This document shows positions 1 through 64,000 of a DNA stretch of 64,000 nucleotides, in pieces. The number at the start of each line of letters is the position of its first letter. The stretch's first letter is position 1. The translations under genes were made by a program, and so were the position numbers. The stretch comes from Candidatus Latescibacterota bacterium (GTDB lineage: Bacteria > Krumholzibacteriota > Krumholzibacteriia > WVZY01): contig CP070677.1 in the NCBI GenBank assembly GCA_020352495.1, forward strand, positions 2,577,501-2,641,500. The letters are read 5' to 3'. The notes under the pieces are model-generated. The model made no database searches. It saw nothing but the letters and a program-made list of their open reading frames with translations, and was not told the DNA's origin.

Positions 1-564
1 CGTTTCGTTGTCCGCGATCGGTTGGAATTCGCCGTACCCCACCGCCGAGAGTCGATCGGCTTCCATCTCGTGTTTTTTCATCATATAGTGAACAACCGCG
101 CACGCACGGTGTGAGGCAAGCTCCCAGTTGGATGGGTATTTGTTCCGGTAAGCCATGGCGAGACCGACGTTATCCGTGTGACCTTCGACGCGAATTTGAC
201 GCTCGGGATAGTTCCCCGCCACTTCGGCAATCTTGTCGATCACGTCTTTCCCCGACTGAGAAAGCGTGGCGCTTCCCGAATTGAAAAGAACCGCTTCCGA
301 CACGGTCACAACCGACTGGGCGTCCTTTTCCTCTAGCCATACCTGCTCTTTTGCCTTGTAATCGGCAAGCGCATCGTTCAGCTCCTGGCTCAGCTCGGCA
401 TTCCGCTGTTCCTCGCCCGAGAGCTTCTGTTGAAGACCGGTTACCTCACCTTCGAGCTCGGCGATCCGGGCGTCCTTCTCCATCAGTTCCTTTTTGTTCG
501 CCGCACAGCCCATGGCGAGGAGGCCAATGACTAGAGCCACCACGATCCAAGATCTTTCCCTCAT
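1..564 (-). CDS. OmpA-family lipoprotein (OmpA/MotB peptidoglycan-binding domain), partial; C-terminus lies beyond window start
   Basis: Minus-strand translation from ATG (complement of 562-564): MRERSWIVVALVIGLLAMGC (signal peptide plus lipobox), coiled-coil region, then ...RVEGHTDNVG...NWELASHRACAVVHYMM (OmpA_C motif). The ORF runs off the window edge. Confidence 0.75.
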   Translation of the reverse strand, partial: MRERSWIVVALVIGLLAMGCAANKKELMEKDARIAELEGEVTGLQQKLSGEEQRNAELSQELNDALADYKAKEQVWLEEKDAQSVVTVSEAVLFNSGSATLSQSGKDVIDKIAEVAGNYPERQIRVEGHTDNVGLAMAYRNKYPSNWELASHRACAVVHYMMKKHEMEADRLSAVGYGEFQPIADNET

Positions 565-716
565 ATACAACCTGCCTTGGTTGAGTGTGTAAAGCGGCAA
601 CGGGTTTTGACAATGGGCGCGTTTGAGTGTCCGTCACATCACGACAAAGACGACATGTTAATCGTATTGTTAAACTCCGTCAACAAGAATTGATACGGGC
701 TCTTCCGGGCCAAGAC

Positions 717-1946
717 CTAACTTGCGTTTTCGGAATCGGCTCTCAGCCGCGTTCTCACGACGACCTCCGAATGAAGCGTCCGGTGAACGGGGCACTTGTC
801 GGCGATCTCGAGAAGCCGCGCACGTTGATCGTTGTCGAGAGGACCTCCGACTTGGATTTCGCGCTCGATTACATCGATCTTTCCCACCTGCGTCTCGCAC
901 TGTTCGCAATCCGCCGCGTGGATCTTTTCGTGCGAGAGCCTTACGATGATCTCATGGAGCGGCCACTCCTTGCGGTCCGCATACATTCTCAACGTGATCG
1001 ATGTGCAAGCCCCCAAACCGGCGAGTAGATACTGGTACGGTGAACCGCCTTTGTCCGTCCCACCGACCGACAACGGTTCATCGGCCGTCATTTGGTGGAC
1101 ACCGGCCGCAATCTCCGTTCGGTATCTCTCCTGCTCGGTCCGGACGATCACCTCACCTTTCTCTCCACGATCCGCCCCGTCCGGGTAATCGACGTATTTG
1201 CGTCCCCAAGCAGCCACAACTTCGCCAACGTAACATGAGTCGTTTTCGTCGCCGAGAAGATGATCCGCCCGATCGAGCGAAACAAAGCTCTTTGGATGCC
1301 GGGCAGCGACAAAAATCTCCTGCGCGTTCTCGATCCCCACGATGTTGTCACTCGGTGAGTGAAAAATCAGCAGCGCCTTCCCAAGGTTTCCAATGTGTTC
1401 CTGCATCCTCGAGCGCTCGAGATCGTCAAGAAACTGTTTTTTGATCCGAAACGACCGGCCGGCGAGAACCACAACCGCCTCCCCCGACTTCTCGATCACA
1501 TCCGCCGCGTCGCGGAGCACCTTTTTTAGGTGACGCGGATCGCTCGGTGCGGCGATCGTTGCCACCGCCACCGCGGAGGGTATTCTGGAGGCGGCCTGGA
1601 GGATTGCCGCGCCTCCCAGTGAATGACCGACGAGTATTTTGGGTGCTTGGTGATGCGTCCCGAGGAAATTCGCCGCGGCGACGAGATCTTCCACGTTTGA
1701 CGAGAAGTTCGTGTCGGCGAAGTCGCCTCCGCTCTCCCCCAACCCCGTGAAATCAAACCGAAACACCGCGATTCCTCTCCCACACAATGCTCGGCTGATG
1801 TTTGTGACCGATTTGTAGTTCTTCGAACACGTGAAACAATGTGCAAAGAGCGCAAACGCCATGGGCTTTCCGGACAACGGGAGATCCAGTCTGGCGGAAA
1901 GCTTGTCTCCGGCGTTGTTCTCAAAAGTGATCCTATGGGTTATCAT
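717..1946 (-). CDS. bifunctional alpha/beta hydrolase / OsmC-Ohr family protein
   Basis: 409 aa. N-terminal GHSLGG nucleophile elbow with a hydrolase fold. C-terminal ~140 aa shows OsmC/Ohr-like two-Cys peroxiredoxin features (GGTDKGGSPYQYLLAGLGACTSITLRMYA). This is a known fusion architecture. Confidence 0.8.
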   Translation of the reverse strand: MITHRITFENNAGDKLSARLDLPLSGKPMAFALFAHCFTCSKNYKSVTNISRALCGRGIAVFRFDFTGLGESGGDFADTNFSSNVEDLVAAANFLGTHHQAPKILVGHSLGGAAILQAASRIPSAVAVATIAAPSDPRHLKKVLRDAADVIEKSGEAVVVLAGRSFRIKKQFLDDLERSRMQEHIGNLGKALLIFHSPSDNIVGIENAQEIFVAARHPKSFVSLDRADHLLGDENDSCYVGEVVAAWGRKYVDYPDGADRGEKGEVIVRTEQERYRTEIAAGVHQMTADEPLSVGGTDKGGSPYQYLLAGLGACTSITLRMYADRKEWPLHEIIVRLSHEKIHAADCEQCETQVGKIDVIEREIQVGGPLDNDQRARLLEIADKCPVHRTLHSEVVVRTRLRADSENAS

Positions 1947-2430
1947 GTCTTTTCCCCTGTGTTAATGTCCCGGTTCGAGTGTAGGATACCACACTCACCG
2001 AGAGACTGGACTTCCCATACCACGGCCGACATCGCCACGCACAAGGACCCATTCCTCTTGAACCAACCGAGGTAACGCCTTACGGACAAATAGGTTATGG
2101 ACAGGCACGTCGACCGGTTTCGCGCCAATTCACCACTTCCCCTTTTCCCCTGGATGCGTTATGATCAGGTACCTCGAACCGCTTTCTGCCCGTGAGGGCC
2201 TTGCGGAGAGTTCCCGTGTCCAGCCGACGGGATCCCATTTCCAAGAGGTAGTAAACAAGACAACTTACGCGCTGAACGAATCTATCGAATTATCAGGCCA
2301 AGGCCGTGTATATAGTCCTCAGAGGTTCTTTCCCGGGGAATAGGCACCTAAGTGTACTCGTAACAATCGGCCCCACCCCACCGTATACTAGAGAGCACGT
2401 TTTTTTTCGACGCAAAGAAAGGAGCTGGAT

Positions 2431-3762
2431 GTGAGCACTTTTACACGTTCGACAGTAAAACCCCTAAAGATCGCAAACATGAACACCCGCCACCGGACGC
2501 TGTGGGCGTTGGCCGTGTTCGTCACGGCGGCCATGGTACTGATCCAGTGTGCGTTGCCGACGCAGGCGGCCGACTGGAAGGGTAAGGAAACCACAAAAGA
2601 CGGTATCCGTTGTCTTGTCAGCCCCCGCGAACCAATGGAGCCCCGTATCACGTCCGAACTCGAGGAGCTTTGGCGGATCGGGGGGGACACGGACGACGAG
2701 GACGAGTTCTTTGGCGTCATTCTGCAAATCCTGACGGACGACCACGGGAACGTGTATCTTCTCGATTCGCAACTCAATCAAGTCAAGGTTTTCTCTCCCG
2801 ACGGTGAGTACGTCAGAGAGTTCGGACGCGAGGGCGAGGGTCCAGGCGAGTTCCGGTTCGCGTCGGATATGTTTTTCACCGCCGACGGAAACATCGGAGT
2901 CCTGCAGGCGGCCCCCGGCAAGATCATTCTCTTCACACCCGAGGGTGAGCCGGCCGGTGAACATCCGATTCCAACGCGTGAAGACGGTGGCATGGTGATC
3001 CTATCCAATGGATCTTACAGGGCGGGCAATCTCGTCTTGCTCGCCATGGCGCAGGCCTTCTCAGAGAACCGTTACGAACGAACCGATTACTTGGTTAGCG
3101 TCGATCCCGAAGGCGGCGAAAAAGCCCGTTACCATTCAAGGTCGCGCGTGCTCGATACCGCGAACCCCGTTTTGAGCGAAGGCGAGTGGACACCGTTTTC
3201 CGGCCGCTGGGCGATCGGCGCGGATGGACGCGTATACGTGTGCACGAGCCGCGATGACTACACGATCAAAACCTGGAACCGCGATGGCACACCCGACCGT
3301 ATCATTGAGCGCGAATACACTCACCGCAAAAGGACAGCCGAACAAAAGAAGGTTATCGACGACCTATTTGGAGTATTCGCCAACATGATTCCAAACGGGA
3401 CGTTCGAGACCTCGGATTACGACGGCGATATCGCGGCCATCTATGTTCGCGAGGACGGCAGCCTTTGGGTCCTCACGAGCGACGGGACGCGTGATCTCCC
3501 CGATGGGAGTCTGGGAGTTTTTGATATTTTCGATCAGGAGGGCCGTCTCCTTCGGCAGGTTGCATTGAACGGTGACGGAGATCCGGAAACCGATGGCTAC
3601 TATTTTTCCGGTGACCGTATGTATGTAGTAACGGACTGGCTGCAGGCGCTCATATCGCTCCAATCGGGTGAACAGTCGTTCCAGGTCGGGGACGAGGAGC
3701 CCGAGCCGATGAGCGTGATCTGCTACCAGCTTGCCGCCGATGTTCAGACGTCGCAAAAATAG
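2431..3762 (+). CDS. secreted NHL-like / 6-bladed beta-propeller repeat protein
   Basis: 443 aa. N-terminal signal peptide (TLWALAVFVTAAMVLIQCALPTQA). Repeated '...VYLLDSQLNQVKVFSPDGEYVREFGREGEGPGEF...' NHL-type blades. RBS aaaggag lies upstream. Confidence 0.6.
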   Translation: MSTFTRSTVKPLKIANMNTRHRTLWALAVFVTAAMVLIQCALPTQAADWKGKETTKDGIRCLVSPREPMEPRITSELEELWRIGGDTDDEDEFFGVILQILTDDHGNVYLLDSQLNQVKVFSPDGEYVREFGREGEGPGEFRFASDMFFTADGNIGVLQAAPGKIILFTPEGEPAGEHPIPTREDGGMVILSNGSYRAGNLVLLAMAQAFSENRYERTDYLVSVDPEGGEKARYHSRSRVLDTANPVLSEGEWTPFSGRWAIGADGRVYVCTSRDDYTIKTWNRDGTPDRIIEREYTHRKRTAEQKKVIDDLFGVFANMIPNGTFETSDYDGDIAAIYVREDGSLWVLTSDGTRDLPDGSLGVFDIFDQEGRLLRQVALNGDGDPETDGYYFSGDRMYVVTDWLQALISLQSGEQSFQVGDEEPEPMSVICYQLAADVQTSQK

Positions 3763-3819
3763 ACACTCGAACCAAGCGCTCTGCCGGCCCCCCACCGGCA
3801 GAGCCACCTATACCGAAAT

Positions 3820-5184
3820 ATGAAACACTCACACAGTTCCCTTTCGATAAGACCCAGAGTGAGACACTGGTGTTGGTTGATCGCCGTCATTATGTGCATT
3901 ATGTGTCTTTGTTTGCCGCTCACCGGATGCGGTTCGGGCGAGTCTGGGGAACAAGACGATTCCAAAGAGACGGGCGACAGCACCGAGGTGAAGACGGACA
4001 CGGACGACAAATCGGATGACACGGCCGGCGCGGATACCACCACCGCCAAAAAGAAAAAGAAGAAGACACGTGAACGGACGACGTCGGTAAACGCGGCGAA
4101 TGTGAGCCGGGGCGATCTCATCATCCCGGTCGTTGCAGAGGGCACCGTTCGTGCGCGTCAGTCCGCGGAAATCCGTACCGAGATCAACGGTCGGATCGCG
4201 AGGATCGCCGCCCGCGAGGGGCAACGGGTTCGAAAAGCCCAACTGATTCTCAGCCTGGACGCGCGGGAATATGAAGTGGCAGCGGAAGAGGCGCGCTCAA
4301 AATATCTCCAAGCATTGAGCGTTCTGGCTGTCGAAGAGGATTCTGCCGAAGTCTTCGAGCGTCCCTCGGAGATCATTGAAAAGATACGCGAACTCAAACA
4401 GCTCGAGAAAAAGGGCACCATTACACGTGAGGAACGCCTCGCCCGCGAGATTGCCCTGGATGTCCAGGCGCTCAGAGAAGGCGAGTTTCGCATCGACATG
4501 GCCGCTGCTCGCAGCGGTGTGACGACGGCGCGTACGACGCTCGAACGCGCGTACCTGGACCTCGAGCGAACGGAGATACGAGCTCCGTTTTCCGGGGTTG
4601 TCACCGGGCTCACGCTCTCGGCCGGCGAACACGTTACGACGAGTCAAACCGTGTGCACGCTGGTAAACAACACCGATCTCGAGGCGGAGGTAGGCGTGCT
4701 CGAATCGGACATCGGTTATCTCGATGTTGGACGTCCCGCGCTCCTCGCAATACCCGCGCTGGGCGAAACACTCAGTGTTGACGTCGATGTGATCAGCCCC
4801 CATTTCGATCGTTCGAGCCGAACTTGCGAAGTGCTTCTCCGGCTCGAGAATCCAGGCCAGCGGGTAAGACCTGGAATGTTCGTGCGGGCAATCATTGCCG
4901 GACAGAAGTTTGAAGACCGTCTCCTCGCTCCGCGCGAGGCGATCCTGACCCGCGATGGCCGGCCGCTTCTCTTCAAAGTCGAAGGTGACCGCGCCAAGTG
5001 GCTTTACCTCCAAATCGGCCAACAAAACGATTACGTCGTCGAGATCGAACGCGTTCTGCAGGGTGGGACGCTGTCCCCCGGTGACCGGGTCGTCGTGTCA
5101 AATCACCTCACGCTTTCCCACGACGCCAAGATCAAAGTCAAAAAGACGGTCCCATTCGGTGATCCGTGGGAAGCCAGGGAGTAA
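3820..5184 (+). CDS. efflux RND transporter periplasmic adaptor subunit (membrane fusion protein, HlyD family)
   Basis: 454 aa. Lipobox LTGCGSG. Acidic low-complexity region plus KKKKKK run. Coiled-coil and biotinyl/lipoyl-like beta-barrel motifs (TEIRAPFSGVVTGL). Immediately followed by two RND permeases. Confidence 0.85.
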   Translation: MKHSHSSLSIRPRVRHWCWLIAVIMCIMCLCLPLTGCGSGESGEQDDSKETGDSTEVKTDTDDKSDDTAGADTTTAKKKKKKTRERTTSVNAANVSRGDLIIPVVAEGTVRARQSAEIRTEINGRIARIAAREGQRVRKAQLILSLDAREYEVAAEEARSKYLQALSVLAVEEDSAEVFERPSEIIEKIRELKQLEKKGTITREERLAREIALDVQALREGEFRIDMAAARSGVTTARTTLERAYLDLERTEIRAPFSGVVTGLTLSAGEHVTTSQTVCTLVNNTDLEAEVGVLESDIGYLDVGRPALLAIPALGETLSVDVDVISPHFDRSSRTCEVLLRLENPGQRVRPGMFVRAIIAGQKFEDRLLAPREAILTRDGRPLLFKVEGDRAKWLYLQIGQQNDYVVEIERVLQGGTLSPGDRVVVSNHLTLSHDAKIKVKKTVPFGDPWEARE

Positions 5185-5193
5185 GGTGACGCA

Positions 5194-8100
5194 ATGCTGC
5201 GTTTCGTCATCCAGCGCCCTATCGCTATCAGCATGTTCTTTCTCGCGCTGATGTTGATTGGGATCCTGAGCTTCCGACGTCTTCCCGTTGACCTTCTTCC
5301 ATCGATCACATATCCCCGACTCACAGTCATTACCACGTACGAGGACATCCCCGCAGAGGACCTCGAACGGTTGGTTACGCAAAGACTCGAGGAGGTCGTT
5401 ACCGCGCTTTCCGGGGTGCGCCGAGTCATCTCGCGAACCCGAGAAGGTATCTCGATCATCACCGTCGAGTACGAATGGGGAACGCAAATGGATTTTGCGA
5501 ATCTCCATCTCAGAGAGGCGGTGGATCGCGTTGCGTTTCGTGACGATTTTCCAACGGATGCCGAACGCCCTGTGATCCTGCGGTGGGATCCGCTTTCCCG
5601 TCCGATCAGCATTCTCACGCTAAAAGGCACAGACCGAATCGAATCGATGACCGAGTTCGCTACCGAAGTCGTAAAACCGGCCCTCCAACAGGTGGACGGC
5701 GTGAGCCAGGCCGAGGTCGTCGGTGGCGCCGAGCGCGAAATCCTCGTCGAACCCGACGTGAAGAAGATGGCGATTTATGGCGTTACAATTGAGGACATCC
5801 AGCGAGCGCTCGCGCGAAGCAACGTTTCGTTTCCCGGTGGCAAAATTCGCAAGGGGCCACTCCACCTGAGCCTTCGGATCGTGGGCGAATACGAGACCCT
5901 CGATGATATAGAAGCGACCGACATCATCCGGCCCGGTCAGTCTCCCGTGCGCGTTTCCGACGTGGCCCGTGTTGTCGATACTGTCAAGGATCCCGAAGGC
6001 ATCACGCTTCTCGGCGGTGACCCCGTCGTTTCGTTTCTGCTATACAAAGAGCCCGAGGCGAACACCATTCAAGTCTCCGAAGAGGTCGACCGGGCTCTGG
6101 AAGTGTTGGTCGAAGACTACGGTGATTTCGACTATGAGTTCGTCTACCGGGACGCCGATTACGTGCGTGCGTCATTCCAAGGTCTCGTTCAATCATTGAT
6201 CATCGGTGCGTGTCTTGCTTTTCTCGTCCTGTTCTTTTTTCTCCGCGACGTGAGAAGCCCGGTCGTCGTCGGAATCTCGATCCCCGTTTCGATCTTTATC
6301 GCATTCGCTTTTCTGTACTTCGGAAGAGTCAAACTCAACCTGATGAGCCTCGGTGGTCTTTCTCTGGCGGCAGGTATGTTGGTCGACAACGCCATCGTCG
6401 TTCTCGAAAACATCAACCGCCACCTGACGGACGTTTTTCGAAAACACCCCGAGTCACCTGCGTCCGCCAACGATTCGGCGGAACTGGGCAGACGGCGCAA
6501 AGTAGCCGAGGCGTCCGTAAGGGGAACGGGAGAAGTCGCAAGGGCCGTACTGGCCGCGACGTTTACGACAGTGGCCGTTTTCTTCCCCGTCGTCTATGTC
6601 CCAGGGATTGCCGGCGCGTTTTTCCGGGATCAGGCTCTCGCCGTTGTTTTTTCGCTTCTCGTCTCTATCGGCACGGCGCTTCTGCTCCAGCCGATGCTCT
6701 CCGCCCGGCTGTTGTCAAAGCGCCATGGGCCTCCGAAAGGGATATTCCGATTGTTTGCCCGGGGATTCGACTCCGTTTACAACGGGTACCACGTCATATT
6801 GGTAAAAGTGCTCCGCCGCCCGGGGCTCATGTTGACCTGCTTGGCCGTGGGGCTGGTCGCAGCGGCTCTACTCGGTCTCCAACTCCGCCGGAGCTTCATG
6901 CCCGAACGAAGCGCGGGTGATCTCCGAATCGAACTCGAACTGCCAAGCGGCACTCCCCTGGAAGAGACCGCTGCAACAGTGGCGTCGTTCGCCGAGTGGC
7001 TGGACGCGGACGATGATGTCAAGAGTGTCTTTGCCCAGGTAGGACGGACGGAAAAAACCCTCGAATCGCTCAACGAGTACACTGCGCCAAACACGGCGAA
7101 CATTCGCGTCATTCTCAACCCCGGCCGCGGGGGACGAAAGAAAGGGCAGCGTATTCAGACCGAGGCAACGCAGCGACTCGCTCAGATGCCCGGGATACAA
7201 TACGCATTCCGCGAGGAAGGCATCGGGCTGGGCGAGATTCTGGCGACCGACGAGGCACCTTTCAGTCTCGGCGTCGTTGCCGAGGACCCACTCGCTGCCG
7301 TCGAGGTCGCCGAAGAACTGATGCGTCGTCTCTCCGACGGTTCGACACTCCGTGATCTACAGGTCGATCGTGTCATCGGGACACCAAATCTCGTGGTGCA
7401 ACTCGACGCCGAAGAGATCCTAAGAAGCGGTCTCGATCCGGACGCGGTGGCCCGCGAGCTGCGCAATCGTATTCGTGGTGTCGAGGCCACGACGTTTAAC
7501 GAGGTCGATCAGCGGATCGACATCTCGGTTCGGATTCCCAGGAAGCAGCGCAGGGATCTCTCGTTGGCGTTGAATTCACCGGTGGAGTTGGCCGACGGGG
7601 AAACGGTTCCGTTACGCTCGTACCTCGACGTGAGTGAGGAGAGTCCGGTTCGTGAGCTTACGCGCCGTAATCAGAGACGTATGGTCACCATCTCGGCCGA
7701 TCTCCAGGGTGGCTCACTCGACGACGCGTGGCGTGAGGCAATGGACGCCGCATCGACCATGGATCTCCCGTCCGGAGTGGCCATAGTCCAAAGCGGCCAG
7801 CGCGCCGAAATGACACGGAGCTTCAGAGACCTCGGTTGGGCAATGCTCCTGGCGGTCCTCCTCGTTTACATGATTCTAGCCGCGCAGTTCGAGTCGTTTG
7901 TCGACCCGCTCTTGATCGCGGTGGTTCTACCAATCGGGCTTGGGGGCTCGATTCTGGCCATCGGGGTCACCGGCGGATCGGTCAATATCCTTTCGCTGAT
8001 TGGTATGGTTGCGTTGATTGGCATCGCCGTAAACGACGCGATAATCAAGGTGGATACCATCCGACGGCTCCGCGCCCAAGGGATGGATGGCTATCCGGCC

Positions 8101-8325
8101 ATCGTCGAAGCGAGCCGTCTGCGATTCCGACCGATTCTGATGACGAGCGCATCGACGATTCTCGCCATGGTCCCGCTTGCCGTTGGGATGGGAAGCGGTG
8201 AACAACTCCAACGACCCTTGGCGTTGACGATCATCGGTGGACTCTTCCTTACCACGGCGCTCACGCTTTTCTACACACCGATCCTCTACCAGGTCGTACA
8301 CAAGATCCGGAGGACCGAGGAATGA
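5194..8325 (+). CDS. efflux RND transporter permease subunit (AcrB/MdtB-like)
   Basis: 1043 aa with 12-TM RND architecture. Conserved AcrB-type motifs (LSLGGLSLAAGMLVDNAIVVLENI; ALIGIAVNDAII). RBS aaggtga precedes the start. Confidence 0.9.
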   Translation: MLRFVIQRPIAISMFFLALMLIGILSFRRLPVDLLPSITYPRLTVITTYEDIPAEDLERLVTQRLEEVVTALSGVRRVISRTREGISIITVEYEWGTQMDFANLHLREAVDRVAFRDDFPTDAERPVILRWDPLSRPISILTLKGTDRIESMTEFATEVVKPALQQVDGVSQAEVVGGAEREILVEPDVKKMAIYGVTIEDIQRALARSNVSFPGGKIRKGPLHLSLRIVGEYETLDDIEATDIIRPGQSPVRVSDVARVVDTVKDPEGITLLGGDPVVSFLLYKEPEANTIQVSEEVDRALEVLVEDYGDFDYEFVYRDADYVRASFQGLVQSLIIGACLAFLVLFFFLRDVRSPVVVGISIPVSIFIAFAFLYFGRVKLNLMSLGGLSLAAGMLVDNAIVVLENINRHLTDVFRKHPESPASANDSAELGRRRKVAEASVRGTGEVARAVLAATFTTVAVFFPVVYVPGIAGAFFRDQALAVVFSLLVSIGTALLLQPMLSARLLSKRHGPPKGIFRLFARGFDSVYNGYHVILVKVLRRPGLMLTCLAVGLVAAALLGLQLRRSFMPERSAGDLRIELELPSGTPLEETAATVASFAEWLDADDDVKSVFAQVGRTEKTLESLNEYTAPNTANIRVILNPGRGGRKKGQRIQTEATQRLAQMPGIQYAFREEGIGLGEILATDEAPFSLGVVAEDPLAAVEVAEELMRRLSDGSTLRDLQVDRVIGTPNLVVQLDAEEILRSGLDPDAVARELRNRIRGVEATTFNEVDQRIDISVRIPRKQRRDLSLALNSPVELADGETVPLRSYLDVSEESPVRELTRRNQRRMVTISADLQGGSLDDAWREAMDAASTMDLPSGVAIVQSGQRAEMTRSFRDLGWAMLLAVLLVYMILAAQFESFVDPLLIAVVLPIGLGGSILAIGVTGGSVNILSLIGMVALIGIAVNDAIIKVDTIRRLRAQGMDGYPAIVEASRLRFRPILMTSASTILAMVPLAVGMGSGEQLQRPLALTIIGGLFLTTALTLFYTPILYQVVHKIRRTEE

Positions 8326-11300
8326 CACCCTTTTTTGTGAGGCACCCCGTTAGCACGTGGATGATATTTGCGGCATTCGTGCTATTGGGCGCCTACGCGG
8401 TGCCACGACTCCAGATTGAAGCGATACCTGAGACGGACCTCCCAACCCTAACTATTTACACGTATTGGAACGGTGCGTCCCCCCAGGCGGTCCAACGATC
8501 GATTACCATTCCCGTCGAGGAGGCGGCCCGTAAGGTCCACGGTGTGGAGACGGTCAAATCGCGTAGCTGGGCGGGACGGTCGCAGGTCGAGGTCTCGTTT
8601 CGAAGAGACGTGGATATCGACTTCGCCCGCGTCGATCTCAACGAACAGCTCGGCGAGGTGCGGCGGAACCTCCCGCTAAACGCCAGCCAACCTCAGATCG
8701 TGGCGTACGTCCCGGAGGAGTTCCGGACCGACCAGTTCTTTACCTTTAGCCTCGAGTCGCCGCTCGACCCGAACGAACTCCGCGAACTCGCCGAGACCTG
8801 GGTTACACCCCAGTTGATCGCCCTCGAGGGTGTCGCCGATGCCCGTGTATTGGGTGGCGCAAATCCGTTGATAAAGATCTTTCTCGACAGACAAAAGCTC
8901 GATCTCTACGACATAACACCCGATGAAATCTTCGCCGCAGTCGACCGGCTTGATGAGCTAAACGGCGCCGGAACCATTTACCAGGCCGGAACGGAGAAAT
9001 TCGTAGCTCTTAGAAGTCCCGTCCAATTCAATCGGCTTCAACGGGCGACAGTCGCCCAACGTGGTGACAGGATGTTTACGCTCGGGATGCTTGGGGAGGT
9101 CCACCGCGACTTCGAGGACCCGGTTTATTTCGTACGGTCGAACGGAAAAAACGTGGTCAACATTTTTGTCGAAAAGCGAAGCGGCGCCAACTCGGTGGGT
9201 GTCAGCAGGGCGCTTAGAAAAGCTCTCCCGCAGATGGAGGCCGAGGTCCCTTTCGAAGTCACTTTCCACATCGATGAGGATCAGGGTGAGGAACTCGAAT
9301 CCAAGCTCAAAGAACTCGTGTACCGTTCTCTTGTGATTCTCTTACTATTGTTCCTGCTTCTTGCGATCTCACTCCGTCAAATCAAGCTCACCGCGATCGT
9401 CACGGGCTCGATCGTATTCGCGATCGTCATTTCGCTCAGTTTCTTCTATTTTCTCCGCATCTCGGTCAACTTCATCACGATCAGCGGGCTTACCGTATGT
9501 TTTGGTCTCATTCTCGACAACAGCATTTTGGTTCTCGATGCCATCCACAGACGGCTTCGTTCGATGGACAGGGCGGAGGCTGCGGGTCTTTCGCGAATGG
9601 CCAAACTCAAAGTGGCGTTTGAGATGATTTTGGGTGGGACCCGTGAGGTCTTGTTCCCCATTCTCGCCACGACGACGACAACCGTTGTCGCGTTTGTCTC
9701 TTTTATCTTTCTCTCCGGTCGGTTGGCGCTCTTTTACGTTCCCCTTGGAATTTCCGTAGCAACGGCACTCGTCGCGTCGTTATTTGTCGCGTTTGGGTGG
9801 GTGCCCATGGTGCTTCACCGGGGCTGGGCCGCACCGATGGTCCGCCGCACCGCCGACGGACCCAACGACATTCGGGACCCACAGGAACTGGCGAAGTTCA
9901 CCGACGACGCCCCGGATTTCATGGCGCGCCGCCCGATACTCGAGCGGATCACCCAATGGAATCAAAGACTGTGGTGGATCATCGTTCCGGCGACTTTTGG
10001 TCTCTTTGTGTGGGCGGGGTTTGTCTACGACTCCAAGGTCATAAAAGGTGGGTTTTGGCGTCTTCCCGATATCGAACAGCTCATCTGTTATCTCGAGATG
10101 CCCGCCGGTACCGACATCAGACTCACTTCCGAGACTCTGATGCTTTTCGAAGAGGCGCTCATGCCGGTCCGCGATGGTGTGCGGATGCGATCACAAACGT
10201 GGGGAAACCAGGGGTTGATCCGTGTTGAGTTCGAGGACGATGTGCGCGAATCGGAGACGCCGCTCTACTACCGGACGCTACTCATGGAACAGGCGGACAA
10301 GCTCGGCGGCACCTCGGTGTTCATTTCGGGCTTCTCCGAGACGCCCTACGTAAAGGGATCCTTTGGAGGATCGATGCTCAACTCGATGATCAAAATCACA
10401 GGGTTCAACTCGCAAAGACTCAAAGAAATCGCTGAGAGGACGCTTCGTGAGATCGAACGAAACCGACGTGTGAGAAACGCTCGCATCACCACTGGCTCCC
10501 AGTTCGAGAGGATTTTCCAGGAAGAGGTCGTGATCAACGTCGACCGTGACAAGCTGGCCGTCCACGGCCTGAGCGTTATGGAGATCGTGGGGCACTTGAG
10601 ACGACTCCTCGGAGTGGACACACCGTGGACAATGCTGATCGACGAGGAGCAGAAACGCGTCCAACTCGCCTTCGAGGACTCGGAAGACATCGAGTTCGCC
10701 GACGCCGCACAGACACTCATCCAAACACCTGCCGGCGAAAACGTCCGTGTGGCCGATCTGGTGAGTGTCGATGTCCTGCCGCTTTCCGGATCGATCATAC
10801 GCGAAGATCAACGGTACACGACAAACATCAACTGGGAATATGTCGGAACGGATCAGATGAGACTTGCTTTCATAAAAAAGGTCATGGACTCCCTCGATCT
10901 GCCCTATGGTTACGATGCCGAGGAAGCCCAACGCGAGTTTTTCTCGGAAGAAGAGGAAGAAGAGCTCACGCTGACGCTGGTGTTGGCCGTGACATTCATC
11001 TTCATGGTGCTCGCCGCCTTGTTCGAGAGCGTCGCGCTCCCGTTTCTCGTTCTGATCTCTCTTCCCATGGCCTTGGTCGGGGTCTTTGTGATTTTCTGGT
11101 TGACCAATTCGGCATTTGACTCGTCCGCGCGGATCGGTTTGATCCTGCTGTTTGGTATCGTCGTCAACAACGCGATACTCCTCGCAAGCCGATTTCGGAC
11201 CGAGGCCACCCTTGTTCTCAAATCGAAGCTTGGCGTGGATCCAACGAGAAAGCTCGCCCTGTTTACCAACACGCGCACACAGCCCGGTGGCATCGATCTT

Positions 11301-11636
11301 TGGCAGCTTCCGCGCTCCGAACGCGCGGACCTGCTCCGGAGAGCCGTCGGTCGCGCCACACGTATCCGCCTCCGCTCGATTCTCTTGACCAGCGGCACGA
11401 CGATAGTCGGTTTGGCACCGCTTCTGGTCCACTTCCGCGAGACCGAAGACAAAGACATCTGGGAGAATCTCGCCCTCGCTTCGATCGGGGGTCTGGCCTC
11501 GAGCACGGTCTTGATTCTCATTGCGATCCCACCGCTCTACTACTTCTGCGTCCGATGCGGCTGGTTGTGGCGGGCGCTATGGCAATGGTTGTTCCACCGC
11601 AAACCCAAATCCCCCAAGTCCAAATCCGCCGCCTGA
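8322..11636 (+). CDS. efflux RND transporter permease subunit (second tandem permease, MdtC-like)
   Basis: 1104 aa. ATGA start/stop overlap with the upstream permease. RND motifs (ISGLTVCFGLILDNSILVLDAI; GIVVNNAILLASRF). Confidence 0.9.
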   Translation: MTPFFVRHPVSTWMIFAAFVLLGAYAVPRLQIEAIPETDLPTLTIYTYWNGASPQAVQRSITIPVEEAARKVHGVETVKSRSWAGRSQVEVSFRRDVDIDFARVDLNEQLGEVRRNLPLNASQPQIVAYVPEEFRTDQFFTFSLESPLDPNELRELAETWVTPQLIALEGVADARVLGGANPLIKIFLDRQKLDLYDITPDEIFAAVDRLDELNGAGTIYQAGTEKFVALRSPVQFNRLQRATVAQRGDRMFTLGMLGEVHRDFEDPVYFVRSNGKNVVNIFVEKRSGANSVGVSRALRKALPQMEAEVPFEVTFHIDEDQGEELESKLKELVYRSLVILLLLFLLLAISLRQIKLTAIVTGSIVFAIVISLSFFYFLRISVNFITISGLTVCFGLILDNSILVLDAIHRRLRSMDRAEAAGLSRMAKLKVAFEMILGGTREVLFPILATTTTTVVAFVSFIFLSGRLALFYVPLGISVATALVASLFVAFGWVPMVLHRGWAAPMVRRTADGPNDIRDPQELAKFTDDAPDFMARRPILERITQWNQRLWWIIVPATFGLFVWAGFVYDSKVIKGGFWRLPDIEQLICYLEMPAGTDIRLTSETLMLFEEALMPVRDGVRMRSQTWGNQGLIRVEFEDDVRESETPLYYRTLLMEQADKLGGTSVFISGFSETPYVKGSFGGSMLNSMIKITGFNSQRLKEIAERTLREIERNRRVRNARITTGSQFERIFQEEVVINVDRDKLAVHGLSVMEIVGHLRRLLGVDTPWTMLIDEEQKRVQLAFEDSEDIEFADAAQTLIQTPAGENVRVADLVSVDVLPLSGSIIREDQRYTTNINWEYVGTDQMRLAFIKKVMDSLDLPYGYDAEEAQREFFSEEEEEELTLTLVLAVTFIFMVLAALFESVALPFLVLISLPMALVGVFVIFWLTNSAFDSSARIGLILLFGIVVNNAILLASRFRTEATLVLKSKLGVDPTRKLALFTNTRTQPGGIDLWQLPRSERADLLRRAVGRATRIRLRSILLTSGTTIVGLAPLLVHFRETEDKDIWENLALASIGGLASSTVLILIAIPPLYYFCVRCGWLWRALWQWLFHRKPKSPKSKSAA

Positions 11637-11768
11637 CCAAGCGGGCACTTGCAAACCGTTCTTTGATAGGTTAGCTTTGTCAAAGGGCAGTGAGTCGACT
11701 TTTGTTGATCGGGTGTGAGGACGATCGGCGCAACCCGATGCGAAAAAGGCACATTAAGGAGTAAAACG

Positions 11769-12404
11769 ATGTATGAGGAGACGAGTTACAATTGGCGCGG
11801 TAAGGACGGCACTCGAATTAGAGTCGGTGTCGAACCGTCGCATACCCTAGCAAATGTCTGCCGTTTCGTGGTTGATCCGCCGATTTATCCCGATGGTGCC
11901 GTCCATTTTGCAGATCAGGGAAAGACGGCCTACTCGCCGCTTGCCAAGAAGCTGCTTGATCTCGACGATGTCGCCGAGGTTCTCATCGCCGGCGACTCGG
12001 TAACGGTGACAACTGAAAGTCACGCCGACTGGGAATCCCTCGCCCCCAAGATCGCAGAGGCCATTCGTATCCAAATTGATTCGGGAGACCCCTGCGTAAC
12101 CGAAGAGCACAAAAAAAGTCTTCCGTCCCCCGATGTAATCAGAGAGAAGGTCCAGACACTGATCGACACCGCAATCAATCCTGCGATCTCGTCCCATGGT
12201 GGTAGCGTCACCCTCGTCAATGTGATCGACAATAACGTCGTTTTGGAGTTTGGTGGCGGTTGCCAAGGGTGTGGGATGGCTCACGTGACCCTCAAATACG
12301 GCGTCGAAAGACTGATCCGTGAGCACGTCCCGGAGGTCGGGCAGGTTCTGGATACGACCGATCACGCGAGCGGAGAAAACCCCTACTACTCCCGGTCAAG
12401 CTGA
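11769..12404 (+). CDS. NfuA-like Fe-S cluster carrier (Nfu_N domain + NifU C-terminal CxxC domain)
   Basis: RBS AAGGAG 8 nt upstream of ATG. C-terminal ...HGGSVTLVNVIDNNVVLEFGGGCQGCGMAHVTLKYGVERLI matches the NifU/Nfu domain. The longer ORF from 11715 lacks an RBS. Confidence 0.75.
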   Translation: MYEETSYNWRGKDGTRIRVGVEPSHTLANVCRFVVDPPIYPDGAVHFADQGKTAYSPLAKKLLDLDDVAEVLIAGDSVTVTTESHADWESLAPKIAEAIRIQIDSGDPCVTEEHKKSLPSPDVIREKVQTLIDTAINPAISSHGGSVTLVNVIDNNVVLEFGGGCQGCGMAHVTLKYGVERLIREHVPEVGQVLDTTDHASGENPYYSRSS

Positions 12405-12475
12405 CCCCGGAGGCGCGACACCACGAACCCGAACGACGTCCTCACGACGACGCAGCGGGATTTCTCGGTCCGTGC

Positions 12476-12895
12476 TCACACGCCGATGACCTTGACCAGA
12501 ACACGCTTCCGACGACGGCCATCGAACTCGCCATAAAAGATTTGCTCCCAAGGCCCGAAATCAAGCTTGCCACCGGTTATGGCGACCACGACCTCACGCC
12601 CCATGATCTGTCTCTTGAGATGCGCGTCTCCGTTGTCTTCCCCCGTCCGGTTATGCCGGTAGTGACTGACAGGCTCGTGCGGAGCCAGCCGCTCCAACCA
12701 GTCATCGTAGTCTTGATGCAGCCCTGATTCGTCATCGTTGATAAACACCGAAGCGGTAATATGCATGGCGTTGACCAAAACCAATCCCTCTGTCACGCCG
12801 CTTTCACGCAGACAGTCGTCGACCTCCCCCGTTATGTTGATGAACCCGCGGCGGTTCGGGATGTTGAACCACAACTCCCTCCGGTAGCTTTTCAT
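12476..12895 (-). CDS. YjbQ family protein (UPF0047; secondary thiamine-phosphate synthase-like)
   Basis: [25 protein letters not shown]...[23 protein letters not shown]...[28 protein letters not shown] are YjbQ hallmarks. RBS gaggtg lies upstream. Confidence 0.75.
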
Positions 12896-13017
12896 TTGCA
12901 TCACCTCTCGTTTTGACCGTTGGGGTGCTTCCATCGGTGCCGATTAATATCCGCAATCGACCGACAACCCAGACACCGAAGCGGCACCTCAACGAATGAT
13001 CCTCACTATACAAAACG

Positions 13018-13051
13018 CCACCGGGGATCGGCGCGTCCGTATCCCCGGTGG
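13018..13051. other. 11-bp perfect inverted repeat (hairpin) downstream of minus-strand secreted-protein gene
   Basis: CCACCGGGGAT-cggcgcgtccgt-ATCCCCGGTGG. Candidate terminator/attenuator between co-oriented genes. Confidence 0.4.
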
Positions 13052-13108
13052 CGGTGTATTGGTCCGAGCCGCGCCCCGGGCGACTCGAGCCGCACGCCGA
13101 GAGGGTGG

Positions 13109-13640
13109 TTATTCCCCCGTCTTCGTTTCGGCGGCTTTCTTCTCGGCCTTCATTTTTTTGGCCGCTTCCTCCAACATCTTGTTCGTCTTTCGCGAGTTGT
13201 CGGAATAGGCATGGAGAGCTTTCACCCCTTCATCGGTGTTCGATGAAGCCACCATGATCTGACCGAGCTGCGCGTCGAACTTCTCGAAGGTGATATCGTC
13301 CCTGCCCTTCAGCTTGAACATACCCACACAAAACGGGCACAGCTGTGCTTCCTTCTCCTCAGCCGAGAGTTTTGCCGCTTCCGCCCGTGCGGCCTCGCAC
13401 TTTTCCTCACACGCCCGAAAATCGCCAACGTGCTCCTCGTTGGCCATCAAAAACGCCACGACAAAGCCATTTGACGTGTCAAAGATGTCGTATCTTATGT
13501 TCTGCATCACCTGCGGGTATTCCCCATAGGGCTTGCAAGCTACACAGTTCATCATCTTCATCATCGTCTCTTCGGGTGTCATTTCTCCGGCAAATGCCAG
13601 CGAGCTGACAACCAGCACCGAGACGACTGCAACACTCATG
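13109..13640 (-). CDS. secreted Cys-rich, Lys/Glu-rich hypothetical protein
   Basis: Start chosen at MSVAVVSVLVVSSLAFAGEMT (signal peptide) with RBS aggtaaagg. Several CxxC/CxxxC pairs (CVACKPY, CEEKCEAA, CPFCVG). KAEKKAAETKTGE tail. Confidence 0.5.
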
Positions 13641-13877
13641 AGCGTTTTCACCTTTACCTCCTCACGATTCAGGTGATTCCCCCGATTCCACGACCGAGTA
13701 CCGTTGTTCAGCCTCTTGACCCGACAGATACTCCTATGGAACGGTATCGGTGTGGCTCTTCGATGTGACAGACGATACCAATGGCCGATCGACAGGGTCC
13801 CCGTTTTTACGCCCCAACGCCCCCCAACACCACCGACCTCTCTCACTCGCGTCGGATCATCAACCAACATTAGCGCG

Positions 13878-14066
13878 TCACTTGGCGACACCGAGCTTTT
13901 TGAGAAAGGACTCCATCAGACACCACTTGGTGAACGCGGACTGGAGAAGATTCAATCCAACAAAAGCGGTAAAAAAGAGCCAGTATGGATGATGGATACG
14001 GGACAAGATGAGGGATCCCAAAACGAAGCTGCCTGCAATGGCCCGGATGTATCTTTCCATCGTCAT
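13878..14066 (-). CDS. DUF2892 (YgaP-like) small inner-membrane protein
   Basis: MTMERYIRAIAGSFVLGSLILS...LLQSAFTKWCLMESFLKKLGV is a typical ~60-aa DUF2892 two-helix protein with the conserved 'LQSAxTxWC' motif. RBS gaggag lies upstream. Confidence 0.6.
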   Translation of the reverse strand: MTMERYIRAIAGSFVLGSLILSRIHHPYWLFFTAFVGLNLLQSAFTKWCLMESFLKKLGVAK

Positions 14067-14210
14067 ACGTGTTCTCCTCGACACTCGTTCACGTCTCTCA
14101 ACACCGTCTTGTTATCACGCCCAATTATAAAAAATCGCCGGTCCAACACAAGCGGTTTCTGGCTTCCCCCGCTCGAGCTCGTAAAGGCGGCCGGATTTCC
14201 CCTTACAGGC

Positions 14211-14250
14211 AAAGAAAAAGCGCCCGGATGTAAACGGGCGCTTCTCTTGT
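14211..14250 (-). terminator. rho-independent terminator downstream of 14275..14823 gene
   Basis: Perfect hairpin AGCGCCCG-gatgtaaa-CGGGCGCT. In the minus-strand orientation it is followed by TTTTTCTTTG. Confidence 0.6.
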
Positions 14251-14274
14251 CCTCTACCTTATGTACGAAACAGT

Positions 14275-14823
14275 CTACTCTGCGTAGAGCGATTTCACCT
14301 TACCCCAGGTGGAATCCTCAGCCGGGACATCGCACTGACAGGATCCGTCAGCATTAATGATGCCCTCTCCCCCGGTCGCAAAGATCAAGTTGTTCACACA
14401 GTCCACAACCTCGATCTGACCCGAAGGAACGGCCGGATCGGGTAGGATTTGGTAGTAACAACACGAGCCGGTCAGACCCTGGCAGAAAAAGCTGATGTCC
14501 AGGACGTTGTTCGGGCTAGGGATACACGCGCCGAATCCGACGGCCACACCGGTCTGAGAGTTGCCGATGGTGACCGGGTAAAGCGCCGTATCGGACAGGT
14601 ATGTCCCGAGGAAACAAGCCGGCACCGGTGCCCAAAACTGACAGGCAGTCGCACCCGGCGAGTTCACATGAACCACATGATAGGTGCAAAGACCCGGAAC
14701 AAGATCCTGGAGATTGCAGTCGGTACCCATGGGATCGCCAAAGATGCCGATGCTACCCGCCTGGGCAAACACCACGCTCGCTGCGAAAAGCATTGCGACC
14801 GCGAGGTATACCACTTTCTTCAT
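14275..14823 (-). CDS. secreted Cys-rich hypothetical protein with C-terminal 'STWGKVKSLYAE' tag
   Basis: Strong RBS aaggagga before ATG. Signal peptide MKKVVYLAVAMLFAASVVFAQA. About 14 Cys. The C-terminal motif is shared with the 34962..35675 protein. Confidence 0.65.
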   Translation of the reverse strand: MKKVVYLAVAMLFAASVVFAQAGSIGIFGDPMGTDCNLQDLVPGLCTYHVVHVNSPGATACQFWAPVPACFLGTYLSDTALYPVTIGNSQTGVAVGFGACIPSPNNVLDISFFCQGLTGSCCYYQILPDPAVPSGQIEVVDCVNNLIFATGGEGIINADGSCQCDVPAEDSTWGKVKSLYAE

Positions 14824-15382
14824 AACGTTACTCCTCCTTTAGTACAACGCACGTTGTTGAATCACTGCAGCTGGCAACCAGGAGAAGCACGTCACCATCC
14901 CGTGAGCGCAAGAGGGGAAGGAGATCCATGCTCCACTGTTGCTCTCCCATTATATCACAAGCTCGAACTCCCCGTCAATTAAAGAGTTTCGCTTTTGCCT
15001 TGTAGGAAAACCGGAAACAAGGCATACCATCGGGACAAAAACCAACGCCATTATTGTACAACCCAAAGATATCTCGAAGATCTTCCAGTAAATATGGGCA
15101 CAAACGCCGCCACCTTCCCCGTCACCACCGGTATGTCCGTCACTCCGAAAACGGGGAATCGCAATCCATGTTGGGACAGTTGTGGGAATCACTCGATGGT
15201 CCCGGAACTCATGGGCACACAGAAGTCAGGGATACCGCCACGATTGAAATCGTGTCAGGCGGAACCTGCAATGTCATTATGGGAGATGAGAAATTCGTGG
15301 CCACTCGCGGGGAGTAGCCCGGGCAAGTCATCGACATCCGCGTCGACGCTGACGCGCGCACCAGGCGGCACACAGGGATCCG

Positions 15383-15673
15383 TCACACAACGGATTGTAT
15401 CAACCCCGCTATCACCTTGAGCACGGTCTTGCCAATCGCTTTGGCCACCGTTAGAACCACGCTCACATAGCTCTTTATCGCCGAAACGGTATCGTTCTCG
15501 TCGAGCGAACAGGTATCGAGCCGTGCGATGATATCGGTGCCCGGTATCGTCACGTCGTTTACCGACAACAGTTCCGCCGTCGAATCTCGATAGATCCCCG
15601 TATCACCGGACGCTTGCGCGAAGACCAACGTGAGGAGCGCGACGACAATCGTTGCCAAAACCGTTCGTTTCAT
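15383..15673 (-). CDS. small secreted hypothetical protein
   Basis: MKRTVLATIVVALLTLVFAQASGDTG signal peptide. RBS gggagga. About 96 aa. Confidence 0.45.
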   Translation of the reverse strand: MKRTVLATIVVALLTLVFAQASGDTGIYRDSTAELLSVNDVTIPGTDIIARLDTCSLDENDTVSAIKSYVSVVLTVAKAIGKTVLKVIAGLIQSVV

Positions 15674-15802
15674 TGGATCCTCCCGGACTGTCTCGTCTTC
15701 TATACGTTTGCACAGCCCAAAGGTTCCACCGTCCGACGATCGACCGCACAAACCGCTCTTTGACAGCAGGTTGCCACCAACACTGGTGGCGGGTCCTCCC
15801 GC

Positions 15803-16222
15803 CTAGACCCCGACCAGCTGGACAACAACCTTTCGGTTTCTCGACCGGTTGTCAAAGTCCGCGAGGACGAGTTGCTGCCAGGTTCCCAACATCATCTTGC
15901 CGCTCGAGAAAGGAACCGAGTGCGAGGTCTTGAGCAGAAACGACCGCATGTGCGAAAACCCGTTTCCGTCATGCCAGGTATTGTCGTGGTGATACGGCCG
16001 GTCCGAAGGGAGCACCTTCTCGAAAAACTCCGGGATGTCTTTGAGCAAGCCGGGTTCATACTCGACCGTGCTGATCGCAGCCGTCGAGCCCATCACCGCG
16101 ACACAGGCGATGCCATCCCGCAACCCCGACCGGCCGAGGCAATCATGAACCTTGTCCGTGATATCCTCGAGATGGCAATACCCGTTGGACTTGATCGTGA
16201 AATCATACGTTTTGACGTTCAT
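15803..16222 (-). CDS. YjbQ family protein (second paralog)
   Basis: MNVKTYDFTIKSNGYCHLEDITDKV...GIACVAVMGSTAAISTVEYEPGL...GKMMLGTWQQLVLADFDNRSRNRKVVVQLVGV matches the UPF0047 pattern. Confidence 0.75.
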   Translation of the reverse strand: MNVKTYDFTIKSNGYCHLEDITDKVHDCLGRSGLRDGIACVAVMGSTAAISTVEYEPGLLKDIPEFFEKVLPSDRPYHHDNTWHDGNGFSHMRSFLLKTSHSVPFSSGKMMLGTWQQLVLADFDNRSRNRKVVVQLVGV

Positions 16223-16339
16223 AACAAGATGAGGATAACAGAACCTTCGGGATTGTCCAAACCTGAGTCGCCCGGCGCACGAACTGGATTCAAGCCCGAC
16301 AAACGTGTTAAAATAGGACAACGCCGGGAGGTCACGATT

Positions 16340-17917
16340 TTGCAAAACCGTTTGACCAGGGTGGCAATCGGCCTCGTCCTCGTTGGTTTGTTGGAGTTCC
16401 TTCGTGTTGGGGCGGCGGGAACTCCAGCGAAGTCAGAACCGCCTCAGCTTTCCCCGACCGCCCCCAACGAGTCCCTTAGTCCCCGCTCCCCGAGTTCCCG
16501 GACCGACGCTCTCTTTGAAGAAAACGTGGCGTTTTGGGCACCCGATCCGAGCGGCACGACGGAAATCCTCTCGGCCGTCTGGGGTCAGAACGACGAGTTT
16601 GTCGTTGTCGGGTCCAACGGAACCATCCTCCACTATGACGGCACGCTATGGCAGCCGATGAACAGCGGCACGACAGTCGATCTCCAGGGTGTTTGGGGGC
16701 ATTCTTTGACGGATATCTTTGCCGTTGGCCCCGACGGCACAATCATTCGGCACAGCGGTTCCGCATGGCTCCAGATGCAGACACCCACCACCGAGTTTCT
16801 TCGCGGAGTCTGGGGCACCTCGCCGTCGGATGTATTCGTCACGGGCACGAGAGGTACCATCATCCACTATGACGGTATTCACTGGCAAAGCATGGAAAGT
16901 AACAATCCCAATCGCCTCTACGACATCTGGGGTAGTTCCAACACGGACATCTTTGTCGTCGGCCACCTGGCCACAGTCCTTCACTTCGACGGCTCGACCT
17001 GGACAACCATGGACAGCGGCGCGCGCACGACGCTGTGGGGCGTATGGGGCGACTCAACCGGTTACGTCTTTGCGGTCGGTGGCGGTGGTGTCATCGTTCG
17101 CTATGACGGGTCGGACTGGTCGCAGATGATCAGCGGAACTACGGAAACACTGCTCCGCGTATGGGGAACGTCCACAGACAACGTTTTCGCAGTGGGCGGC
17201 AATGGCACGATTCTGCAATATGACGGCTCCGCGTGGCGTGCGACCAACAGCGGAACGTCGCACACCCTCAAAGACGTCTACGGAACCTCCGAGACCACGA
17301 TCCTCGCTGTTGGCGAGAATGGAACAATCCTTCGTTACTTCGGCGATGACGTCCCCGTTTTTTTGCAGGACTTCCGCGTCAATGCCTTGCCCGACGCCGC
17401 GTCGATCGTCTGGCAAATAAGCGGCGACGCGCAGGTTCGAGGGTTCCGGATTCACAAAAGGTGGCCCGACGGCACGTTGTCGTCGATTCCTTCGCCAACC
17501 ACGCTGATTCACCCCACCCAACGTACCTATCTGGACGACAACCTCACGGTAGGAGGCGTTTATCATTATGCTCTCGCGATCCATGCACTCGACGGATTCG
17601 CGACGCGGTCACCGTGGATAGGCGTGGCTATACCTCTATACCCGTTGATCCTGCATCAAAATGCGCCAAACCCATTCAATCCTGAGACGAGGGTCGAGTT
17701 TTTTCTGCCGGTGCGCAGCTCTGTGAATTTGGCCGTTTTCGAGGTGAGCGGCAGACATGTCGTGACCCTCATCAATGAGGTCTTGCCGGCAGGCCATCAT
17801 TTCGTGGATTGGAATGGCCGAAACGCCACCGGCCATCCGGTGGCAACCGGCGTTTACATATGCCGTCTGCGGGCCGGAAAAAGCCAACTTTCGACAAAAA
17901 TGACCCTCGCGAAATGA
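16340..17917 (+). CDS. secreted beta-propeller repeat protein with T9SS C-terminal sorting domain (TIGR04183-like)
   Basis: The long ORF from 15872 overlaps the minus-strand YjbQ gene. A TTG at 16340 preceded by gggagg gives the signal peptide MQNRLTRVAIGLVLVGLLEFLRVGAAG (an ATG at 16229 is an alternative). About 8 tandem ~41-aa repeats 'VWGxSxxDVFAVGxxGTIxxYDGSxWxxMxSGT'. The C-terminus NAPNPFNPETRVEFFLPVRSSVNLAVFEVSGRHVVTLINEVLPAGHHFVDWNGRN...GVYICRLRAGKSQLSTKMTLAK is a canonical Por/T9SS CTD. Confidence 0.7.
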   Translation: MQNRLTRVAIGLVLVGLLEFLRVGAAGTPAKSEPPQLSPTAPNESLSPRSPSSRTDALFEENVAFWAPDPSGTTEILSAVWGQNDEFVVVGSNGTILHYDGTLWQPMNSGTTVDLQGVWGHSLTDIFAVGPDGTIIRHSGSAWLQMQTPTTEFLRGVWGTSPSDVFVTGTRGTIIHYDGIHWQSMESNNPNRLYDIWGSSNTDIFVVGHLATVLHFDGSTWTTMDSGARTTLWGVWGDSTGYVFAVGGGGVIVRYDGSDWSQMISGTTETLLRVWGTSTDNVFAVGGNGTILQYDGSAWRATNSGTSHTLKDVYGTSETTILAVGENGTILRYFGDDVPVFLQDFRVNALPDAASIVWQISGDAQVRGFRIHKRWPDGTLSSIPSPTTLIHPTQRTYLDDNLTVGGVYHYALAIHALDGFATRSPWIGVAIPLYPLILHQNAPNPFNPETRVEFFLPVRSSVNLAVFEVSGRHVVTLINEVLPAGHHFVDWNGRNATGHPVATGVYICRLRAGKSQLSTKMTLAK

Positions 17918-18003
17918 GTATTTGTGCTCGAACGCGTCGTGGCCACAAGATCCTGACCTAGGCGATCCCACCCTGCACAATGACGACGTACACCAGGCAT
18001 CGG

Positions 18004-18924
18004 TCACTGGCCTGTCTCTTCCGTTGTCGCAGTCACGGGGTTCGTTATGTCGAGCACGATCTTCCAGGTGCTTGCGGGTTCCCGCACCCATATTCTCAAA
18101 TAACTCTCTCTCTCCTCTTCCCCTCCGTTCAACCGGCCCGAGCCAATACGCCCCGTGCCGTACGTATATCCAAGATCACCGGAACGGGACACACCACCGG
18201 AGATCGGCTCGAACGATACCCGTGGGTTCTCACCACCCAAGACAGTACGGAGACCCTCTTTGCCCGTCACAGGAAAAGCATCCATTCGGCACAACTTTAT
18301 GTCGTCCGCGGCAAACTCCTCCAAGGCGGCAAGGACCCCTCGTTTTTGGGACACGCCGGAAAACTCGCGGTCGACACCCAACAGCACATCGAGCTCGGTC
18401 CCCGCGTCGCCGGCTGAGGGACGATGTCCCTTTCGATTTCTGTTCGGCACAGCAACCGTTGATCCCAGGCTTGTCGGTTTTTCATGCACCGTTCCCACGT
18501 CGATCACGACCTGCCATCTTGCGCCCGGTTTTCGCCGCCATACCGAGACATACTCCCCAAAGATGTCTGGCTCGACACCCGCCCCCTCCACGCTGTACGT
18601 CCAAGGCCCCGTCGTGTAACCGAGATCGCCGGCACTCGCGATATCTGCAAGAACGGGTTCCCAACTGAGCAACGCCTTGGAGTCCGGCTGATCGAGATAC
18701 CACTGTCTGCCATTCACTGGTTGCGGCCGAAAGATCACGGCGTCGTCGGCAAGGTTGGCCAAGAACGCCGCGCGAACCCCCAGAGCCTCGGCGGCTTTTG
18801 CGAACCGTCGTTCTGCCTCGACAAGACCCCGGAGTTCAGCACTCACGTTCGCCGATCGCTCACAACCGACGAGCGCGAACGCGCAGGCAAACACCGCCAA
18901 TCCGATTCGTTTCAATTCTCCCAC
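18004..18924 (-). CDS. lipoprotein with two tandem NTF2-like (DUF4440/SnoaL-like) domains
   Basis: GTG start. Lipobox FALVGC. Duplicated '...YVSVWRRKPGARWQVVIDVG' / '...YLRIWVREPASTWKIVLDI' modules. Lies 17 nt downstream of the Mo-oxidoreductase::NifS gene on the same strand. Confidence 0.65.
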   Translation of the reverse strand: MGELKRIGLAVFACAFALVGCERSANVSAELRGLVEAERRFAKAAEALGVRAAFLANLADDAVIFRPQPVNGRQWYLDQPDSKALLSWEPVLADIASAGDLGYTTGPWTYSVEGAGVEPDIFGEYVSVWRRKPGARWQVVIDVGTVHEKPTSLGSTVAVPNRNRKGHRPSAGDAGTELDVLLGVDREFSGVSQKRGVLAALEEFAADDIKLCRMDAFPVTGKEGLRTVLGGENPRVSFEPISGGVSRSGDLGYTYGTGRIGSGRLNGGEEERESYLRIWVREPASTWKIVLDITNPVTATTEETGQ

Positions 18925-18940
18925 CCTTCCGTTGTTTGTT

Positions 18941-21900
18941 TTACTTGCAGGGCAAGAACCGAACGGCCGTTTCCATTTCCTCGAGCACCTGTTCGAGCGC
19001 CGACAACGCCTCGTCGATGTCCTGCCCCGTAGTTTTGTGCGACATCGAAAACCTCACCGAACAGTGAGCATCCTCTTCGGATCGTCCCATGGCGATCAAC
19101 ACATGTGTCGGTTTTGGCGATCCCGACTTGCACGCAGACCCCGACGAGATCGAGACTCCGTGCTGATCGAGCGCCACGACCAGCGATTCGCCTCGAAGTC
19201 CCGGGAGAGTCATATTGAGCGTGTTGGGAAGCCTCTTCTCACGATGTCCGTTGAGTATCGCGTCGGGGACGAGTCGTTTGACGCCCTCCTCGAGACGATC
19301 CCTCAACAGTCTCATTTCTCCGGATTTGTTGACGTTTCTTAGCGCAAGCACGGCGGCCTCTCCCATCCCGACGATCGCCGGCACGTTCTCCGTCCCCGCT
19401 CGCAATCCACCCTCCTGCATTCCCCCGTGGAGAAGCGGCTCCAGCTTGATACCCTTTCTCACGTACAGGGCGCCAACACCCTTTGGCCCGTGGAACTTGT
19501 GACCGGAGAGGGTGAGCATATCGACGCCAAGCTCTTCCACGTCGATCTTTATTTTTCCAGCTGCCTGCACGGCATCGGTGTGAAACAACACGCCCTTGGA
19601 GTGAGCGATCCGGCACAACTCCTCGATTGGGAGAATCGTTCCAACTTCGTTATTGGCCATCATGACCGACACGAGAACCGTTCGCTCATTGATCGCCGAC
19701 TCGAGCGTACTCGGATCCAAACAACCCTCTTGATCCACCTCGAGATAGGTCACCTCATGACCGTGTCGCTCCAAAAACCCGCACGTTCCCAACACAGCCG
19801 GATGTTCAACCCGGGTCGTAACAACGTGATTCAGCTGGCCCCGATGAGCGAACGCCACGCCCTTGACCGCCAGATTGTCCGCTTCCGATCCCCCACCGGT
19901 GAACATGATTCTGCGTGGACGCGCGTTTATTAGCTGACCCACCTGTCGCCGCGCCCGATCGATTGCCTCCCTGGCGTCGCGCCCGGCTCCGTGGATGCTC
20001 GATGGGTTCCCGTGTTTTGTCTCCAAATATGGCAGCATCGCTTGCCGAACCTCGTCGGCCAACTCGGTGGTTGCGTTGTTGTCGAGGTATATCCGTGTAG
20101 CAGATTTCTTCCGTTGCCGCTGTCTCCCAACCGGACGTGAGCCGCCTCCCACTTTCGAATGTTCAAATGTTTTCTCTTTCGCCGGTCTTTTCTTTTTGCG
20201 AACCTGCGCACCGCCGCCGAGCTCGTTCACTCTCACGACATCGCAAAGAAGCGCTTTGTACACGGGAAACCCCGTTATCTCGTCGTAGTTGGTGATGTCG
20301 GTGAGCTCGTTGACATTCCGCTCCCGCCACTCCCGGGGCCCAGCGGGCGCCCCTCCACCCATGTTGCATTCGACGGCACCCTCCGTGATATACTCCGTCA
20401 CACGGGCACGAAATTTGACAGCCCCTCGGGGTGTCCGTACCTCGACAAGATCACCGTCTTCGATACCTCGTGATTCGGCGTCAGCGACGTTGATCTCCAC
20501 AAAGGGTTCGGGATTGTCCTTTACAAGACCATCGATCCCGTGATGCTGCGATCGAAAATCGGTATGCAGCCGCGCGCCGGAGTTGAAAACCAGCGGGAAA
20601 TCCGCAGCCAACTCCCTGTCGGCAACTGGTCCCTCGGTGGGCTCGGTGTATTTTGGCAACGGCTCGTATCCATACTCATCGAGAATCATCGAGTGGATTT
20701 CGAACTTGCCCGTTGGCGTATCGAATCCCGGTTTTCCGTCTTTTCGAAGTCTCCCCTTCTCCCATTTCTTGAACTCCATCATTGGTGTGTCGATCTTCAC
20801 CCATCCCCCCGCGTTTTCTACATCCTCGAGCGTATACCCCGAGCCTTCGAGCGCCGTTCGAATCATCTCTTCTTCGGACTGCGGGTAGAGGTGACCGTAC
20901 CCCAACCGGTCGGCCAGCCCCGCCATGATCAAGTAGTCGTTCCGCGCCTCCCCGACCGGCTCAATCAACTTCTCCCTCAAACGAAATAGCGGACCATATA
21001 CCATATATGAATCGATCTCGAACATTGTCGTCGCTGGAAGTACCACATCAGCGTAGCTGGCGTCCGCCGTGAGCTGGCGGTCTATGCAGACAAGATATTC
21101 GAGCCTGGAGAGCGTCTCACGCCAGAGAGGTGTCTGTGGCCATGACGTCATCAGAGACGCCCCGTGAACGATCAAGCCGCGGATGCGATACGGGTCGCTC
21201 TTGAGGACCGAGTCCACGAGTCCACTTGCGTGTGACTCGCCACGATAGTCGCTGTAAACCGGAAATCGTTGACGCGCGACGGCCAGGTCGATGTTTGGGT
21301 TCTTTTGATTACAGTTCCGGTTTATCGGGAAATGGGTACGGAGCATCGCAAGCCCGATCCCCCCGGGAACGTCCAACTGACCGGCGAGCGCAAAGAGTGT
21401 GAGAACAGCACGTATCGCTTGAACGCCGGTGTTGGAATACTCCAACCCCGTATACATAACCGGACAAGCCCCGGTGGCGTTGCAGATTCGGCGAGCCAAC
21501 TCACGCGTCGTGTCGGCCGGCACACCGGTGATCGATTCCACGACCTCGGGTGAGAAGTGTTGAACGTAACTCTTGAGTTCGTCGAAACCGTGACACCAGT
21601 TTTCGGCAAAATCTTCGTCATGGAGGTCCTCATCGATCATGACTTCGATGATCCCAAGAGCGAGCGCACCGTCGGTGCCCGGTCGGATCGGAACCCACTG
21701 CGCCCCCGTTCTTCGTGTCGTCTCACTCATTCGAGGATCGATGACAATGACGTCGGCGCTTCGGTTTGCCGCCGCTTCCAGACGGTGCATGTCGAGAGGT
21801 GGCGAGTCGGTGGCTGGGTTCGCGCCCCACACGACGAGCGTTTCCGCGTTCTCGATGTCTGTGAACATGTCGACGAGCATTCTTCCCATCGTCACATGCG

Positions 21901-22450
21901 GTGCGATCATGGCAAACGACACGTAACAGAGCGCACCGACACCCATCGTGTTGGGTGATCCAAAGGGGAACAGAACGTTTGACGCCGATGATACGGCCAC
22001 GCCCTTCGGTTGATACATGTCGCACAGCGACAGTTCGAATGCCCCTCGCCCCGTATAAATCGCCACCGCCTCGGGCCCTGATTCTTTTTTTATGTTCAAC
22101 AGCCGACGCGAAATTTCGTCGTACGCCTCATCCCATGTGAATCGTTCGAACTCGCGGGACGGTTTTGGACCGACACGCCTCAGGGGGTGTCTCAGTCGAT
22201 GCGTGGAATAGACAATCTCCGGGGCGTGTTCGCCACGTCTGCAAATCATCCCCAACGGATGACCCTTGTCCGCGCGGATGTCGATCATCTCCCCATCCCG
22301 GATGGCCACTTCAACCCAACACCCGGCCGGACAAATTCCGCAGATCCCCTTCTTCCATTCGGGGCTAACGGTTCTGTAATTGGCTTTCTTCGACACCTCG
22401 AATCGCCTCTCCATCTGGCCCGATCGGAGATGTTTCCGTCTCACAGACAC
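18941..22450 (-). CDS. molybdopterin (bis-MGD) oxidoreductase fused in frame to a class V aminotransferase / cysteine desulfurase (NifS/IscS-like)
   Basis: 1169 aa single ORF. N-terminal ~770 aa: 4Fe-4S Cys motif GICGICPAGCWVEV...ICRRG, MopB domain, then a molybdopterin-dinucleotide-binding domain (...EINVADAESRGIEDGDLVEVRTPRGAVKFRARVTE...). Basic linker VRKKKRPAKEK...RQRQRKK. C-terminal ~390 aa: RIYLDNNATTE...SGHKFHGPKGVGALYVRKG (PLP-Lys)...SSGSACKSG (active-site Cys loop). No TAT signal, so cytoplasmic. Confidence 0.8.
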   Translation of the reverse strand: MSVRRKHLRSGQMERRFEVSKKANYRTVSPEWKKGICGICPAGCWVEVAIRDGEMIDIRADKGHPLGMICRRGEHAPEIVYSTHRLRHPLRRVGPKPSREFERFTWDEAYDEISRRLLNIKKESGPEAVAIYTGRGAFELSLCDMYQPKGVAVSSASNVLFPFGSPNTMGVGALCYVSFAMIAPHVTMGRMLVDMFTDIENAETLVVWGANPATDSPPLDMHRLEAAANRSADVIVIDPRMSETTRRTGAQWVPIRPGTDGALALGIIEVMIDEDLHDEDFAENWCHGFDELKSYVQHFSPEVVESITGVPADTTRELARRICNATGACPVMYTGLEYSNTGVQAIRAVLTLFALAGQLDVPGGIGLAMLRTHFPINRNCNQKNPNIDLAVARQRFPVYSDYRGESHASGLVDSVLKSDPYRIRGLIVHGASLMTSWPQTPLWRETLSRLEYLVCIDRQLTADASYADVVLPATTMFEIDSYMVYGPLFRLREKLIEPVGEARNDYLIMAGLADRLGYGHLYPQSEEEMIRTALEGSGYTLEDVENAGGWVKIDTPMMEFKKWEKGRLRKDGKPGFDTPTGKFEIHSMILDEYGYEPLPKYTEPTEGPVADRELAADFPLVFNSGARLHTDFRSQHHGIDGLVKDNPEPFVEINVADAESRGIEDGDLVEVRTPRGAVKFRARVTEYITEGAVECNMGGGAPAGPREWRERNVNELTDITNYDEITGFPVYKALLCDVVRVNELGGGAQVRKKKRPAKEKTFEHSKVGGGSRPVGRQRQRKKSATRIYLDNNATTELADEVRQAMLPYLETKHGNPSSIHGAGRDAREAIDRARRQVGQLINARPRRIMFTGGGSEADNLAVKGVAFAHRGQLNHVVTTRVEHPAVLGTCGFLERHGHEVTYLEVDQEGCLDPSTLESAINERTVLVSVMMANNEVGTILPIEELCRIAHSKGVLFHTDAVQAAGKIKIDVEELGVDMLTLSGHKFHGPKGVGALYVRKGIKLEPLLHGGMQEGGLRAGTENVPAIVGMGEAAVLALRNVNKSGEMRLLRDRLEEGVKRLVPDAILNGHREKRLPNTLNMTLPGLRGESLVVALDQHGVSISSGSACKSGSPKPTHVLIAMGRSEEDAHCSVRFSMSHKTTGQDIDEALSALEQVLEEMETAVRFLPCK

Positions 22451-22655
22451 GGCAAACGGATCCCCGCTTCGTGCGTTGTCGAAAGGACAAAAGCAGAGCC
22501 CGGTCGTACAAGCCTGATCCGACTCGACAACCGGGCTCTATTGAATCGCCATCGCGTTGGCGGTGCCCGACCGGTGGATCTTCATCACCACCGGTTTCAC
22601 ACACCGATTCACGTCCTGGTGCTGTCATCGGCAAATCGACGACAACTACTCAAGA

Positions 22656-23966
22656 CTACTTGCCTTTCGCGATGTCCTCGAGCATGGCAGTCGTCAAAGA
22701 CTTCGGCCGCTCGATCGGATAGCCAAGCGCTCGTGACCAGGTGAGGTTCGCCAGGGTCCCGATGGCGCGCCCGATGCCAAAGAGCACCGTGTAGAACGAG
22801 TAATCAGTGACACCGTAATACCACTGAATGACTCCGGACTGCGCGTCGACGTTTGGCCACGGATTCTTTGCTTTCCCCTGTTCCTGGAGTACGCCGGGTG
22901 CGACTTTGTAGATCATGCTGATCACCTTGAACAGCGGGTAATCCGGCAAGTTCTTCAGACAGAACTCACGCTGCGACGTATAGCGCGGGTCTGTCTTCCG
23001 GAGCACCGCGTGCCCGTAGCCCGGGATTACCTGTCCGCTGTTCAGCGTTTCCCACAGCGCGTCTTTGACCACGTCCTCCGTCGGCTCCTTGTCTCCGAGC
23101 TTCTCCATGAAGTTCTGCGTCCACCGCAGCACCTCCTCGTTCGCGAGACCGTGGAGCGGTCCGGCCAGACCATTGATCCCCGCCGACAGCGCGTAGTAGC
23201 AGTCGGACAGCGCGGACCCAACGAGGTGAATCGCGTGCGCCGAGACGTTCCCCGACTCGTGATCCGAGTGCAGGATGAAATACATACGCGCAACGTCGTC
23301 GTAGGGATGATCGATCCCCATCATGTGGGCGAAATTCCCGCCCAGGTCGAGTTTTGGATCCGGCGCGACGATGTCACCGTTCTTGAATTTGTGACGATAG
23401 ATGAACGCCCCGATGGTCGGCAGCTTCGCCATCAAATTGCAGCAGTCCTCGTACATCGGGTCCCAGAGCTCCATCTTGCTCAGCCCCTCGCGGTACTTCT
23501 TGGCAAAGACGGACTCGCGCTGCATCGACAGGATCGCCGTCGAGAACATCGTCATCGGGTGGGTGTCCGGAGACATCGCCCGAAGAACATCCCACACGTA
23601 TGATGGAACTTCGGAACGGGCCTTGAAGTCGGCAGCCACTTCCTGCGCCTGCTCGAGCGTCGGTACATCACCGGTCAAGATGAAATACCAAAAGCCCTCC
23701 ACGTACGGGTAGTCGCTACCCGGCACCTTTGGCAGTGCTTCGAAGGTCTCCGGTATTGTCTTGCCACGGAACCGGATCCCTTCCATCGGGTCCAGATACG
23801 AGGTGTCGGTCACCAGACACCTGACCCCACGGGCTCCGCCGATGACCTGGGCAATCGTCACATCGCTGACTTTGACATCCCCGTGCTCCTTGAGGAGCTT
23901 GGTCGTGCGAGGACGATGCTCGTCGATTTTTTGCGCCAGCACTTTCTTGAGCGTGGACATGCTCAC
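22656..23966 (-). CDS. gltA: citrate synthase (eukaryotic-like/type I, ~436 aa)
   Basis: Full-length match to citrate synthase motifs (GYGHAVLRKTDPRYTSQREF; MFSTAILSMQRES; HSDHESGNVSAHAIHLVGSALSD). Confidence 0.9.
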   Translation of the reverse strand: MSMSTLKKVLAQKIDEHRPRTTKLLKEHGDVKVSDVTIAQVIGGARGVRCLVTDTSYLDPMEGIRFRGKTIPETFEALPKVPGSDYPYVEGFWYFILTGDVPTLEQAQEVAADFKARSEVPSYVWDVLRAMSPDTHPMTMFSTAILSMQRESVFAKKYREGLSKMELWDPMYEDCCNLMAKLPTIGAFIYRHKFKNGDIVAPDPKLDLGGNFAHMMGIDHPYDDVARMYFILHSDHESGNVSAHAIHLVGSALSDCYYALSAGINGLAGPLHGLANEEVLRWTQNFMEKLGDKEPTEDVVKDALWETLNSGQVIPGYGHAVLRKTDPRYTSQREFCLKNLPDYPLFKVISMIYKVAPGVLQEQGKAKNPWPNVDAQSGVIQWYYGVTDYSFYTVLFGIGRAIGTLANLTWSRALGYPIERPKSLTTAMLEDIAKGK

Positions 23967-24192
23967 TCTCCCTTCGCTTGAGTTGACTCATCCCCGAGTC
24001 GCCGCCTCCGCGGCTTTTTTGCATCGGTGGATTCGTGCTGAGACCTACATAGGAAACACTTGTTTTGACTCACAAAGAGATGCCGTCCGTACCTTGCGCC
24101 CTGGTGATTTCGACTCGATTCTTCTGACTCCGGCCGCAACGCCGGTCCACAACACCTCTCGAACGAGAACTGGCGATCACGATTTTCTGGCA

Positions 24193-25758
24193 TCATTCGT
24201 TGATCTCCGACGTCAGCTTCTGTTTCGCCAGAATCTCGAGGGGAAAAGGTTCTTGCTCTAATTGCTCCTCTCTTTTGGGAAAAAACTTCTGCAGATCGGT
24301 CAGATGAACACCGATGTCCGGCGTCATACCCGTGTCGATCAGCTTACGCGCAATCCGTATGTATTCGTCGCGTACCATGTTGATGAACTTGTCTTTGCTC
24401 CGATCCTTCTCCGAAATACTCCTGAACTCGAAGTATTCCCGGGTGTTCTGCGGGGCTTTGAGAATCAGGGTGGGAGTCTTGTCTTCCTCCTCTTCCACCC
24501 GCCCCCGAAACGTGGCTTCGTAAAACATCGGGGATAGGTCTTCGTGTGTGATGTTCCAGTAGCGCTGGTATGGCCTGTGGGTGAAGAAGTCGATCTTGTC
24601 TTCTTCGGTCACGCCGATCGCAAAGATGCTACCTGGGAACTGTGAATCCGAGATCTCGTAGTCGGAGTACACCACTTCGCCGCACTTAGTGAGCTTGTCA
24701 TCTTCGACTGTGCCGACCTTCTTGGCATGCTCTGTCCGTTTTTGCGAACGCACCTCCTTGATCCCACGAAGAAGCTCCAGCTTCTCGCATTCCGGAGCGT
24801 GTTTCGCCGCTGCCTCGCCCTCTTTCTGGAACGGTAGAGAGATTGAAATCGTGGTCCCCTTGTCCACCTCGCTCTCGATCGAGAGCTCCCCCCCAAAATC
24901 CGCAACAGTCTGTCTGACAAAAACGAAACCGAGGGAATGGAGCTCTCCGTCGAGATTCTTCTTGTCGATCATAAGCTGCTGGATCTTCTCCGGTCCCATC
25001 CCCGACCCCGTATCCCGCACACGCAGAACGACCTTGTCGCCCTCGCGGTCGACACCGATGTTGAGGACACCCACCTTTCTGTGATTCATCGCATCCACCG
25101 CGTTCATGACTAGGTTGAAAAACATCCGGCGGAATCGATATCGATTGCCTTGAAGAATCGCCGAGTCCATGTTTTCGATTTGGATATCAACCCTCGCGCT
25201 CGATTTCTGGATAACGTATCCGTAGATGACGCTGCGGACAAAGTCCTGCAGTTCCTCGGCAATATCGAACTCCTCGGCGAGATCCTTGCTGCCCTTCTCC
25301 TCCATGAAATGCTGGATTCGATAGTACACACCGCAGATCCACCGAATACAGTTCAGGTATTGCGGACAGGATCGGACGCTTCTCGAATCCTTTGGCAGAA
25401 ACGACAACAGCTGGTCACTACGGCCCCATCTGGGGTTGAGGATCAGCTCGCATATGTCGTAGATTGTCTCGACGTACTTCTCACCCACCGCCAGAATCGT
25501 CCTGTCCGGAGAGAAGCTTTTTACCGCATTGCTGTACTCTTGAAGTATCTTCCGCTGACTGACCGCCTTGGCTTTGAGCTCTTGCAGATCCTCATCGTGA
25601 AGGGCCCGGGCCTGCTCGATGTTGTGGACTTCCAAATCGGTGTTGACCGTCACGTGAAAATGGATCACCTCGTTGATAAAGCTCTCCACCCGTAGATCAT
25701 GTATGAGGAACTTGATCTCCGCGACTTCCTTCTTTATGTCTTTCGTGTCCTTGACCAT
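24193..25758 (-). CDS. histidine-kinase-like ATPase (HATPase_c) protein with ~200-aa C-terminal domain of unknown function
   Basis: Start at MVKDTKDIKK. N/G1/G2 boxes (FFNLVMNAVDAM...VLRVRDTGSGMGPE...GLGFVFVRQTVADFGGELSIESEVDKGTTISISLP). No TM segments and a weak H-box. Long charged C-terminal extension. Confidence 0.6.
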   Translation of the reverse strand: MVKDTKDIKKEVAEIKFLIHDLRVESFINEVIHFHVTVNTDLEVHNIEQARALHDEDLQELKAKAVSQRKILQEYSNAVKSFSPDRTILAVGEKYVETIYDICELILNPRWGRSDQLLSFLPKDSRSVRSCPQYLNCIRWICGVYYRIQHFMEEKGSKDLAEEFDIAEELQDFVRSVIYGYVIQKSSARVDIQIENMDSAILQGNRYRFRRMFFNLVMNAVDAMNHRKVGVLNIGVDREGDKVVLRVRDTGSGMGPEKIQQLMIDKKNLDGELHSLGFVFVRQTVADFGGELSIESEVDKGTTISISLPFQKEGEAAAKHAPECEKLELLRGIKEVRSQKRTEHAKKVGTVEDDKLTKCGEVVYSDYEISDSQFPGSIFAIGVTEEDKIDFFTHRPYQRYWNITHEDLSPMFYEATFRGRVEEEEDKTPTLILKAPQNTREYFEFRSISEKDRSKDKFINMVRDEYIRIARKLIDTGMTPDIGVHLTDLQKFFPKREEQLEQEPFPLEILAKQKLTSEINE

Positions 25759-26020
25759 GGCTCGACCAGTGACGTGAACCAACGCTCTTTTGGGAGTTTG
25801 TAACCTCTCACACCCGGCCCTTCCGCGCCCGATCGACAGTCGTGGGAACACCGAGGATTATACGAGTGTCTCGAGGGGTTGAGGATCGACACCTTCGGAG
25901 TCTGATGCACCTGCGCGCCTGGCGCTCCTGAGACTACCAGATTCCTGCTGGTCTCGCAAGCGATTGAGCGACACACGGGGTTTTAATGTGTCAACGTCGG
26001 CCGCGACCATCGCGGGCAGA

Positions 26021-27667
26021 TCAGACCCGTTTTGGGCCCGATTCGATGACCTCCCGCGAACATCCTTCCTCGAAAAGCTTGAAGTTCTCGATGAACCGTG
26101 CGACCAAGGCGTCGTATTTCTTCCAGTATTCCTTTTTGTCCCCCCACGAGCTGGCCGGCTCGAGGACGTCCTCTGGCACGTCGGGACAGGTCAGAGGCAC
26201 CTCAAAGCCAAACAGTCTATCCTTTCGATACTCAACGTTGTCCAGTTTCCCGGTGAGGGCGGCATCCAGAAGGTTCCTCGTGTGGCCGATGCTGATTCGT
26301 TTGCCGACTCCAAAACGTCCTCCCACCCATCCAGTGTTCACGAGCCAGCATTTTGCCTTGTGTTTGAGCATCCGTTCCTTGAGCATCTGAGCGTATTCGA
26401 ACGGATGTCTGACCATAAACGGAGCCCCAAAGCACGCACTAAAGGTGATCTCCGGCTCGATTCCAAGTCCGATTTCAGTTCCAGCAATCTTTGAAGTGTA
26501 GCCGCTAATAAAATGATATTGCGCCTGTTCCGGATTGAGGAGGGCGATCGGCGGCATCACCCCGGACGCGTCACACGTCAGAAAAATGATGTTCTTTGGG
26601 TGGGTGTGAACATAGCCCTCGGCAACCCCATTGGGGATGAATTCGATTGGGTACGAAGCTCTTGTGTTTTCGGTCAGTATGTCGTCGTCGAGATCGATTC
26701 TCCTGCTTACCGGGTCAAAAACCACATTCTCCAGAATCGTCCGGAACCGCTTGGTGGTTGCATAGATCTGCGGCTCGTGTTCCGCAGACAGACGTATCAC
26801 CTTTGCATAACAACCGCCCTCGAAATTGAACACTCCCTCTGCACTCCACCCATGTTCGTCGTCGCCGATCAAGCGTCTCTTGGGGTCGGCCGAGAGCGTG
26901 GTCTTCCCCGTTCCGCTGAGCCCAAAGAACAGCGCAACGTCCCCCCCGTCTCCCACGTTGGCCGAACAGTGCATCGGTAGGACATCATCGAATGTGAGAA
27001 GGAAGTTCAATACGGTAAAGACAGACTTCTTGATCTCCCCGCCATAGAGCGAGTTGCAGATGATCCCCACCCGTTGATCGAAATTCAGAATGATCGCGGT
27101 ATTGCTCCGCGTTCCGTCTATCTTGGGGTCGACCCTGAAACCGTCCAATGCGATCACCGTGAAGTCCGGTACAAATCGTTTGAGCGCGTCCTGATCGTCT
27201 ATGGTGATGAACATGTTTCGGGCAAAGAGACTGTGCCACGCCTTCTCCGTTATGATTCGAACGTTCAGCCGGTACTGAGGATCGGCCCCGGCATAACAGT
27301 CCTGCACAAAAAGCTCCTCGTCTTGACAATACGCCTGCATCCGCGACTGGAGGGCGTTGAACTTCTCACTGCCAAACGGCCGGTTGTATACTCCCCACCA
27401 GACTTTGTCTTCGGTCGACTGCTCTCTCACGACATACTTATCCGCAGCGGCACGCGCCGTGTGTCTCCCGGTATTTACGAGAATCGGACCTTCGTGCGCA
27501 ATCCTTCCCTCGTTACGAAACACGATCTCTTCGTAAAGAGCCGGATCGGGCAGATTCCAGTAGACCTGATAAAGATGGTCGAGCCCGTGATTATTTAGCT
27601 TGTAGTCCGAAGCGAGTACTTCCGCTTCTTTCATCGCAGGAGTTTTGAATTTCAAATATTTGCTCAT
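26021..27667 (-). CDS. pckA: phosphoenolpyruvate carboxykinase (ATP)
   Basis: Start MSKYLKF. Kinase-1a loop FFGLSGTGKTTLS and PEPCK-ATP family motifs throughout. 4-nt overlap with the upstream aminotransferase indicates an operon. Confidence 0.9.
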   Translation of the reverse strand: MSKYLKFKTPAMKEAEVLASDYKLNNHGLDHLYQVYWNLPDPALYEEIVFRNEGRIAHEGPILVNTGRHTARAAADKYVVREQSTEDKVWWGVYNRPFGSEKFNALQSRMQAYCQDEELFVQDCYAGADPQYRLNVRIITEKAWHSLFARNMFITIDDQDALKRFVPDFTVIALDGFRVDPKIDGTRSNTAIILNFDQRVGIICNSLYGGEIKKSVFTVLNFLLTFDDVLPMHCSANVGDGGDVALFFGLSGTGKTTLSADPKRRLIGDDEHGWSAEGVFNFEGGCYAKVIRLSAEHEPQIYATTKRFRTILENVVFDPVSRRIDLDDDILTENTRASYPIEFIPNGVAEGYVHTHPKNIIFLTCDASGVMPPIALLNPEQAQYHFISGYTSKIAGTEIGLGIEPEITFSACFGAPFMVRHPFEYAQMLKERMLKHKAKCWLVNTGWVGGRFGVGKRISIGHTRNLLDAALTGKLDNVEYRKDRLFGFEVPLTCPDVPEDVLEPASSWGDKKEYWKKYDALVARFIENFKLFEEGCSREVIESGPKRV

Positions 27668-28881
27668 GTCCAATCCCTCACCAGCTTGCGGTCGCCAATG
27701 TACAGCTCGTTTGGCGAATTCGGATCCAACGCCCACTTCATTCGTTCGATTCCTTCAGTAATGTCTTTAATCGCGCCGCAGTAGCTCAACCGGAGATACC
27801 CATCCAGGCCAAACTCGGCTCCCGGCACCGTTAGCACCTGAACCTTGTCGATCAAATACTCCGACAACTTGTTCGAGTTTTTCTCGTACGCACTGAAGTC
27901 CGCAAAACAGTAGAAGGTACCGTCGGGTTTTGTGACCTTCACTCCCTCGAAGGAGTTGAGTCGCTCCATCATTACGTTCCGGTTGTTTTCGAGTGTGACT
28001 CGAAGGTTCTCCACGCTCGATTGAATACCGTTCAAGGCGCCAACCGCGGCCATCTGCAACAAGACAGATGGACCCGATGTCTGATGACCCTGAATATTGG
28101 TCATCACCTCGATGAGCTTCTTGGCAGCCACAGCCCAGCCAATTCTAAACCCTGTCATCGCGTACTGTTTGGAAACGCCGTTGACGAGAATGAGCTTCGA
28201 CTCATCAAGAGGCTTCTTTGTGTAATCGAATGGGTTGATAGGTTTTCGTCCGTCGAAAATCAGACGGTGATAGATGTCATCCATAATCAGATATAGATCC
28301 CGCTTCTCGCAAAATGCCACGACATCCGCGATAAACTCTTCCGAATACATCGCGCCGCTTGGATTGTTCGGGCTGTTGATGATCACGGCCTTGGTGTATG
28401 ACCCCACGCGCTGCTCGATGTCCAGAAGCCGGGGATAAAACGTCCCGTCCTCGGGGAGCGCGGCCACTCCAATCGCGCCACAGAGTTTTGCCATATCCGG
28501 ATAACTCACCCAGTAGGGCGCGGGATAGATGACCTCCTCTTGCGGATTGAGAACGGTCTGTAACGCGACCATCTCCGCCTGTTTTGCCCCGCCGGATGCC
28601 ATGACGTTTTCCGGTGCCACCAGACGATGGTAGAATTCCTCGGTGTACCGGATGATGGCCTTCTTCAGGGCGGGGATCCCATCGGCGGGCGTGTATCTTA
28701 TTTCGCCGGAGTTGAGAAGCCCCGTCGTCGCGAGAACCGCGTCCACCGGGGCCCTGCTTTTCGGCTCGCCTCCACCGAGATGAATCACCGGATCCCCCTT
28801 TTCGCGAAGGATTGCCGCCTTCTCGTTGAGGGCAAGCGTGGGGGAGGCGTGGATCGTCTTGGCAATTTCACTCAAACTCAT
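27664..28881 (-). CDS. pyridoxal phosphate-dependent aminotransferase (class I/II, aspartate aminotransferase family)
   Basis: Start MSLSEIAK. Motifs NSPNNPSGAMYS, GVSKQYAMTGFRIGW (PLP-Lys), YLRLSY. Confidence 0.85.
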   Translation of the reverse strand: MSLSEIAKTIHASPTLALNEKAAILREKGDPVIHLGGGEPKSRAPVDAVLATTGLLNSGEIRYTPADGIPALKKAIIRYTEEFYHRLVAPENVMASGGAKQAEMVALQTVLNPQEEVIYPAPYWVSYPDMAKLCGAIGVAALPEDGTFYPRLLDIEQRVGSYTKAVIINSPNNPSGAMYSEEFIADVVAFCEKRDLYLIMDDIYHRLIFDGRKPINPFDYTKKPLDESKLILVNGVSKQYAMTGFRIGWAVAAKKLIEVMTNIQGHQTSGPSVLLQMAAVGALNGIQSSVENLRVTLENNRNVMMERLNSFEGVKVTKPDGTFYCFADFSAYEKNSNKLSEYLIDKVQVLTVPGAEFGLDGYLRLSYCGAIKDITEGIERMKWALDPNSPNELYIGDRKLVRDWT

Positions 28882-29069
28882 AATCGGACCTCTGTGTGGA
28901 TAACAATCGAATCTGACCAAATATGTGTGTTCAGCTTTCGATAACGGATAGAATACTCTAGCTTATTTCCAATCCCGTATTCGTTCAACTGCTTTTTTTT
29001 CGGGGTCTACGGGCACTCCCCGGGCGAGTCGGCATGACCGACCTCGACCCATCCCGGTTGATCACAACC

Positions 29070-29107
29070 AGATCGACGCCCGGGGTCCTTACCCCGGGCG
29101 TCGATCT
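29070..29107. other. perfect 16-bp GC-rich inverted repeat (stem-loop) in intergenic region
   Basis: AGATCGACGCCCGGGG-tcctta-CCCCGGGCGTCGATCT. Located downstream of the tricorn-like gene on the minus strand. Likely a transcript-end or stability hairpin. Confidence 0.5.
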
Positions 29108-29227
29108 GAACCCGCTCGCTCACCGGTCACAGGACGCGTCCGTTGTGCGTCCGCCCATCGGCTCCACCACGCGCCGGCAAGACGCCGTGGCCAACTCACC
29201 ACCGCACTGACTCAACCGCCGTACAAC

Positions 29228-32200
29228 CTACCGGTCTTCGTCTCTAATCCCCATCCCGCTACGGTCGGGATACGGCGGCCGCTTTGGCTTCTTGTACGGG
29301 TGTCGTTTGAGCTCGTCCAGCATGTGATCGATGGCCGCATCGAGTTGAACGTCCTTGCCGCCAACCATTTTTGCCGGATCATCTATGACTTCGATATCGG
29401 GATCGACACCGTGCCCCTCGATCCCCCACGTGCCATCCTTTTCGTAAAACGCGAACGTCGGGGCGCTTGTATAGCCGCCATCGATCAATCGCGGATTGCC
29501 GCTGAGACCCACGAGACCTCCCCAGGTGCGCGTACCGATTAGTTTGCCCAATCCCGCCTCTCTGAACCAGAACGGGAAGTAATCACCACCGGACCCAGCC
29601 AGCCCGTTGATCAACATACACTTCGGCCCTTGATGAGCGTCGGGAGGCCACGGGAAGGAGTCGTCCCGATCGCGAAGCGCCCAGTAGTTGGCTATCGGCC
29701 GATTGAGGAGCTCGATGAAACGTGTGGGAATCTGGCCACCCCCGTTCCACCGTTCGTCGATGATCAATGCGTCGACGTCGACTTGTCCAAAATACTGGCG
29801 AACGAGCTCGTTCTGACCCCAGATGCTCGTGTTTGGGACATAGATATATCCAACCCTTTCATCGGTCTTCTCCGCAACATAGGCGCGGTTCTTCTCGACC
29901 CAGGCCCGGTAGCGAAGCATGTACTGCGAGCCTTCGAGTTTTACGAGTACATGACGCGCCTTGTCACTCATGGTCGGTTCTTCACTTACGGTCAGCGTTA
30001 CCGTCCGATTTGCCAACCCGACAAAGGCGGCCCACGGGTCCTTCGCCGTATCCACGGGGACGCCGTTTACCGCGAGGAGGTAATCGCCTTCTTTTATATC
30101 GATACCGGGCTGGCTCAGGGGCCCCCTGCCGTCGACGTCCCACGGGGCAGCCTCGAGAATCCTCGCCACGCGGTATGCACCGTTTTCTAGTTTGAAATCA
30201 CACCCGGGCATACCAACGCTCACACTCGGAGCCTCCTCCACATCACCGCCAAAGTAGTATGCATGTCCCACGTTGAGCTCGGAGATCATCTCGCGGATCA
30301 CATAGCTAACGTCTTCCCGCGAGGCGCAGTCTTTTAGCATTGGGCCGTAGTGTTCACGCACCGCCTCCCAATCGACGCCGTGCATATTGGGGTCGTAGAA
30401 GTAATCTCTCTGTATGCGCCATGCGTCGTTAAAGATCTGATTCCATTCCTCGCGTGGGTCTATTTGGCTCATCATACCCGACGTGGACACCATATCTTTG
30501 AGCTTTTGATCGGGCTTGGCGTCGACGATCGCCATGCCACGCTCCCAAGTCACGACGAGAAGCTTCTTACCGTCCGCAGACATCGCATAACCCCTGACGC
30601 CCTTCACAACGGTCTTTTCCCTTTCGTCCTCCTTCTCCTCATCCAGATCGAGGAGGTGAATCGACGTCTTCTCGTCCATCCCGCGAAGCGGGTTTCTCTC
30701 GTATATGAGCTTTCCCTCGTCGTTCACGTTCAACTGCGAGAAATTGCCACGTTCGACGGGGAGCAGAACGGCCCGGCGCTCGAAGTCTTCGAGATCGATC
30801 TTCACGGGCTCCGGTTTATCCTCGTCCTTGGAGTCCTTCTCTTCTTTTTCCCCCTCTTCCTTCTCTTTGTCTGCTTCGTCTTTCTTTTCCTCGTCGTCCT
30901 TTTCGTCCGCTTTTTCGTCGTCCTCCTTGTCCCACGTTTCGTCATCGCTCTTTGGTGCGAGCGGCGACGCGATTTCCTTTGTCAATGGAACGGCATAGAG
31001 CCGATCTGTATGAGCGTAGATCCAAGTCGTTCCGACATCTTCGTACATCGGTGACGAAAAATCCCGAAGGCTGGCAAAATAGAGATACTTCCCCTCGCGG
31101 TCGAACGTCGGCCAGGTATCATGGAACATCCCGCTCGTGACCTTCTGTTTCTTTTCGTCCTCGATATCGTAGAGCCAAATGGCGTTGGGTGTGATCATCC
31201 CCTCCCTGAGACTGTAGGCCATCCATTTCGAATCGCTCGACCAACTCACACGGGTTGCCCTTCCCCAACCCTTGTATTGATCCACCTTTTTTGTCTTTCC
31301 GCTTTCGACATCGGTGAGGTGAAGCTTCCCGGCTTTGTCCCAGAAACAGATCCACTTCGAGTCCGGCGACCAGGTCGGCAGGTAGAGGTAGCCGGCCTTG
31401 AGACTCGTGAGCCGCCGCGTCTCCCCCCGACCATCCGACTGCATGACATAGAGCTCGTACTCGCCGGTTTCATCCGAGAAATACGCGATCCATCGCCCAT
31501 CGGGACTCCAGGAAGGATCCCTTTCGGCATAGCCGCTCGTGCGGTGAAGATTGATCGGTGAACCCTTCTTTGCCGGGAGCGTCCAGATGTCTCCTCTCGC
31601 TCCCACGACGACACGTTTACCCGTGGATGATATGTCACGCCTGAATATTAGATCGCTCGTGTCGATCGCCTGGACACGGATCTTTGGCCGGTCTCCGGGA
31701 ATGGTTATCGAGATGCTTCGCGATTTCTCGCTTGCCAGATCGAGGAGATAGATGTCCGATGCGTGTTGGAAAACGATCTCCCCTTGTCCCTCCGATCCCG
31801 GACCAATCGAAGGCCACTTGACGTCGTAGTCCCGATACGTTGTAACCTGACTATTCTCACCGGTCTTCACATCGTGAACCCAGATGTTCAAACGATGTCC
31901 CTTACCGGCATCCGAGAGGTAATAGATCTTATCCCCATTCCACATGGGTTGGGTATCGGTTCCTTCCCAGTCTGTGATTTTCTTCGATTCGTGTGTTTTT
32001 AGGTTGAAGAGCCAGATATCTGTCGCCATCCCACCCCGGTACCTTTTCCACGTCCGGTGATCTCTGCTGTGTGGCGTGTAGGCAAGCCACTCGCCGTCTT
32101 CGCTCACCGCTCCGTTGGCCCCGTAAGGCACGGGCAGCTTCTCCGGCAGACCACCTTCGGCCGAGACGGTGAACATCTCTTGGGCCCTGGGGTAGTCGTA

Positions 32201-32600
32201 CATCCCATAGGCCCAGAACATCAACCGGCCGTCCGGTGTCCAATCGGTTATCACTTCGTTTGACGGATGGTGTGTGACACGAAATGGTGTGCCACCCGAT
32301 GTGGGTACCGTGTATAGATCGAGGTCGCCGTCGTAGTTCCCCATAAATGCAATCGTCTCCCCGTCAGGGCTGAACCTCGGGTACGCCTCCGCACCGGGCG
32401 GACCCGCCAAAGGCGTCGCCAAACCACCTTCTTTGGGTACAAGCCAGAGATCGTTGGCATAAAGAAACGCGATGTGCGTCTCGCTCACATCCGGGTACCT
32501 CAGCATTCCCGCGTGTGGCTCGACTGCAACTGCCTCGGCCGCGAACCCAAACAAAAGACCCAACAACGGTATCGCGGCGCAGAATCTGGAAACGGCCATC
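29228..32600 (-). CDS. tricorn protease homolog (tandem beta-propellers + PDZ + C-terminal S41 peptidase)
   Basis: Start MAVSRF with RBS aggagg and a signal peptide. TolB-like WD40 propeller repeats (PDGETIAFMGNYDGDLDLY...). Acidic D/E/K linker. The C-terminal PDZ and S41 region aligns with the tricorn/Tsp family. Confidence 0.8.
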
Positions 32601-32802
32601 TCGACTCCTCCTTCTGATGACGTTGGATGAACGTTCTCCGTAGACGTGGGGGGATCAATCATTACATACGAAACGGGGAGGATAAAGTTCTACTTTTCGT
32701 TCCACCCCCGGAGTGGGTATTCGGTCTTTTGACTCCGGTCGACTGACCGTATTATACTCGACTCGTCTCGGGGAAAAGCCTCGGCGGAAACGGAGGATCT
32801 AG

Positions 32803-34848
32803 ATGCGTCCCACGGTAACTCGCGAAGAGCTCTCCAGACTGGGAATCGACGCCACGATGTCCCGCGAGATCTTGGATAAGCTCAATGCGATCCCTCGGGA
32901 CACACCTCCGGCAGCGGTCTGGCGCGAGGTCTCTCGATCGGTGCTCTCAGCGGATATTCCGTTCGTTGTTCACAGTCTTCTTTTTGAGACGATATTCGCG
33001 AGCTGGGACCACTCGCACGGTCCCCCACCCGTGTGGATCCCGTCCGAGCAAGAAATCAGGTCCTCGAACGTCGCCGCCTTTTGCAAAAAGGCGAACATAT
33101 CGAGAGTGAGCGATCTCCACGCCTGGTCGGCGGAGAACCGGAGCGCGTTCTGGGAGACTGTCGTTGATATTCTCGGTATACGTTTCCGGAAATCCCCTAA
33201 GGCGATCGTCGATCTTGCCGATGGCATCGAAATGCCACGTTGGCTCGTGGGCGCACGCCTCAACATCGCGGAGAGCTGTTTCCAGGCGCCCGGTGACGCA
33301 CTGGCCGTGGTGTATCAGCCCGAGGGTGGCGCGATACAAAGAGCGACCTACGCTCAGCTCGACCGGCTCTCGAACCGGGTTGCGAATTCCCTGCTCGAGC
33401 TCGGTATCAAACACGGCGATCGAATCGCCATTGCCATGCCGATGACGTTGGAAGCGGTGGCGGCATATCTTGGGATCGTCAAAGCGGGCTTTGCCGTTGT
33501 GTCCATCGCGGACAGCTTTGCCGCCGAAGAGATGGCAACTCGTCTCCGAATTGCCGATACGAAGGCCGTTGTGACGCAGGATGTCGTCCTTCGCGCTGGC
33601 AAAACGCTTCCCATGTATGAAAAGGTGGTGGACGCCGGAGCAAAAACAGCCATCGTCGTTTTGACTCGAGATTCAACCGGTATCGCGCTTCGTGAGAACG
33701 ACATCGGTTGGGATTCATTTCTTGTCGAGAACGACGTTTTTGACGCGATCCCATGCGATCCCGACGAGGTGATCAACATTCTCTTCTCGTCGGGCACAAC
33801 CGGTGACCCCAAGGCCATTCCCTGGACCCAGACAACACCAATCAAATGTGCGATGGACGGCTTTCTGCATCATGACATCACACCGGGAGAAGTCGTCGTG
33901 TGGCCGACGAACCTTGGGTGGATGATGGGCCCGTGGCTGATTTTCGCAACCTTGGTGAATCGCGGAACGATGGCCCTTTATTATGGAGCCGCGGTGACCC
34001 GGGAGTTTTGCGAGTTTGTCCAGAACGTGGGAGTGAAGATGCTCGGTGTCGTACCGAGCCTGGTCAAAGCATGGAGGAAGGCGGACACCGTTCGCGGTCT
34101 CGACTGGTCATCGATCAAAGCATTCAGCTCCACCGGTGAAGTTTCGAATCCCGATGACTACCTCTATCTCATGTCGCTGGCCGGGTACCGCCCGGTCATC
34201 GAGTACTGCGGCGGTACCGAGATCGGAGGCGGTTACATCTCGGGGACCATCGTCCAACCCGCGTCGCCCTCAACATTCACGACGCCTTCGTTTGGACTCG
34301 ACTTTTGTATTCTCGACGAGAGCGGGAAGCCGGCGCGGAGCGGCGAACTCTTTATCATTCCCCCATCGATTGGGCTTTCCAACACGCTACTCAACCGCGA
34401 CCACCACGAGGTTTATTACGCCGGTACCCCCCGCGGTCCAAACGGCGAGTTGCTAAGAAGACATGGCGACGAGACAGAGGCGCTCCCCGGAGGGTACTAC
34501 AGAGGGCGCGGCCGCGCCGATGATACGATGAACCTGGGCGGCATCAAGGTGAGTTCATCAGAGATCGAGAGGACGTTGAATTCGGTCGACGGACTATTCG
34601 AAACCGCCGCAATTGCTGTCGATCCACCCGGAGGCGGACCCAGTCGTCTCGTGATCTATCTTGTGCCGGAACCCGGCGCCGACCTCAAACCCGAGACCGT
34701 GAAAAAAGACATGCAGCGTGCCATCGCCACGGGACTAAACCCGCTGTTCAAGATCCACGATGTCCGTGTGGTCGACACGCTTCCGCGGACCGCCTCCAAC
34801 AAAGTCATGAGACGTGCTCTACGGGAAGGTTACGCGAAGAACGAATAA
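32803..34848 (+). CDS. AMP-dependent synthetase/ligase (acyl-/acetoacetyl-CoA synthetase-like)
   Basis: AMP-binding motif LFSSGTTGDPKAI. C-terminal YRGRGRADDTMNLGGIKVSSSEIE motif. RBS ggagga. Confidence 0.85.
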   Translation: MRPTVTREELSRLGIDATMSREILDKLNAIPRDTPPAAVWREVSRSVLSADIPFVVHSLLFETIFASWDHSHGPPPVWIPSEQEIRSSNVAAFCKKANISRVSDLHAWSAENRSAFWETVVDILGIRFRKSPKAIVDLADGIEMPRWLVGARLNIAESCFQAPGDALAVVYQPEGGAIQRATYAQLDRLSNRVANSLLELGIKHGDRIAIAMPMTLEAVAAYLGIVKAGFAVVSIADSFAAEEMATRLRIADTKAVVTQDVVLRAGKTLPMYEKVVDAGAKTAIVVLTRDSTGIALRENDIGWDSFLVENDVFDAIPCDPDEVINILFSSGTTGDPKAIPWTQTTPIKCAMDGFLHHDITPGEVVVWPTNLGWMMGPWLIFATLVNRGTMALYYGAAVTREFCEFVQNVGVKMLGVVPSLVKAWRKADTVRGLDWSSIKAFSSTGEVSNPDDYLYLMSLAGYRPVIEYCGGTEIGGGYISGTIVQPASPSTFTTPSFGLDFCILDESGKPARSGELFIIPPSIGLSNTLLNRDHHEVYYAGTPRGPNGELLRRHGDETEALPGGYYRGRGRADDTMNLGGIKVSSSEIERTLNSVDGLFETAAIAVDPPGGGPSRLVIYLVPEPGADLKPETVKKDMQRAIATGLNPLFKIHDVRVVDTLPRTASNKVMRRALREGYAKNE

Positions 34849-34961
34849 ACAGCACAACACCAACCTGGATGCAATACGGCCGGATGTTCATCGGTTCCTG
34901 ACACTACCGACGCCCATCCGGCCGCGTTCACTTCCACAATATGTCAAACCGTCTCGGACGG

Positions 34962-35675
34962 CTATTCGGAATAGATCGCCTTTATGGCCCCCCAGGAACT
35001 CTCCTTAGTCGGCACCGTCGTGTCATGTGAGAACGCCGTCTTACACTCGTTCCCGTCGCGGTGGAGATTGTAGTTTTCGTCGGAGAAGGCGTAGATTCTC
35101 ACGCCATAGCAGATCTCCCACACGATGTGGTGGGTCACCTGATCCGAGTAGTTGTTGCCGTGCTCCGTCGGTGTCGAGACGACGAGATCACCGATCGGAT
35201 AGTACCATCCCAAACCCGCGTCGTACAAAATGGGATTCCCATCGACCCAGATATTGGGTACACACCACTCCGGCTCGAATTGATCGAACACGAGTAGTAT
35301 GTTGACATACGTCGTCGGCTCGTCGCTAAAACCGTCAACGATCAAATTGAAGTCCGTGCCGATCGCATAGTACCCCTGGTTGTCTTCGTCCAACACAAAC
35401 CCCGTGAGACCCGGAGCCTGATAGACCTCCCAGGCAATCTCGTGGGTGATGGCGTCGATCAACACCTCTCCGCCTCGATCGTACATCGGATCATAGAGCG
35501 AATCTCCCGGTCCGACCGTGTAGTACTCGCTCGACTCGTAGTGATACTCGCACGGACCTTCCGGATAAACGATGAGACAGGGATCGGGGGTTGCGTGACC
35601 GGCCGCAGGAAAGAGAGCTACACTCAAAAACACGAAACCTAAGCCACAAAGCGCTGCCCTTAGCAGATTTCGCAT
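34962..35675 (-). CDS. secreted hypothetical protein with C-terminal 'SSWGAIKAIYSE' tag
   Basis: Signal peptide MRNLLRAALCGLGFVFLSVALFPAAGHA. Aromatic and Cys-containing. The C-terminus matches the tag of the 14275..14823 protein. Confidence 0.6.
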   Translation of the reverse strand: MRNLLRAALCGLGFVFLSVALFPAAGHATPDPCLIVYPEGPCEYHYESSEYYTVGPGDSLYDPMYDRGGEVLIDAITHEIAWEVYQAPGLTGFVLDEDNQGYYAIGTDFNLIVDGFSDEPTTYVNILLVFDQFEPEWCVPNIWVDGNPILYDAGLGWYYPIGDLVVSTPTEHGNNYSDQVTHHIVWEICYGVRIYAFSDENYNLHRDGNECKTAFSHDTTVPTKESSWGAIKAIYSE

Positions 35676-36111
35676 TACACCCTCCTCTCGGAAATTGAAC
35701 CGGTGACAGGCGCCTCGGGTGTATCTGCGCCTCGCGGGCCAAAATTCAACTTACTGCGAAACCAAACCGCGCTGCTCGACGTTCTTTTTGCTGGTTGTAA
35801 TATCTTTGTTGGATTTGGCTACACGGTGACTTCGATGTACGCTCAGTAATGGAACGTGTTGTGGTTCTCGGCGAAGCCAAACGACGTATTCGCCCCATAA
35901 GAACGCCCCTGACGTCGTGCGTTGCATATTATACCACAAACGGTTGTTGAAATCCACGTCTAACCTCTTCAAAAGCCAAAGCAAACGATACATGCACGAA
36001 TTCTTCCGAGGGCTCTTCCACACCCTCGACCGAACCATTCCGGGCTGGACAACTCCACCACTGGCCGCTATGTTTGAACGAAGTGCAAACGAGGAACCGA
36101 GTGTCGTTACC

Positions 36112-36591
36112 ATGCCGACTAGTGCGATTTTGATCAGCAGTGACCGCGCCGCGAGCGGAATCCGTCCTGATCGGACCACCGCACTGCTTTCCGACAAGCT
36201 GAGTGCCTTGGGTTTTGACGTTGTTCACAACGCGGTCGTCCCAGATGACAAACTTGGCATTGTCAAAACATTGCGCGCGTGGGTTAATGAAGGAATTGAA
36301 GTGATCCTGATATCCGGCGGGACCGGCGTGGCCCCCACCGATGTCACGCCTGAAGCGACGCTCGAGGTCATTACTCGTCGCGTACCGGGTATGGAGGAAG
36401 CGATGCGCCGCGTATCGCACGAGAAGACTCCGTTTGCGATGCTTGCACGCGGGGTCGTCGGAATCGCCCGGTCGAGTCTCGTCATCAACTTGCCGGGCAG
36501 TCCGACGGGCGCAGTCGAGAATCTCGAGGTCGTCGCTCCCGTCTTGGAACACGCGCTCGAGCTAATTCAAGGGGGCACACCCGACGGATGA
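36112..36591 (+). CDS. mogA: molybdopterin adenylyltransferase MogA/MoaB
   Basis: MPTSAILISSDRAASG...ILISGGTGVAPTDVTPEA...INLPGSPTGAVENLE are MogA/MoaB signatures. An alternative upstream start at 36070 is possible. ATGA overlap with moaA. Confidence 0.8.
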   Translation: MPTSAILISSDRAASGIRPDRTTALLSDKLSALGFDVVHNAVVPDDKLGIVKTLRAWVNEGIEVILISGGTGVAPTDVTPEATLEVITRRVPGMEEAMRRVSHEKTPFAMLARGVVGIARSSLVINLPGSPTGAVENLEVVAPVLEHALELIQGGTPDG

Positions 36592-37595
36592 GCGATCACG
36601 AAACACATCCCAGCAGTTGTCTGACGGATCTCAGCGGCCGGAGACTCTCGTACCTCCGTATCTCGCTTACCGACAGGTGCAACCTCAGATGCGACTACTG
36701 TTATCACTCCGTGAACGAATCACAAATCGCGGAGAGGGAACTCTCCGATGACGAGGTGATCCGTCTCGTCCGTGTCTTTTCCAAAATGGGGTTCGACAAG
36801 ATCCGTTTCACCGGCGGCGAGCTTCTCTTGCGCGATCGCGTAGTCGATCTGATACGAGAGACGGCCGTCACAGCCGGTGTGTCACTGATAGGAATTACGA
36901 CAAATGGTCTTTTGCTGGAGAAACACTTGCCGGGGCTCATCGACGCCGGTCTCAATCGACTCAATGTGAGTTTGGACACGTTGGATCGGGAAAAATTCAA
37001 ACGCATCACGGGAGTCGACGGTCTCGATCGGGTAACCAGCGTAATCTCGCGAGCCCTGGAAACGAATGTGTTCCCGCGAGTCAAAATCAATACCTTGGTC
37101 ATGCGGGGCGTGAACGATGACGAAATCGATAAGCTCGCCGACTGGGGGCTCTCTCGCCGGACCGATCTGAGGTTTATTGAGTTTATGCCGACCCGTGGTT
37201 CGGGTTGGGAAGAGAGTCGCTTTGTCAGTCAAGACGAGATGATTGAACGCGTCCGTGGTCCACTCGACATCGACCCGGTGATCGAGCCCAACAGTGGGCC
37301 CGCCTTGACATTCAAACAACGGGGCCGCCCGGGGCGCGTCAGCTTCATCTCCGCGGTCAGCCGAAGCTTTTGCAACGAGTGTAACCGGCTTCGCGTCACA
37401 TCCAGGGGTACAGTCGTTGGCTGTCTTTTTAGTGGGAAAGAAATACGCATTCGCGAGCTTCTCGATCCGCGCGTCGATGATGAAACGATCATTGCCGTCA
37501 TCAAGACCCTGACACGATCACAAGATTTCAGACGAGGGATCGAAAATCGAACCCGCACCTGGGAAGGCCCGTCAATGAGGGGGATTGGGGGATGA
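36588..37595 (+). CDS. moaA: GTP 3',8-cyclase MoaA (radical SAM)
   Basis: Radical-SAM cluster motif LTDRCNLRCDYCY. C-terminal FCNECNRLRVTSRGTVVGCLF is the MoaA auxiliary-cluster motif. Confidence 0.9.
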   Translation: MSDHETHPSSCLTDLSGRRLSYLRISLTDRCNLRCDYCYHSVNESQIAERELSDDEVIRLVRVFSKMGFDKIRFTGGELLLRDRVVDLIRETAVTAGVSLIGITTNGLLLEKHLPGLIDAGLNRLNVSLDTLDREKFKRITGVDGLDRVTSVISRALETNVFPRVKINTLVMRGVNDDEIDKLADWGLSRRTDLRFIEFMPTRGSGWEESRFVSQDEMIERVRGPLDIDPVIEPNSGPALTFKQRGRPGRVSFISAVSRSFCNECNRLRVTSRGTVVGCLFSGKEIRIRELLDPRVDDETIIAVIKTLTRSQDFRRGIENRTRTWEGPSMRGIGG

Positions 37596-38620
37596 GCAGG
37601 CGTAAACCCACACATCTCGACGACGCCGGCAAAGCGCGGATGGTTGACATCGGGGGCAAGAGAGAGACCAATCGTCGTGCTGTTGCGTCCGCGCGGGTCG
37701 TGGTTTCCGATGAGTTGCTCGTCATGTTGAAGAACAACACCCTAGAGAAAGGTGATGCGATCGCAGCCGCCCGCCTCGCCGGCATCCAGGCGGCCAAACG
37801 AACGGGCGACCTGATTCCCCTCTGTCACCCCCTGCCCCTCAGCTATGTCGACGTCGATCTCCAGCTCATTGACGAACCGCCTTCCATCGTTATCACGACC
37901 GAGGCGCGGACCCATTACCGGACGGGCGTCGAGATGGAGGCTCTGACGGCGGCGGCTGTTGCGGCATTGACGATTTATGACATGGGGAAGAGCATCGATC
38001 GAATGATCGCGATCGAACACGTTCGGCTCGAGAGCAAAAGCGGCGGCGCCAGCGGGGAGTGGTCGCGGCGCGATTCGTCCCCTAGCGAAACCGGTTTGAA
38101 CCCGAAACCTCGTATCAAACGAGAGGGACGCATGACGAAGCCAAAACAAAACAAAGCGCAAGTGCACAAGATTTCTGTTGCCCCGACCACGGGTGAAAAA
38201 AAACAGAACGTCGCTCTGGCGGTGATCACTGCCGGCCGGGGCGTAGAAGGGGACGCTCATTCGACGACGGACCGCCCCCTGAGCCTGCTCCCTCTGGAAA
38301 GCTTCCATAAGGTGCAACACCCCGATCTCGATGTTCACCCAGGCGACTTTGCGGAAAACGTCACCACGTCCGGGCTCGATTTTACACGGCTTCGCGTCGG
38401 TTCGCGCTTGCGTCTCGGCGCCTCCGTCGAGATCGAAGTCGTTCAAATTGGAAAAGAATGTCATAACGGGTGCGTAATCAGAGAGACCGTGGGCGATTGC
38501 ATCATGCCGAGTGAGGGCGTTTTTGCCCGTGCCCTCACCAGTGGTGAGATACGAGAAGGTGATCCTATCGAGATCCTGGAGAGTGGCGATCGCGTTTCCG
38601 AGACTCCCACTGTCGGTTGA
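37592..38620 (+). CDS. moaC: cyclic pyranopterin monophosphate synthase MoaC fused to a C-terminal MOSC domain
   Basis: ATGA overlap with moaA. N-terminal 160 aa is MoaC (MVDIGGK...IPLCHPLPLSYVDVD...EMEALTAAAVAALTIYDM). Linker. C-terminal ~150 aa is MOSC-like (VEGDAH...PGDFAENVTTSGLDFTRLRVGSRLRLGASVEIEVVQIGKECH.GC...GDCIMP..GVFARAL). Confidence 0.8.
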   Translation: MSRRKPTHLDDAGKARMVDIGGKRETNRRAVASARVVVSDELLVMLKNNTLEKGDAIAAARLAGIQAAKRTGDLIPLCHPLPLSYVDVDLQLIDEPPSIVITTEARTHYRTGVEMEALTAAAVAALTIYDMGKSIDRMIAIEHVRLESKSGGASGEWSRRDSSPSETGLNPKPRIKREGRMTKPKQNKAQVHKISVAPTTGEKKQNVALAVITAGRGVEGDAHSTTDRPLSLLPLESFHKVQHPDLDVHPGDFAENVTTSGLDFTRLRVGSRLRLGASVEIEVVQIGKECHNGCVIRETVGDCIMPSEGVFARALTSGEIREGDPIEILESGDRVSETPTVG

Positions 38621-38696
38621 CCCGCCGTGTTTCGATTTTTGCAGAGCAATCCCAAATCGCTAAGATGACAATACGTATATCGCTTGCGAGGCTGGC

Positions 38697-39281
38697 TTGA
38701 GTACACTTTACCCGGACATCACGGGCTATATTCTGGCGGGCGGACGCAGCCGCCGATTTGGCAAAGACAAACGCCAGATTCTCATTGGTGGGATCTCTCT
38801 ATTGGAGAAGACGCGTCGACTTCTCGTGGATCTTCTTGGCCGCGAACCGTTCGTCGTGGGCGACAACCTGTCCGATCTGGTTCTCGACCCTTCGACAATA
38901 GTCCCCGATTCCCGTCCGGGTTGCGGTCCCCTGGGCGGTTTGGTTGCCGCCCTTTCTCATTCACCAACGGTCTGGAGTCTTGTTATGGCGGCCGACATGC
39001 CGTTTCTGACGATCGAGGATCTTCGTCGGCTTGCCGATGCCCGAGCAGAGAGATTCGATGTGGTAGCCTTAAGTAGGACCGGCGCACCGGAGCCTCTTGC
39101 CGCGCTGTATCACATTCGACGTCTGCACTACTGGCACGAGTGTCTCGATTCCGGTCTGTATTCACTGGCCAAGAGCATCAAGACCCTAGATTGCAAGACG
39201 GTGATACTTGGCGCCTCCTCGAGATCCCTTCAAAACATAAATACTCCAGACGTCTTGGACGTAATCGAGAACGATTTATGA
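38697..39281 (+). CDS. mobA: molybdenum cofactor guanylyltransferase MobA
   Basis: TTG start. ITGYILAGGRSRRFGKDK...GPLGGLVAAL motifs. Stop overlaps the mobB ATG. Confidence 0.8.
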   Translation: MSTLYPDITGYILAGGRSRRFGKDKRQILIGGISLLEKTRRLLVDLLGREPFVVGDNLSDLVLDPSTIVPDSRPGCGPLGGLVAALSHSPTVWSLVMAADMPFLTIEDLRRLADARAERFDVVALSRTGAPEPLAALYHIRRLHYWHECLDSGLYSLAKSIKTLDCKTVILGASSRSLQNINTPDVLDVIENDL

Positions 39282-39808
39282 CGACACACTTTTTCCGGAT
39301 CACTGGAGCGAAAAACAGTGGTAAAACCACACTCATTGTGAAGTTGACGGAGGAACTGATTGGCAGGGGATACCGCGTCGGCACAATGAAACACAGCTCA
39401 CACGATCACGAGTTCGACCGGTCGGGATCGGATTCTCATCATCACTCCGTGGCTGGAAGCAGCGCGACAATCATCCTCTCCCCCAACAAGCTCGTTTGCC
39501 ACACAAAACGCCCGCCCAGCGAAGAACTCTTTGCGATCATCCGGCAAGCCTACCACGACATCGACATTGTGTTGTGTGAGGGTTTCGCGAGATTCCCGGT
39601 TGCTCCTCAACCGACACCGATGATCGAATGCGTGGCTGCCGGTGAAGATCCCCTCTTCACTGGTGATCCGGACCTGGTGGCCGTCGTGGCGGACAAAACA
39701 CTCCCCGTCGATGTTCCGCTGTTTCCGCACTCCGCGACCACCGAACTGGCGACTTGGTTGGAGAAGACTTTTCACCTCGCGCCCGACACAAACACCGGTT
39801 CGCCATAG
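39278..39808 (+). CDS. mobB: molybdopterin-guanine dinucleotide biosynthesis adaptor MobB
   Basis: MTTHFFRITGAKNSGKTTLIVKL (P-loop)...GTMKHSSHDHEFD are characteristic of MobB. Confidence 0.8.
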   Translation: MTTHFFRITGAKNSGKTTLIVKLTEELIGRGYRVGTMKHSSHDHEFDRSGSDSHHHSVAGSSATIILSPNKLVCHTKRPPSEELFAIIRQAYHDIDIVLCEGFARFPVAPQPTPMIECVAAGEDPLFTGDPDLVAVVADKTLPVDVPLFPHSATTELATWLEKTFHLAPDTNTGSP

Positions 39809-39829
39809 CCGGCCGAAAGGCAACTGTCC

Positions 39830-41050
39830 ATGGACGAGATGAAAGACAGCCCACACACTCGTACGCCACAATCCGCCCCCTCTCACGAGGCGGCGTCGGA
39901 ACGAGTCCCGACAACGATCAGACAGAACATCCGTCAAATGCGGTTCAATCTTGCGGAACTCTCAGGCTCAATGGGTGACCTGGGGACGTTTCTCCCGCTG
40001 GTCGCCGGGATGGCGTTTGTTTGTGAAATGGACCTCGGGGTCATTCTGATTCTTGCCGGTATTGCCAACATAACCGTTGGAATCGTCTTTGGCATGCCGG
40101 TGCCCGTACAGCCGATGAAGGCGATCGCCGCTGTCGCGGTTGCCGAATCGCTTCTCCCCGACCAAATAGCAGCCGCCGGTCTAATCGTCGGGGCGGTCAT
40201 GTTGGCTCTCGGAGCGACACGGATCGTCCAATATGTTGAAAAAGTCATCCCGCTCCCCGTGGTAAGAGGGATACAGCTGGGTGTCGGACTCAAGCTAATG
40301 TTGCAGGCCGTACGTCTCGTGGCCGAGACCTCTTGGATCGGTCTGGACAGCGTGGCGGTCGGTCTTGGCGCCGCCTGTCTCATTGTGTTTGTGAACCGGT
40401 GGAAAAGATCTCCCGGTGCGCTCGTTCTGTTTGCCGCAGGTGTCGTCGTCGCCCTGTTGGAGACCCCGGCGCTTACACGATCCCTCTCGATCGGGGCACC
40501 AGAGTTTGTTTTCATCCTTCCGTCGGCGCGCTCCTGGTTCGACGGTTTTGTTCATGGCGCGGTTCCCCAGCTCCCTCTCACCGTGCTCAATTCCGTAATT
40601 GCCGTCTGCGCGTTAAGCGGTGATCTATTTCCCGGACGCCGCATACCGGCACCCACGATGGCCTCGTCCGTTGGACTCATGAATTTGCTCACATGTTGGT
40701 TTGGGGCCGTCCCCATGTGTCACGGATCGGGCGGACTTGCCGGGCAGTACTACTTTGGCGCCAGGAGCGGTGGCTCCATGGTGATGTTGGGAATCATCAA
40801 TCTCACCGTTGGACTCGTTCTTGGAGCCGCAGCAGCAGCCATCATCCACGCTTACCCCCGGTCGTTTCTTGGGGTGATGCTCTTTTTCGCCGGATTTGAG
40901 CTGGCCAAACCGGCGCGCGATCAGAGGGGTGGACGAGAGATATCGATCACAATAGTCACCGCGGCGCTGATCGTCGGTATCAATACGCTCGTCGGATTCG
41001 CGACCGGGATGGCACTGGCAGCCGTGTTGTCGCTCAGACGTACTCGCTAG
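39830..41050 (+). CDS. MOT1-family (PF16983-like) molybdate transporter, polytopic membrane protein
   Basis: Signature ELSGSMGDLGTFLPL near the N-terminus, which I recall as the conserved MOT1 motif. About 10 predicted TM segments. Sits directly downstream of mobB. Confidence 0.6.
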   Translation: MDEMKDSPHTRTPQSAPSHEAASERVPTTIRQNIRQMRFNLAELSGSMGDLGTFLPLVAGMAFVCEMDLGVILILAGIANITVGIVFGMPVPVQPMKAIAAVAVAESLLPDQIAAAGLIVGAVMLALGATRIVQYVEKVIPLPVVRGIQLGVGLKLMLQAVRLVAETSWIGLDSVAVGLGAACLIVFVNRWKRSPGALVLFAAGVVVALLETPALTRSLSIGAPEFVFILPSARSWFDGFVHGAVPQLPLTVLNSVIAVCALSGDLFPGRRIPAPTMASSVGLMNLLTCWFGAVPMCHGSGGLAGQYYFGARSGGSMVMLGIINLTVGLVLGAAAAAIIHAYPRSFLGVMLFFAGFELAKPARDQRGGREISITIVTAALIVGINTLVGFATGMALAAVLSLRRTR

Positions 41051-41346
41051 ACGGATTCGACTCTCCAAACCCCATGTAGGCGTAGGATATCGCCCAAAAT
41101 GATGCACGACTGACGCCTACGAACACTCCCCGGCGCCAATCGTAGGCGGGTAGGACGAGGAGCCGACACCCGCATGGAATCGCAACAAACCCACCCAGGC
41201 ACCCCGGATCGTCCGCCAAGACGGGCGGGCCCCCATCTTCTCCACGACCGATTTGACCCATACGGGCGGGCATTAACGCTTGAAAATAATAAGCTATTGT
41301 GATAAAATAGCTTTCAAGGCATTGGGAAAAAACTAGGGAGAGACAC

Positions 41347-42282
41347 GTGGCTTCTGCGGCCCTTTTGAGAAGAATCGGGTGTGCAGCCCTATTTCTCTTC
41401 CTGGCGTCACCTGTGTCGGCGCAGCTTGAGGACCAGTTATCATCATACACAGGTCGGAATGCCTCTGGTTATCTCGAGCCCTTGGTGGATGCGTTCGCCG
41501 CAGATCTAAACGCCGGGCTCTACCATTCTGCGCACATTTCAAGGGGGGGGCTTCAGGCAAGTATAGAGATCCTGTTCATGTCCGTGTTTTTCACGGACGA
41601 AGACAGAACGTTTACGGCCACAACCGAGGGTGGTTTTCAACCGCCCCAACAAACGTATGCTCCGACGGTCGTCGGAGCCAAGAAAGCCGTATACGTCGAC
41701 GGCGTTGCCGGGACGAAGTTTGCGTTTCCAGGAGGATTCGATCTCAATTCGTTTTCTTTTGCCGTGCCGCAGCTTCGTGTGGGCTCTCTTTACGGAACTG
41801 AAGCGCTCATCCGGTTCGGACTGTATTACACCGGAAACGCGGACGTCGAGACCCCGATGCTTTATGGGTTTGGTCTTCGACACAGCGTTTCACAGTATAT
41901 ACGACAGCACGTGAGCGATCGCTTCCCCGTCCGTTTGGCTGTCGGGGCGTTCTGGCAGCGTTTTTCGATGGGGGAAAACGAAAGGGGTGATGATTTACTA
42001 GTAGCTGACGCGTTATCCGTGGGACTCCACATGAGTAAGCGATTTACGAGATTGGAGCCTTACGCGGGTGTATCCTACGAGACCTTCTCAACCGAAGTGT
42101 CATACCTGGGAGAATCGCCCGATGATGAAATCAATCTTACGCTCGAGTCAGAGGACCATGTCCGTCTCACACTCGGGTTATCATACAACATCGCTTTCGT
42201 GGTCGCGCACGGGGAGTACAACATTGGTGGCCAGAACGCTTTCGCATTGGGGCTGGCCTTGCAACATCGTCCGTCAGAATAG
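41347..42282 (+). CDS. secreted putative outer-membrane beta-barrel protein
   Basis: GTG start with RBS gggagag. Signal peptide AALFLFLASPVSAQ. Alternating amphipathic beta-strand pattern. Ends with an aromatic-rich terminal strand. Confidence 0.5.
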   Translation: MASAALLRRIGCAALFLFLASPVSAQLEDQLSSYTGRNASGYLEPLVDAFAADLNAGLYHSAHISRGGLQASIEILFMSVFFTDEDRTFTATTEGGFQPPQQTYAPTVVGAKKAVYVDGVAGTKFAFPGGFDLNSFSFAVPQLRVGSLYGTEALIRFGLYYTGNADVETPMLYGFGLRHSVSQYIRQHVSDRFPVRLAVGAFWQRFSMGENERGDDLLVADALSVGLHMSKRFTRLEPYAGVSYETFSTEVSYLGESPDDEINLTLESEDHVRLTLGLSYNIAFVVAHGEYNIGGQNAFALGLALQHRPSE

Positions 42283-42294
42283 GAGTGTGACAGT

Positions 42295-42915
42295 ATGAGG
42301 GTCGCAAAAATAGTCATGTTGCCAGTCGTTTGCATGCTCATTTTCGCAAGCGGCTGCGTTTATGACGAGCTGGCAAGTGAGGTTGTCGTCACTGAGAAGG
42401 TTGTTGTTCAATTCAAGGAGCACCGGGTGAGTCCGGACATCAATAGTGCGGTGGTGTGCGATCGTTTTCGGCAGCGGCTGCTTGGAATTCTCGATGATCA
42501 TGGTGCCACGCTCGACGATATCGTGAGCATCACGATGGTGAGCGGCCAATACAAAGTCGCCAAGCCCGCGAAGGATAAGTCCATCGACTGGACGGTCGCG
42601 GGTGACGTCACCGTCGCGCGTCAGGATGACCCGAGCGGTCCCGTCACCGAGGGTCCGGAAACGTTTGTGAACTTTACCACTCAGCCGCTACAACCGGCCA
42701 AGAGCACACCGATCTATGCGGATCTGAATTCAGCCGGTGTGACAGTGATCAACAACGCGCTGGAGGATCTTCGCAACGGTGGGGATCCCCGTCTTGTCCT
42801 CAACATGGGGAGTGACAATATCACACCCGCTCCGAGCCCATCGAACCCGCTCGATTTTAGTTGGCTCGCGATGGTGACGTTCCAGGTCGTCATTGACATG
42901 GACAAGACAGAATAG
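42295..42915 (+). CDS. lipoprotein, paralog A of tandem pair
   Basis: Lipobox IFASGC. About 50% identical to the next gene (shared CVYDELASEVVVTEK..., GPVTEGPETFVNFT, IYADLNS.GV, DPRL, FSW...TFQVVI). Confidence 0.65.
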   Translation: MRVAKIVMLPVVCMLIFASGCVYDELASEVVVTEKVVVQFKEHRVSPDINSAVVCDRFRQRLLGILDDHGATLDDIVSITMVSGQYKVAKPAKDKSIDWTVAGDVTVARQDDPSGPVTEGPETFVNFTTQPLQPAKSTPIYADLNSAGVTVINNALEDLRNGGDPRLVLNMGSDNITPAPSPSNPLDFSWLAMVTFQVVIDMDKTE

Positions 42916-43014
42916 AAAATAGCCGTGCTCTAAATTGGGTAACCTGACAACTTAGGCAGGGGGCGCGTGTCTTAGCGGCCCCCTCTGCATCACTGGAACC
43001 AGGAGCGTATACCC

Positions 43015-43638
43015 ATGAAGACACATGTCATGCGACTTGTCGTTCTTCCGGTCTTCTGCCTGCTCACTCTCGCCGGGGGTTGTGTATACGACGACTTAAC
43101 GAGCGAGATGGTGGTCACCGAAAAGATCTGTGTAACCCTTGACGAGTACCGCGAAAGCGGGACCCTCGGGAGTGCAGTCGTTTGTGACCAGATTGCCGAT
43201 CGCGTCTACAAGCTGCTCGATAAACACAATTCCAAGGTAAAGGATATCAAGAGCATCGGCGTGATCAGCGGAACTTATCGGGCGGCCCGGCCGTCGCAGG
43301 CCGACCACGATTGGACGATTACATCCGAAGTCACGATAAAGAGGCAGGACAACCCGGCCGGACCGGTCACCGATGGCCCTGAGACGTTTGTCAATTTGAC
43401 GAGCCAATCGCTTCGCGCGGCGCAGGGCGGGCCCATTTACGCCGATCTAAACTCCGACGGCGTCGGCCTCATTGCGAGAGCGTTGGGCGATTTGTTGCTC
43501 GGTGAGGATCCTCGTCTCATCGTCACGATGGAAGGGGGCACGATCGATCCGGAACCCACGCCGGCGGATCCGCTGTCGTTTAGCTGGCGTGTCTGCGTGA
43601 CGTTTCAGGTGGTCATTGAGAAGCACCTGAACAAATAA
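43015..43638 (+). CDS. lipoprotein, paralog B of tandem pair
   Basis: Lipobox LTLAGGC. Colinear homology with the 42295..42915 product. Confidence 0.65.
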   Translation: MKTHVMRLVVLPVFCLLTLAGGCVYDDLTSEMVVTEKICVTLDEYRESGTLGSAVVCDQIADRVYKLLDKHNSKVKDIKSIGVISGTYRAARPSQADHDWTITSEVTIKRQDNPAGPVTDGPETFVNLTSQSLRAAQGGPIYADLNSDGVGLIARALGDLLLGEDPRLIVTMEGGTIDPEPTPADPLSFSWRVCVTFQVVIEKHLNK

Positions 43639-43734
43639 ACCCGAGTCCGTACGGTCTTAGCACACAATCGCCACAACAACGACCCCAACACGCCGTGATT
43701 TGTGGGGAGGGGTGTTGTGTGGCGTTTCGTGTTT

Positions 43735-45123
43735 TTACTCCGTGACACGTCGTGCACTCTGTCCGGTCGGATCCAGCCCAGCAATTGCCATGGCCAGATC
43801 GTTGGACATTTGCCCGCGTGGTGTTGGGATCTCCATGTCCATGTAGTATTCGCACCGGTCGATCAACTCTCCCACCGCAGCACCCACCACCGCGTAGACA
43901 AAGAATCTCTCAAATTCGAATGCCACGACGGCGGTCGGGACGACCAGGCCTATGAAGACCCGTGTGAGAGACAGGGCCCATCTCGGGTTCCCGCGGTGCG
44001 TTCTCAGATGATGCTTCCCAATCGCGTACAAAATGAGTCTGAGCACGGCGAGCGTAACGACCGTGGGGACATCCCTCGCAATGAGACCGGCGACAAACAA
44101 ACCGACGAGAACCACCTGACCACTGTGCTGGTTCAGCCCCCTCGCCCCGGTCACACCATACAACCGGTCCATGGCGAACAACGCGGCAAAGCCGATCCCG
44201 GCACACATCCAACCCACCGAGCTCAGGTGGGGCACCCCGATCAGGTAAAGCGTGGCCGCTGCCAAAAACAAAGGAAACAGGATGACTTCGCGGCTAAGCC
44301 ATGACTGCCTCCAGTTGAGCATCGCCCGGTGGGCGCGTCTCTTCCTTCCAATGTGGAGCGTGCTGAGCAGGAAGCCAGCGACTCCGGCTGTCAAAAACAG
44401 GGCGGGGTCGATCCTCACCGTTGAGACAACTGTCGCTGTCAGGTATCCGGTCATCCACGCAGCAATCAGTGTGAAAACGACCAAGCTCCATTCGTTGCTC
44501 AGCGAAATCTTCCTGTCACGAGTGGTTTTCCGGTCGTCCCCGACCGAAACGGACAAACCCGTCCCCCCACTGCCACTGGCCCTTGGGAACGATCGTTCCT
44601 CCCGCAAATCCACAAACTGGATCGCCGGTTTGGCACCGCTGTCGGGAAATCCGAGAGTATTGCGGTTCCCGTCTTGCAGATTGTCGTCAGCGATCCCCAA
44701 CGCCCCCGTCGGGCAGAGCGACACGCACACGGGGTCCTCCCCTACGCTCAGGCGGTGTTCGCAGAACGTGCACTTCTCCATCACTTCCGCCACAGGATCG
44801 AACTGCGGCGCGTCGTATGGACACACCCACGAACAGTATTTGCAGCCGATACAGAGTTCTTTGTCTATTGTGACCGCACCGGTCACGGGATCCTTCGAGT
44901 ATGCCAGCGCCGGGCAGTACTTCATACATGGCGGGTCCAGGCAGTGGTAACACGCCCGCGAGTGATGAAATACGGGTATCCCTGGAATCCGTGCGGCGTT
45001 GAACGTGTTTATCCGCCGCCACGCCATCCCGATCGGGAGCTCGTTCTCGATGGCGCACGCTATCTGACAAGCCGAGCAGCCCGTGCATTTGTTTACGTCG
45101 AACAAAAATCCCTTCTGCATCAC
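43735..45123 (-). CDS. 4Fe-4S ferredoxin-type (DmsB/PsrB-like, 4-cluster) subunit fused to C-terminal polytopic membrane-anchor domain
   Basis: N-terminal CTGCSACQIAC, CYHCLDPPCMKYCP, CIGCKYCSWVCP, CTFCEHR...CVSLCP cluster motifs. C-terminal ~250 aa has about 7 TM helices. 4-nt overlap with the upstream Mo catalytic subunit. Confidence 0.75.
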   Translation of the reverse strand: MMQKGFLFDVNKCTGCSACQIACAIENELPIGMAWRRINTFNAARIPGIPVFHHSRACYHCLDPPCMKYCPALAYSKDPVTGAVTIDKELCIGCKYCSWVCPYDAPQFDPVAEVMEKCTFCEHRLSVGEDPVCVSLCPTGALGIADDNLQDGNRNTLGFPDSGAKPAIQFVDLREERSFPRASGSGGTGLSVSVGDDRKTTRDRKISLSNEWSLVVFTLIAAWMTGYLTATVVSTVRIDPALFLTAGVAGFLLSTLHIGRKRRAHRAMLNWRQSWLSREVILFPLFLAAATLYLIGVPHLSSVGWMCAGIGFAALFAMDRLYGVTGARGLNQHSGQVVLVGLFVAGLIARDVPTVVTLAVLRLILYAIGKHHLRTHRGNPRWALSLTRVFIGLVVPTAVVAFEFERFFVYAVVGAAVGELIDRCEYYMDMEIPTPRGQMSNDLAMAIAGLDPTGQSARRVTE

Positions 45124-47180
45124 CGCGCTCTTTCGACCTCCACAAGGGCGTCATGAAACGCCGCGCCATGCGCCATATCCGTCTCGCGCCCCAGGGAACA
45201 GATATTGACCGTTCCGCCTTCCGAGATCCACCAGCCGTTGGTGACCGAGACACATCCCCTCTTGATGCTATAGTCGTAACGTGCCTCGAGCTCGATCGAT
45301 CCCCGTTCGTTGAACACCCGCACCATTGTCCGATCCGTTATCCCTCTACTCCTGGCGTCCTCGGGGTGTATCTCGACAAAAGGGGCAGGACTGAGATCAC
45401 GAATCATATCCAGATTATTGAACTGTGAGTGGATCCTGTCTTTCGTGTTTGGCGTGAGAAAATAAAGCGGATATTTTCCCGACTCCGGTGTTTTTTGCCG
45501 GATCGACTCCTCTGGCTCCACGTACGTCGGGAGCGGATCGACGCCCCACCAATCTTTCGCCTGTTGTGACACCAGTTCGATCTTTCCCGATGGTGTCTGG
45601 AACACCATGTCCGAGAACGCCACCTCCTCTTGCCCTGGCGCCAATACCGGTCCCTCTCTCAGCCGCTCGATTGAAAGTTCGGGAAACGGCTCGAGCTTTT
45701 TTTTAAGAAAAGCCTCGACGTCGGCATCCGTCGGGCCTGGGATACACTCCTCTATTATATCCTTTTCCGGAATGCCAAGACGCTGGGCCAGCCTGAAATA
45801 CATCTCGGACTCGGGTTTCACATTACCGGGTGGGTCCATCACCTTCTGTTTGAGCTGAATGTACGTGTGCCAATAGGCGTTGATCACATCCGTCTGTTCG
45901 AACATCGTTTTGGCAGGAAGAACGATGTCGGCTTCTCGCGCCGTGTCGGTCAAAAACTGTTCAACAACGACGCGAAAATCCAGCGACCGAAATGCCTCGA
46001 GCACCGTGTCGGTCTCCGGATTCTGTGTGACCGGATTTCCACGTTCGACCCACACCATCTTGAGCGGTGGATCATCGGTTTCGATCATGTCCCGCCCGAG
46101 TTTGGCTGTCGATACTGATACTCGAACGACACCATCCGGTTCTTTCGGGGGATAAAAGGCGATCGGGTCTTTCACCTTGTCGAATATATGGCTCTGGAGA
46201 TTGGCAAAGATCCATCCCGCTCCGGGTTTGCCGATGTTTCCCGTAATTGCCAGAAGCGCAAGGATCGCCCGCATCGTCTGCCCACTATTCGTGTAACGCT
46301 GCATCCCGAACCCCGCGTTGATCGTCACGGGTTTTACCTCTCCAATCAAACCGGCGATTTCGTGGATGTAACCGACGGGAACGTCGGAGATCTGCGAGGC
46401 CCTCTCCGGTGTCATCCCTTCGACCATCTCGGCAAACTCGGAGAACCCATGAACGTGGGCGTCGATGAACTCACCGTCGAGTTTGTCGTTTCGGATCAGA
46501 AGATGGGCGATGGCCAATGCCACTGCCCCGTCCGATCCCGGTCTAGGTTGTATGAGGAGCTGCGCCCGCTCGGATGATTCGGTTCGTCGTGGATCGATGA
46601 CGATCAACTTCGCCCCTCCATCGAGCGCCTCGTTGATAAAGGGCATCTGATGAATGTTTGTCTCAGCGGCGTTCTTCCCCCAGAGAACGATCAGCTTGGC
46701 CTTCGCGATATCCCATGGGGCGTTGTGCTTGTTCTCACCAAGCGTAAGCCTCGTCGCTTCGAGACCGGCCGACCAACACAGATCACCAAATGTCGTTGTG
46801 CATCCCCCGTAGAGCTTCCAGAACGCCGTCCCTACGATGTTCAACAACCCTTTTGTCCCGCTTCCGTTGTAATAAAAGACGCTCTGTGGCCCAAACGCGG
46901 CCCGGTAATGCCTGAGACGTTCCGCGATCGTCTCCAACGCCACATCCCATGAGATCGGCTCGAATTCGCCGCTCCAGCCAATTTTTCTCAGTGGATCGAG
47001 GATACGGTGTGGAGAGTGAACGCGCTCGATGTAACTGAGCCCCTTGAGACAGGGGCCTTCGCGTGTGGCTTGGTTTCCGGGATGGGATTCGATCCTTTTG
47101 AGGCGGTTGTTCTCCACGTACACCTTCATCGTGCACGTGCTGTAACAGTTGCGCGGACACCCCGTCGTATACACTTTCAT
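45120..47180 (-). CDS. molybdopterin (bis-MGD) oxidoreductase catalytic subunit, cytoplasmic (no TAT signal)
   Basis: N-terminal FeS motif CPRNCYSTC...C. MopB-family motifs (VLWGKNAAETN; LIVIDPRRTE). C-terminal molybdopterin-dinucleotide-binding domain (FVEIHPEDARSRGITDRTMVRVFNERGS). Confidence 0.85.
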   Translation of the reverse strand: MKVYTTGCPRNCYSTCTMKVYVENNRLKRIESHPGNQATREGPCLKGLSYIERVHSPHRILDPLRKIGWSGEFEPISWDVALETIAERLRHYRAAFGPQSVFYYNGSGTKGLLNIVGTAFWKLYGGCTTTFGDLCWSAGLEATRLTLGENKHNAPWDIAKAKLIVLWGKNAAETNIHQMPFINEALDGGAKLIVIDPRRTESSERAQLLIQPRPGSDGAVALAIAHLLIRNDKLDGEFIDAHVHGFSEFAEMVEGMTPERASQISDVPVGYIHEIAGLIGEVKPVTINAGFGMQRYTNSGQTMRAILALLAITGNIGKPGAGWIFANLQSHIFDKVKDPIAFYPPKEPDGVVRVSVSTAKLGRDMIETDDPPLKMVWVERGNPVTQNPETDTVLEAFRSLDFRVVVEQFLTDTAREADIVLPAKTMFEQTDVINAYWHTYIQLKQKVMDPPGNVKPESEMYFRLAQRLGIPEKDIIEECIPGPTDADVEAFLKKKLEPFPELSIERLREGPVLAPGQEEVAFSDMVFQTPSGKIELVSQQAKDWWGVDPLPTYVEPEESIRQKTPESGKYPLYFLTPNTKDRIHSQFNNLDMIRDLSPAPFVEIHPEDARSRGITDRTMVRVFNERGSIELEARYDYSIKRGCVSVTNGWWISEGGTVNICSLGRETDMAHGAAFHDALVEVERAR

Positions 47181-47201
47181 GCTCGCTGATGCTCCCGGTG
47201 T

Positions 47202-48131
47202 CTATCCCACGGAAAAGCTAATCGAGCCGAGTGCCCGTTCGAGCCTTTGGATCTGTTCACGGTCCAGTGGTGAAATTGGTGGCCGGACATTGCGCCAACC
47301 ATCACTTCCAGTGTGTTCCGCCATTACGTGCTTGAGCGCTGCAATCAACGGGAATTCGTCAAATGTCTGTCGGATCAGAGTTAGTCTTTGTTGAAGTTCG
47401 CGGACGTCGTCCGTTTGCCACCGGTTGTGAATCTCCGCAGCCAGACGACTCGTAACATTGATCGTTGCCGAAATGCACCCTGCCCCGCCCATCTCCAAGA
47501 GATCGAGAAGAAAAATCTCCGTCCCGGGAAACACCCGCAGACCGGGAAATGATTGACGGATCATTTTCATATGTCCGAAATCACCACCCGAGTCCTTGAT
47601 TCCCACGATGGTATCGGGATATGCCGTCGTCAGCCTCGAGATCAAATCGCGGTCCAACGGCACCCCGGTCATCTGAGGAAAATGATACAGATACATCTCC
47701 AGACGAGTATCACTCAACTGTTGTACAACTCGGGCATACGCGTCGTAAACACCGTTGTCGTCCACACCCTTGTAATAAAAGGGAGGTAACACGAGGACGC
47801 CACCTACGCCGAGATCCATCGCGTGCCTCGTCAGCAACACCGTATCGGGAAGTGCGCAACACCCCGTTCCCACGAGCAGTCTATTCGCGGGGATTCTATT
47901 TTTAACGAGGGTCTCCAACGCATCCATTCGCTCCTTGGCCGAAAATGACGTCGCCTCCCCAGTCGTTCCAAATACCGCGATACCGTCGCATCCATTACCA
48001 AGAAGCCACCCACAGTGATCCGCCAACGCGACGTGATCGACGGCGAGGTCCTTGGTTTCTGGTGTCAGGGTCGCTGCAAAAATTCCTGTCGGCAGCGTAC
48101 CTCTCTGCCCTTCCTGCTTTTCTACCATCAT
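47202..48131 (-). CDS. dihydrodipicolinate synthase/N-acetylneuraminate lyase family (class I aldolase, DapA-like)
   Basis: GIFAATLTPETKD...GIAVFGTTGEATS...YLYHFPQMTGV are DHDPS-family signatures. 21 nt upstream of the Mo-oxidoreductase on the same strand. Confidence 0.8.
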   Translation of the reverse strand: MMVEKQEGQRGTLPTGIFAATLTPETKDLAVDHVALADHCGWLLGNGCDGIAVFGTTGEATSFSAKERMDALETLVKNRIPANRLLVGTGCCALPDTVLLTRHAMDLGVGGVLVLPPFYYKGVDDNGVYDAYARVVQQLSDTRLEMYLYHFPQMTGVPLDRDLISRLTTAYPDTIVGIKDSGGDFGHMKMIRQSFPGLRVFPGTEIFLLDLLEMGGAGCISATINVTSRLAAEIHNRWQTDDVRELQQRLTLIRQTFDEFPLIAALKHVMAEHTGSDGWRNVRPPISPLDREQIQRLERALGSISFSVG

Positions 48132-48248
48132 CGAATCTCTCCTGCTTGTAGCTCTTGGATATGATTTCCGCGAGTTTTTCCAGACCGATTCATCCTATGT
48201 TTTGGCCACACCACAAATCCCCGAAGCGGCTCTCGTGGGGCGGCAACT

Positions 48249-48752
48249 CTACTTGGGATACTCTTGCACCTCGTCGTACATGTAGTCCACCTCGATCCCC
48301 GCCTCCCGGAGCATCTCCTCCGACTCTTCGGCGTTGTGGTATCTCCGCTCACAGACGACCCGCTCGATGCCGCAGTTGATCAGGAGCATCGTACACGTCC
48401 GGCACGGTGTCATCCTTGTGTAAATCGTCGCCCCCGCTATCGAGACGCCGATCCTCGCCGCCTGGCATATCGCGTTCTGTTCGGCGTGTACAGTCCTCAT
48501 ACAGTGTTCCGTTATCTCACCGTTCTCGTGAGTCACTTTCTTGATCTGGTGACCCACCTCGTCACAGTGTGAAAACCCGGTCGGCGAACCTACATACCCC
48601 GACACGATGAGTTGTTTGTCTCGGGCGATCACGCAGCCACTCTTTCCGCGGTCGCAAGTGGCCCGCTTGGAGATCGCGTTCGCCACCTCCATAAAGTAAT
48701 CGTCCCACGAAGGCCGACCGCTCTTTTTTTCACGTTCTTTTCTGTTTGCCAT
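48249..48752 (-). CDS. dCMP / cytidine-deoxycytidylate deaminase family protein
   Basis: Zn-binding HAEQNAI...PCRTCTMLL motifs. Start MANRKEREKK with RBS ggaggt. Confidence 0.8.
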   Translation of the reverse strand: MANRKEREKKSGRPSWDDYFMEVANAISKRATCDRGKSGCVIARDKQLIVSGYVGSPTGFSHCDEVGHQIKKVTHENGEITEHCMRTVHAEQNAICQAARIGVSIAGATIYTRMTPCRTCTMLLINCGIERVVCERRYHNAEESEEMLREAGIEVDYMYDEVQEYPK

Positions 48753-48912
48753 TAGTGAGACCTCCGACTGATTATTCACAGGCAGCCGAGTAACGAAGCT
48801 CGGCGTCTTGGTGAACCACTCCGGACAATAACTCGTCGCCGCCGAAAAGACACCCAACAGGACGCGGAATCGTATCTGAACCCGGTCAAATCAAACACCG
48901 TCGGCAGAGCGG

Positions 48913-49614
48913 CTACCAAGGGTTTGTGGCCCAAACCGAGAACTCCGGCACAAAGCCACGATCGTCCATTTCGAGAACGGATTTTATAGCGTAGGCGATC
49001 TCTAACGATCGCAGTTTGTTTGGCGGCGCGGTGCGTTCAACTCGATCTGGGCTCCCGATCGCCGTCGCCACTTCGCTTGGATTGATCAGAAACACGCGGA
49101 TATTGTGTTTTCGAAGCTCGGCCTGCCAACACATCGTCATCCCCCGGAGGGCGAATTTGCTCGCCGCGTACACCGTGCCTCTCTCGTAACCCTTGAGTCC
49201 CGCCGTTGAGCCGACGTTTACGATGTGACCCCGGTTTTGTTTTTTGAATATCTTCACCGCTTCGGCGGTCATTAATGCCGCGCCAAACACATTGGTTCTG
49301 AAAACCGTCTCCAGATCATCAAGTGTGACATCCTCCGCGTAGCGAGGAAGACCTATGCCCGCATTATTGACAAGACACTCCAGCCCACCGAATTCGTCAA
49401 GAAATCGTTTGTAGGTTTCCCCGACATCCTTGGGATCACCGACGTCAGCGACAATTGGATACGATCCCGTCTCGGTGGCAGCCCGCTCGAGTCGTCTCGA
49501 GTCCCGCCCCGTGATCCCGACCTTGGCACCTCCCTCCACAAACAACTTCGCCGTTGCCTTGCCGATCCCCAGACTACCGCCGGTGATGAGAATCCTCGAG
49601 GCGTCGAGCTTCAT
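48913..49614 (-). CDS. SDR family oxidoreductase
   Basis: TGGSLGIGKATA Rossmann motif. Active-site Y-x3-K (YAASKFAL). Confidence 0.85.
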   Translation of the reverse strand: MKLDASRILITGGSLGIGKATAKLFVEGGAKVGITGRDSRRLERAATETGSYPIVADVGDPKDVGETYKRFLDEFGGLECLVNNAGIGLPRYAEDVTLDDLETVFRTNVFGAALMTAEAVKIFKKQNRGHIVNVGSTAGLKGYERGTVYAASKFALRGMTMCWQAELRKHNIRVFLINPSEVATAIGSPDRVERTAPPNKLRSLEIAYAIKSVLEMDDRGFVPEFSVWATNPW

Positions 49615-50033
49615 TGATATTCCTTTCGTGCTATCCCCCAAGCTACCGCAGAGTTCCGGTTCTCAAACGGTCCGACAGCCCTCAAGACCAGACGCACCCG
49701 TTCCCATGAACCCACTGCGCGCAACCGCCCGCGCGTTGCCGTCGAGATTCCGATAGTCTACCACGTCCCGCGCCCCAGCGCCCGTCTCCTCATGGACGGA
49801 AAACCGGCACCGGGCGTCGAGTCACGGGGTCAATAACCGGTTGACAGCCGGTTGCAGGCGACATAACCTATTTGATAGCTGGTGTTTGTTCCTGAACCGA
49901 TACCCTGGTGTGCCGGTATCGGACAGTGACTGTCTAATTCGGTTGACACTGCGGAGTTCGGATTATCCGCTACGCGACCGGGCAAGATCATTTGCCGCAT
50001 GCGAGTGGACGCAATCCGTGGCCCGTGTGTCGG

Positions 50034-52655
50034 ATGTTTCTCACCCCGTCTACCGGGGGGGACGCGGTGATCGGCCAGAAGATATCCCACTATCGTATTA
50101 CCGAGCGCGTAAGCGAGGGTGGAATGGGGACGGTTTACAAGGCGCTCGATCTTACTCTCGAACGTACCGTCGCCGTCAAAGTAATAACCCCCTCCCATCG
50201 AGATCCCCGGATCGCCAATCAACGGTTTATCCGGGAGGCTCAAGCCGTCGCCCGCATCGATCACCCCAATGTTGTCACGTTCTACGACGTCGTCCAAAAA
50301 GGTGACGCCAACTTCCTCGTCATGCAGTTTGTGACCGGGGTATCTCTGCGGGAGAAGCTCCGAGAGGGCCCTCTCGAGATGTCCGAAGCGTTCCAGTTTG
50401 GCTGTGAGATCGCCTCCGGGCTCCAGGCCGCCCACGAGATTGGTGTGGTACACCGGGATATCAAACCTGAGAACGTCATGGTGGATTCGAACGGCCATGC
50501 AAAAGTGCTCGACTTCGGTGTTGCACATCTTGTCGATCGCTCGACACTAACCGGCAAAGGAAGAAGAATAATAGGAACGCTTCCCTACATGGCCCCCGAA
50601 CAGATTCAGGGTCACCCCGTTGATTCGAGGGTCGACGTCTACTCACTCGGTGCGGTGATCTTCGAGATGATCACGGGAAAACTCCCGTTCGAAAGCAAGG
50701 AAGAGGCGGCGCTTTTTTACCAGATTCTCAACGAGGATCCCCCCGCGCTCGCGTCGGTGATACCGGACGTGCCCGACGGTGTTGATGATATCCTCGCAAA
50801 GGCGTTGGCCAAGAGACCCGACCGGAGGTACCAGACCGTCGCCGAAATGCTACACGATCTCGAGGTAGCACGCTCCAAAATCGAGTCTCCCCCGCCTGTC
50901 GGGGAACGGCTCTACGCCCGTTCCAGAAAGCGACGTCGCAGGCTCATTCTAGCCGTTGTCATCCCGATGATACTCTTGGGTATCGCAGCGGTGCTGATCA
51001 CCCGACCCGAGTGGATACCCGGATGGCCTTCGGAACCACCACCCGAGGTGACGACACCGGTGCTCGAGAAAAAACACCTCGCCGTCCTCCCGTTCGCCAA
51101 TGTGGGAGGGGACCCTGCCAACAAGCCACTTTGTGACGGCTTGGTAGAGGTGCTCACCACGATGATAACCGGCATGGAACAGTTTCAAGAGGCCCTGTGG
51201 GTCGTCCCCGCCAGCGAGGTTCGACGTGGAGAAGTCGAGAGTGTTGCCGATGCCCAGGGAACATTTGGTGTGAATCTCGTCATTACGGGGAGCGTACAGC
51301 GGTTCGCCGATGGGATCCGCTTGACGCTCAACCTCGTCGACGCAGTCACTCAAAGACAAATTCGCTCGACGATGATCGAGAGCCGGAGAATCCACGTTTC
51401 GAGCCTTCAAGATGAGACTGTGGTAAAGGTAGCGGAAATGTTGAACGTCGAACTCGAGCCCCAAGATCGCCGACTTCTGACGGCGGGGAGCACGAGGGTG
51501 CCGGGCGCTTACGAATACTACGTCCAGGGATTGGGGTACCTCCAACGCTACGAGACGGCGGGCAACATCGACCACGCGATTCGACTCTTCGAACAGGCCA
51601 TCGCCCACGATACCCGGTACGCCCTTGCCTACGCGGGGTTGGGAGAAGCCGCCTGGCAGATGTACGACCAGACCAAGAATCCGAAATGGGTCGAGAAGGC
51701 CCAGTCGTACTGCAATCAGGCAGCGAGGATAGACGACAATCTGGCCCCGGTCCACGCAACGCTGGGAATCATCCACCGTGGACAGGGGCGCTACGATGAC
51801 GCCGTGCGAGAGTTTCAACGGGCCCTCACAATCGATCCCGCCAATGCCGATGCGTACCGGGGTCTCGCCCTCACATATCAGGAAGGCGGACAACTGGACA
51901 AGGCCGAGTCGACGTATCAGAAGGCGATCGAACTGAGACCCGGATATTGGGGCGGTTACAGTCACCTGGGGTATTTTTATCTTGGAACCGGGGACTTCGA
52001 GAAGGCCGAAACGATGTACAAAAAGGTGATCGAGCTGACACCCGATAACATACGCGGCTACAATATGCTGATCGTCGTCTACTTCTACCTCGGTGACGTG
52101 ATATCGGCAGAGGCGATGTACAAAAAGTCGATCGCCATAAAACCCAGCGCCGTCGCCCATACCAATATGGCTGCCGTTTATATCTATCTCAAACGCTACG
52201 ACGATGCGATACCCGTTCTCGAGGGAGCAACCCAGCTGGGTGTCGAAGACCCAATCATTTGGGGAAATCTTGCCGACGCCTATCGGTATTCATCTGCGAA
52301 CGATGACAAGGCCGTTGAGACATACCGACGGGCGATCCGCTTGTGCGAGGCCCAGCTCGAAGTGAATCCGAACAGTGCCACACAACTCGCATTACAGGCG
52401 CTTTTCTATGCGAAAACGGGGGACATTGAAAAAGCGCTCGAACTGATACGCAAGGCTCTCGATCTCCAGCCCGACGATTGGATGATTTTGATCTGGAAAG
52501 CGATTATCCTCGAGCTCTCCGGCGATCGCGATGCCGCGCTCGACGCTCTCAGAGATGCCCTTGAACACGGAGCTCCTCTCGAAGCCATCGAGGATGAGCC
52601 CGAATTCGAAGATCTTCGCAAGGATCCGCGTTACAAAGAGCTAATCGAACAGTAG
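50034..52655 (+). CDS. serine/threonine protein kinase with TM segment and C-terminal TPR repeats
   Basis: Kinase subdomains (GGMGTVYKA...AVK; HRDIKPENVMV; DFGVA; GTLPYMAPE). TM helix LILAVVIPMILLGIAAVLI. At least 10 TPR repeats at the C-terminus. Confidence 0.85.
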   Translation: MFLTPSTGGDAVIGQKISHYRITERVSEGGMGTVYKALDLTLERTVAVKVITPSHRDPRIANQRFIREAQAVARIDHPNVVTFYDVVQKGDANFLVMQFVTGVSLREKLREGPLEMSEAFQFGCEIASGLQAAHEIGVVHRDIKPENVMVDSNGHAKVLDFGVAHLVDRSTLTGKGRRIIGTLPYMAPEQIQGHPVDSRVDVYSLGAVIFEMITGKLPFESKEEAALFYQILNEDPPALASVIPDVPDGVDDILAKALAKRPDRRYQTVAEMLHDLEVARSKIESPPPVGERLYARSRKRRRRLILAVVIPMILLGIAAVLITRPEWIPGWPSEPPPEVTTPVLEKKHLAVLPFANVGGDPANKPLCDGLVEVLTTMITGMEQFQEALWVVPASEVRRGEVESVADAQGTFGVNLVITGSVQRFADGIRLTLNLVDAVTQRQIRSTMIESRRIHVSSLQDETVVKVAEMLNVELEPQDRRLLTAGSTRVPGAYEYYVQGLGYLQRYETAGNIDHAIRLFEQAIAHDTRYALAYAGLGEAAWQMYDQTKNPKWVEKAQSYCNQAARIDDNLAPVHATLGIIHRGQGRYDDAVREFQRALTIDPANADAYRGLALTYQEGGQLDKAESTYQKAIELRPGYWGGYSHLGYFYLGTGDFEKAETMYKKVIELTPDNIRGYNMLIVVYFYLGDVISAEAMYKKSIAIKPSAVAHTNMAAVYIYLKRYDDAIPVLEGATQLGVEDPIIWGNLADAYRYSSANDDKAVETYRRAIRLCEAQLEVNPNSATQLALQALFYAKTGDIEKALELIRKALDLQPDDWMILIWKAIILELSGDRDAALDALRDALEHGAPLEAIEDEPEFEDLRKDPRYKELIEQ

Positions 52656-52695
52656 GCTTCCCAACACGGCTCTCGATTGCATCCTACTCCGCCAC

Positions 52696-52725
52696 TTGTA
52701 AACTATCCAGTAAATATGATATACT
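52696..52725 (+). promoter_or_regulatory. sigma70-like promoter (TTGTAA -N18- TATACT) for small paralog 1
   Basis: -35 at 52696-52701, -10 at 52720-52725. Followed by a ~120-nt leader conserved with paralog 2. Contains ATGATATACT, the same motif as upstream of padR. Confidence 0.55.
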
Positions 52726-52845
52726 GTGAGCCTCCCAAGGATGTAGGTGCAGCGTAACTACGTCTCAGGAAAAAGCAGGGCCCGCATCAAGGCAACCGCA
52801 GTTAGGTGGGTTATTGGTGAGGTGTCAGCAATAAGGAGGTTGGTC

Positions 52846-53148
52846 ATGTCGGCCGCAGTAAAAGTCGGTTGTGTGAACGGCGATTTCTCTTATTCGGACC
52901 AGCTCTGCGAGCTCAAGAGAGGAGACGTCGTCGAGATCACTTCCGAACAAGGCTACCCTATCGCCGTACATATCGGGTGGAAAACGCCGTTCAACAAGGG
53001 CCGCGACCGTGCCCCGGCGGGTGAGAAAATCGAACTCACAGTCCTAAGCGACGCAATACCCGGCGAATACAAATACCTCGTGGCGGTCTACGAGCCTAAG
53101 AAAGACAAAATCTGGACCGATGACCCGTACTTCATCATCAAACCCTGA
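52846..53148 (+). CDS. small conserved hypothetical protein (100 aa), paralog 1
   Basis: RBS aaggagg 6 nt before ATG. MSAAVKVGCVNGDFSYSDQLC...EQGYPIAVHIGWKTPFNKGRDRA...PGEYKYLVAVYEPKKDKIWTDDPYFIIKP. Confidence 0.6.
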   Translation: MSAAVKVGCVNGDFSYSDQLCELKRGDVVEITSEQGYPIAVHIGWKTPFNKGRDRAPAGEKIELTVLSDAIPGEYKYLVAVYEPKKDKIWTDDPYFIIKP

Positions 53149-53394
53149 GCCGGCCATTATCTCGCTCGTGGCTTGGGATAAAAATCGAGTCATCTCCATT
53201 TGACTCCAAATGCTGAAGGGGCAATAAGGCGTCCGCTCTCGTCGTAATGAGAGACGCTAACGCGTAAGGAGCCCTTTTTGTTACCAAAGACGAGCAGCAG
53301 CCCGAACACATGGATCAGGATCTTCGGTGCGAGGAACTGCCCCCACGGCAGGCCACGTCACGGGCGTCCCATCTCCGCTCCAGACTCACCCCCC

Positions 53395-53424
53395 TTGTGA
53401 GCTATCCACCAAATATGGTATAAT
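53395..53424 (+). promoter_or_regulatory. sigma70-like promoter (TTGTGA -N18- TATAAT) for small paralog 2
   Basis: Position-for-position conserved with the paralog-1 promoter, including the CTATCCA..AAATATG spacer. Conserved leader AGCTCCC...AGGTGCAGCGTA..TACG.CTCA..AAAAG...GTCAGC..AAGGAGGTT.GTCATG. Confidence 0.55.
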
Positions 53425-53536
53425 TTAGCTCCCCTCACGATACAGGTGCAGCGTAGATACGCCTCAAAAAGACCGGATCACACGGCCACCGCCTTACCAG
53501 CGCCGGCGCGAGGCGTCAGCCCAAAGGAGGTTCGTC

Positions 53537-53839
53537 ATGCCCGAAGTGAAGATCAGTTGTGTCGACGGCGATTTTTCCTACTCGGACCAAGCCTGCTACA
53601 TCGAGAGGAAACACAAGACCGTCCAAATCAGGTGCGAACAGGGTTACCCGTTCGCCGTACACATCGGGTGGAACACACCGTTCGAAAAGGGCCGTGATCG
53701 CGCCAAAGGTGGTGAGACGATATACCTCCATCTCAAGAAAGACGCCCTACCCGGCGAATACAAGTACCTTGTGGCGGTCTACGACCCAAAGACAGAAGAG
53801 ATCTGGACTGACGACCCGTATTTCATCATCAAACCCTGA
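53537..53839 (+). CDS. small conserved hypothetical protein (100 aa), paralog 2
   Basis: About 60% identity to paralog 1 (MPEVKISCVDGDFSYSDQAC...EQGYPFAVHIGWNTPFEKGRDRA...PGEYKYLVAVYDPKTEEIWTDDPYFIIKP). RBS aaaggagg. Confidence 0.6.
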   Translation: MPEVKISCVDGDFSYSDQACYIERKHKTVQIRCEQGYPFAVHIGWNTPFEKGRDRAKGGETIYLHLKKDALPGEYKYLVAVYDPKTEEIWTDDPYFIIKP

Positions 53840-53934
53840 CTTGCCGTCTCCCCCCGCAGATACTGGGTAGGCTCTCGTTAGCTCCGAGCCGACCGGTGTT
53901 TGCGTTACTTCCGGTTTGGACAGAAGATTGAGAC

Positions 53935-53990
53935 TTGACATTTTGTTGGAGTTGATATATCATAATGATATATTACCGAATGATATACTT
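53935..53990 (+). promoter_or_regulatory. padR promoter with palindromic/direct-repeat operator-like motifs
   Basis: TTGACA at 53935-53940. Perfect palindrome TGATATATCA (53953-53962). Direct repeats AATGATATATT / AATGATATACT. ATGATATACT abuts the padR start codon. Confidence 0.5.
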
Positions 53991-54563
53991 ATGAAAAGCA
54001 AGACGACCACCAGATACGCGATCCTCGGGCTCTTGAGCATCCAACCGATGTCCGGATACGACATGAAGCAGTTCGTGGATATGGCATTCAAACACTTTTG
54101 GTCCGAGAGCTACGGTCGGCTCTATCCTACGCTACGGCAGCTCGAGACGGAAGGTCTTCTCAAATCGAGGGTGTATCGACAACGCGGTCGACCGGACCGG
54201 CGCGTCCACACGATCACCGACAAAGGACGCCGTGAACTGACCGAGTGGCTCGAACAACCCGCATCGCTGCCCCGTGTCCGAAGCGATCTACTGCTCAAGC
54301 TATTCTTCGGACACAACGTCCCCGTTCCATCCAGTATCGAACAAATCCGCCGGCAACGCGAAGTCCTGGAGACGGTCCTCAAGACCCTACAGTCTTATCG
54401 TCCCGCCGTGGACGAGGGGGGTCTCTCCGGTGATCAGCGTATGTTTTTCCTTCTCACCATCCGAAATGGAGAGCTGGTCAACAAGGCACGAATCAAGTGG
54501 TGTGACGAGGCGATCAAGATCCTGAGCAAACACGTGTCATCGAACGAGGAGACTCCATCATGA
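53991..54563 (+). CDS. PadR family transcriptional regulator
   Basis: Winged-HTH region RYAILGLLSIQPMSGYDMKQFVDMAFKHFWSESYGRLYPTLRQLETEGLL is a PadR signature. ATGA overlap with the downstream hydrolase. Confidence 0.8.
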   Translation: MKSKTTTRYAILGLLSIQPMSGYDMKQFVDMAFKHFWSESYGRLYPTLRQLETEGLLKSRVYRQRGRPDRRVHTITDKGRRELTEWLEQPASLPRVRSDLLLKLFFGHNVPVPSSIEQIRRQREVLETVLKTLQSYRPAVDEGGLSGDQRMFFLLTIRNGELVNKARIKWCDEAIKILSKHVSSNEETPS

Positions 54564-56272
54564 AACTCCGAGCCGCTGGGCGTTGCTCCCGAATATCTGT
54601 TTTCGTCGTCTGTCTTTTGTGTCCGATCGATGCCCCCGGGCAACCGCGGTTCGCGAAGACTGACACCCGCGTCCCCATGTCAGACGGCACCCAGTTGGCG
54701 TCCGACCTCTATCTGCCCGAGAGCGGCGCACCTTTCCCCACGATTGTAATACGAACGCCCTATGGTAAGGACCAAATGAAAGTCTTTGCGGAGTTCTTTG
54801 CCACCAACGGATACGCCGTCGTTGTCCAGGATGTCCGTGGGAAGTGGGCGTCGGAGGGAGAAATCGTCCCCTTTGTCGACGAACAGCAGGACGGTGTCGA
54901 AACGCTCGACTGGATCGTGGAACAAGAATGGAGCAACGGCGACATCGGAATGTGGGGATCGTCATATCTGTCGTACTGCGCCTTGACCGTGGCCGAAGCG
55001 CAACATCCGGCGCTCAAAACGATCTTTAGCAACTCCGGTTGGCTCAACGGTGACAAAATCAACTCGCCCGGAGGCGCCCTCCACTGGATGTTGATGCTCC
55101 CCTGGACATTACACGAAGCTACGCTCAAGACGCGGTCGCTTCAGAACTACGATTTGGACGAGCTTTTCAGACATGTTCCTCTCAAAGATGTGATGGCATC
55201 GGTCGGAATCAACGACCCCGTCTGGGAGAACCCGGATACGCTTTCCGTAATGGACGTGTACGATTGCTCGGACATAAAAATCCCGATCTTTCACCTCACG
55301 GGGTGGTATGATTTTGTGCACCCGTCGGCGCTCTTCGTATACGAGACGGTGAGAGCAGCGACGTCACATCCCCAAAGGCTCCTGGTGGGCCCGTGGGTGC
55401 ACGACCAGCTGTGGACACCCTACACACAGGTCGGTGACCAGGATCTAGGAGACGAATCGGTAATGGGGATCGAACAACTCAACGGTCTCGCCCTTACGTG
55501 GTTCGACCATTGGCTCAAAGGCGCCGGGGACGAAGTGATGACCGAACCACCGATCAAACTGTTTGTGCTCGGCGAAAACAAATGGCACACATTCGAAGAG
55601 TGGCCTCCACGGAACGTCAGTTACGAGCCGTGGTTTCTAACGAGCGGCGGCAATGCAAACACGCGACACGGCGACGGCGAGCTAATCGCCAAACCATCCG
55701 ACGAAACGCCCGGCCTCGACACGTTTGTTTTTGACCCGATGGACCCCGTGCCTACCACGGGCGGCGCAAACTTTCACTTCTTCCCCGACAGGCTTGGCAT
55801 CAGGGACCAACGCGAAGTCGAAGATCGCGATGACGTGCTCGTATACACTTCGGCACCGGTCACAGAGGAGCTCCTCGTCATCGGGCCCGTCACCGCGGTG
55901 ATCCACGTCTCAACCGATGGAAAGGACACCGACTTCACGGCCAAACTCGTCGAGATCCGCGAGGACGGATATGCCGCCAATATCGTCGAAGGAATCATCC
56001 GGGCGAGCTTTCGCAACTCCCGCGATCAGGCGGATCTTTTGGAGCCGGGACGGATCTACGAGCTAAAGATCGATCTTGGCGCAACGGCGTTGGCCATCAA
56101 ACCGAATCATCGAATCCGTCTCGAGATCTCGAGCAGCAATTTCCCAAAATATGACCGAAACCCAAACACGGGGGAGCATCCCTGGACCGCCGTCGAGTAT
56201 AGAGCGGCAAAACAGACCGTTTACCATGGTAGCGAACACCCGTCGCGGGTCGTTCTCCCCGTCGTGAAATGA
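54560..56272 (+). CDS. CocE/NonD family hydrolase (S15 X-Pro dipeptidyl-peptidase-like)
   Basis: Signal peptide. TIVIRTPYGKD...VVVQDVRGKWASEGE...GMWGSSYLSY (Ser nucleophile). C-terminal beta-sandwich domain. Confidence 0.8.
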   Translation: MKLRAAGRCSRISVFVVCLLCPIDAPGQPRFAKTDTRVPMSDGTQLASDLYLPESGAPFPTIVIRTPYGKDQMKVFAEFFATNGYAVVVQDVRGKWASEGEIVPFVDEQQDGVETLDWIVEQEWSNGDIGMWGSSYLSYCALTVAEAQHPALKTIFSNSGWLNGDKINSPGGALHWMLMLPWTLHEATLKTRSLQNYDLDELFRHVPLKDVMASVGINDPVWENPDTLSVMDVYDCSDIKIPIFHLTGWYDFVHPSALFVYETVRAATSHPQRLLVGPWVHDQLWTPYTQVGDQDLGDESVMGIEQLNGLALTWFDHWLKGAGDEVMTEPPIKLFVLGENKWHTFEEWPPRNVSYEPWFLTSGGNANTRHGDGELIAKPSDETPGLDTFVFDPMDPVPTTGGANFHFFPDRLGIRDQREVEDRDDVLVYTSAPVTEELLVIGPVTAVIHVSTDGKDTDFTAKLVEIREDGYAANIVEGIIRASFRNSRDQADLLEPGRIYELKIDLGATALAIKPNHRIRLEISSSNFPKYDRNPNTGEHPWTAVEYRAAKQTVYHGSEHPSRVVLPVVK

Positions 56273-56318
56273 CGGGATTGACCCACGGGAACAAAGTCGA
56301 AATTTCGCACAAAAGGAG

Positions 56319-57314
56319 GTGCGTCGAATGAATCCGAACCGACTCATGGGGTTACTTATTGTTGTCACCGTTGTTGCGATGTCTCTCTCGTGTGCCAAAC
56401 GTCCCACAATCGGCCCGCTGGAGAGAGGAATCGAGCATTTCGAGAACCAAGACTACGCAGCCGCCAAAGAGGCGTTCGATCTCGCGTTCGAACAGGAGCC
56501 CGAGAACCCGGCGATACCGTACTACCTCGGCCAGATCGCCCTCCGAGATGGTGACAACGACAAGGCGATCGAGCTTCTCGAGAAGGCCGTTTCGATGGAC
56601 GAGACGAACCCTGGTTATCACCTCGTTTTGGGACAGGCGTACGTACAGAAACTGCAAACGGTCACGATGTTCGAAAAGGCCACATTTGCCGCCAAGGTCA
56701 AAGGAGAGTTTGAGAAAGCTGTCGAGGTGGATCCCGAACATGTGGGTGCCCGGGTGGCCCTCGCGAGCTTTTATCTACAGGCGCCCCCGATCGCGGGTGG
56801 TAGTGTCAAAAAAGCCAAGGAACACGCCGAAGTGATAAAAAACCTCGATCCCACACAGGGGCACGGATTCATGGCTCAAATATATGTGAAAGAGAAAGAC
56901 TACGCCGCAGCGGAAATAGAGTACGAGGCGCTTGTGGCGCTTTCACCGGATGATCCCGATATCCACTATCAACTCGGTATGCTCCATCAATCGACCGAGG
57001 ATTTCGACAAGGCTTTTGCCGCATTCGAGAAAGCCCTCTCCCTCGACCCGGACCACACCGCCTCGCTATACCAGATGGGACGCACGGGTGTGTTCTCCGG
57101 CGAGAACCTCGAACGGTGCATCGAGTGCATGAAGACCTATTTGGGGAAAGAACTGCACCCGGGCAACCCCTCCAAGGCCGCGGCGCATTGGCGGCTTGGG
57201 ATGTTGTACGAAAAGATGGGAGACAAAGACCTCGCCAGGAAAGAATACGAGACGGCGCTCGAGTTAGAACCCGAAAACGAGGAGGCAAAGAAGTCACTCG
57301 AAGCCCTCGAGTGA
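56319..57314 (+). CDS. TPR-repeat lipoprotein
   Basis: Signal peptide plus lipobox MSLSCAK. Multiple TPR motifs (AIPYYLGQIALRDGDNDKAIELLEKAV...). Confidence 0.75.
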   Translation: MRRMNPNRLMGLLIVVTVVAMSLSCAKRPTIGPLERGIEHFENQDYAAAKEAFDLAFEQEPENPAIPYYLGQIALRDGDNDKAIELLEKAVSMDETNPGYHLVLGQAYVQKLQTVTMFEKATFAAKVKGEFEKAVEVDPEHVGARVALASFYLQAPPIAGGSVKKAKEHAEVIKNLDPTQGHGFMAQIYVKEKDYAAAEIEYEALVALSPDDPDIHYQLGMLHQSTEDFDKAFAAFEKALSLDPDHTASLYQMGRTGVFSGENLERCIECMKTYLGKELHPGNPSKAAAHWRLGMLYEKMGDKDLARKEYETALELEPENEEAKKSLEALE

Positions 57315-57354
57315 TCCGTGCTTCATCCTTATCTTGTACGTTGCGATTCCAAAC

Positions 57355-57389
57355 GTCGGGACGGGGTGCACTGAGTACCCCGTCCCGAC
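57355..57389. terminator. bidirectional terminator-like hairpin between convergent genes
   Basis: Perfect 13-bp stem GTCGGGACGGGGT-gcactgagt-ACCCCGTCCCGAC between the TPR lipoprotein gene (+) and the amidase gene (-). Confidence 0.5.
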
Positions 57390-57397
57390 CCATTCAT

Positions 57398-59059
57398 CTA
57401 TTCGAAAAGAGGGGGATGTTGTTCGTTGAAGTCGGTTGCCTCCTGGTACATCCTGGCAACCGCCATGAGCGTCCCCTCGTCATATAGTCCCCCTATGAAC
57501 GAGATACTCACGGGACTTCCCTCTTCATTGAAACCGTTTGGCAGTACGACGCACGGGTGACCCGTGAGGTTTGTCAGCAGGAGATTGTCACCGCCAAATG
57601 ACGGGGCGACGTACACGTCCACTTGATCAAACAGCCGTGCCATGTCCTGGATGATCATGTGACGGATCCGATTTGCCTGAACGTACTCCACCGCGGGGAT
57701 AAAACGCGAAGATCGGAACACATTCGGCCATGCGTTTTTGATTTGACGGACCATAAGGTCGTCCCGATTCGATCTGGTGAGATCGTCGAACGCAGCCGCC
57801 GCTTCCGCGCTGAGCACAAACGCGAGCGATCCGACGGGATAGTCGGGAAGATCGATCGGAATCAGATCGACTCCAAGATCGGCCAGCTTATCCAGCGTTG
57901 CCCGATCCGTCTCTTTGAGCTCATAGTCTTCGTCGAACAGACTTTTTGTGTATCCGATTCTGATTTTCTTGAGATCGACATTCGAGTTATAGCCAAACGG
58001 CACATCGACAACCGTCTGATCCACACCATCGGGCCCAACGATGGCATCGAGCACAATCGCGCAGTCTTCCACCGTCCGGCAGATCGGCCCGATCTTATCC
58101 ATCGACCAGCTCAGCGCCATTGCTCCCGTCCGGCTAACCCGCCCGTATGTCGGACGAAGACCGGTTGTTCCACACCGCGTCGAGGGCGACACAATCGAGC
58201 CCCACGTCTCGGTGCCGACTGCAAAGGCGACCAGACCCGCAGCAGTGGCCGACGCCGAACCCGCTGAAGAGCCGCTCGAGCCCTGTTCGAGATTCCATGG
58301 ATTCAGTGTCTGCCCTCCAAACCACACATCTCCCCACGCCAGGGCGCCAAGCGAGAGTTTGGCCACCAGAACGGCACCGGCCTCTTCCAGCCTCTTGATC
58401 ACAGTCGCGTTCTCGTCGATCATTTGGTTCTTGTACGGCATCGCACCCCAAGTGGTCGTGTACCCCTTGACGGCAAGCAGGTCCTTGGCGCCGTACGGAA
58501 TCCCATGCAGGGGGCCGCGATACTTTCCAGCCGCGATTTCCTCATCGGCGAGCCGCGCCTGTTCCATCGCTAGATCTTCGGTCATCGTCACGACACACTT
58601 CAGCTTTGGACCATGTGTTTTGAGTCGCTCGATGTACACACGGGTGAGCTCTGTCGATGAGATTTTGCGCGTGCGTATCAGTTCCGAGAGGTCACGAACC
58701 GAATAAAACGCCAACTTTTCCATATCCTCTGGGACCTCGGTCCGCATTGGCAGGCTCAAGACGATCTCGTCCCCATCGATCCCAACACGTGCTCCAGCGG
58801 GTATCGGGTTAAATTGGATTGCCGGTGGTATGGGGTTCCCGATGGCAAGTGTCCGCAATTCCTTGTAACTCTCGAGATTTTCCACGAGGTCGTCGATCAT
58901 GGAATCCCTTTCCACCTGCGTGAACTGGAGACCGATTAGCTTTTCGGCCTCTGCAACCGTCGACGTCGTAATCGCCGCCCTGTCGCACGTCATTCCAAGA
59001 ATGAAAAAGACGACGCCTGTCACAACGAAAAGAGTCCCTCTTTTCCAGTGTTTGATCAT
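57398..59059 (-). CDS. amidase (amidase-signature family) with N-terminal membrane anchor/signal
   Basis: AS-family Gly/Ser-rich motif GGQTLNPWNLEQGSSGSSAGSASATAAGLVAFAVGTETWGSIVSPS. Catalytic K...S...S spacing consistent. Start MIKHWKRGTLFVVTG with RBS aggagcg. Confidence 0.85.
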   Translation of the reverse strand: MIKHWKRGTLFVVTGVVFFILGMTCDRAAITTSTVAEAEKLIGLQFTQVERDSMIDDLVENLESYKELRTLAIGNPIPPAIQFNPIPAGARVGIDGDEIVLSLPMRTEVPEDMEKLAFYSVRDLSELIRTRKISSTELTRVYIERLKTHGPKLKCVVTMTEDLAMEQARLADEEIAAGKYRGPLHGIPYGAKDLLAVKGYTTTWGAMPYKNQMIDENATVIKRLEEAGAVLVAKLSLGALAWGDVWFGGQTLNPWNLEQGSSGSSAGSASATAAGLVAFAVGTETWGSIVSPSTRCGTTGLRPTYGRVSRTGAMALSWSMDKIGPICRTVEDCAIVLDAIVGPDGVDQTVVDVPFGYNSNVDLKKIRIGYTKSLFDEDYELKETDRATLDKLADLGVDLIPIDLPDYPVGSLAFVLSAEAAAAFDDLTRSNRDDLMVRQIKNAWPNVFRSSRFIPAVEYVQANRIRHMIIQDMARLFDQVDVYVAPSFGGDNLLLTNLTGHPCVVLPNGFNEEGSPVSISFIGGLYDEGTLMAVARMYQEATDFNEQHPPLFE

Positions 59060-59194
59060 GGATCGCTCCTTATCCGTTTGTCGGTGAGAATCCGCGTTAC
59101 AAATAAGGTTATAGATCGTGTATTCTACCACAGGTGGTCGCATGTTCGGGATACCCATCCTTGATTCTCCGAGGAGCCTTTTTCAGGAGTCGAT

Positions 59195-60154
59195 ATGCCG
59201 CACGCGAATCGGAGGCTGACGGGATTTCTCGTCGTTCTTATCCTCGTCATCGCCGTTTTATTTGTAGGATCCCACATCTACCGCAACCGCGATCACCGGG
59301 AGCATTTCCTGGAAAAAAAGGGGGAGTTGGTGCGGATCACCGACTCGCTCATGACAGACACGGGCGATCATTTGCTCTTCGACGTGGAGCTCGAGAATGC
59401 AGAAGGAATCCGCCTAGCGGCGCTGCTCAAAGTCCCAAAACCCACGTCGGACCCAGGTGTCGCCTACCCGGTCATCGTCATGCTCGCCGGTCTTAGAACC
59501 GGCAAAAAAAGTCTCGAGTTTGTCAAGGACCCTGGCAATGTCATTTTGTTCGCCCTCGACTATCCATATGAGGGCAAGGTCAGCAAGCTCGGGTGGTGGG
59601 AATTCATCGTCCGCCTCCCCGCGATGCGTCGCGCGGTACTCAATACTGTGCCTGCCGTTATGCTCGGTGTCGACTATCTGTGCCAAAGAAACGATGTCGA
59701 TCAGACACGAATCATTCTCGCCGGGGGCAGCATCGGCGCCTTGTTCGCACCCGCGGTGGGGGCTGCGGACAACAGGATTGCCGCCGTTGCGTTGCTCTTT
59801 GGGGCAGGAGATCTCGAGGCAATATTCGAAGCGAACATGAATTTGCCCGTTGGGTTGGGTGGCCCCGCAGCATGGCTCTGCGGATTGATTACTTCCCCGG
59901 TCGAGCCATTGAAGTATATCGAAAGAATCTCCCCACGACCGTTATTGATGATCAACGGCTCCGATGATCCGAAGTTGCCCGAGAGGTGCATAAAGGGTCT
60001 GTACGAGAGGGCACGCCAGCCAAAAACAATTCGGTGGTTTCCCACCGGTCACGTGGATATACGATCCACGGAATTTCACGAGAAGATCAGAGAGGAACTC
60101 GTGCTCTGGCTTGGCGAAAACGATCTCGTGGAAGCTGATGCGTCTCGGCCTTGA
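59195..60154 (+). CDS. membrane-anchored alpha/beta hydrolase (dienelactone hydrolase/peptidase S9-like)
   Basis: N-terminal TM helix. Nucleophile-elbow-like GGSIGAL. Conserved C-terminal Asp/His region (GSDDP...TGHVD). Confidence 0.6.
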   Translation: MPHANRRLTGFLVVLILVIAVLFVGSHIYRNRDHREHFLEKKGELVRITDSLMTDTGDHLLFDVELENAEGIRLAALLKVPKPTSDPGVAYPVIVMLAGLRTGKKSLEFVKDPGNVILFALDYPYEGKVSKLGWWEFIVRLPAMRRAVLNTVPAVMLGVDYLCQRNDVDQTRIILAGGSIGALFAPAVGAADNRIAAVALLFGAGDLEAIFEANMNLPVGLGGPAAWLCGLITSPVEPLKYIERISPRPLLMINGSDDPKLPERCIKGLYERARQPKTIRWFPTGHVDIRSTEFHEKIREELVLWLGENDLVEADASRP

Positions 60155-60251
60155 ACCGCTGCGTCGATACGCCGTAAACCGTAACCTAAGACGATGAGTC
60201 CTCCGACCATGGCCACGGTTTGGTTTTCGCGTGGGCTCAAACCGGTCTCCG

Positions 60252-60854
60252 CTACGCCTCCTTTGCGCGGCGGATCGCCTTGATCTCGGAGAGAATCTCA
60301 CCCAACACGGCGGCCGAACGTCCCGCCGGTTCATCGTCTGTCTCGGCGGCCGTCGGCGCCATCCCGCTACGAAACCGCCGAAGTTCGTCGGCCACGATCT
60401 CATACACCTCCTGATGGTTTGGGAGACCGACCAATGATTCCTCGGCGCCCTTCGCACCGCTCATGCCTGCCGTTTGAATGTTGAGTGTTCCGATTCCAAA
60501 GAACCACCGGTCGAAGATGTCGCGTTTAACGGCGATGTTGGTGACGGTTCGGTACGGGACGTGTTTCACCGATTTGACGAAAATACCAACACGAACGATC
60601 ACTTCGTCATTTTGAATCTCGTAGCTGAGGCTCCGGTAATACGGCCCCACCAACAAGATCGCCACGAGCCACCAAGCGGTGTTGACGATAACCAAAACCG
60701 TGGCGACGATCCCACCCTCACGGCCCCCCTCCTCGAGACTAATCAGCCACCCCATCAGCAGGGCCGCCACGCCAATCGCCGTTGCTAGAAGTGTTACGTT
60801 GAGAGCCAACTTTCCCAGGTATTGGCCGCTGGGTCTGAAAATACGTGTTTCCAT
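60252..60854 (-). CDS. bacterial PH-domain (bPH_2/YdbT-like, DUF304) membrane protein
   Basis: Start METRIFRPSG. Two TM helices followed by a PH-like domain (YEIQNDEVIVRVGIFVKSVKHVPYRTVTNIAVKRDIFDRWFFGIGTLNIQTAG). Confidence 0.6.
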   Translation of the reverse strand: METRIFRPSGQYLGKLALNVTLLATAIGVAALLMGWLISLEEGGREGGIVATVLVIVNTAWWLVAILLVGPYYRSLSYEIQNDEVIVRVGIFVKSVKHVPYRTVTNIAVKRDIFDRWFFGIGTLNIQTAGMSGAKGAEESLVGLPNHQEVYEIVADELRRFRSGMAPTAAETDDEPAGRSAAVLGEILSEIKAIRRAKEA

Positions 60855-61211
60855 GTTTTTGCCTCCCACGGCGACGTGTCTTCTTGCATTCAAAGCATCC
60901 GGCACGTCGGCGCCGTGCCAGTGCCAGATGGGAAAGGATACGCACAAACGCCCACAGGCGTCACGACGAGATCCTCTTCTCTATTCGTCTCGATCTGCCA
61001 ATCTCCGATTGTCAATACCCGGATGACGGTCGGAATATTCAACACCGAAAACGACAACAACCACAATGCGTTAGGACTACACTCCAACCGGTGAGCCACG
61101 ATCGCGGAAATGCCCTTCTCTTTTTCCTTGAAATTGCGTAACTTCCTTCCTACGTTTCTATCTCAACTGTGGGCCATTTTCTCGATACCTCAAGACTCGT
61201 CCAACTAGCTG

Positions 61212-61925
61212 ATGACAACAAACGGGCGCAATTGGTTTTACTTCGCACTGAGCGCCGGGGTGATTGCGGTTTGCTCGGTGGCTCTAATATGGATGTTTCC
61301 CGGGACCCGCGGTATCTTGTGGCTCGCTCTCTACTCGATCCCCGCCCACATGTTTATTTCCCCGTTTTCACATGAGGCGGTCCTCCTCTACTATGCCAAA
61401 TTTACCGCCGCTCATTGGTGCGCCATCGCCTCGCTCATCGGATGTCTGATCGCGGGTTTGTGGGACTACTGGCTGTTCATCCCCCTCATCCACCACCCAC
61501 GGGTCCGCTCCAAATACGCAAGAACGGGATTGTACAAAAAATCGGTCAGATTGTTTCGCAAGTGGCCGTTCTGGGCGTTGGTCATCTTTGGCCTCACACC
61601 GATTCCCTTTTACCCCATCAAGTTTCTGGCGATCGCAGACCACTATCCAATGAGGCGATACCTTCTGGCCCTCATTGTAGGACGCACACCGCGCTTCTAC
61701 GTTCTGGCTTTCCTGGGGTACGTCTTCAAACTGCCAAACTGGAGCTTGGTCGTGCTGGCCCTGATCATCCTCATCGTGACGATCGTCAAGAACCGTCAGG
61801 GAGAAAAGGGCAACGGAGATATCGAGCGAGAGACCGACTTTGCTGACGGGGTCATCGAGGTTTGCGCTGCGCCTAGCGCTTCTGAAGTTCACGCGAAATC
61901 CACAACGTCCGGTAGATCGACGTAG
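61212..61925 (+). CDS. DedA/YqaA-like (VTT-domain) membrane protein
   Basis: About 5-6 TM helices. 'LALYSIPAHMFISPFSHEAVLLYYA' matches the YqaA short DedA-family pattern. The 3' end overlaps the convergent CDP-alcohol phosphatidyltransferase gene, so the exact stop is uncertain. Confidence 0.45.
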   Translation: MTTNGRNWFYFALSAGVIAVCSVALIWMFPGTRGILWLALYSIPAHMFISPFSHEAVLLYYAKFTAAHWCAIASLIGCLIAGLWDYWLFIPLIHHPRVRSKYARTGLYKKSVRLFRKWPFWALVIFGLTPIPFYPIKFLAIADHYPMRRYLLALIVGRTPRFYVLAFLGYVFKLPNWSLVVLALIILIVTIVKNRQGEKGNGDIERETDFADGVIEVCAAPSASEVHAKSTTSGRST

Positions 61926-62610
61926 CAACCGTTCCCACCGCAATCACCACGACAACGATCAGCAACACAAAGCCCGTATCGCGGCCCAAAGCGGCTGACA
62001 CGGTGGGGTCGAGGATGCCACCGACTCCCAGAAGCAACATCCGTTCAGCGCGCTGCATCAAACCTTTTTTGCACAGCACCCCGAGACTTTCACCCCGCGC
62101 CCGCGTGTAGCTCACCATCATCGATCCGCCGAATGCCAAGAGGACCGCCACAGCGCGAATTCCGGATCCAAAGAACAACGTCATGCCAATAAACGCGGCA
62201 AACTCGCTAAACCGATCGAGCGTCGAATCGAGAAACGCTCCGCTTTTGTTGGCCAATCCTCGTCCCCGGGCAACCTCTCCGTCCATGACGTCGGCAAACC
62301 CACTGAGAAGAATCATCCAGCCCGCCGTCGGAAGCTGACCCCTGGCGAAAAACACGAGGCTTCCCAAGCCAAATACAACGGCGAGTATGTTATAAAACAA
62401 CGGCGACAAACGGAGCGCCAACGAAACCCGAATCACCGGCCGAATAAACCAGTAAAACCAGTTTCGGACCCAGAAACCGAGAACAAAGGATCCTCCCCGA
62501 CCGGTTTTGTCCTGCGCGCCACTTCGCCCCTCGGGGATCGCACGGTAGACGACCATCGTAAGCGCCACGAGTCCCAGCGCTCCCACAAAAAACGACAGTT
62601 CGGCTCTCAT
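61873..62610 (-). CDS. CDP-alcohol phosphatidyltransferase family protein
   Basis: Catalytic motif D-x2-DG-x2-AR...G...D-x3-D (FADVMDGEVARGRGLANKSGAFLDSTLDR). Polytopic membrane protein. Confidence 0.8.
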   Translation of the reverse strand: MRAELSFFVGALGLVALTMVVYRAIPEGRSGAQDKTGRGGSFVLGFWVRNWFYWFIRPVIRVSLALRLSPLFYNILAVVFGLGSLVFFARGQLPTAGWMILLSGFADVMDGEVARGRGLANKSGAFLDSTLDRFSEFAAFIGMTLFFGSGIRAVAVLLAFGGSMMVSYTRARGESLGVLCKKGLMQRAERMLLLGVGGILDPTVSAALGRDTGFVLLIVVVVIAVGTVATSIYRTLWISRELQKR

Positions 62611-63705
62611 ATTGGATTTCCGTTACTGCTGGGTTTGTCCTCGCCCGCTGGTCGCGAGCGCTTCCTCCGAGGCCGCATGGCGTTCAGCACCTTGAACAGC
62701 TTGGGCCACAAAAGAAGGGCCGGCAAACGGCGCTCCGCCTTTGTGAGTTCCAGGTGGACCCCGGTCCGCCGTTCGGCCTTTCGTGCGATATAGTCGAGCC
62801 AGTCTTCAAAGGTGAGCATATACTTGGCCCAACGAAGGGTCGCACGAACCTTCGACTTGGCAAAAAACACACGCCAGTACAACCGGTCGGAGATCCCGGG
62901 CGGCTTGGTCAGACAGTAACCCCCATCGATCCGGCGAAGCCGCCCCTCCCCGACTGCCTCCTCGAGGATTCGTCCGTACATCAGCGTAAAGTACGACCTT
63001 TGGGCGTCGAAAACTTCACGCACCCGAGCCTGCGATTCCGGACGGATCTCGCCGGCGTAGGACACATCGAGCATCCGGAGACAGAACTCGAGGACGGTGA
63101 ATCTCTCCGGAAGATATACGGGGACCCATTCGACCGATACGCGGCGTGCGGTTTCGATTTCTTCCTCGATCTGTTCGCGTTCGCGGATGCTCCGGCTGTA
63201 CACGATCTGGAAGCGTTGCACGAGCCGCCCCCGGCAAAAGTGATCACGGGCATCCGGGGACAACGCTTTGCCAAAGTCCTCGCGACTTATCACAAAACAT
63301 TTTGCCCCGCCGCGCAGATCCCCCGGATCACGCAGATAAATGATGTTAGGGGGCATGATTCGATTCAACGCGGCCATGATGCTTGCCCGTCGAGCCGCGG
63401 GGAGCCTTATATGAATGTCCCTGTAGAAGGCCCAGTAGTCCTCGACAATCACAAAAAGATCCGCTGCGCTGTCGGCGGTCGGGGAAGTCCCCACAAGAAC
63501 CGACCCGAAAAAGACCACCGCCACCAGATTGGACCCACACGCCTCGGACAAAATGTCAAGACTCTCGCGGACCTGCGGGGCGATTTCGGGTTGCGGGCCA
63601 TGACCAGTACCCGCCCCCGCAGGATGAAGCTCCCGAACGACACCTGGCTTTTGCCGTTTCGAAGCGTCACGCCCCTTGTGTATCGGATCCGTCTCGTAGT
63701 CCGAC
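62607..63705 (-). CDS. Tam41/Mmp37-like nucleotidyltransferase (putative CdsA-independent phosphatidate cytidylyltransferase)
   Basis: Start MSDYETDP. NTase-fold pattern resembling Mmp37 (VAVVFFGSVLVG...DLFVIVEDYWAFYRDI...PPNIIYL...KCFVISREDFGKAL...GRLVQRFQIVY). 4-nt overlap with the downstream CDP-alcohol phosphatidyltransferase. Confidence 0.5.
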
Positions 63706-63718
63706 ATCTTTCCCACCC

Positions 63719-64000
63719 TCAACTGTCGGCGGTCGTTTTGTCAACCTGCCGTATTTCCTCCAGTTTTGTTCGCATGTGGCGTTCCATGCTATCGATAAAG
63801 GCATCCGCGCCATCGGCACCGTCAAACGCGAACGGTCCTACACTGTCGACCCTTATCCTCATCGAGCTCACGTTTCGAATAAATCCACCGACGCTGGTCG
63901 ATTGCCAAAGCCCATCCAAAACCACGACGTATACCGACCACTCACGCGCGCCGAGAATCGCTTTGAGCCCCCCCGTTCGGAATGGTCTGATCCCGCCATC
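63719..64000 (-). CDS. partial CDS (C-terminal part), possibly lysophospholipid acyltransferase-like; N-terminus beyond window
   Basis: The ORF continues off the window end (...PFRTGGLKAILGAREWSVYVVVLDGLW...). Genomic context is phospholipid biosynthesis. No confident family assignment. Confidence 0.3.
   Translation of the reverse strand, partial: DGGIRPFRTGGLKAILGAREWSVYVVVLDGLWQSTSVGGFIRNVSSMRIRVDSVGPFAFDGADGADAFIDSMERHMRTKLEEIRQVDKTTADS

Follow-up and report, generated by a model that had tools for sequence, protein, structure and literature searches.

Two otherwise dissimilar signal-peptide proteins, encoded in a 64,000-nt stretch of DNA from a Candidatus Latescibacterota MAG (the whole stretch analysed, referred to here as the window), end in the same tail of about 17 residues, which recurs on many exported proteins of diverse kinds from three phyla. 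It forms an autonomous, transferable module carried by both Sec-exported proteins and lipoproteins in the Eisenbacteria, Latescibacterota and Krumholzibacteriota. Judged by its sequence, it looks like an undescribed address or docking tag that matches none of the curated families searched. C-terminal signals such as LPXTG, PEP-CTERM, GlyGly-CTERM and the T9SS CTD define bacterial surface proteins, and each of them led to dedicated machinery.

The features of the two proteins are collected in Table 1. In a protein search, the family-1 protein was 100% identical to the hypothetical protein JSW58_10865 of the Candidatus Latescibacterota MAG (P0001) and the family-2 protein was 100% identical to the hypothetical protein JSW58_10925 (P0121), both encoded on a contig of 4.3 Mb. 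Both have signal-peptide-like N-termini (MKKVVYLAVAMLFAASVVFA/QAG in the family-1 protein and MRNLLRAALCGLGFVFLSVALFPAAGHA/TPD in the family-2 protein), and the family alignment indicates that this N-terminus is conserved throughout family 1. As read from the ORF translations, the family-1 protein ends in CQCDVPAEDSTWGKVKSLYAE and the family-2 protein in HDTTVPTKESSWGAIKAIYSE, each followed directly by the stop codon.

Table 1. Features of the window considered in this work and the T9SS comparator, in window coordinates
Feature	Coordinates	Strand	Description
Family-1 gene	14275..14823	(-)	182 aa, 11 Cys; signal peptide, cohesin-like beta-sandwich, linker and tail
Signal peptide, family 1	14761..14823	(-)	Residues 1-21, ending VFA/QAG; AlphaFold2 helix 2-21
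Beta-sandwich body, family 1	14356..14754	(-)	Residues 24-156 (AlphaFold2 strands)
Tail copy 1, VPAEDSTWGKVKSLYAE	14278..14328	(-)	Residues 166-182; Pro/acidic/Thr linker, then predicted two-turn helix W173-Y180
Family-2 gene	34962..35675	(-)	237 aa; signal peptide, beta-sandwich unrelated to family 1, disordered linker and tail
Tail copy 2, VPTKESSWGAIKAIYSE	34965..35015	(-)	Residues 221-237; predicted helix 228-236
T9SS CTD comparator, not part of the tag	16340..17917	(+)	Repeat (propeller-like) protein

Similarity between the two window proteins is confined to this end. BLASTP aligned only the last 22 residues (E 1e-4), and when a 70-sequence family-1 alignment was compared with an 80-sequence family-2 alignment using hhalign, the last 18 columns alone aligned, with a probability of 95.8% (E 7e-9). 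A first-pass annotation of this DNA had proposed that two dissimilar signal-peptide proteins have nearly identical final 12 residues; the dissimilarity of the bodies and the reality of the shared tail are both borne out by these comparisons, while its true extent is larger, about 17 residues. A six-frame search of the 64 kb window with the regular expression W[GSA].[IVLM][KR]..[YF] found two places only, which correspond to the two ORFs, and in both the match lies 2 residues upstream of the stop codon. The DNA pattern WSNTGGGGNNNNRTNAARNNNNTNTWY likewise matched twice, against 0.00 matches expected from 100 dinucleotide-preserving shuffles. Only ~16/27 bases, as counted by eye, are identical between the two tail DNA stretches, so the tails are not a DNA repeat. 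Chance and local duplication were rejected on these two observations together with the hundreds of tails found elsewhere.

To define the module, the two family alignments were read together, giving the consensus [VI]-P-[VTA]-[EQ]-x-[ST]-[TS]-W-G-x-[IV]-K-x-[LIM]-[YF]-x(0-5). We found 126 homologues of family 1, which has several paralogues per genome and is present in Krumholzibacteria too, and 419 homologues of family 2; the tail lies at the extreme C-terminus in 118 of the 120 listed family-1 members and in 119 of the 120 listed family-2 members (~99%). Across these 118 + 119 family members and 129 genomic tails, the W and the K are invariant and the G is nearly invariant. With the W numbered 0, the conserved motif positions are 0, 1, 3, 4, 6 and 7, and positions 2 and 5 vary freely. 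The motif is followed by 0-7 residues, mostly polar and variable in both number and type, and most tails terminate in R, E, D, N, Q or K. Third codon positions vary freely where P, T and G are conserved (entropy 1.3-1.8 bits), which indicates selection at the peptide level; on the same ground, an element of DNA or RNA placed at gene 3′ ends was ruled out.

The distribution of the tail was assessed with a tail-only profile of 17 positions, blind to location within the protein, which was searched against 1.84 billion cluster representatives. This search yielded 135 representative proteins at E<=1e-3, the top ranks being enriched in multi-copy proteins since scores add, and in 129 of the 134 profile matches retrieved the motif lies no more than 5 residues from the C-terminus. 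In a word-indexed set of 5.8 billion proteins the tail profile matched 8 short fragments only. Genomes were scanned with a DNA pattern encoding P-x4-T-W-G-x-[IV]-K-x-x-[YF]. The scan of GTDB species genomes identified at least 119 stretches with the pattern. IMG/VR gave 15 matches, of which 10 end 1-2 residues ahead of a stop, and a comparison of the tail proteins on IMG/VR contigs with PHROGs produced a single weak match. Among the matches listed, the pattern falls within 8 aa of the stop in 41 of 43 cases in Eisenbacteria-labelled MAGs, 8 of 8 in Krumholzibacteriota, 5 of 5 in Latescibacterota and 54 of 55 in unclassified MAGs (108/111 for these groups together), and in 2 of 18 in all other labelled phyla, where the remaining 16 are internal. 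The two terminal exceptions in other phyla, again among the matches listed, are one ORF of a Fibrobacteraceae-labelled MAG and one boundary artefact. Apart from these two, terminal tails among the matches listed occur in no labelled group other than Eisenbacteria, Latescibacterota and Krumholzibacteriota, besides the unclassified MAGs; the most frequent Eisenbacteria ending among them is LYR directly before the stop. We know of no cultured members of the carrier phyla.

The bodies to which the tail is attached are varied. When 148 bodies with a tail, each 120 aa or longer and drawn from the profile matches and the listed genome-scan matches, were clustered by BLAST, 48 clusters resulted, the largest of which (58 of the 148 bodies) is the family-1 cohesin-like superfamily. 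Pfam domains on the other tailed bodies include the SGL/NHL propeller, cupredoxin, right-handed beta-helix and InhA-like MAM domains, as well as ThuA, the lamin-tail domain (LTD), CHRD and PKD. Among homologous bodies of the CHRD and NHL types, some end in the tail and others in a FlgD_ig-type T9SS CTD. A signal-peptide-like N-terminus is present in 54/70 (77%) of the tail ORFs, compared with 91/510 (18%) of the other ORFs at the same loci (Fisher p = 5e-23, with signal peptides called by a rough heuristic). The tail is therefore neither limited to two proteins by a local duplication, with 135 profile matches and at least 119 genome stretches, nor equally frequent at internal positions or in cytoplasmic proteins: it is overwhelmingly terminal and enriched behind signal peptides.

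One tailed family consists of lipoproteins, and 7/7 of its recognised members have two or more acidic residues among the five that follow the lipidated Cys. In Bacteroidetes, the lipoprotein surface-export signal is SDDDD or K-(D/E)2 (PMC5080379), and by analogy we infer that this surface-export rule may be valid in the carrier phyla as well. That signal, LES (PMC5080379), determines whether a lipoprotein is exposed at the surface and resembles the tail in being a short linear signal of the FCB group, and the acidic stretch on the tailed lipoproteins is LES-like; however, LES is an acidic N-terminal stretch that only lipoproteins have, whereas the tail is C-terminal, predicted to be helical and found mainly on non-lipoproteins.

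We compared the tail with curated families and with known signals. Neither window protein had a match in Pfam or NCBIfam at E<=1, ten further tail bearers searched against Pfam and NCBIfam gave no tail match at E<=10, and in at least 12 tail bearers the tail is covered by no curated HMM, even at E<=10. Among PDB chains none has the tail sequence, and a literature search for the core strings of the tail found no description. The earlier remark that the tag was not recognised as a described sorting signal is consistent with the curated families and literature searched. A genome paper on Latescibacteria (PMC4454575) makes no mention of cohesin, dockerin or C-terminal signals.

The type A CTD of the T9SS (TIGR04183 / PF18962) is, like the tail, a modular C-terminal element found on many unrelated Sec-exported proteins of the FCB group. 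The CTD, however, is an Ig-like beta-sandwich of ~70-100 aa, whereas the tail comprises 17 residues, predicted to form a linker and a helix of 8-9 residues. T9SS CTD HMMs match no tail tested, while the protein encoded at 16340..17917, which served as a positive control, matches TIGR04183 over residues 443-521 with 24.8 bits (cut-off 23) and FlgD_ig with E 4.6e-5. This match shows that the same genome, to judge by homology, also uses a classical T9SS CTD. Furthermore, the tail, unlike the CTD, occurs in tandem, internal or N-terminal copies and has no linked PorU/PorV-type machinery. The first-pass annotation had anticipated two of these points, the presence of a T9SS CTD on the 16340..17917 protein and the far smaller size of the tag (17-18 residues against ~70-100 aa).

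Similarly, the LPXTG, PEP-CTERM, GlyGly-CTERM and MYXO-CTERM signals share with the tail a short conserved motif near the C-terminus, restriction to particular lineages and many paralogues per genome. In contrast to the sortase, exosortase and rhombosortase signals, the tail has neither a transmembrane helix nor a basic cluster after the motif, and none of the NCBIfam CTERM models matches it. With 0-7 residues after the motif and no CTERM model match, the earlier argument that a tag lacking a hydrophobic helix and a basic tail is not of the sortase or exosortase type holds. A candidate functional analogy is the dockerin-cohesin system, in which a small C-terminal module on many enzymes or adhesins docks non-covalently to a common scaffold, and the commonest tail carrier has a weak fold resemblance to cohesin. 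Dockerins span ~60-70 aa and contain two Ca-binding loop-helix repeats. The tail, by contrast, is 17 aa long, is without Ca loops and has no match to Pfam Dockerin (PF00404), and its hosts, unlike those of dockerin-cohesin pairs, are FCB-group bacteria, presumed to be Gram-negative. The peroxisomal PTS1 -SKL, the ER -KDEL and the bacterial tags read by PDZ domains are also short C-terminal address peptides, a likeness by analogy only. Signals of the PTS1, KDEL and PDZ type require an exact free C-terminus, whereas the tail has variable residues after the motif and occurs in non-terminal copies.

Three further candidates were rejected. An outer-membrane-protein beta-signal, in which a terminal aromatic residue closes an amphipathic beta-strand of a barrel, does not fit a last residue that is usually polar or charged, bodies that are soluble beta-sandwiches and a conservation period of ~3.5. 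Substrates with a type 1 secretion signal, which lies within their final ~50 aa and often behind RTX repeats, lack a Sec signal peptide, but 77% of the tail ORFs and both window proteins have signal-peptide-like N-termini. A Trp-Lys crosslinked RiPP of the streptococcal WGK type was dismissed as the carriers are Sec-exported proteins of ~200 aa rather than small cytoplasmic precursors.

Structural models of the two window proteins were obtained using AlphaFold2, with a mean pLDDT of 90.5 for family 1 and 83.9 for family 2. In the family-1 model, ten-residue blocks over residues ~21-160 average a pLDDT of 93-98 and the last three blocks average 67, 64 and 53; the tail is modelled as a helix at residues 173-180. 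The family-2 body is a different beta-sandwich (residues 33-197), followed by a linker (residues 201-230) with block averages of 59, 46 and 57 and a tail modelled as a helix at residues 228-236. Both models place the tail apart from the body, as a short helix after a flexible, low-confidence linker, and the helix itself is of low confidence (pLDDT 53-72). Its detachment and low confidence in two unrelated models rule out the tail as a piece of the folded body. Conservation along the motif has a period of ~3.5 rather than 2, which fits a helix. Based on the models and this periodicity, the tail is probably helical, and the beta-strand-like tag suggested by the first-pass annotation was ruled out. 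On a helical wheel, W(0), I/V(+3), K(+4), L(+6) and Y(+7) would fall within one arc of ~160 degrees, and the two free positions and the conserved Gly would occupy the opposite face of the helix. When the family-1 body was compared with the PDB using Foldseek, cohesin modules were matched (E about 1e-4, TM 0.45-0.6), a weak match of a kind that beta-sandwiches give promiscuously, and Pfam Cohesin did not match this body. Foldseek gave no convincing fold match for the family-2 body.

Although more than 95% of the copies are C-terminal, the exceptions are informative. Two to four copies stand in tandem near the C-terminus of some proteins, in certain cases ~20 aa apart (P0241, P0242, P0251, P0276 and P0298). 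Others pair a copy that directly follows the signal peptide with a C-terminal one (P0262, P0267, P0254 and P0351), and in a further group a copy closes each of two tandem modules of ~190 aa (P0244, P0246, P0247, P0250 and P0252). Two adjacent secreted proteins of a Patescibacteria-labelled MAG (L124), one of them an M23 peptidase, have an N-terminal motif only, as does a C39-like peptidase of a Gammaproteobacteria-labelled MAG (L071). These internal, N-terminal and tandem copies indicate that a free C-terminus is not required.

We also assessed the neighbourhood of the tail genes. When all ORFs of the 119 listed loci and the window were clustered, the recurrent neighbours belonged to common paralogue families only, such as sigma-54 activators, Ser/Thr kinases and ABC ATPases. 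No gene resembling sorting machinery was seen within the 64 kb window, which encodes RND efflux components, molybdopterin enzymes, Moa genes, a DUF4440 protein and an AMP-binding enzyme. Two genes away from the family-2 gene, at 29228..32662, is a Tricorn-like PD40+PDZ+S41 protease whose N-terminus has a hydrophobic segment; the order family 2, AMP-binding, Tricorn-like is syntenic in two other loci (L137 and L138) and was seen for family 2 only. Two more loci that clustered with the Tricorn-like protease hold PD40-type repeats only. A conserved neighbouring 'sortase' was ruled out for these loci, given that the recurrent neighbours are common paralogue families and that the Tricorn-like cluster reflects PD40 repeats.

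Taken together, the reading that we prefer, which we hold tentatively as quite possible while stopping short of calling it probable, is that the tail is a modular helical docking peptide, bound non-covalently by a common, putative partner in the envelope. In such a scheme the flexible linker, rich in Pro, acidic residues and Thr, would keep a two-turn amphipathic helix off the folded body, and the conserved face of this helix (W, I/V, K, L, Y) would serve as a short linear docking epitope. After Sec export, a common partner in the envelope or at the cell surface would bind the tail non-covalently, so that many unrelated proteins might be retained or assembled at one site, in the manner of dockerins or of signals read by a receptor. 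That W, G and K are so strictly kept from phylum to phylum points to a protein as the partner, and we infer that the tail binds such a protein, would act at the surface and would stay uncleaved. The non-terminal and multi-copy cases favour a docking epitope over a signal recognised a single time and then cut off. Weighing against docking are the lack of a partner beside the tail genes, the low confidence of the helix, the >95% C-terminal location and the exchange with the T9SS CTD.

A second reading stays in play because nearly all copies are C-terminal and homologous bodies swap the tail for a T9SS CTD. Here the tail would be an export or sorting signal, a miniature analogue of the T9SS CTD that an outer-membrane translocon or an enzyme would recognise in the periplasm, with delivery to the surface or the medium and perhaps removal of the tail. 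Its position at the extreme C-terminus, a range of cargo as is typical for T9SS substrates, CHRD and NHL homologues that have one or the other ending, occurrence in FCB-group phyla only (among the matches listed) and a strict residue conservation of the sort that recognition by an enzyme or translocon would predict are all consistent with this idea. However, internal, N-terminal and tandem copies fit poorly with one-time reading followed by removal, the stretch after the motif varies in length, the listed loci and the window hold no candidate machinery near the tail genes, and classical T9SS CTD cargo is already present in the same genome; we consider a sorting signal rather unlikely. More doubtful in our view is that the tail anchors its protein directly, in the interface of a membrane leaflet or on LPS or a surface polysaccharide, without a protein receptor, which would liken it to the C-terminal amphipathic helices of some penicillin-binding proteins (PBP5-like). 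The predicted amphipathic helix, with W, I/V, L and Y on one face and an invariant Lys, would suit such a role, many Eisenbacteria tails have two or three basic residues (for example WGRIKALYR) and tandem copies would gain avidity; yet a helix of 8-9 residues is short for stable anchoring, the conservation of W, G and K across phyla exceeds the usual needs of lipid binding, and at positions +2 and +5 acidic or neutral residues are frequent, the linker is acidic and the Latescibacterota tail has a net charge of about 0.

The two remaining alternatives concern particular partners. As a particular form of docking, the cohesin-like family-1 body itself would have the tail as its ligand, so that head-to-tail chains of family-1 proteins would recruit other tailed proteins into a cellulosome-like surface network. 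This proposal draws on the cohesin-like fold of the body, on the rank of the family-1 superfamily as the largest carrier and on the presence of a tail on nearly every family-1 member, with several paralogues per genome; but the fold match is weak and not seconded by Pfam, dockerin features are absent and the tail is undocked from its own body in the monomer model, and we regard self-assembly as improbable. The Tricorn-like protease near the family-2 gene and its synteny raise the notion that the tail serves in quality control or processing, where a periplasmic, C-terminal-processing protease (S41/PDZ type) would recognise it during maturation or turnover. This synteny, however, extends to family 2 only and to related Latescibacterota only, and the two other protease-clustered loci contain nothing but PD40-type repeats; moreover, PDZ and S41 proteases need a defined free C-terminus, whereas the ends of the tails vary and internal copies exist. 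A processing tag therefore seems to us very improbable.

Returning to a docking peptide or a related address, we speculate more broadly that the tail is the address label of an undescribed sorting or surface-assembly pathway, specific to the Eisenbacteria, Latescibacterota and Krumholzibacteriota, which would be read after Sec export by envelope machinery or by family-1 bodies, for which the tail would act as a minimal 'dockerin'. This broader proposal we rate as possible, although we would not call it likely; if true, the sortase, exosortase and T9SS signals would be joined by a new class of signals for sorting or docking at bacterial C-termini. With the tail profile, hundreds of proteins now called 'hypothetical' could be annotated as cargo of the envelope or surface, and the profile offers a handle for the discovery of partners via phylogenetic profiling. 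A peptide of 17 residues is also directly usable in binding and fusion experiments, and if it does prove to be a docking peptide, it would constitute a very small natural affinity tag. As a further point of likeness to dockerins, a DNDGD..DPDC motif, which we read as possibly Ca-binding, is sometimes present ahead of the tail.

The tail terminates proteins of very different build. Among the cluster representatives found by the tail-profile search and the loci from DNA-pattern scans is a lipoprotein family (members in the table), exemplified by P0244 and L118_2797_3519 and without a Pfam match, in which a module of ~190 residues (…VLxNLExAYNxR…LLDxxFxFxFS…WxIVxWxD) always carries the tail at its end. 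Some members are tandemly duplicated, and each module then has its own tail. Acidic residues follow the lipidated Cys, as in the Bacteroidetes LES. Loci L065 (Eisenbacteria CAWHYG010000015.1) and L072 encode very large tail proteins, up to 1428 aa long, in which many Cys-rich 'GACC…C…TC.PNPCP' repeats alternate with a module of ~200 residues. Three genes for such large Cys-rich proteins lie close together on one contig.

Positions and members of the features discussed
Feature	Position or members	Strand	Remark
Large tail ORFs of L065	3212..7498; 1010..3142	-	
Synteny block in the window	29228..32662; 32803..34848; 34962..35675	-; +; -	
Paralogous ~206-aa ORFs	42295..42915; 43015..43638	+	adjoining; directly after the DUF6588 gene
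1169-aa fusion ORF	18941..22450	-	molybdopterin oxidoreductase + class-V aminotransferase (cysteine-desulfurase-like) domain
Lipoprotein family	P0244, P0246, P0247, P0250, P0252, P0242, P0276, L118_2797_3519		
IMG/VR loci with terminal tails	L003, L004, L007, L009-L015		

In several unrelated fragments (P0310, P0356, P0365 and L038) an Asp-rich 'DNDGD..D.DPDC' stretch, possibly a Ca-binding motif of the thrombospondin or dockerin-loop type, immediately precedes the tail; the L038 ORF ends in …LYDSADPDCETVPVEPSTWGRVKQFYKR. Two other proteins appear unrelated to the tag despite matching the tail profile: P0245, a pentapeptide-repeat protein in which the unit 'LDKTWGSVKELFGQGE' occurs internally three times at a spacing of 81 aa, and P0321 (692 aa), which has five 'TKTWGEIKSAF' units at a spacing of 40 aa and was judged by eye to be tape-measure-like.

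We also found the motif solely near the N-terminus, ~60 aa in and downstream of a signal peptide, in a Gammaproteobacteria-labelled MAG (L071) and in two adjoining paralogous ORFs of a Patescibacteria-labelled MAG (L124, JBBTRH010000024.1). Both paralogues read ...KPA[IV]RSTWGAIKALYR..., and one has a Peptidase_M23 body; the copy on a Peptidase_C39-like protein is SPVVPSTWGKIKAMYF. These N-terminal copies may stem from mis-binned contigs, or else the motif may be used by further phyla. On IMG/VR viral contigs, 10 of 15 DNA-pattern matches were true terminal tails (…TWGxVKxLYR*), and only one of these proteins (L015:12449-12952) weakly matched a PHROG 'virion structural protein' (E 4.6e-4). The contigs may be phages of the carrier phyla (Eisenbacteria, Latescibacterota and Krumholzibacteriota) or may be misclassified host DNA.

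Both in the window and at loci L137 and L138, the family-2 gene, which encodes a tailed beta-sandwich protein, is syntenic with genes for an AMP-binding/ACAS-like enzyme and a Tricorn-like PD40+PDZ+Peptidase_S41 protease with a hydrophobic segment at its N-terminus. At L137 and L138 two further genes adjoin it, one for a DUF6588 protein and the other of 209 aa. Their presumed counterparts in the window lie ~6 kb away: the DUF6588 gene at 41347..42282 and a pair of ~206-aa paralogues. These paralogues had no Pfam match; their N-termini are lipoprotein-like (…AGGCVYDD and …ASGCVYDE).

Elsewhere in the window, the T9SS-CTD protein 16340..17917(+) has a body of ~8 repeats ('…GT(I/V)(L/I)HYDGxxWxxMxSGT…L.GVWG…') that looks like a beta-propeller; beyond the CTD, the protein matches no Pfam family with confidence. 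The molybdopterin oxidoreductase part of the 1169-aa fusion ORF comprises Fe4S4, Molybdopterin and Molydop_binding domains, and its fusion to a class-V aminotransferase is, to our knowledge, unusual.

Follow-up and report, generated by a model that had tools for sequence, protein, structure and literature searches.

The metallopterin-dependent ergothioneine synthase (MES) described by Beliaeva and Seebeck (JACS Au 2022; PMC9516567) moves the sulfur of cysteine via a Mo/W centre onto trimethylhistidine, and for CaMES (from Caldithrix abyssi), hvMES, AbMES and EaMES that work documents ergothioneine production, essential residues, sulfur transfer that has to be intramolecular, and sulfur exchange that is reversible. 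CaMES and hvMES both gave ergothioneine in E. coli, hvMES at 83-153 uM, and the authors concluded that sulfur is delivered at every turnover: the sulfur of the Mo/W=S unit is the transferred group, is renewed in each cycle and ends on C2 of trimethylhistidine (PMC9516567). EgtB, an O2-dependent non-heme iron sulfoxide synthase, and EanB, a rhodanese-like sulfur transferase that likewise uses a persulfide and operates anaerobically, share the trimethylhistidine substrate and the product of the pathway with MES but have unrelated folds and cofactors, MES alone being Mo/W dependent. In the IscS/FdhD and ABA3/MOCOS systems, too, the persulfide of a class-V desulfurase is the source of the terminal sulfido ligand on Mo; there, however, a free or chaperone-bound cofactor is sulfurated once, before its insertion, whereas in MES the assembled enzyme is sulfurated at every turnover and the sulfur exits with the product.

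In the 64-kb stretch of Candidatus Latescibacterota DNA that we analysed (the window), positions 18941..22450 of the minus strand hold a single ORF of 1169 aa in its longest reading, running from a GTG at 22450 to a TAA stop codon at 18941-18943. The gene probably starts at the ATG at 22414 (residue 13), which would agree with the identical protein of 1157 aa called in GenBank (P0001) and labelled 'IscS subfamily cysteine desulfurase'. A first-pass annotation of this DNA had reported the 1169-aa ORF, leaving its strand unstated, and had observed that the desulfurase part lacks a start codon of its own; ORF translation bears out both points. It had further regarded the architecture as undescribed and as a new solution to cofactor sulfuration, which it is not, because the two-module architecture, the enzyme class and the persulfide-to-Mo sulfur relay were already published in 2022 as those of MES (PMC9516567). 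Judged by its sequence, the Latescibacterota protein is very probably an ordinary member of this known family. It is at least 64.8% identical to hvMES over 1159 aa and at least 56.7% identical to CaMES over 1154 aa, these values being lower bounds because both reference sequences were taken from the OCR text of the supporting information (SI), and all residues by which the authors define MES homologues (SI Table S1) are present and aligned. The resemblance to MES extends to the same two-module polypeptide (1136 aa in CaMES against 1157-1169 aa here), the Fe-S motif, the metal-ligand cysteine, the PLP lysine, the loop cysteine, the equivalent of Cys1097 and the penultimate cysteine. The differences are a linker 10 aa above the family median, a locus without egtD inside the window (egtD linkage being common to many relatives) and an origin in a Latescibacterota MAG; a text search of the SI did not find this phylum (PMC9516567).

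Pfam and NCBIfam searches agree with the domain anatomy given in the first-pass annotation, a molybdoenzyme with 4Fe-4S, MopB and MGD-cap domains joined by a basic linker to a class-V desulfurase, and place both modules, each complete, in one frame. On the minus strand, the N-terminal [4Fe-4S] domain (Molybdop_Fe4S4, PF04879) spans residues 31-82 (22205..22360), the molybdopterin (bis-MGD) binding domain (PF00384, E 5e-40) residues 85-514 (20909..22198) and the molybdopterin dinucleotide-binding cap (Molydop_binding, PF01568, E 8e-21) residues 627-733 (20252..20572). Alignment of homologues delimits an inter-module linker of 50 aa (residues 737-786; 20093..20242), with the junction reading ...KKSATRIYLDNNATT, and this is followed by the NifS/IscS-type desulfurase (Aminotran_5, PF00266, E 4e-79; residues 787-1146; 19013..20092) and a C-terminal tail that ends in ...RFLPCK, invariant in homologues (residues 1147-1169; 18944..19012). 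The linker is basic, Gly-rich and variable in sequence, with 16 Arg/Lys and 7 Gly among its 50 residues, and is the longest seen among homologues (median 40, range 33-50 aa). In the PDB, the best match of the desulfurase module is cysteine desulfurase 9wep (370 bits), and the closest solved relatives of the Mo module are the Thermus thermophilus polysulfide reductase PsrA (2vpw, 219 bits) and acetylene hydratase (2e7z, 218 bits). Both resemble the Latescibacterota protein in having one [4Fe-4S] cluster and a bis-MGD centre with a Cys ligand, and PsrA, too, acts on sulfane sulfur at Mo; neither, however, carries a fused desulfurase or makes C-S bonds. Acetylene hydratase was rejected as an identity since its CQSCDINC motif aligns with CGICPAGC here, so that Asp13, the catalytic aspartate that follows the second cluster cysteine, is replaced by Pro41. 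A stand-alone NifS/IscS of about 400 aa was rejected because the desulfurase lacks its own start codon, is fused in the relatives and scores below the NCBIfam cut-offs for NifS (TIGR03402, 507 bits against 530.75, covering profile positions 1-373 of 379) and IscS (395 against 548); the sole desulfurase model to pass is that of a broad subfamily (NF002806, 309 against 304). A eukaryotic-type Moco sulfurase (ABA3/MOCOS), in which a NifS-like domain is fused to a MOSC domain, was discarded as well, as the ORF has no MOSC domain, nor an FdhD domain, and the MOSC domain of the window belongs to a separate MoaC gene. Unfused homologues of the Mo module also occur, in unrelated contexts.

The residues on which MES activity depends can be followed one by one. 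Cys37, Cys40, Cys44 and Cys70, corresponding to the Fe-S cysteines Cys14, Cys17, Cys21 and Cys48 of CaMES and aligned with hvMES too, are invariant in 34 homologues. So is Cys175 (TGT, 21926..21928, minus strand), the predicted Mo/W ligand, which lies in the context GVGALCYVS and aligns with its hvMES counterpart and with CaMES Cys153; it also aligns with the cysteines of PsrA 'SLCTA' and acetylene hydratase 'YMCIG', the metal-ligand cysteines of those enzymes. The C153S variant of CaMES is inactive (PMC9516567). In the C-terminal part, the PLP lysine motif SGHKFHGPKG and the cysteine loop SSGSAC named in the first-pass annotation are both present and aligned with those of homologues: Lys985 (AAG, 19496..19498, minus strand), the predicted Schiff-base lysine, equals CaMES Lys952, and Cys1107 (TGC, 19130..19132, minus strand; SSGSACKSG, invariant in homologues), the predicted persulfide-forming residue, equals CaMES Cys1074, both of them essential according to the mutant data (PMC9516567). 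Cys1130 (TGT, 19061..19063, minus strand; DAHCSVRF) is likewise invariant in homologues and corresponds to CaMES Cys1097, which is conserved and whose mutation has only a 2-fold effect (PMC9516567). The penultimate Cys1168 (18947-18949, minus strand) matches CaMES Cys1135, which is essential as the second cysteine of the relay, the C1135S variant losing activity 2000-fold (PMC9516567); a penultimate cysteine is found in 70 of 72 full-length relatives, and R1164, F1165, L1166, P1167, C1168 and K1169 are all invariant in the 34 homologues. The RFLPCK terminus is shared with hvMES, the one assayed member of the subgroup to which the window protein belongs.

That the fusion is an assembly or annotation artefact, two neighbouring genes having been run together through loss of a stop codon or through an indel that keeps the frame, was raised a priori in the first-pass annotation, and nothing further speaks for it. 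The search for orthologues with the same fusion that it had advised was run and found the full-length fusion widely. More than 120 protein clusters carry it. The top 120 are independent clusters that originate from NCBI, JGI, ENA and Logan assemblies; each of them aligns over 96-99% of the query, is 71-76% identical to it and measures 1129-1202 aa; at least 529 GTDB species genomes from many phyla encode a relative, the fusion being kept at 57-76% identity, and almost all of the 80 GTDB matches that were fetched span both modules in one frame. The linker, at 33-50 aa, is present in all homologues compared, and full-length recombinant fusions are functional whereas sulfur transfer in trans does not work (PMC9516567). 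The lost-stop or chimera explanation is thereby already refuted by comparative data, and its probability is negligible.

Two readings assign the Mo module a redox role. According to the first, the protein is an enzyme resembling formate dehydrogenase whose tethered desulfurase installs the sulfido ligand once, in place of the IscS-to-FdhD route; Fdh-alpha is indeed the top-scoring Mo-enzyme model in NCBIfam, but with 290 bits it falls far below its cut-off of 666 (TIGR01591). Formate dehydrogenases carry a Sec/Cys-His pair at the metal site, whereas Cys175 is followed by Tyr176, and an identity as a formate dehydrogenase alpha subunit of the FdhF type was rejected on these two grounds; the closest solved relatives, moreover, are not formate dehydrogenases but PsrA and acetylene hydratase. 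Desulfurase-dependent sulfuration of a Mo cofactor is established for FDH, XDH and ABA3, but CaMES K952A, in which the desulfurase is dead, retains an active Mo module that still exchanges 34S between ergothioneine and trimethylhistidine, so that the Mo module evidently matures without need of the desulfurase (PMC9516567). A stoichiometric maturation enzyme of 400 aa would also seem wasteful. We regard this reading as very unlikely, and the proposal in the first-pass annotation of a desulfurase that sulfurates the Mo centre to which it is tethered holds in part: it is in essence the published mechanism, but not as one-time cofactor maturation.

The second reading, to which we attach equally little probability, is that of a cysteine-to-sulfide machine in which the desulfurase persulfide feeds a PsrA-like persulfide or polysulfide reductase module and H2S is released. 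It draws on the best PDB match of the Mo module being PsrA and on a PhsA score of 250 bits in NCBIfam; the PhsA cut-off is 694, however, and the match to acetylene hydratase is equally good. No twin-arginine signal peptide is seen in the ORF translation, and PsrB/PsrC-type partner genes, which like that signal set PsrA apart from the Latescibacterota protein, are found beside the gene neither here nor in relatives. Together these two results make it likely that the enzyme is cytoplasmic and works with no dedicated partner for electron transfer; an electron donor for sulfide formation is not evident. Tested relatives, furthermore, make ergothioneine (PMC9516567), and relatives are linked to egtD. 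The low PhsA score, the lack of a twin-arginine signal and the flanking genes, a citrate synthase gene and a DUF4440 gene, led us to reject PsrA/PhsA as an identity.

The ergothioneine synthase assignment draws further on genomic context. A histidine-specific methyltransferase of the EgtD type (PF10017, 328 bits) is encoded next to the gene in 37 of 83 related loci, and an EgtD-type methyltransferase, a supporting rather than a defining feature of MES, was reported in the same genome or neighbourhood for 55 of about 80 genomes (PMC9516567). Counting against the assignment, such a methyltransferase was absent from the 64-kb window both by tblastn with 37 EgtD sequences (best E 0.04) and by Pfam scans of the ORFs, and the best 120 matches of an EgtD database search include no protein from the 4.3-Mb source contig. 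Of 38 loci of the RFLPCK subgroup, 7 have an adjacent egtD and are among the 37, and the other 31, likewise a point against, have none adjacent. The lack of egtD in the window and beside MES in those 31 loci speaks for a transferase of the MES type that acts, here and in most of the subgroup, on another acceptor, either scavenged hercynine or a different imidazole or heterocycle, as do the unfused Mo-module homologues in unrelated contexts and the authors' suggestion that related Mo enzymes may put sulfur on heterocycles of other kinds (PMC9516567). We consider it unlikely, if less so than the redox readings: hvMES, of the same subgroup, makes ergothioneine (PMC9516567), egtD does adjoin the gene in the 7 subgroup loci, and the subgroup is very highly conserved in sequence (71-76%), its active site giving no hint of divergence. 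In the 10.4 kb examined of a contig from a Calditrichaeota MAG, egtD occurs and a MES gene does not, which suggests that non-adjacency says little about absence from a genome. The trimethylhistidine used by the Latescibacterota MES would be either taken up or made with an egtD that lies outside the window.

We infer that the Latescibacterota protein does as the tested MES enzymes do, for which the authors put forward the succession of relay steps and the chemistry of the Mo=S unit only tentatively (PMC9516567). The C-terminal PLP enzyme, through Lys985, would convert L-cysteine to alanine and keep the sulfur as a persulfide on Cys1107 of the loop; within the same chain, the penultimate Cys1168 on the flexible tail would then relay the sulfane sulfur to the bis-MGD centre, where Cys175 ligates the Mo (or W) and a Mo(VI)=S species would form. 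Attack of the imidazole C2 of N-alpha-trimethylhistidine (hercynine) on the sulfido ligand would release ergothioneine, and the Mo(IV) centre left behind would be re-sulfurated by the next persulfide. Such a cycle would require no external redox partner, which fits a MES gene that stands alone in unrelated neighbourhoods across genomes. An AlphaFold model of the fusion protein (pLDDT 57, pTM 0.41) is too poor to address the geometry of the relay.

As a discovery the fusion carries little weight, and its residual value is practical. The GenBank names 'IscS subfamily cysteine desulfurase' and 'cysteine desulfurase NifS' hide an enzyme of the ergothioneine pathway here and in many relatives, so that MAG annotations understate the anaerobic capacity for ergothioneine. 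With at least 529 GTDB species in many phyla, the family is far wider than the original set of about 80 genomes (PMC9516567), and at 71-76% identity across phyla among the best 120 clusters it is unusually conserved. No solved structure of a MES turned up in a sequence search of the PDB, which keeps well-behaved orthologues useful as targets. Were the acceptor to differ here and in most of the RFLPCK subgroup, where egtD is not adjacent, MES-type Mo=S sulfur-atom transfer would be a reaction class broader than one pathway step, and MES might serve there outside de novo ergothioneine synthesis.

Around the gene, the interval that separates the MES start from the citrate synthase gene contains, at 22495..22539 on the minus strand, a hairpin (AGAGCCCGG...CCGGGCTCT) with a T-rich run after it. 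It was recognized by reading the sequence, and a terminator scan picked up the inner part of its stem; it is probably a terminator, which makes a promoter of its own likely for MES. Downstream, the NTF2-like lipoprotein gene that the first-pass annotation had placed at a distance of 17 nt exists as a DUF4440 (NTF2-like) ORF with a lipoprotein-like N-terminus, its spacing from the MES stop codon being 16 nt if GTG 18924 is used. A full pathway to the bis-MGD cofactor, with MoaA, MoaC, MobA, MobB and a molybdate transporter, is encoded in the same 64-kb window, which supports the MES assignment. The MoaC-MOSC fusion at 37592..38620, to which a tie had been suggested, is real, but the tie is not needed, as this fusion is a known architecture and a standard annotated family (NCBIfam NF011069).

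The open reading frame at 18941..22450 on the minus strand encodes an ordinary, well-conserved orthologue of metallopterin-dependent ergothioneine synthase (MES), an enzyme whose architecture and function are already known. As recorded in the first-pass annotation, the frame is unbroken for 1169 aa, here read from a GTG start, and every motif listed there was found in the translation; the identical GenBank copy (P0001), encoded on the 4.3-Mb contig of a MAG labeled "Candidatus Latescibacterota bacterium," carries the name "IscS subfamily cysteine desulfurase" and has 1157 aa, the length expected from an ATG at 22414. Pfam located three molybdenum-module domains, Molybdop_Fe4S4 (residues 31-82), Molybdopterin (residues 85-514), and Molydop_binding (residues 627-733), together with Aminotran_5 (residues 787-1146), in this single frame, and the C-terminal part aligned from end to end with the NCBIfam NifS model (507 bits). 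The basic linker proposed between the modules was borne out by alignment as 50 residues rich in Arg, Lys, and Gly (residues 737-786; window 20093-20242, minus strand), the longest seen in a family with a median of 40 aa; a semiconserved Cys-Gly (e.g., ACGP) present in the linkers of many homologues (columns ~790-840 of the homologue alignment) is missing from it.

This architecture had been taken to be undescribed, but exactly the same two-module arrangement was published in 2022 as MES (Beliaeva and Seebeck, JACS Au 2022, PMC9516567). The Caldithrix abyssi enzyme, CaMES, has 1136 aa, of which residues 1 to 718 form the bis-MGD module with Fe-S cysteines 14/17/21/48 and metal ligand Cys153, and its Cys1097 and penultimate Cys1135 are strictly conserved (PMC9516567). 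All four enzymes tested in E. coli (CaMES, hvMES, EaMES, and AbMES) turned trimethylhistidine into ergothioneine, hvMES being the second best at 83 to 153 uM; in CaMES, the substitutions K952A, C1074S, C1135S, and C153S abolished production, whereas C1097S lowered it only twofold, and the failure of coexpressed K952A and C153S variants to complement each other indicated that sulfur transfer is intramolecular (PMC9516567). Those authors recognized homologues by conservation of Cys153, Lys952, Cys1074, Cys1097, and Cys1135 (PMC9516567, SI Table S1), and Cys175, Lys985, Cys1107, Cys1130, and Cys1168 of the window protein align to these five positions, the numbering from Lys985 to the C terminus being that of CaMES plus 33. 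The PLP lysine and active-site cysteine expected of the desulfurase part are thus Lys985 and Cys1107, aligned with CaMES Lys952 and Cys1074, and the Fe-S cysteines align as Cys37/40/44/70. The C-terminal RFLPCK is invariant in 34 homologues and identical in hvMES, and the penultimate cysteine is found in 70 of 72 full-length relatives. Identity is at least 64.8% to hvMES over 1159 aa and at least 56.7% to CaMES over 1154 aa, both values being lower bounds because the reference sequences were copied from OCR text of the SI. From this anatomy and homology, we infer that the window protein forms ergothioneine.

Neither loss of a stop codon nor chimeric assembly explains the fusion, since it recurs at full length across many independent assemblies. 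In a search of 5.8 billion proteins, all of the best 120 clusters, drawn from many phyla and from independent NCBI, JGI, ENA, and Logan assemblies, carried it (query coverage of 96 to 99%, identity of 71 to 76%, lengths of 1129 to 1202 aa). At least 529 of the GTDB species genomes scanned encode a relative, with hosts that include Gemmatimonadota, Dehalococcoidia, KSB1, Calditrichota, Actinomycetota, and cable bacteria, and almost all of the 80 matches fetched had both modules in one frame at 57 to 76% identity. The linker was the sole poorly conserved stretch in an alignment of 34 homologues, both catalytic modules being ~78% identical per column. What remains of value is the much wider distribution of MES than first reported, together with the correction of annotation for proteins named as cysteine desulfurases, the usual names in public records being "IscS subfamily cysteine desulfurase" and "cysteine desulfurase NifS." MES proteins are 71 to 76% identical among MAGs labeled Latescibacterota, Calditrichota, Gemmatimonadota, Acidobacteriota, Methylomirabilia, and Gammaproteobacteria, an unusually high conservation that points to strong constraint, to recent horizontal spread, or to both. 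Unfused homologues of the molybdenum module (P0243, P0244, and P0245; 724 to 735 aa, 47 to 53% identity) have no desulfurase module and keep a Cys at the metal-ligand position and a C-terminal GFPVYK motif; at the one such locus examined (L084, gene at 2431-4638), neither a NifS-type desulfurase nor egtD lies nearby, and the unfused homologue there is therefore not simply a split MES.

The first-pass annotation saw in the attached desulfurase a possible new route to cofactor sulfuration, with E. coli formate dehydrogenases as a precedent, a reading in which it would be a built-in maturation factor for a formate dehydrogenase-like molybdoenzyme. In formate dehydrogenases, a His follows the metal-ligand Sec or Cys. 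The window protein has a Tyr after Cys175, its N-terminal part scores far below the NCBIfam cutoffs for both Fdh-alpha (290 bits) and PhsA (250 bits), and the nearest solved folds are PsrA, the best PDB match of the molybdenum module at 219 bits, and acetylene hydratase; a sequence search of the PDB yielded no MES structure. Acetylene hydratase itself was rejected as a candidate: its catalytic Asp follows the second cluster Cys, a position occupied by Pro in the alignment of the window protein. The maturation-factor role is contradicted further by CaMES K952A, which still swaps 34S between ergothioneine and trimethylhistidine, showing a reversible C-S step and a molybdenum module that functions independently of the desulfurase (PMC9516567). 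The match to PsrA prompted a second reading, that of a PsrA-like persulfide reductase, but this is unsupported, as inspection of the translation revealed no Tat signal, no partner subunit genes flank MES, and the family evidence points elsewhere; it was dropped in favor of sulfur-atom transfer from Mo=S with trimethylhistidine as the acceptor, the matter being settled by the published work (PMC9516567).

The published MES mechanism (PMC9516567) is the best-supported account of the window protein. PLP-dependent desulfuration of cysteine would place a persulfide on Cys1107, from which sulfur would be relayed via the tail Cys1168 to the Mo/W center ligated by Cys175; C2 of trimethylhistidine would then attack Mo(VI)=S, ergothioneine would be released, and the Mo(IV) center would be resulfurated. 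The net reaction would need no external electron carrier, which matches the single Fe-S cluster, the lack of partner subunits, and the solitary placement of the gene. A full-length AlphaFold2 model built from a low-diversity alignment of 34 sequences (mean pLDDT of 57, pTM of 0.41, with the molybdenum module largely below 50) was too poor for distances among Cys1107, Cys1168, and Cys175 to be measured.

When the reading frames flanking 83 related loci were clustered, one of ~329 aa directly adjoined MES in 37 of them and proved to be a PF10017 histidine-specific SAM methyltransferase of the EgtD type (328 bits). All ergothioneine pathways begin with the EgtD reaction (PMC9516567). Every locus of the Dehalococcoidia-type subgroup (tails RLMPCK and RLIPCK) shows this adjacency, as do 7 of 38 loci in the RFLPCK subgroup, of which the window protein is a member. 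The 64-kb window contains no egtD: no tblastn match to the 37 EgtD sequences fell below an E value of 0.04, and Pfam scans of the larger reading frames did not find PF10017. When EgtD served as a database query, no protein of the source contig was among the best 120 matches listed. MES without adjoining egtD is common: the gene lies amid unrelated housekeeping genes in a KSB1-type "Deferribacteres" MAG and in one Calditrichaeota MAG. In another Calditrichaeota MAG, the neighbor of egtD is a disulfide oxidoreductase gene, and the 10.4 kb of contig examined does not contain MES. For lineages lacking linked egtD, an MES-type transferase that uses scavenged hercynine or some other compound as its acceptor is the sole rival that we keep at a nontrivial level, and we regard it as improbable. 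A pyridine-nucleotide disulfide oxidoreductase of 464 to 467 aa recurs beside egtD/MES in 7 loci (e.g., L054, 14554-16125, and L037, 14866-16269) and also by egtD in loci L085 (1888-3282) and L086, and a 175-aa DinB/mycothiol-S-transferase-like protein does so in 7 loci (e.g., L031, 14649-15176, and L022, 14630-15157); the first could plausibly serve as an ergothioneine-disulfide reductase and the second as an ergothioneine S-transferase.

Citrate synthase (22656..23966) lies upstream of MES on the same minus strand, and between its stop codon and the MES start is a 45-nt minus-strand hairpin and T-run (22495-22539) with a perfect 9-bp stem (AGAGCCCGG / CCGGGCTCT) followed by GCTTTTGTCCTTTC. 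This is a probable intrinsic terminator, which would make MES a separate transcription unit, probably with its own promoter; a promoter scan upstream of MES found no sigma-70 consensus, a result that is uninformative for the host phylum. The NTF2-like (DUF4440) lipoprotein-like gene noted downstream is present and, with a GTG at 18924 as its start, begins 16 nt beyond the MES stop codon; neither it nor citrate synthase fell in any shared neighbor cluster of the 83 related loci. A molybdenum cofactor cluster on the plus strand (35917-41050; MoCF_biosynth-domain protein, MoaA, MoaC-MOSC, MobA, MobB, and a MOT1-type MFS molybdate transporter) constitutes a complete bis-MGD set 13 to 19 kb from MES, consistent with an active Mo/W enzyme; its MoaC-MOSC fusion, correctly noticed at first, is not novel but a standard NCBIfam family (NF011069). 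On the minus strand, a second cytoplasmic molybdopterin oxidoreductase (45120-47180; 686 aa), with an Fe4S4 motif at its very N terminus, is 30% identical to the MES molybdenum module, scores best against the NCBIfam DmsA/YnfE subfamily (324 bits, below the cutoff), and is followed by a 462-aa DmsB-like 4Fe-4S protein (43735-45123). An Nfu/NifU-type Fe-S scaffold protein with Nfu_N and NifU domains is encoded on the plus strand at 11715-12404, 6.5 kb from MES.

Follow-up and report, generated by a model that had tools for sequence, protein, structure and literature searches.

In Caldithrix abyssi (FCB superphylum), the molybdenum cofactor (Moco) locus Cabys_2007-2011, described in 2017, groups a PF16983 'molybdate transporter' (Cabys_2008) with MoaA, MoaC and a MOSC protein (PMC5317091). 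The presence of MOSC genes within Moco clusters has further precedent in the literature (PMC1779556; PMC13390414), and PF16983 transporters are also present in sulfate reducers (PMC5840216). Proteins joining both domains are described by their own NCBIfam model, NF011069 (PRK14499), as cyclic pyranopterin monophosphate synthase MoaC/MOSC or 'MoaC/MOSC-domain-containing protein'. [quoted passage not shown] Regarding the MOT1 transporters, recent comparative papers still hold them as confined to eukaryotes, which gives the bacterial members moderate interest.

The stretch of DNA analysed here (the window, 64,000 nucleotides) encodes proteins identical to NCBI proteins on a 4.3-Mb Latescibacterota contig. 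Its plus strand carries, in this order, a mogA/moaB-like gene, moaA, a single ORF for MoaC and MOSC, mobA, mobB and a PF16983 membrane protein, with Pfam and NCBIfam matches far above chance level. The region is very probably an ordinary bacterial operon that serves the bis-MGD branch of Moco synthesis, with a MOT1-family gene in the last place, a layout that is common among bacteria and represents nothing new in kind. The profile matches also uphold every domain call of a preliminary description of this DNA, as well as its reading of the region as a Moco operon. The features are as follows:

18941 to 22450, minus strand: PsrA-like bis-MGD oxidoreductase with C-terminal NifS cysteine desulfurase (Pfam, NCBIfam)
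36046 to 36074, plus strand: promoter-like element TGGACA-N17-TATGTT upstream of mogA (consensus scan)
36070 to 36591, plus strand: mogA/moaB-like MPT adenylyltransferase (PF00994 MoCF_biosynth, E 8.8e-31)
36588 to 37595, plus strand: moaA, GTP 3',8-cyclase, radical SAM (Radical_SAM and Mob_synth_C)
37592 to 38620, plus strand: MoaC (cPMP synthase, aa 17-152) with a small MOSC-only domain (aa 220-327) (Pfam)
38072 to 38188, plus strand: fusion junction, where reading apparently runs on through the earlier moaC stop and intergenic spacer (sequence, L001/L003 alignment)
38249 to 38572, plus strand: MOSC domain proper (profile match, conservation, AlphaFold model)
38621 to 38696, plus strand: intercistronic gap of 76 nt without ATGA overlap (ORF coordinates, sequence)
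38697 to 39281, plus strand: mobA, molybdenum cofactor guanylyltransferase, TTG start (PF12804 NTP_transf_3, E 5.4e-28)
39278 to 39808, plus strand: mobB, MGD biosynthesis adaptor GTPase (PF03205, E 5e-28)
39830 to 41050, plus strand: MOT1-family polytopic membrane protein, predicted molybdate importer (PF16983 MFS_MOT1, E 2.5e-57)
43735 to 45123, minus strand: Fe-S subunit of the DmsA-like enzyme, with a membrane-anchor-like tail (Pfam, NCBIfam)
45120 to 47180, minus strand: DmsA-like bis-MGD enzyme (Pfam, NCBIfam)

Two sister Latescibacterota genomes present the operon with the same flanking genes as the window: L001 shows the order mogA-moaA-moaC-MOSC-mobA-mobB-MOT1, and L003 differs from it in having moeA in place of mobB. 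The MOT1 gene closes the Moco operon in all four relatives inspected (L001, L002, L003 and L004). The Caldithrix locus is preceded by a Moco riboswitch and includes moeA, whereas neither this riboswitch nor any other known RNA element was detected for the window operon, which has mobA and mobB instead. Moreover, MoaC and the MOSC protein are listed separately in Caldithrix (PMC5317091), while they form one ORF here.

The mogA ORF is open from GTG 35917, the outermost possible start, which had been taken as the beginning of the gene. This position is probably too far upstream: the product is 62% identical to its 169-aa orthologue in L001 with the alignment beginning at ORF residue 55, and the block 36046 to 36074 is conserved in the upstream regions of L001 and L003. 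Because of this alignment and the promoter-like box, ATG 36070 or ATG 36112 would be the start, although the assignment is uncertain, and the conserved block could act as a promoter. Coupling by ATGA overlaps had been proposed along the operon, and three of the four junctions have it: the mogA TGA overlaps the moaA ATG, moaA overlaps moaC in the same way at its other end, and mobA and mobB are also joined by ATGA. The fourth, between the MoaC-MOSC ORF and mobA, lacks it since the 76-nt gap separates them. The operon is predicted to be expressed as a single transcript. MoaA scored 315 bits against TIGR02666 (cutoff 284) and MobB 98.6 bits against TIGR00176 (cutoff 76.2); the top NCBIfam matches of the mobA product are MobA models, all under their cutoffs, and its length and position equal those of MobA in L001. 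Homology predicts that MoaA and the MoaC domain convert GTP to cPMP, that the MogA/MoaB-like protein adenylates molybdopterin, and that MobA with MobB turns Mo-MPT into bis-MGD. The moaD, moaE, moeB and moeA genes would have to be encoded outside the operon.

Concerning the ORF at 37592 to 38620, the proposed fusion of MoaC (PF01967, E 8e-51) with MOSC (PF03473, 37.6 bits against a gathering score of 22.7) is borne out as the sequence stands, with a low-complexity stretch of about 40 aa between the domains. NF011069, which has the same two-domain architecture and order, is the best-scoring model for this protein (E 3.3e-95), with 318.7 bits, under its equivalog cutoff of 457. The best 119 database relatives all carry MoaC and MOSC, some of them with MoaB in addition, and the members named among them include Armatimonadota, Firmicutes and Pseudomonadota; the three fusion loci inspected (including a Firmicutes MAG and an Armatimonadota MAG) are in plain Moco operons. 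The next-best database matches to the window fusion are only 46-51% identical. In L001 and L003, a stop codon terminates moaC, and MOSC follows as an adjacent, separate gene in a different frame. Compared with the stand-alone proteins of these sister genomes, the MoaC half of the window fusion shows 70% identity (L001) and the MOSC half 61-66% (L001 and L003), whereas identity to other fusions is only 41-52%, which suggests that the window fusion arose independently. In this lineage, loss of the moaC stop would have merged moaC with the MOSC gene into a continuous frame. The junction retains a Shine-Dalgarno-like GAGAGGGA at 38121 to 38128 and an ATG at 38132 (M181) that match the ancestral MOSC start; hence the MOSC domain may also be made alone.

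The C-terminal half of this protein does fall within MOSC, according to the PF03473 match, its fold and the canonical cysteine. The latter is C290 (QIGKEC), which is paired with the YiiM cysteine in the profile alignment with 5yhh. Its AlphaFold model (pLDDT 90.8) has YiiM, YuaD and mARC1 as best folds. The beta-barrel MOSC fold and the position of the conserved cysteine are common to the window domain, YuaD from B. subtilis (PDB 1oru; TM 0.73) and YiiM (PDB 5yhh, 5yhi; TM 0.67), with only 19-24% sequence identity. Unlike YuaD and YiiM, the MOSC subfamily of Moco operons shows the motif QIGKECHxxC...GDCxMP: C290, C294 and C303 are invariant and H291 nearly so among the sampled relatives. MOSC_N was not found in this half by Pfam or fold comparison. 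The MOSC half belongs to a small prokaryote-only, MOSC-only group, like YuaD, that recurs beside or fused to moaC within Moco operons.

The membrane protein at the end of the operon is a member of the MOT1 family, as had been proposed, considering its PF16983 match (in two stretches), its motifs and its eukaryotic homologues. The N-terminal 'ELSGSMGDLGTFLPL', regarded earlier as the MOT1 signature, is conserved in the family but is distinct from both published motifs (PMC10385300); these lie elsewhere in the protein, one of them with V for M at one position. Eukaryotic homologues (streptophyte, algal and alveolate) matched with E values of 1e-66 to 6e-90 and 42-47% identity. The Pfam family, both motifs and the absence of STAS are common to the window protein and eukaryotic MOT1 (Chlamydomonas, Arabidopsis, Neurospora), although bacterial members have about 370-410 aa and eukaryotic ones about 450-620 aa, and the conserved halves are contiguous in the window transporter while several longer eukaryotic matches fall in two separate stretches. 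The spacing of 21 nt after mobB holds from the mobB stop to the first ATG of the ORF, and it is uncertain because NCBI places the start at ATG 39938, 36 codons downstream (370 aa).

The label 'eukaryote-type' does not suit this transporter, as the family is abundant in bacteria. There are 388 confirmed relatives among GTDB species representatives, and in the best 80 of them Moco genes are directly adjacent on the same strand in 39 loci and present anywhere in 42; in the other 38 they are absent within the retrieved flanks, some of which are short. The linked loci come from Zixibacteria, Planctomycetota, Myxococcota, Omnitrophota and further groups, and this linkage to a Moco operon is without eukaryotic counterpart. 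No transport assay of a bacterial MOT1-family protein was found in the searchable literature. The absence of ModABC stands for the 64 kb of the window, where most ORFs of at least 150 aa were scanned, and its scope is the window, not the 4.3-Mb genome. Judging from the sequence, this SulP-related, STAS-less protein most likely imports molybdate, and its placement would co-express molybdate supply with cofactor synthesis.

Several other explanations have to be considered. As moaC and MOSC are separate in both sister genomes, the single ORF reflects either the local loss of a stop or an assembly error of one base. An artefactual indel in the spacer joining two real genes is unlikely. It could nonetheless mimic the fusion, since the +1 and +2 frames of the window run into TGA/TAG no more than about 30 nt past 'EWSRR'. 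This explanation gains from the separate frames of the two genes, found also in 10 of 10 adjacent moaC-MOSC pairs among MOT1-linked loci, from the intact ancestral Shine-Dalgarno sequence and ATG, and from the fact that this particular fusion is common to no close database relative. However, the given sequence and the NCBI annotation agree on a single ORF of 342 aa, and such a fusion is biologically plausible given that many other lineages have evolved this architecture. Fused or split, the two genes have the same functional interpretation. As to its role, the MOSC domain is most likely a putative accessory of the pathway that would bind a pterin or Moco intermediate or carry sulfur via its conserved cysteines. 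It might instead be a Moco-dependent reductase of the YiiM or YcbX kind, a pathway client that detoxifies N-hydroxylated compounds and is simply co-expressed. This is doubtful but not far-fetched, because the canonical Mo-ligand cysteine is conserved and the closest solved relatives include mARC and YiiM, a Moco-dependent N-reductase (PMC10637980). Nevertheless, its repeated fusion to MoaC (and to MoaB in some lineages), together with a place between moaC and mogA/moeA that does not vary, favours a role within the pathway. The C-terminal helical domain of YiiM is missing, the best TM-score is with the MOSC-only YuaD, and the two extra invariant cysteines, along with the nearly invariant histidine, point to another chemistry. 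For the transporter, the import of tungstate, sulfate or another oxyanion instead of molybdate is quite improbable. Its NCBI name is 'putative sulfate/molybdate transporter', some relatives are named 'sulfate transporter', one signature position departs from the published motif, and the tungsten cofactor is also made through Moco operons. On the other hand, the linkage of MOT1-family genes to Moco genes is tight and recurrent, the two motifs and the identity to eukaryotic homologues point to molybdate, and the characterised eukaryotic MOT1s, STAS-less as well, are molybdate-specific and sulfate-insensitive (PMC10385300). Tungstate may be a co-substrate.

The preliminary description had also proposed a Moco sulfurase split over two proteins, in which persulfide from the NifS domain passes in trans to the MoaC-fused MOSC domain and Moco is sulfurated for the bis-MGD enzymes. 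Both domain types of MOCOS are indeed found within one 64-kb window, as the molybdopterin oxidoreductase encoded at 18941 to 22450 ends in a NifS domain; this domain retains the PLP lysine and the catalytic cysteine, and MOSC its three invariant cysteines. Some bis-MGD enzymes, such as formate dehydrogenases, need a sulfido ligand. In connection with such enzymes, fdhD has been cited (PMC13390414). However, neighbourhoods and domain make-up make this proposal highly improbable. No MOSC, MoaC, MogA, MoeA, MobA/B or MOT1 gene accompanies the NifS fusion in any of 83 loci of its family (703 kb of flanks, up to 10 kb around the gene). A MoaC-MOSC fusion or a moaC/MOSC pair is a widespread feature of ordinary Moco operons, and these lack a neighbouring NifS-fused enzyme. 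The gene for the NifS-fused enzyme (best PDB relatives 2vpw and 2e7z) is widely conserved and stands on its own; across phyla, most relatives have 65-76% identity (54-58% in a few), and the neighbours are unrelated. In the window, it lies about 14 kb from the operon on the opposite strand, with unrelated genes between them (citrate synthase, PEPCK, histidine kinase, aminotransferase, tricorn protease and acyl-CoA synthetase). Furthermore, the clients of MOCOS are xanthine-oxidase-family enzymes, none of which is in the window, and the window MOSC, being MOSC-only, does not match the Moco-sulfurase (MOS) group, whose members combine MOSC_N with MOSC (PMC10637980).

The other bis-MGD enzyme noted in the window, at 45120 to 47180, is also present. 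Read as a bis-MGD branch, the operon likely serves this DmsA-like neighbour along with further bis-MGD enzymes. The DmsA-like gene and that of its Fe-S subunit are syntenic with the operon in L001 and L003, and DmsA-like genes are found near MOT1 in several other loci too.

The six consecutive + strand genes between about 36.0 and 41.05 kb were typed by Pfam and NCBIfam. The locus is one more clear case of a Moco operon that includes a MOT1-family gene. The features of the region are:

36046..36074, + strand: promoter-like box TGGACA-N17-TATGTT, upstream of mogA and conserved in three Latescibacterota genomes
start at ATG 36070 or ATG 36112, + strand: mogA/MoaB-type gene with a MoCF_biosynth match
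after mogA, + strand: moaA, TIGR02666 at 315 bits, above the cutoff
37592..38620 (stop at 38620), + strand: MoaC-MOSC gene, 342 aa, with MoaC at residues 17-152 (E 8e-51) and MOSC at residues 220-327
start at TTG 38697, + strand: mobA, identified by Pfam and NCBIfam
after mobA, + strand: mobB, TIGR00176 above the cutoff
39830..41050, + strand: hydrophobic transporter, 406 aa, PF16983 MFS_MOT1 (E 2.5e-57)
41347..42282, + strand: DUF6588 gene, followed by 42295..42915 and 43015..43638, both without a Pfam match

The preliminary description had named these genes largely correctly at the domain level, and both the operon and its families are borne out. Its gene boundaries were less exact, as two start codons (mogA and the transporter) had to be corrected and one claimed overlap is absent. 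The ATGA coupling it described is present at mogA/moaA, moaA/moaC and mobA/mobB, but MoaC-MOSC and mobA are separated by a 76-nt gap (38620 to 38697). The gap between mobB and the transporter is 21 or 129 nt depending on the transporter start chosen; NCBI places this start at ATG 39938 (370 aa), where several homologues also begin. Regarding mogA, GTG 35917 is only the outermost possible start, and the alignment of the sister-genome orthologue from ORF residue 55, together with the conserved promoter-like box, points to ATG 36070 or ATG 36112.

The MoaC part scored 172 bits with PF01967, 186 bits with TIGR00581 (cutoff 141.5) and 204.9 bits with NF006870 (cutoff 162), and the family profile matched MoaC structures in the PDB (E 1e-67); these models assign it to the cPMP synthase family as a full-length MoaC. 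Following established Moco biochemistry, MoaA and MoaC would form cPMP, MogA/MoaB would adenylate MPT, and MobA with MobB would produce bis-MGD, while the MOT1-family protein would supply molybdate. The MoaD/E, MoeB and MoeA steps would be encoded elsewhere, since none of them was found among the window ORFs scanned. Taken by itself the operon is unremarkable: it is of a known kind, here in a clear example from a little-studied phylum, and the window proteins are identical to those of a Candidatus Latescibacterota MAG contig of 4.3 Mb.

Concerning regulation, neither a Moco riboswitch nor any other Rfam family was matched in the whole window at gathering thresholds, or in 35600..36200 at E ≤ 1. 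Shuffled sequences fold as well as the 5' leader (z = 0.57), and the promoter and terminator counts between 35600 and 41500 are at shuffle level. The TGGACA-N17-TATGTT box is the only scanned site that gains weight, because it is conserved in the sister Latescibacterota loci L001 (about 6165..6195) and L003 (about 5700..5730). In both of them the mogA ATG is located 8 nt past the -10-like box, which suggests a leaderless mogA transcript. This ATG is missing in the window, hence the choice between 36070, which lies inside the box, and 36112.

The MoaC/MOSC architecture is already known and has a dedicated NCBIfam model, NF011069 (PRK14499, 'MoaC/MOSC-domain-containing protein'), which was the top NCBIfam match of the window protein (318.7 bits, below the equivalog cutoff of 457). 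Both domains are present in all 119 best relatives from a collection of 5.8 billion proteins (41-51% identity). Named MAGs among these relatives include Armatimonadota, Firmicutes and Pseudomonadota, and a few of the proteins carry a MoaB domain as a third part. The three fusion contigs examined are all plain Moco operons, with the orders mobAB-moaA-moaC/MOSC-mogA, moeA-moeA-moaA-moaC/MOSC and moaC/MOSC-mogA. In the closest genomes (L001, L003 and the further relative L002) moaC and MOSC are separate neighbouring genes. A MOSC gene was found in 12 of 80 MOT1-linked loci, ten of them with a moaC-MOSC pair whose frames differ in every case.

The MoaC half of the window protein shares 70% identity with the stand-alone MoaC of L001, and the MOSC half 61-66% with its stand-alone counterparts in L001 and L003. 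Both halves are thus closer to these proteins than to any other fusion, so the fusion is considered a local event. The junction runs through the moaC stop codon and spacer of the relatives, and where the old MOSC start was, GAGAGGGA, which resembles a Shine-Dalgarno sequence, and the in-frame ATG 38132 (M181) are retained. It could also be an assembly artefact in which one indel error joined two genes: a stop is reached soon after 'EWSRR' in both other frames, so a single indel could mimic the fusion. This explanation is judged unlikely, and the functional reading of the MOSC domain is independent of whether the fusion is real or an assembly error.

The MOSC domain was matched by PF03473 with 37.6 bits in the full protein and 40.4 bits as the domain alone (gathering score 22.7), as were 18/18 aligned members of its subfamily. 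As a single-sequence query, the MOSC half matched no PDB sequence at E ≤ 1; the family profile reached YiiM (E 2.6e-4). The AlphaFold model of the domain (pLDDT 90.8) found YiiM, YuaD (TM 0.73) and mARC1 as the best solved folds with a probability of 1.00, and it is therefore predicted to adopt the MOSC beta-barrel fold. C290 (QIGKEC) aligns with the YiiM cysteine (QPRQPC), which is the conserved MOSC cysteine, and is invariant in the subfamily. The Moco sulfurase (MOS), mARC and YcbX groups all carry a MOSC_N domain, whereas YuaD-like proteins are small, MOSC-only and restricted to prokaryotes (PMC10637980). MOSC_N had no Pfam match in the MoaC-MOSC protein, and by domain content the window MOSC has the small, MOSC-only make-up of YuaD-like proteins. 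The sampled relatives share the motif QIGKECHxxC...GDCxMP, in which two more cysteines are invariant and a histidine is almost invariant. Written as QIGKECHxxC-x8-C, the motif of the Moco-operon subfamily comprises C290, C294 and C303, all invariant, and H291, nearly so. These four residues could form a putative metal or persulfide-relay site.

Reports of MOSC genes within Mo/W cofactor operons go back to 2002-2006 (PMC1779556), with a further one in 2026 (PMC13390414), and no experimental test of the function of a Moco-operon MOSC was found in the literature. The domain could alternatively be a client reductase of Moco. That it consistently follows moaC and has repeatedly been fused to MoaC (and MoaB) speaks instead for a role within the pathway, as a pterin or Moco carrier or in sulfur handling. 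The recurrent moaC-MOSC pairing marks this small protein as a candidate component of Moco biosynthesis.

The transporter belongs to the MOT1 family, as had been proposed. PF16983 matched it with 192.4 bits (cutoff 30) in two stretches spanning both halves of the protein, and MFS_MOT1 was the sole Pfam match in its 406 aa; no STAS domain was found, in contrast to the SULTR/SulP sulfate transporters, which carry one. Two signature motifs have been published for MOT1 (PMC10385300). PXPVQPMKX(I/L)(A/G)AXA is matched exactly by PVPVQPMKAIAAVA at residue 90, and FGXMPXCHG(S/A)GGLAXQ(Y/H)XFG(A/G)RXG corresponds to FGAVPMCHGSGGLAGQYYFGARSG at residue 291, where 23/24 positions fit and a fixed M is replaced by V; this second motif is strict in 15 of 25 aligned bacterial homologues. 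An exhaustive HMMER search with the transporter gave 2778 cluster representatives at E ≤ 1e-3, of which 530 remained at E ≤ 1e-30. Ten longer matches were examined and are 42-47% identical to it, the named ones all being eukaryotic (Mesotaenium, Asimina, Tetraselmis, Parachlorella, Chromera and Cyanophora). The HMMER matches and this identity make the family membership solid. The MOT1 profile had no match among PDB sequences at E ≤ 1, hence no solved relative by sequence. The Asimina triloba homologue P0369 (KAL6010679.1, 44% identical) is named 'TATA-binding protein-associated factor mot1' in GenBank, which appears to be an annotation error from the shared gene symbol mot1.

The description of the transporter as 'eukaryote-type' does not hold, since the PF16983 family is widespread in bacteria. 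The domain is present in all 120 best matches to the transporter, among which every entry with an organism name is a bacterial MAG; these MAGs come from many phyla. Scanning GTDB species, each represented by one genome, gave 388 confirmed relatives, including the cultured Planctomycetota Poriferisphaera sp. WC338 and strain ZRK32. The MOT1 gene is the last gene of a Moco operon in the four contigs examined (4/4). When the best 80 of the 388 loci were searched by tblastn with the Moco proteins of the window, Moco genes were detected in 42 and directly adjoined the MOT1 gene on the same strand in 39. From this strong recurrent linkage, molybdate (or tungstate) uptake is predicted for the transporter by guilt-by-association; it also gives indirect support to the high-affinity, sulfate-insensitive and tungstate-sensitive molybdate transport that typifies the MOT1 family.

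This layout is already in the literature, yet it has been overlooked. A Moco locus of Caldithrix abyssi encodes a PF16983 transporter alongside MoaA, MoaC, MoeA and a MOSC protein (PMC5317091), and sulfate reducers have been described as having PF16983 'SulP-family molybdate transporters' (PMC5840216). However, a 2018 survey of Mo utilisation reported MOT1 as absent from bacteria and 278 Mo-using bacteria without a known transporter (PMC6147048), and a 2026 comparative paper describes the 'restriction to eukaryotes' of MOT1, considered a eukaryotic innovation (PMC13144720). No transport assay of a bacterial MOT1-family member was found in the literature. Bacterial MOT1-family genes in Moco operons are common, and current accounts of how prokaryotes take up molybdate leave them out.

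It is possible, though rather doubtful, that both parts of this reading are real and general, namely MOT1-family molybdate importers in bacteria and a three-cysteine small MOSC inside Moco biosynthesis. The former may import molybdate in many FCB, PVC and delta-type bacteria, perhaps also in some of the 278 transporter-less Mo users (PMC6147048); if so, the 'eukaryotic' MOT1 would be an inheritance from bacteria. The latter may be a step or carrier after cPMP formation, handling sulfur or a pterin intermediate. Both parts of bacterial Mo metabolism have been left out of reviews.

The likely client of the operon is a DmsA-like enzyme with its Fe-S subunit (43735..47180, - strand), a pair whose synteny with the Moco-MOT1 operon, including its relative position, is kept in L001 and L003. 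This enzyme (45120..47180) is the second bis-MGD enzyme of the window, and since its Fe4S4 domain already begins at residue 1, a Tat signal would not fit in front of it. In the 462-aa partner, a 4Fe-4S dicluster domain at the N-terminus is followed by a long C-terminal part; the match of this partner's L001 orthologue to DmsC suggests a fused DmsB-DmsC. The product of 29228..32662, considered as a second large molybdoenzyme, was ruled out as a tricorn-type protease. At the end of the operon, L001 and L003 keep the order MOT1 gene, DUF6588 and an unannotated gene of ~207 aa; the second unannotated gene is kept in L003 but not in L001. At 41280..41308 in the window, ahead of the DUF6588 gene, there is a promoter-like site (10/12 matches).

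The gene at 18941..22450 (- strand) does encode a molybdopterin oxidoreductase with a C-terminal NifS domain, in which the PLP lysine and the catalytic cysteine are intact. The preliminary description combined it with MoaC-MOSC as the two halves of a Moco sulfurase, a 'split MOCOS'. In the known Moco sulfurase (MOCOS/ABA3), the NifS-like, MOSC_N and MOSC domains are on one polypeptide, whereas in the window MOSC and NifS belong to separate proteins, whose genes are on opposite strands and separated by ~14 kb that hold unrelated housekeeping genes. The fusion partner of MOSC is MoaC, not NifS, and MOSC_N was not found. By tblastn, no MOSC, MoaC, MogA, MoeA, MobA, MobB or MOT1 gene was detected in the flanks (up to 10 kb; 703 kb in all) of 83 NifS-fusion loci (0/83); conversely, the NifS-fused enzyme is absent from all 80 MOT1/Moco loci and from each of the three loci with a MoaC-MOSC fusion. 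The absence of linkage in either direction at the neighbourhood level, together with the missing MOSC_N, is an outcome that the preliminary description had itself named as refuting its idea. The 'split MOCOS' is unsupported, which averts a misleading annotation, and a relationship of the two proteins in trans is considered highly improbable. A lone 'MoaA' match near the NifS-fusion loci (26% identity) was rejected as an unrelated radical-SAM protein. The only NifS-type gene in the 80 MOT1 loci is a stand-alone one, without a fused oxidoreductase domain, in an uncultured bacterium (L064, 3039..4157), 2.5 kb upstream of moaC-mogA-moeA-MOT1.

Compared with the operon, the NifS-fused enzyme, in which the NifS cysteine desulfurase is complete, seems the more unusual find. 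The closest relatives of its molybdoenzyme part are the Thermus polysulfide/thiosulfate reductase PsrA and acetylene hydratase, and over its whole length (~1140 aa) the enzyme is 71-76% identical to its 119 best database relatives, from many phyla. For relatives on metagenome contigs the identity is in most cases 65-75%, but 54-58% in a smaller number. The relatives, with the loci L005-L009 and L093-L172 among them, span Calditrichaeota, Gemmatimonadota, Acidobacteriota, Methylomirabilia, Gammaproteobacteria, Deferribacteres and others. The neighbours of the gene are unrelated and vary between genomes, it is annotated merely as 'IscS/NifS', and a literature search gave no paper on a fusion between a cysteine desulfurase and a molybdopterin oxidoreductase. 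The persulfide made by NifS could be the substrate of the polysulfide-reductase-like site in the same protein. A gene for an Nfu/NifU-type Fe-S scaffold (Nfu_N and NifU domains; 11715..12404, + strand) is located ~6.5 kb from it.

Follow-up and report, generated by a model that had tools for sequence, protein, structure and literature searches.

The locus lies within a 64-kb stretch of the genome of a Latescibacterota bacterium, which was analysed as a whole and is called the window in the following; all genes, promoters, leaders and hairpins of the window described here are located on the plus strand. Two small genes encoding proteins of 100 aa each follow one another at 52846..53148 (copy 1, JSW58_11005) and 53537..53839 (copy 2, JSW58_11010). 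Upstream of copy 1 is the gene of a receptor-type Hanks Ser/Thr kinase (49992..52655), so that 52655 is the end of the kinase gene and 52846 the start of copy 1, and downstream of copy 2 an operon encoding a PadR regulator, a hydrolase and a TPR protein follows (53991..57314). The initial annotation had recognized the two paralogs at these positions, and only its estimate of about 60% amino acid identity had to be revised, as BLASTP yielded 69% (67/97, E 2e-50).

The coding sequences of the two copies share 75% of their nucleotides, and the comparison gave dS = 0.84 and dN = 0.21, i.e., dN/dS = 0.25. Identical nucleotides were found at 18 of 30 fourfold sites and at 44 of 68 third positions of conserved codons. 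Both small genes are real and are under purifying selection. The duplicated unit has a length of ~690-700 bp (spacings of 688-699), and a lineage-specific tandem duplication of a ~695-bp expression unit would explain the arrangement. This unit would comprise an extended -10 promoter of the sigma-70 type, a leader of ~110 nt, a strong ribosome-binding site, the 100-codon gene, and a terminator-like hairpin. The candidate hairpin with T-tract that had been proposed to follow copy 1 is indeed present at 53216..53283, where a compound terminator-like hairpin precedes UUUUUGUU (-47.1 kcal/mol for the region, z = -2.0); it was not called by a simple terminator scanner. The hairpin after copy 2 (53855..53904) has the same z value of -2.0; as there are few T residues in its tail, its candidacy as a terminator is weak.

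The small protein and the kinase encoded upstream

No model for the small protein exists in Pfam or NCBIfam, and the initial view that it belongs to no recognized family was thus upheld. A word-indexed single-sequence protein search retrieved only the two window paralogs, and exhaustive HMMER searches were needed to uncover the family, which comprises ~83 representative clusters (E < 1e-3) with lengths of mostly ~100-115 aa. Related loci were gathered with a 13-sequence alignment. An ortholog of the kinase is encoded directly upstream of the small gene and on the same strand at 37 of 40 distinct loci, and these orthologs are 35-49% identical over the full length. Two MAGs contain two kinase plus small-gene pairs each, and the pairing spans Latescibacterota, Aminicenantes, Neomarinimicrobiota, and other uncultured lineages. 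In at least 9 of the 18 loci examined, a gene for an FHA-GAF-SpoIIE (PP2C) phosphatase lies downstream of the small gene and converges on it; the 64-kb window contains no ortholog of this phosphatase. An independent tandem duplicate of the small gene, in which the leader was duplicated as well, occurs at one further locus (L035).

The window kinase consists of a kinase domain, one TM helix, a TolB_N-like region, and TPR repeats. It matches Pkinase with E 1.2e-54 and many TPR families, and TolB_N is matched weakly (E 0.006). Direct inspection of the translation revealed the TM segment LILAVVIPMILLGIAAVLI as well as HRD and DFG motifs, and the actual start codon probably follows the first possible one by ~14-25 codons.

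The structure of the small protein was predicted with AlphaFold2, a check that had been named in the initial annotation, and the model reached a pLDDT of 95.8 and a pTM of 0.85; a model from 2 sequences had a pLDDT of 64 and was set aside. Nearly all of the 50 top matches listed in a Foldseek comparison with the PDB were cupredoxins, led by pseudoazurin 3paz (E 1.4e-5) and followed by plastocyanin and amicyanin, with TM-scores of 0.55-0.63. A profile of 52 family members matched plastocyanin 3cvb (E 1.2e-4) and amicyanins (E ~2e-3), and the single window sequences matched TIGR02656 with E 0.18, below acceptance. In the HMMER alignment the copper ligands His and Cys of plastocyanin correspond to Phe39 and Val79 of the family, respectively, and the alignment ends before the C-terminal His/Met ligand loop. 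The C-terminal part of the family contains no conserved Cys, His or Met, and the sequence WTDDP is conserved there; each window copy has one His. Taken together, the small protein is confidently predicted to adopt a cupredoxin fold in which the His and Cys copper ligands are replaced and the ligand loop is absent. The fold, the extent of the family, and the conserved synteny with the kinase had all been overlooked in the initial annotation.

The conserved neighborhood suggests a functional partnership, in which the small protein would work together with the upstream kinase, presumably as its substrate, modulator or co-sensor. The two strong promoters of the small genes would result in a high expression, with far more small protein than kinase in the source genome. 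Both window copies lack an N-terminal hydrophobic segment or signal peptide. Among 96 homologs, a signal or anchor at the N-terminus is present in just 10 and absent from the rest, and therefore the localization relative to the two faces of the kinase is ambiguous. Position 47 is occupied by S or T in 51 of 52 family members and position 91 by Thr in 41 of 52; because no Thr is invariant in the family, a role as a phospho-Thr substrate recognized by the FHA domain is not obvious.

Promoters and leaders of the two copies

The conserved promoters described in the initial annotation were found for both genes, and both additionally carry the TG of an extended -10 element. The promoter of copy 1 (52696..52725) consists of the -35 element TTGTAA, an 18-nt spacer and the extended -10 element TGaTATACT, that of copy 2 (53395..53424) of TTGTGA, a spacer of the same length and TGgTATAAT. 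The spacers are identical at 14 of 18 positions (hand count from the alignment). The leaders extend over ~114 nt for copy 1 (52732..52845) and ~106 nt for copy 2 (53431..53536), and both contain the ribosome-binding site AAGGAGG (52833-52839 and 53524-53530, respectively). The transcription starts (~52732 and ~53431) were placed by sequence, and the leader lengths and the offset of the conserved core from +1 are estimates. This core, AGGTGCAGCGTANNTACGNCTCA, occurs in the 64-kb window only at 52745-52767 and 53444-53466.

The two leaders have diverged very unevenly. The early-leader block is identical at 20 of 23 positions, and the middle of the leader, ~45 nt beside the core, shows random-level identity and an indel. 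If the neutral identity is ~0.5, as implied by dS, at least 20 matches in a 23-nt window of a 110-nt leader have a probability of P = 0.007, and at a neutral identity of 0.6 the same test yields P = 0.10. The promoter, the region of the ribosome-binding site, and one early-leader block are conserved above the neutral level, and they would be what selection on the non-coding sequence, as initially claimed, has kept since the duplication (dS ~0.84). The latter would comprise ~25-30 nt from roughly +14 to +45 and hold the dyad GCGTA-NN-TACG. From the comparison of two sequences, it is predicted to be bound by some regulator, be it as an operator in the DNA just downstream of the transcription start or as a short site in the RNA, and it would be neither a riboswitch nor a PadR site.

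The core might instead have no function and represent residual similarity of the duplication, or a short gene-conversion patch, beside an ordinarily constrained promoter and ribosome-binding site. That only two sequences are compared is in agreement with such a view, as are a P of 0.10-0.27 if the neutral identity is 0.6-0.65, and the fact that a structure, a homolog and a second occurrence of the core were all not found. However, the identity of ~0.5 implied by dS yields P = 0.007, and the adjacent 45 nt of the leader have decayed to random level with an indel, which indicates a low local neutral level. We regard a functionless core as quite unlikely. Gene conversion was also considered as the origin of the conserved blocks in general and was rejected, as long identical tracts are missing and the longest identical run in the leader comprises 12 nt.

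A further possibility is that a structured RNA in the conserved leader acts in cis and controls the translation or the stability of the small-gene mRNA; this could be a riboswitch or thermometer, a leader that binds a protein or is targeted by an sRNA, or a 5′ stabilizer. Several features are compatible with it. Blocks of the leader are conserved above the neutral level, and a consensus fold of the two leaders (n = 2 sequences) shows three elements. In this fold the core forms a mini-hairpin of 4 bp (GCGU-N4-ACG[U/C]), a hairpin of 6 bp, two of whose pairs are compensatory (UU:AA to GG:CC), is located immediately 5′ of the ribosome-binding site, and a 5′ CCUCC may pair with GGAGG. In addition, a well-supported leader hairpin, called R1 here, abuts the ribosome-binding site of the same gene family in other phyla, which argues that a leader element is a trait of the family.

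The R1 hairpin is located together with a purine-rich ribosome-binding site upstream of the small gene in Aminicenantes-type loci, and it is not contained in Rfam. It is 87% paired, 10 of its 15 pairs are compensatory, and this was reached by 0 of 500 shuffles. The R1 covariance model matches the held-out locus L001 (E 4.6e-6) and about 28 metagenome loci, and both paralogs of L035 have retained the hairpin. In the window, its sole match had an E of 7.7 and was situated at an unrelated position, 47758. The R1 loci and the window have in common the gene family and a leader element directly 5′ of a strong ribosome-binding site; in contrast, the window leaders have a dedicated promoter and a greater length, and they share no sequence with R1. 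The view that they represent a diverged form of the R1 hairpin was ruled out by the covariance model search and by nhmmer.

Other results for the window leaders also speak against a structured RNA. The Rfam search that the initial annotation had named (Rfam 15) revealed nothing above E = 1 within 52000-55000, and at gathering thresholds no match in the whole window. The folding energies do not indicate an excess stability compared with shuffles (z = -0.88 and +0.28), the consensus energy is just -6.9 kcal/mol and stems from two sequences, between which three pairs are changed on both sides, and copy 2 does not retain a more extensive hairpin that surrounds the core in copy 1. With three assumed start sites for each copy, the energies for opening the ribosome-binding site did not fall outside the shuffle distribution, which rules out a leader that sequesters this site. 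The core had 0 matches in metagenome contigs and was absent from 67 related loci. The riboswitch-like leader of the initial annotation thus found no confirmation, and a structured RNA of any of the listed kinds appears unlikely. An upstream ORF or an N-terminal extension beginning at the conserved GTG of the core was likewise rejected, because the GTG is in frame with copy 1 and out of frame with copy 2.

The neighboring padR operon

The operon 53991..57314 is conserved and separate from the small genes. It encodes PadR (53991-54563, with PadR and Vir_act_alpha_C domains), a CocE/NonD S15 hydrolase (54560-56272), and, as third gene, a TPR protein of 331 aa (56319-57314). The proposed translational coupling of padR and the hydrolase gene was verified by the ATGA overlap at 54560-54563. 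The promoter/operator region (53935..53989, -35 element TTGACA) lies outside the small-gene unit. It contains the palindrome TGATATATCA as had been described, embedded in a longer palindrome, ATATATCATAATGATATAT, which is perfect over 19 bp (53955-53973). From five orthologous padR promoters the operator dyad ATATATC-N5-GATATAT was deduced. Operator O1 (53956-53972) is a perfect dyad inside the 19-bp palindrome, operator O2 (53971-53987) has 2 mismatches, and a search for TATATC-N5-GATATA with up to 3 mismatches yielded matches at 53956 and 53971. The layout is kept in four orthologous loci.

Orthologous padR-hydrolase-TPR operons with 50-65% amino acid identity are present at these four loci (L068-L071), and both the small gene and a kinase ortholog were not found there. 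The kinase query yielded just weak TPR-repeat matches to the TPR gene of the operon. Conversely, neither padR nor the hydrolase gene was found in 67 small-gene loci, and padR is missing from all of about 50 other loci of the small gene. PadR would thus autoregulate its own conserved operon via the ATATATC-N5-GATATAT operators, and the adjacency of padR to the small genes would be incidental.

The initial annotation had proposed that PadR represses all three promoters, its own and those of both paralogs, as one regulon via the common motif ATGATATAC. The sequence ATGATATACT is indeed present without mismatch at both 52716 and 53980, and with up to 1 mismatch there are 6 matches in the window compared to 0.9 expected. 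Moreover, 5 of 5 orthologous padR promoters keep a lone third half-site, TGATATA, beside the ATG, and therefore single half-sites may matter to PadR, and the spacers of the paralog promoters are unusually well conserved. However, ATGATATACT fits the extended -10 motif TGnTATAnT, which occurs 8 times in the window versus 1.3 expected and is also found at unrelated promoters; it is the extended -10 consensus of the source genome. Copy 2 carries ATGGTATAAT, which is closer to the -10 consensus and further from the PadR half-site. Characterized PadR proteins require inverted repeats (PMC5050560), and with up to 3 mismatches the PadR dyad was detected neither at 52690-52730 nor at 53390-53430, i.e., in neither paralog promoter. 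As the padR operon is also self-contained elsewhere and padR does not accompany the other small genes, a common regulon is highly improbable. The PadR half-site GATATAT happens to resemble the -10 consensus.

Implications and comparison with known systems

Overall, we consider it moderately probable that the locus is explained by a duplicated expression unit, a kinase as partner of the small protein, a binding site in the leader core, and a separate PadR operon. A wider reading is offered more tentatively and may well not hold. The copper-less cupredoxin and the kinase with its kinase-TM-TolB_N-like-TPR architecture, in many lineages together with the convergent FHA-GAF-PP2C phosphatase, would form an undescribed signaling module of Latescibacterota, Aminicenantes, Neomarinimicrobiota and relatives, with the small protein as dedicated substrate, stoichiometric modulator or co-sensor of the kinase and its dosage controlled via dedicated leader elements. 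In most lineages the R1 hairpin would set this dosage, and the duplicated promoter and the early-leader operator or RNA site would do so in the source Latescibacterota genome. Full-text literature searches revealed no pairing of a kinase with a cupredoxin.

Uncultured phyla are rich in bacterial Hanks-type kinases that carry periplasmic TPR sensor domains, and to our knowledge the substrate or the signal is known for almost none of them. A small protein that adjoins one such kinase lineage in different phyla offers a concrete candidate for the partner that is missing. Its gene is duplicated along with the kinase gene and often flanked by that of the FHA-PP2C phosphatase. The pathway thereby becomes testable by co-expression, phosphoproteomics, and complex prediction. 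The family is also a further example of the cupredoxin fold being put to a new use without copper, and the analysis of the related loci exposed a conserved leader hairpin, R1, that had not been annotated. In part the lesson is negative, in that the link to PadR is a look-alike of the promoter consensus and the window leader is no recognizable riboswitch.

The padR operon of the window resembles the autoregulated operons of LmrR, cdPadR1 and bcPadR1 (PMC5050560, PMC4534193, PMC3506622) in that an AT-rich operator with inverted repeats overlies the padR promoter and padR is co-transcribed with the gene of a putative effector-related enzyme. This likeness concerns the neighboring operon and not the duplicated genes.

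The small protein shares with plastocyanin, pseudoazurin and amicyanin the length of ~100 aa and the Greek-key beta-sandwich, and the family shares with plastocyanin the motifs GDT(I/V)xW and GxYxY. In contrast to type-1 blue copper proteins, it has no His, Cys, His, Met ligand set, and judged by topology and sequence an invariant WTDDP turn replaces the copper ligand loop. In further contrast, the window copies and most other members have no signal peptide, and the genomic partner is a Ser/Thr kinase instead of a redox enzyme. Copper-less cupredoxin-like folds of the ephrin and phytocyanin type serve protein-protein recognition, and ephrins are ligands of receptor kinases. The comparison is meant as an analogy and no homology is claimed; because the window copies have no export signal, a role as periplasmic ligand is doubtful for them.

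Bacterial Hanks-type Ser/Thr kinases form modules with adjacent partners, e.g., a PP2C phosphatase or small FHA substrates. The kinase, the small protein and the FHA-containing PP2C phosphatase are likewise recurrently and tightly linked. However, the small partner described here is predicted to have a cupredoxin fold instead of an FHA fold, and no phospho-acceptor residue is invariant in its family.

The duplicated unit and its leader

The small gene is present in two copies on the forward strand, copy 1 at 52846..53148 and copy 2 at 53537..53839, both of which are open reading frames of 100 codons. A direct-repeat scan revealed that a unit of about 690-700 bp is repeated in tandem, with spacings of 688-699. 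The initial annotation had correctly recognized the paralogs, yet their protein identity is 69% (67/97) and not about 60%. A codon-wise comparison yielded dS = 0.84 and dN = 0.21, and 18 of 30 fourfold sites were identical. From the resulting dN/dS of 0.25, both copies are genuine genes that evolve under purifying selection, and their duplication is an old event. The near-identical sigma-70-type promoters were verified for copy 1 (52696-52725, TTGTAA...TGaTATACT) and copy 2 (53395-53424, TTGTGA...TGgTATAAT), each with an 18-nt spacer and an extended -10 TG. Both copies have a strong AAGGAGG ribosome-binding site 6 nt 5' of the ATG, and the hairpin proposed after copy 1 is indeed present; it is compound in structure, with UUUUUGUU behind it. 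What has been duplicated in tandem is an entire expression unit, the product of which is a small protein predicted to be plastocyanin-like and copper-less.

A sliding comparison of the two copies showed 15-17 of 20 identical positions in the promoter, 14-16 of 20 in the early leader (52733-52772) and 15 of 20 in the ribosome-binding-site region, while about 45 nt of the mid-leader, which include an indel, were at random level (4-8 of 20). The conservation of the promoter and the ribosome-binding site is ordinary and has obvious explanations. The early leader contains a 23-nt core, AGGTGCAGCGTANNTACGNCTCA, which occurs exactly twice in the window (52745-52767 and 53444-53466). The probability of at least 20 matches in a 23-nt window within 110 nt was 0.007 at a neutral identity of about 0.5, as derived from dS, and 0.10 at a neutral identity of 0.6. 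The early-leader block is probably functional, and because these statistics are drawn from only two sequences, the support is moderate. Conservation of the leader thus held between the copies, but it did not extend to homologous loci, an outcome that the initial annotation had itself named as speaking against its proposal: the leader sequence was absent from all 67 loci searched with nhmmer, and the core was absent from the metagenome contigs. The leader version of the window is lineage-specific.

A riboswitch-like leader had been offered as one possibility, and a series of tests of the leader as an RNA element spoke against it. No Rfam family matched the two leaders, their folds were not more stable than those of dinucleotide shuffles (z = -0.88 and +0.28), and the energy for opening the ribosome-binding site was inside the shuffle distribution for both copies at three assumed start sites. 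The consensus structure of the two leaders is weak (-6.9 kcal/mol) and comprises a 4-bp mini-hairpin within the core, a 6-bp hairpin beside the ribosome-binding site, in which two neighbouring pairs are compensatory, and a possible pairing of a 5' CCUCC with GGAGG. The core forms a larger hairpin in copy 1 only. A conserved GTG in the core was considered as a shared upstream ORF start and rejected, as it matches the reading frame of copy 1 but not that of copy 2. At the DNA level, the dyad GCGTA-NN-TACG(C/T) lies within the core. A riboswitch would fit less well than an operator located immediately 3' of the start site, or than a short site on the RNA to which a protein or an sRNA binds.

The padR operon and its predicted operator

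It had also been suggested that PadR represses its own promoter and both paralog promoters, a 10-mer being common to the promoters of copy 1 and padR. The motif TGnTATAnT was found 8 times in the window, compared to 1.3 expected occurrences. One is TGATATACT at 20386, and another, at 14949-14957 (-), belongs to a textbook promoter (TTGACG-17-TGATATAAT), downstream of which, to about 14823, come some 125 nt of leader and an AAAGGAGG ribosome-binding site. In view of this excess and of the other promoters with the motif, the common 10-mer is therefore the extended -10 of this genome. The gene product behind the promoter at 14949 begins with MKKVVYLAVAML, which is signal-peptide-like, and strong promoters followed by long leaders may be a frequent combination in this genome. 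At 35928-35936 (-), a perfect extended -10 (TGGTATAAT) has no obvious ORF start just 3' and is followed by hairpin-prone sequence; it had no Rfam match and may be the promoter of a small non-coding RNA.

The translational coupling of padR to the hydrolase gene was borne out by an ATGA overlap. The closest PadR homologs (51-58% identity) are encoded in the same operon as in the window, comprising padR, an S15 CocE/NonD hydrolase gene with overlapping start and a gene for a TPR protein of about 325 aa; the operon proteins are 50-65% identical to those of the window, and the genes upstream of the orthologous operons are unrelated. The padR-operon loci contained neither the small gene nor a kinase ortholog, the kinase query yielding only weak TPR-repeat matches to the TPR gene, and padR and the hydrolase gene were absent from all small-gene loci compared. 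All five padR promoters have a TTGACA, followed by the palindrome ATATATC-N5-GATATAT and by TGATATA 2-3 nt before the ATG, and the dyad sits over the -10 (53935-53989 in the window; upstream of padR in L068-L071, the padR-operon loci). From this layout, a padR transcript would be almost leaderless and would lack a ribosome-binding site. In the window the promoter contains a perfect 19-bp palindrome (53955-53973), within which 53956-53972 form a perfect dyad; a second dyad, at 53971-53987, has 2 mismatches. Autoregulation by PadR proceeds through inverted repeats in the regulator's own promoter (PMC5050560), and the layout in the window and its orthologs is the arrangement expected of such a regulator. 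Neither paralog promoter contains the dyad, even at 3 mismatches. PadR control of the small genes thus appears to be a look-alike, and nothing in the sequence supports a PadR connection.

The kinase neighbourhood and the leader hairpin of related loci

All window proteins were compared with 16 loci from species-representative genomes and 44 from metagenomes, plus the places found by exact-protein look-up. The small-gene loci stem from Aminicenantes/Aminicenantia, Neomarinimicrobiota, Gemmatimonadales and unclassified MAGs. Of the 40 distinct loci whose upstream DNA exceeds 600 nt, 37 have the small gene directly downstream of a kinase ortholog on the same strand. These orthologs are full-length and 35-49% identical to the 887-aa protein of the window (49992..52655), an intact Hanks kinase (Pkinase 1.2e-54, HRD and DFG motifs visible) with one TM helix, a weak TolB_N-like region and many TPR repeats. 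Two MAGs contain two separate pairs each (L013 and L023; L009 and L014), and therefore kinase and small gene duplicate as a unit. At least 9 of the 18 loci with enough downstream DNA have a convergent gene for a 558-564-aa FHA-GAF-SpoIIE (PP2C) phosphatase immediately 3' of the small gene, e.g., L001 5352-7028 (-), L012 2593-4287 (-) and L013 6558-8234 (-); no ortholog was found in the 64-kb window. This gene order argues that the small gene is a conserved partner of a receptor-type Ser/Thr kinase gene and places its product in a putative Ser/Thr phospho-signalling neighbourhood, where it could act as kinase substrate, modulator or co-sensor.

Most other loci carry a different conserved hairpin, CCGACCUUUAUC...GAUAAAGG, which abuts a purine-rich AAGGGAAAGGAGG ribosome-binding site directly 5' of the small gene. 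In an alignment of Aminicenantes-type loci it was located at L008 5904-5958, L011 5947-6003, L023 3174-3228 and in about 30 further loci. When a covariance model was derived from 9 loci, it detected the hairpin in a genome locus that had been held out and in about 28 metagenome loci. Across 32 distinct sequences, pairing was seen in 87% of the cells and compensatory change in 10 of 15 pairs; none of 500 shuffles reached any measure, and slid registers gave 33-56% pairing. No Rfam family matched this hairpin. The window leader was considered as a further instance and rejected, the covariance model having no match in the window. An independent tandem duplicate is present on a metagenome contig (L035, 1225-1527 and 1672-2067); its second copy (131 aa) has diverged further, and both copies have a hairpin of their own upstream, with identical model scores. 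Thus, a dedicated leader by a strong ribosome-binding site is a recurrent trait of the small-gene family. The hairpin may serve to stabilise the mRNA at its 5' end, or may act in processing or translation between kinase and small gene.

A second short motif, CAAAnCAAAATATAGnnAAC, is common to L008, L011 and L023 (Aminicenantes) in the first 30 nt or so after the kinase stop codon, and in L011 about 400 nt are inserted between it and the hairpin. L033 1-700 has the appearance of an inverted-repeat assembly chimera, in which a truncated small-gene start and hairpin (-) run into a small gene (+).

The small protein family and its fold

The new findings are the protein family, which had no annotation, and its linkage to the kinase, with the hairpin leader of related loci as a by-product; a riboswitch is not among them. 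In line with the initial annotation, which had recognized no family, neither Pfam nor NCBIfam has a model for the small protein. A word-indexed search of 5.8 billion proteins retrieved only the two paralogs (JSW58_11005 and JSW58_11010, Candidatus Latescibacterota MAG), while an exhaustive HMMER scan of 1.84 billion representatives yielded 83 clusters at E < 1e-3, nearly all of 97-120 aa. A signal peptide is missing from both window copies and from most homologs, and an N-terminal signal or anchor was found in 10 of 96. The close relatives at L004 2655-3086 and L007 232-624 differ in that the N-terminal hydrophobic signal or anchor is present in one (P0092) and missing from the other (P0091). 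Therefore, the subcellular location is not uniform across the family.

The structure prediction that had been suggested, performed with AlphaFold2 on a 21-sequence alignment, yielded a confident all-beta, plastocyanin-like model (pLDDT 95.8). Among the matches listed, the best PDB matches were pseudoazurin, plastocyanin and amicyanin (E from 1.4e-5, TM 0.55-0.63), and a 52-member family profile matched plastocyanin by sequence (E 1.2e-4). P48, D93, P94, Y77 and I97 are invariant or near-invariant, and 51 of 52 family sequences have Ser or Thr at position 47. In the profile alignment, the N-terminal His ligand of plastocyanin corresponds to the conserved Phe39 and the Cys ligand to Val79. The alignment stops short of the C-terminal ligand loop, the place of which, as read from topology and sequence, is taken by the invariant W-T-D-D-P turn of the family. 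These replacements argue for a plastocyanin relative that would be unable to form a type-1 copper site.
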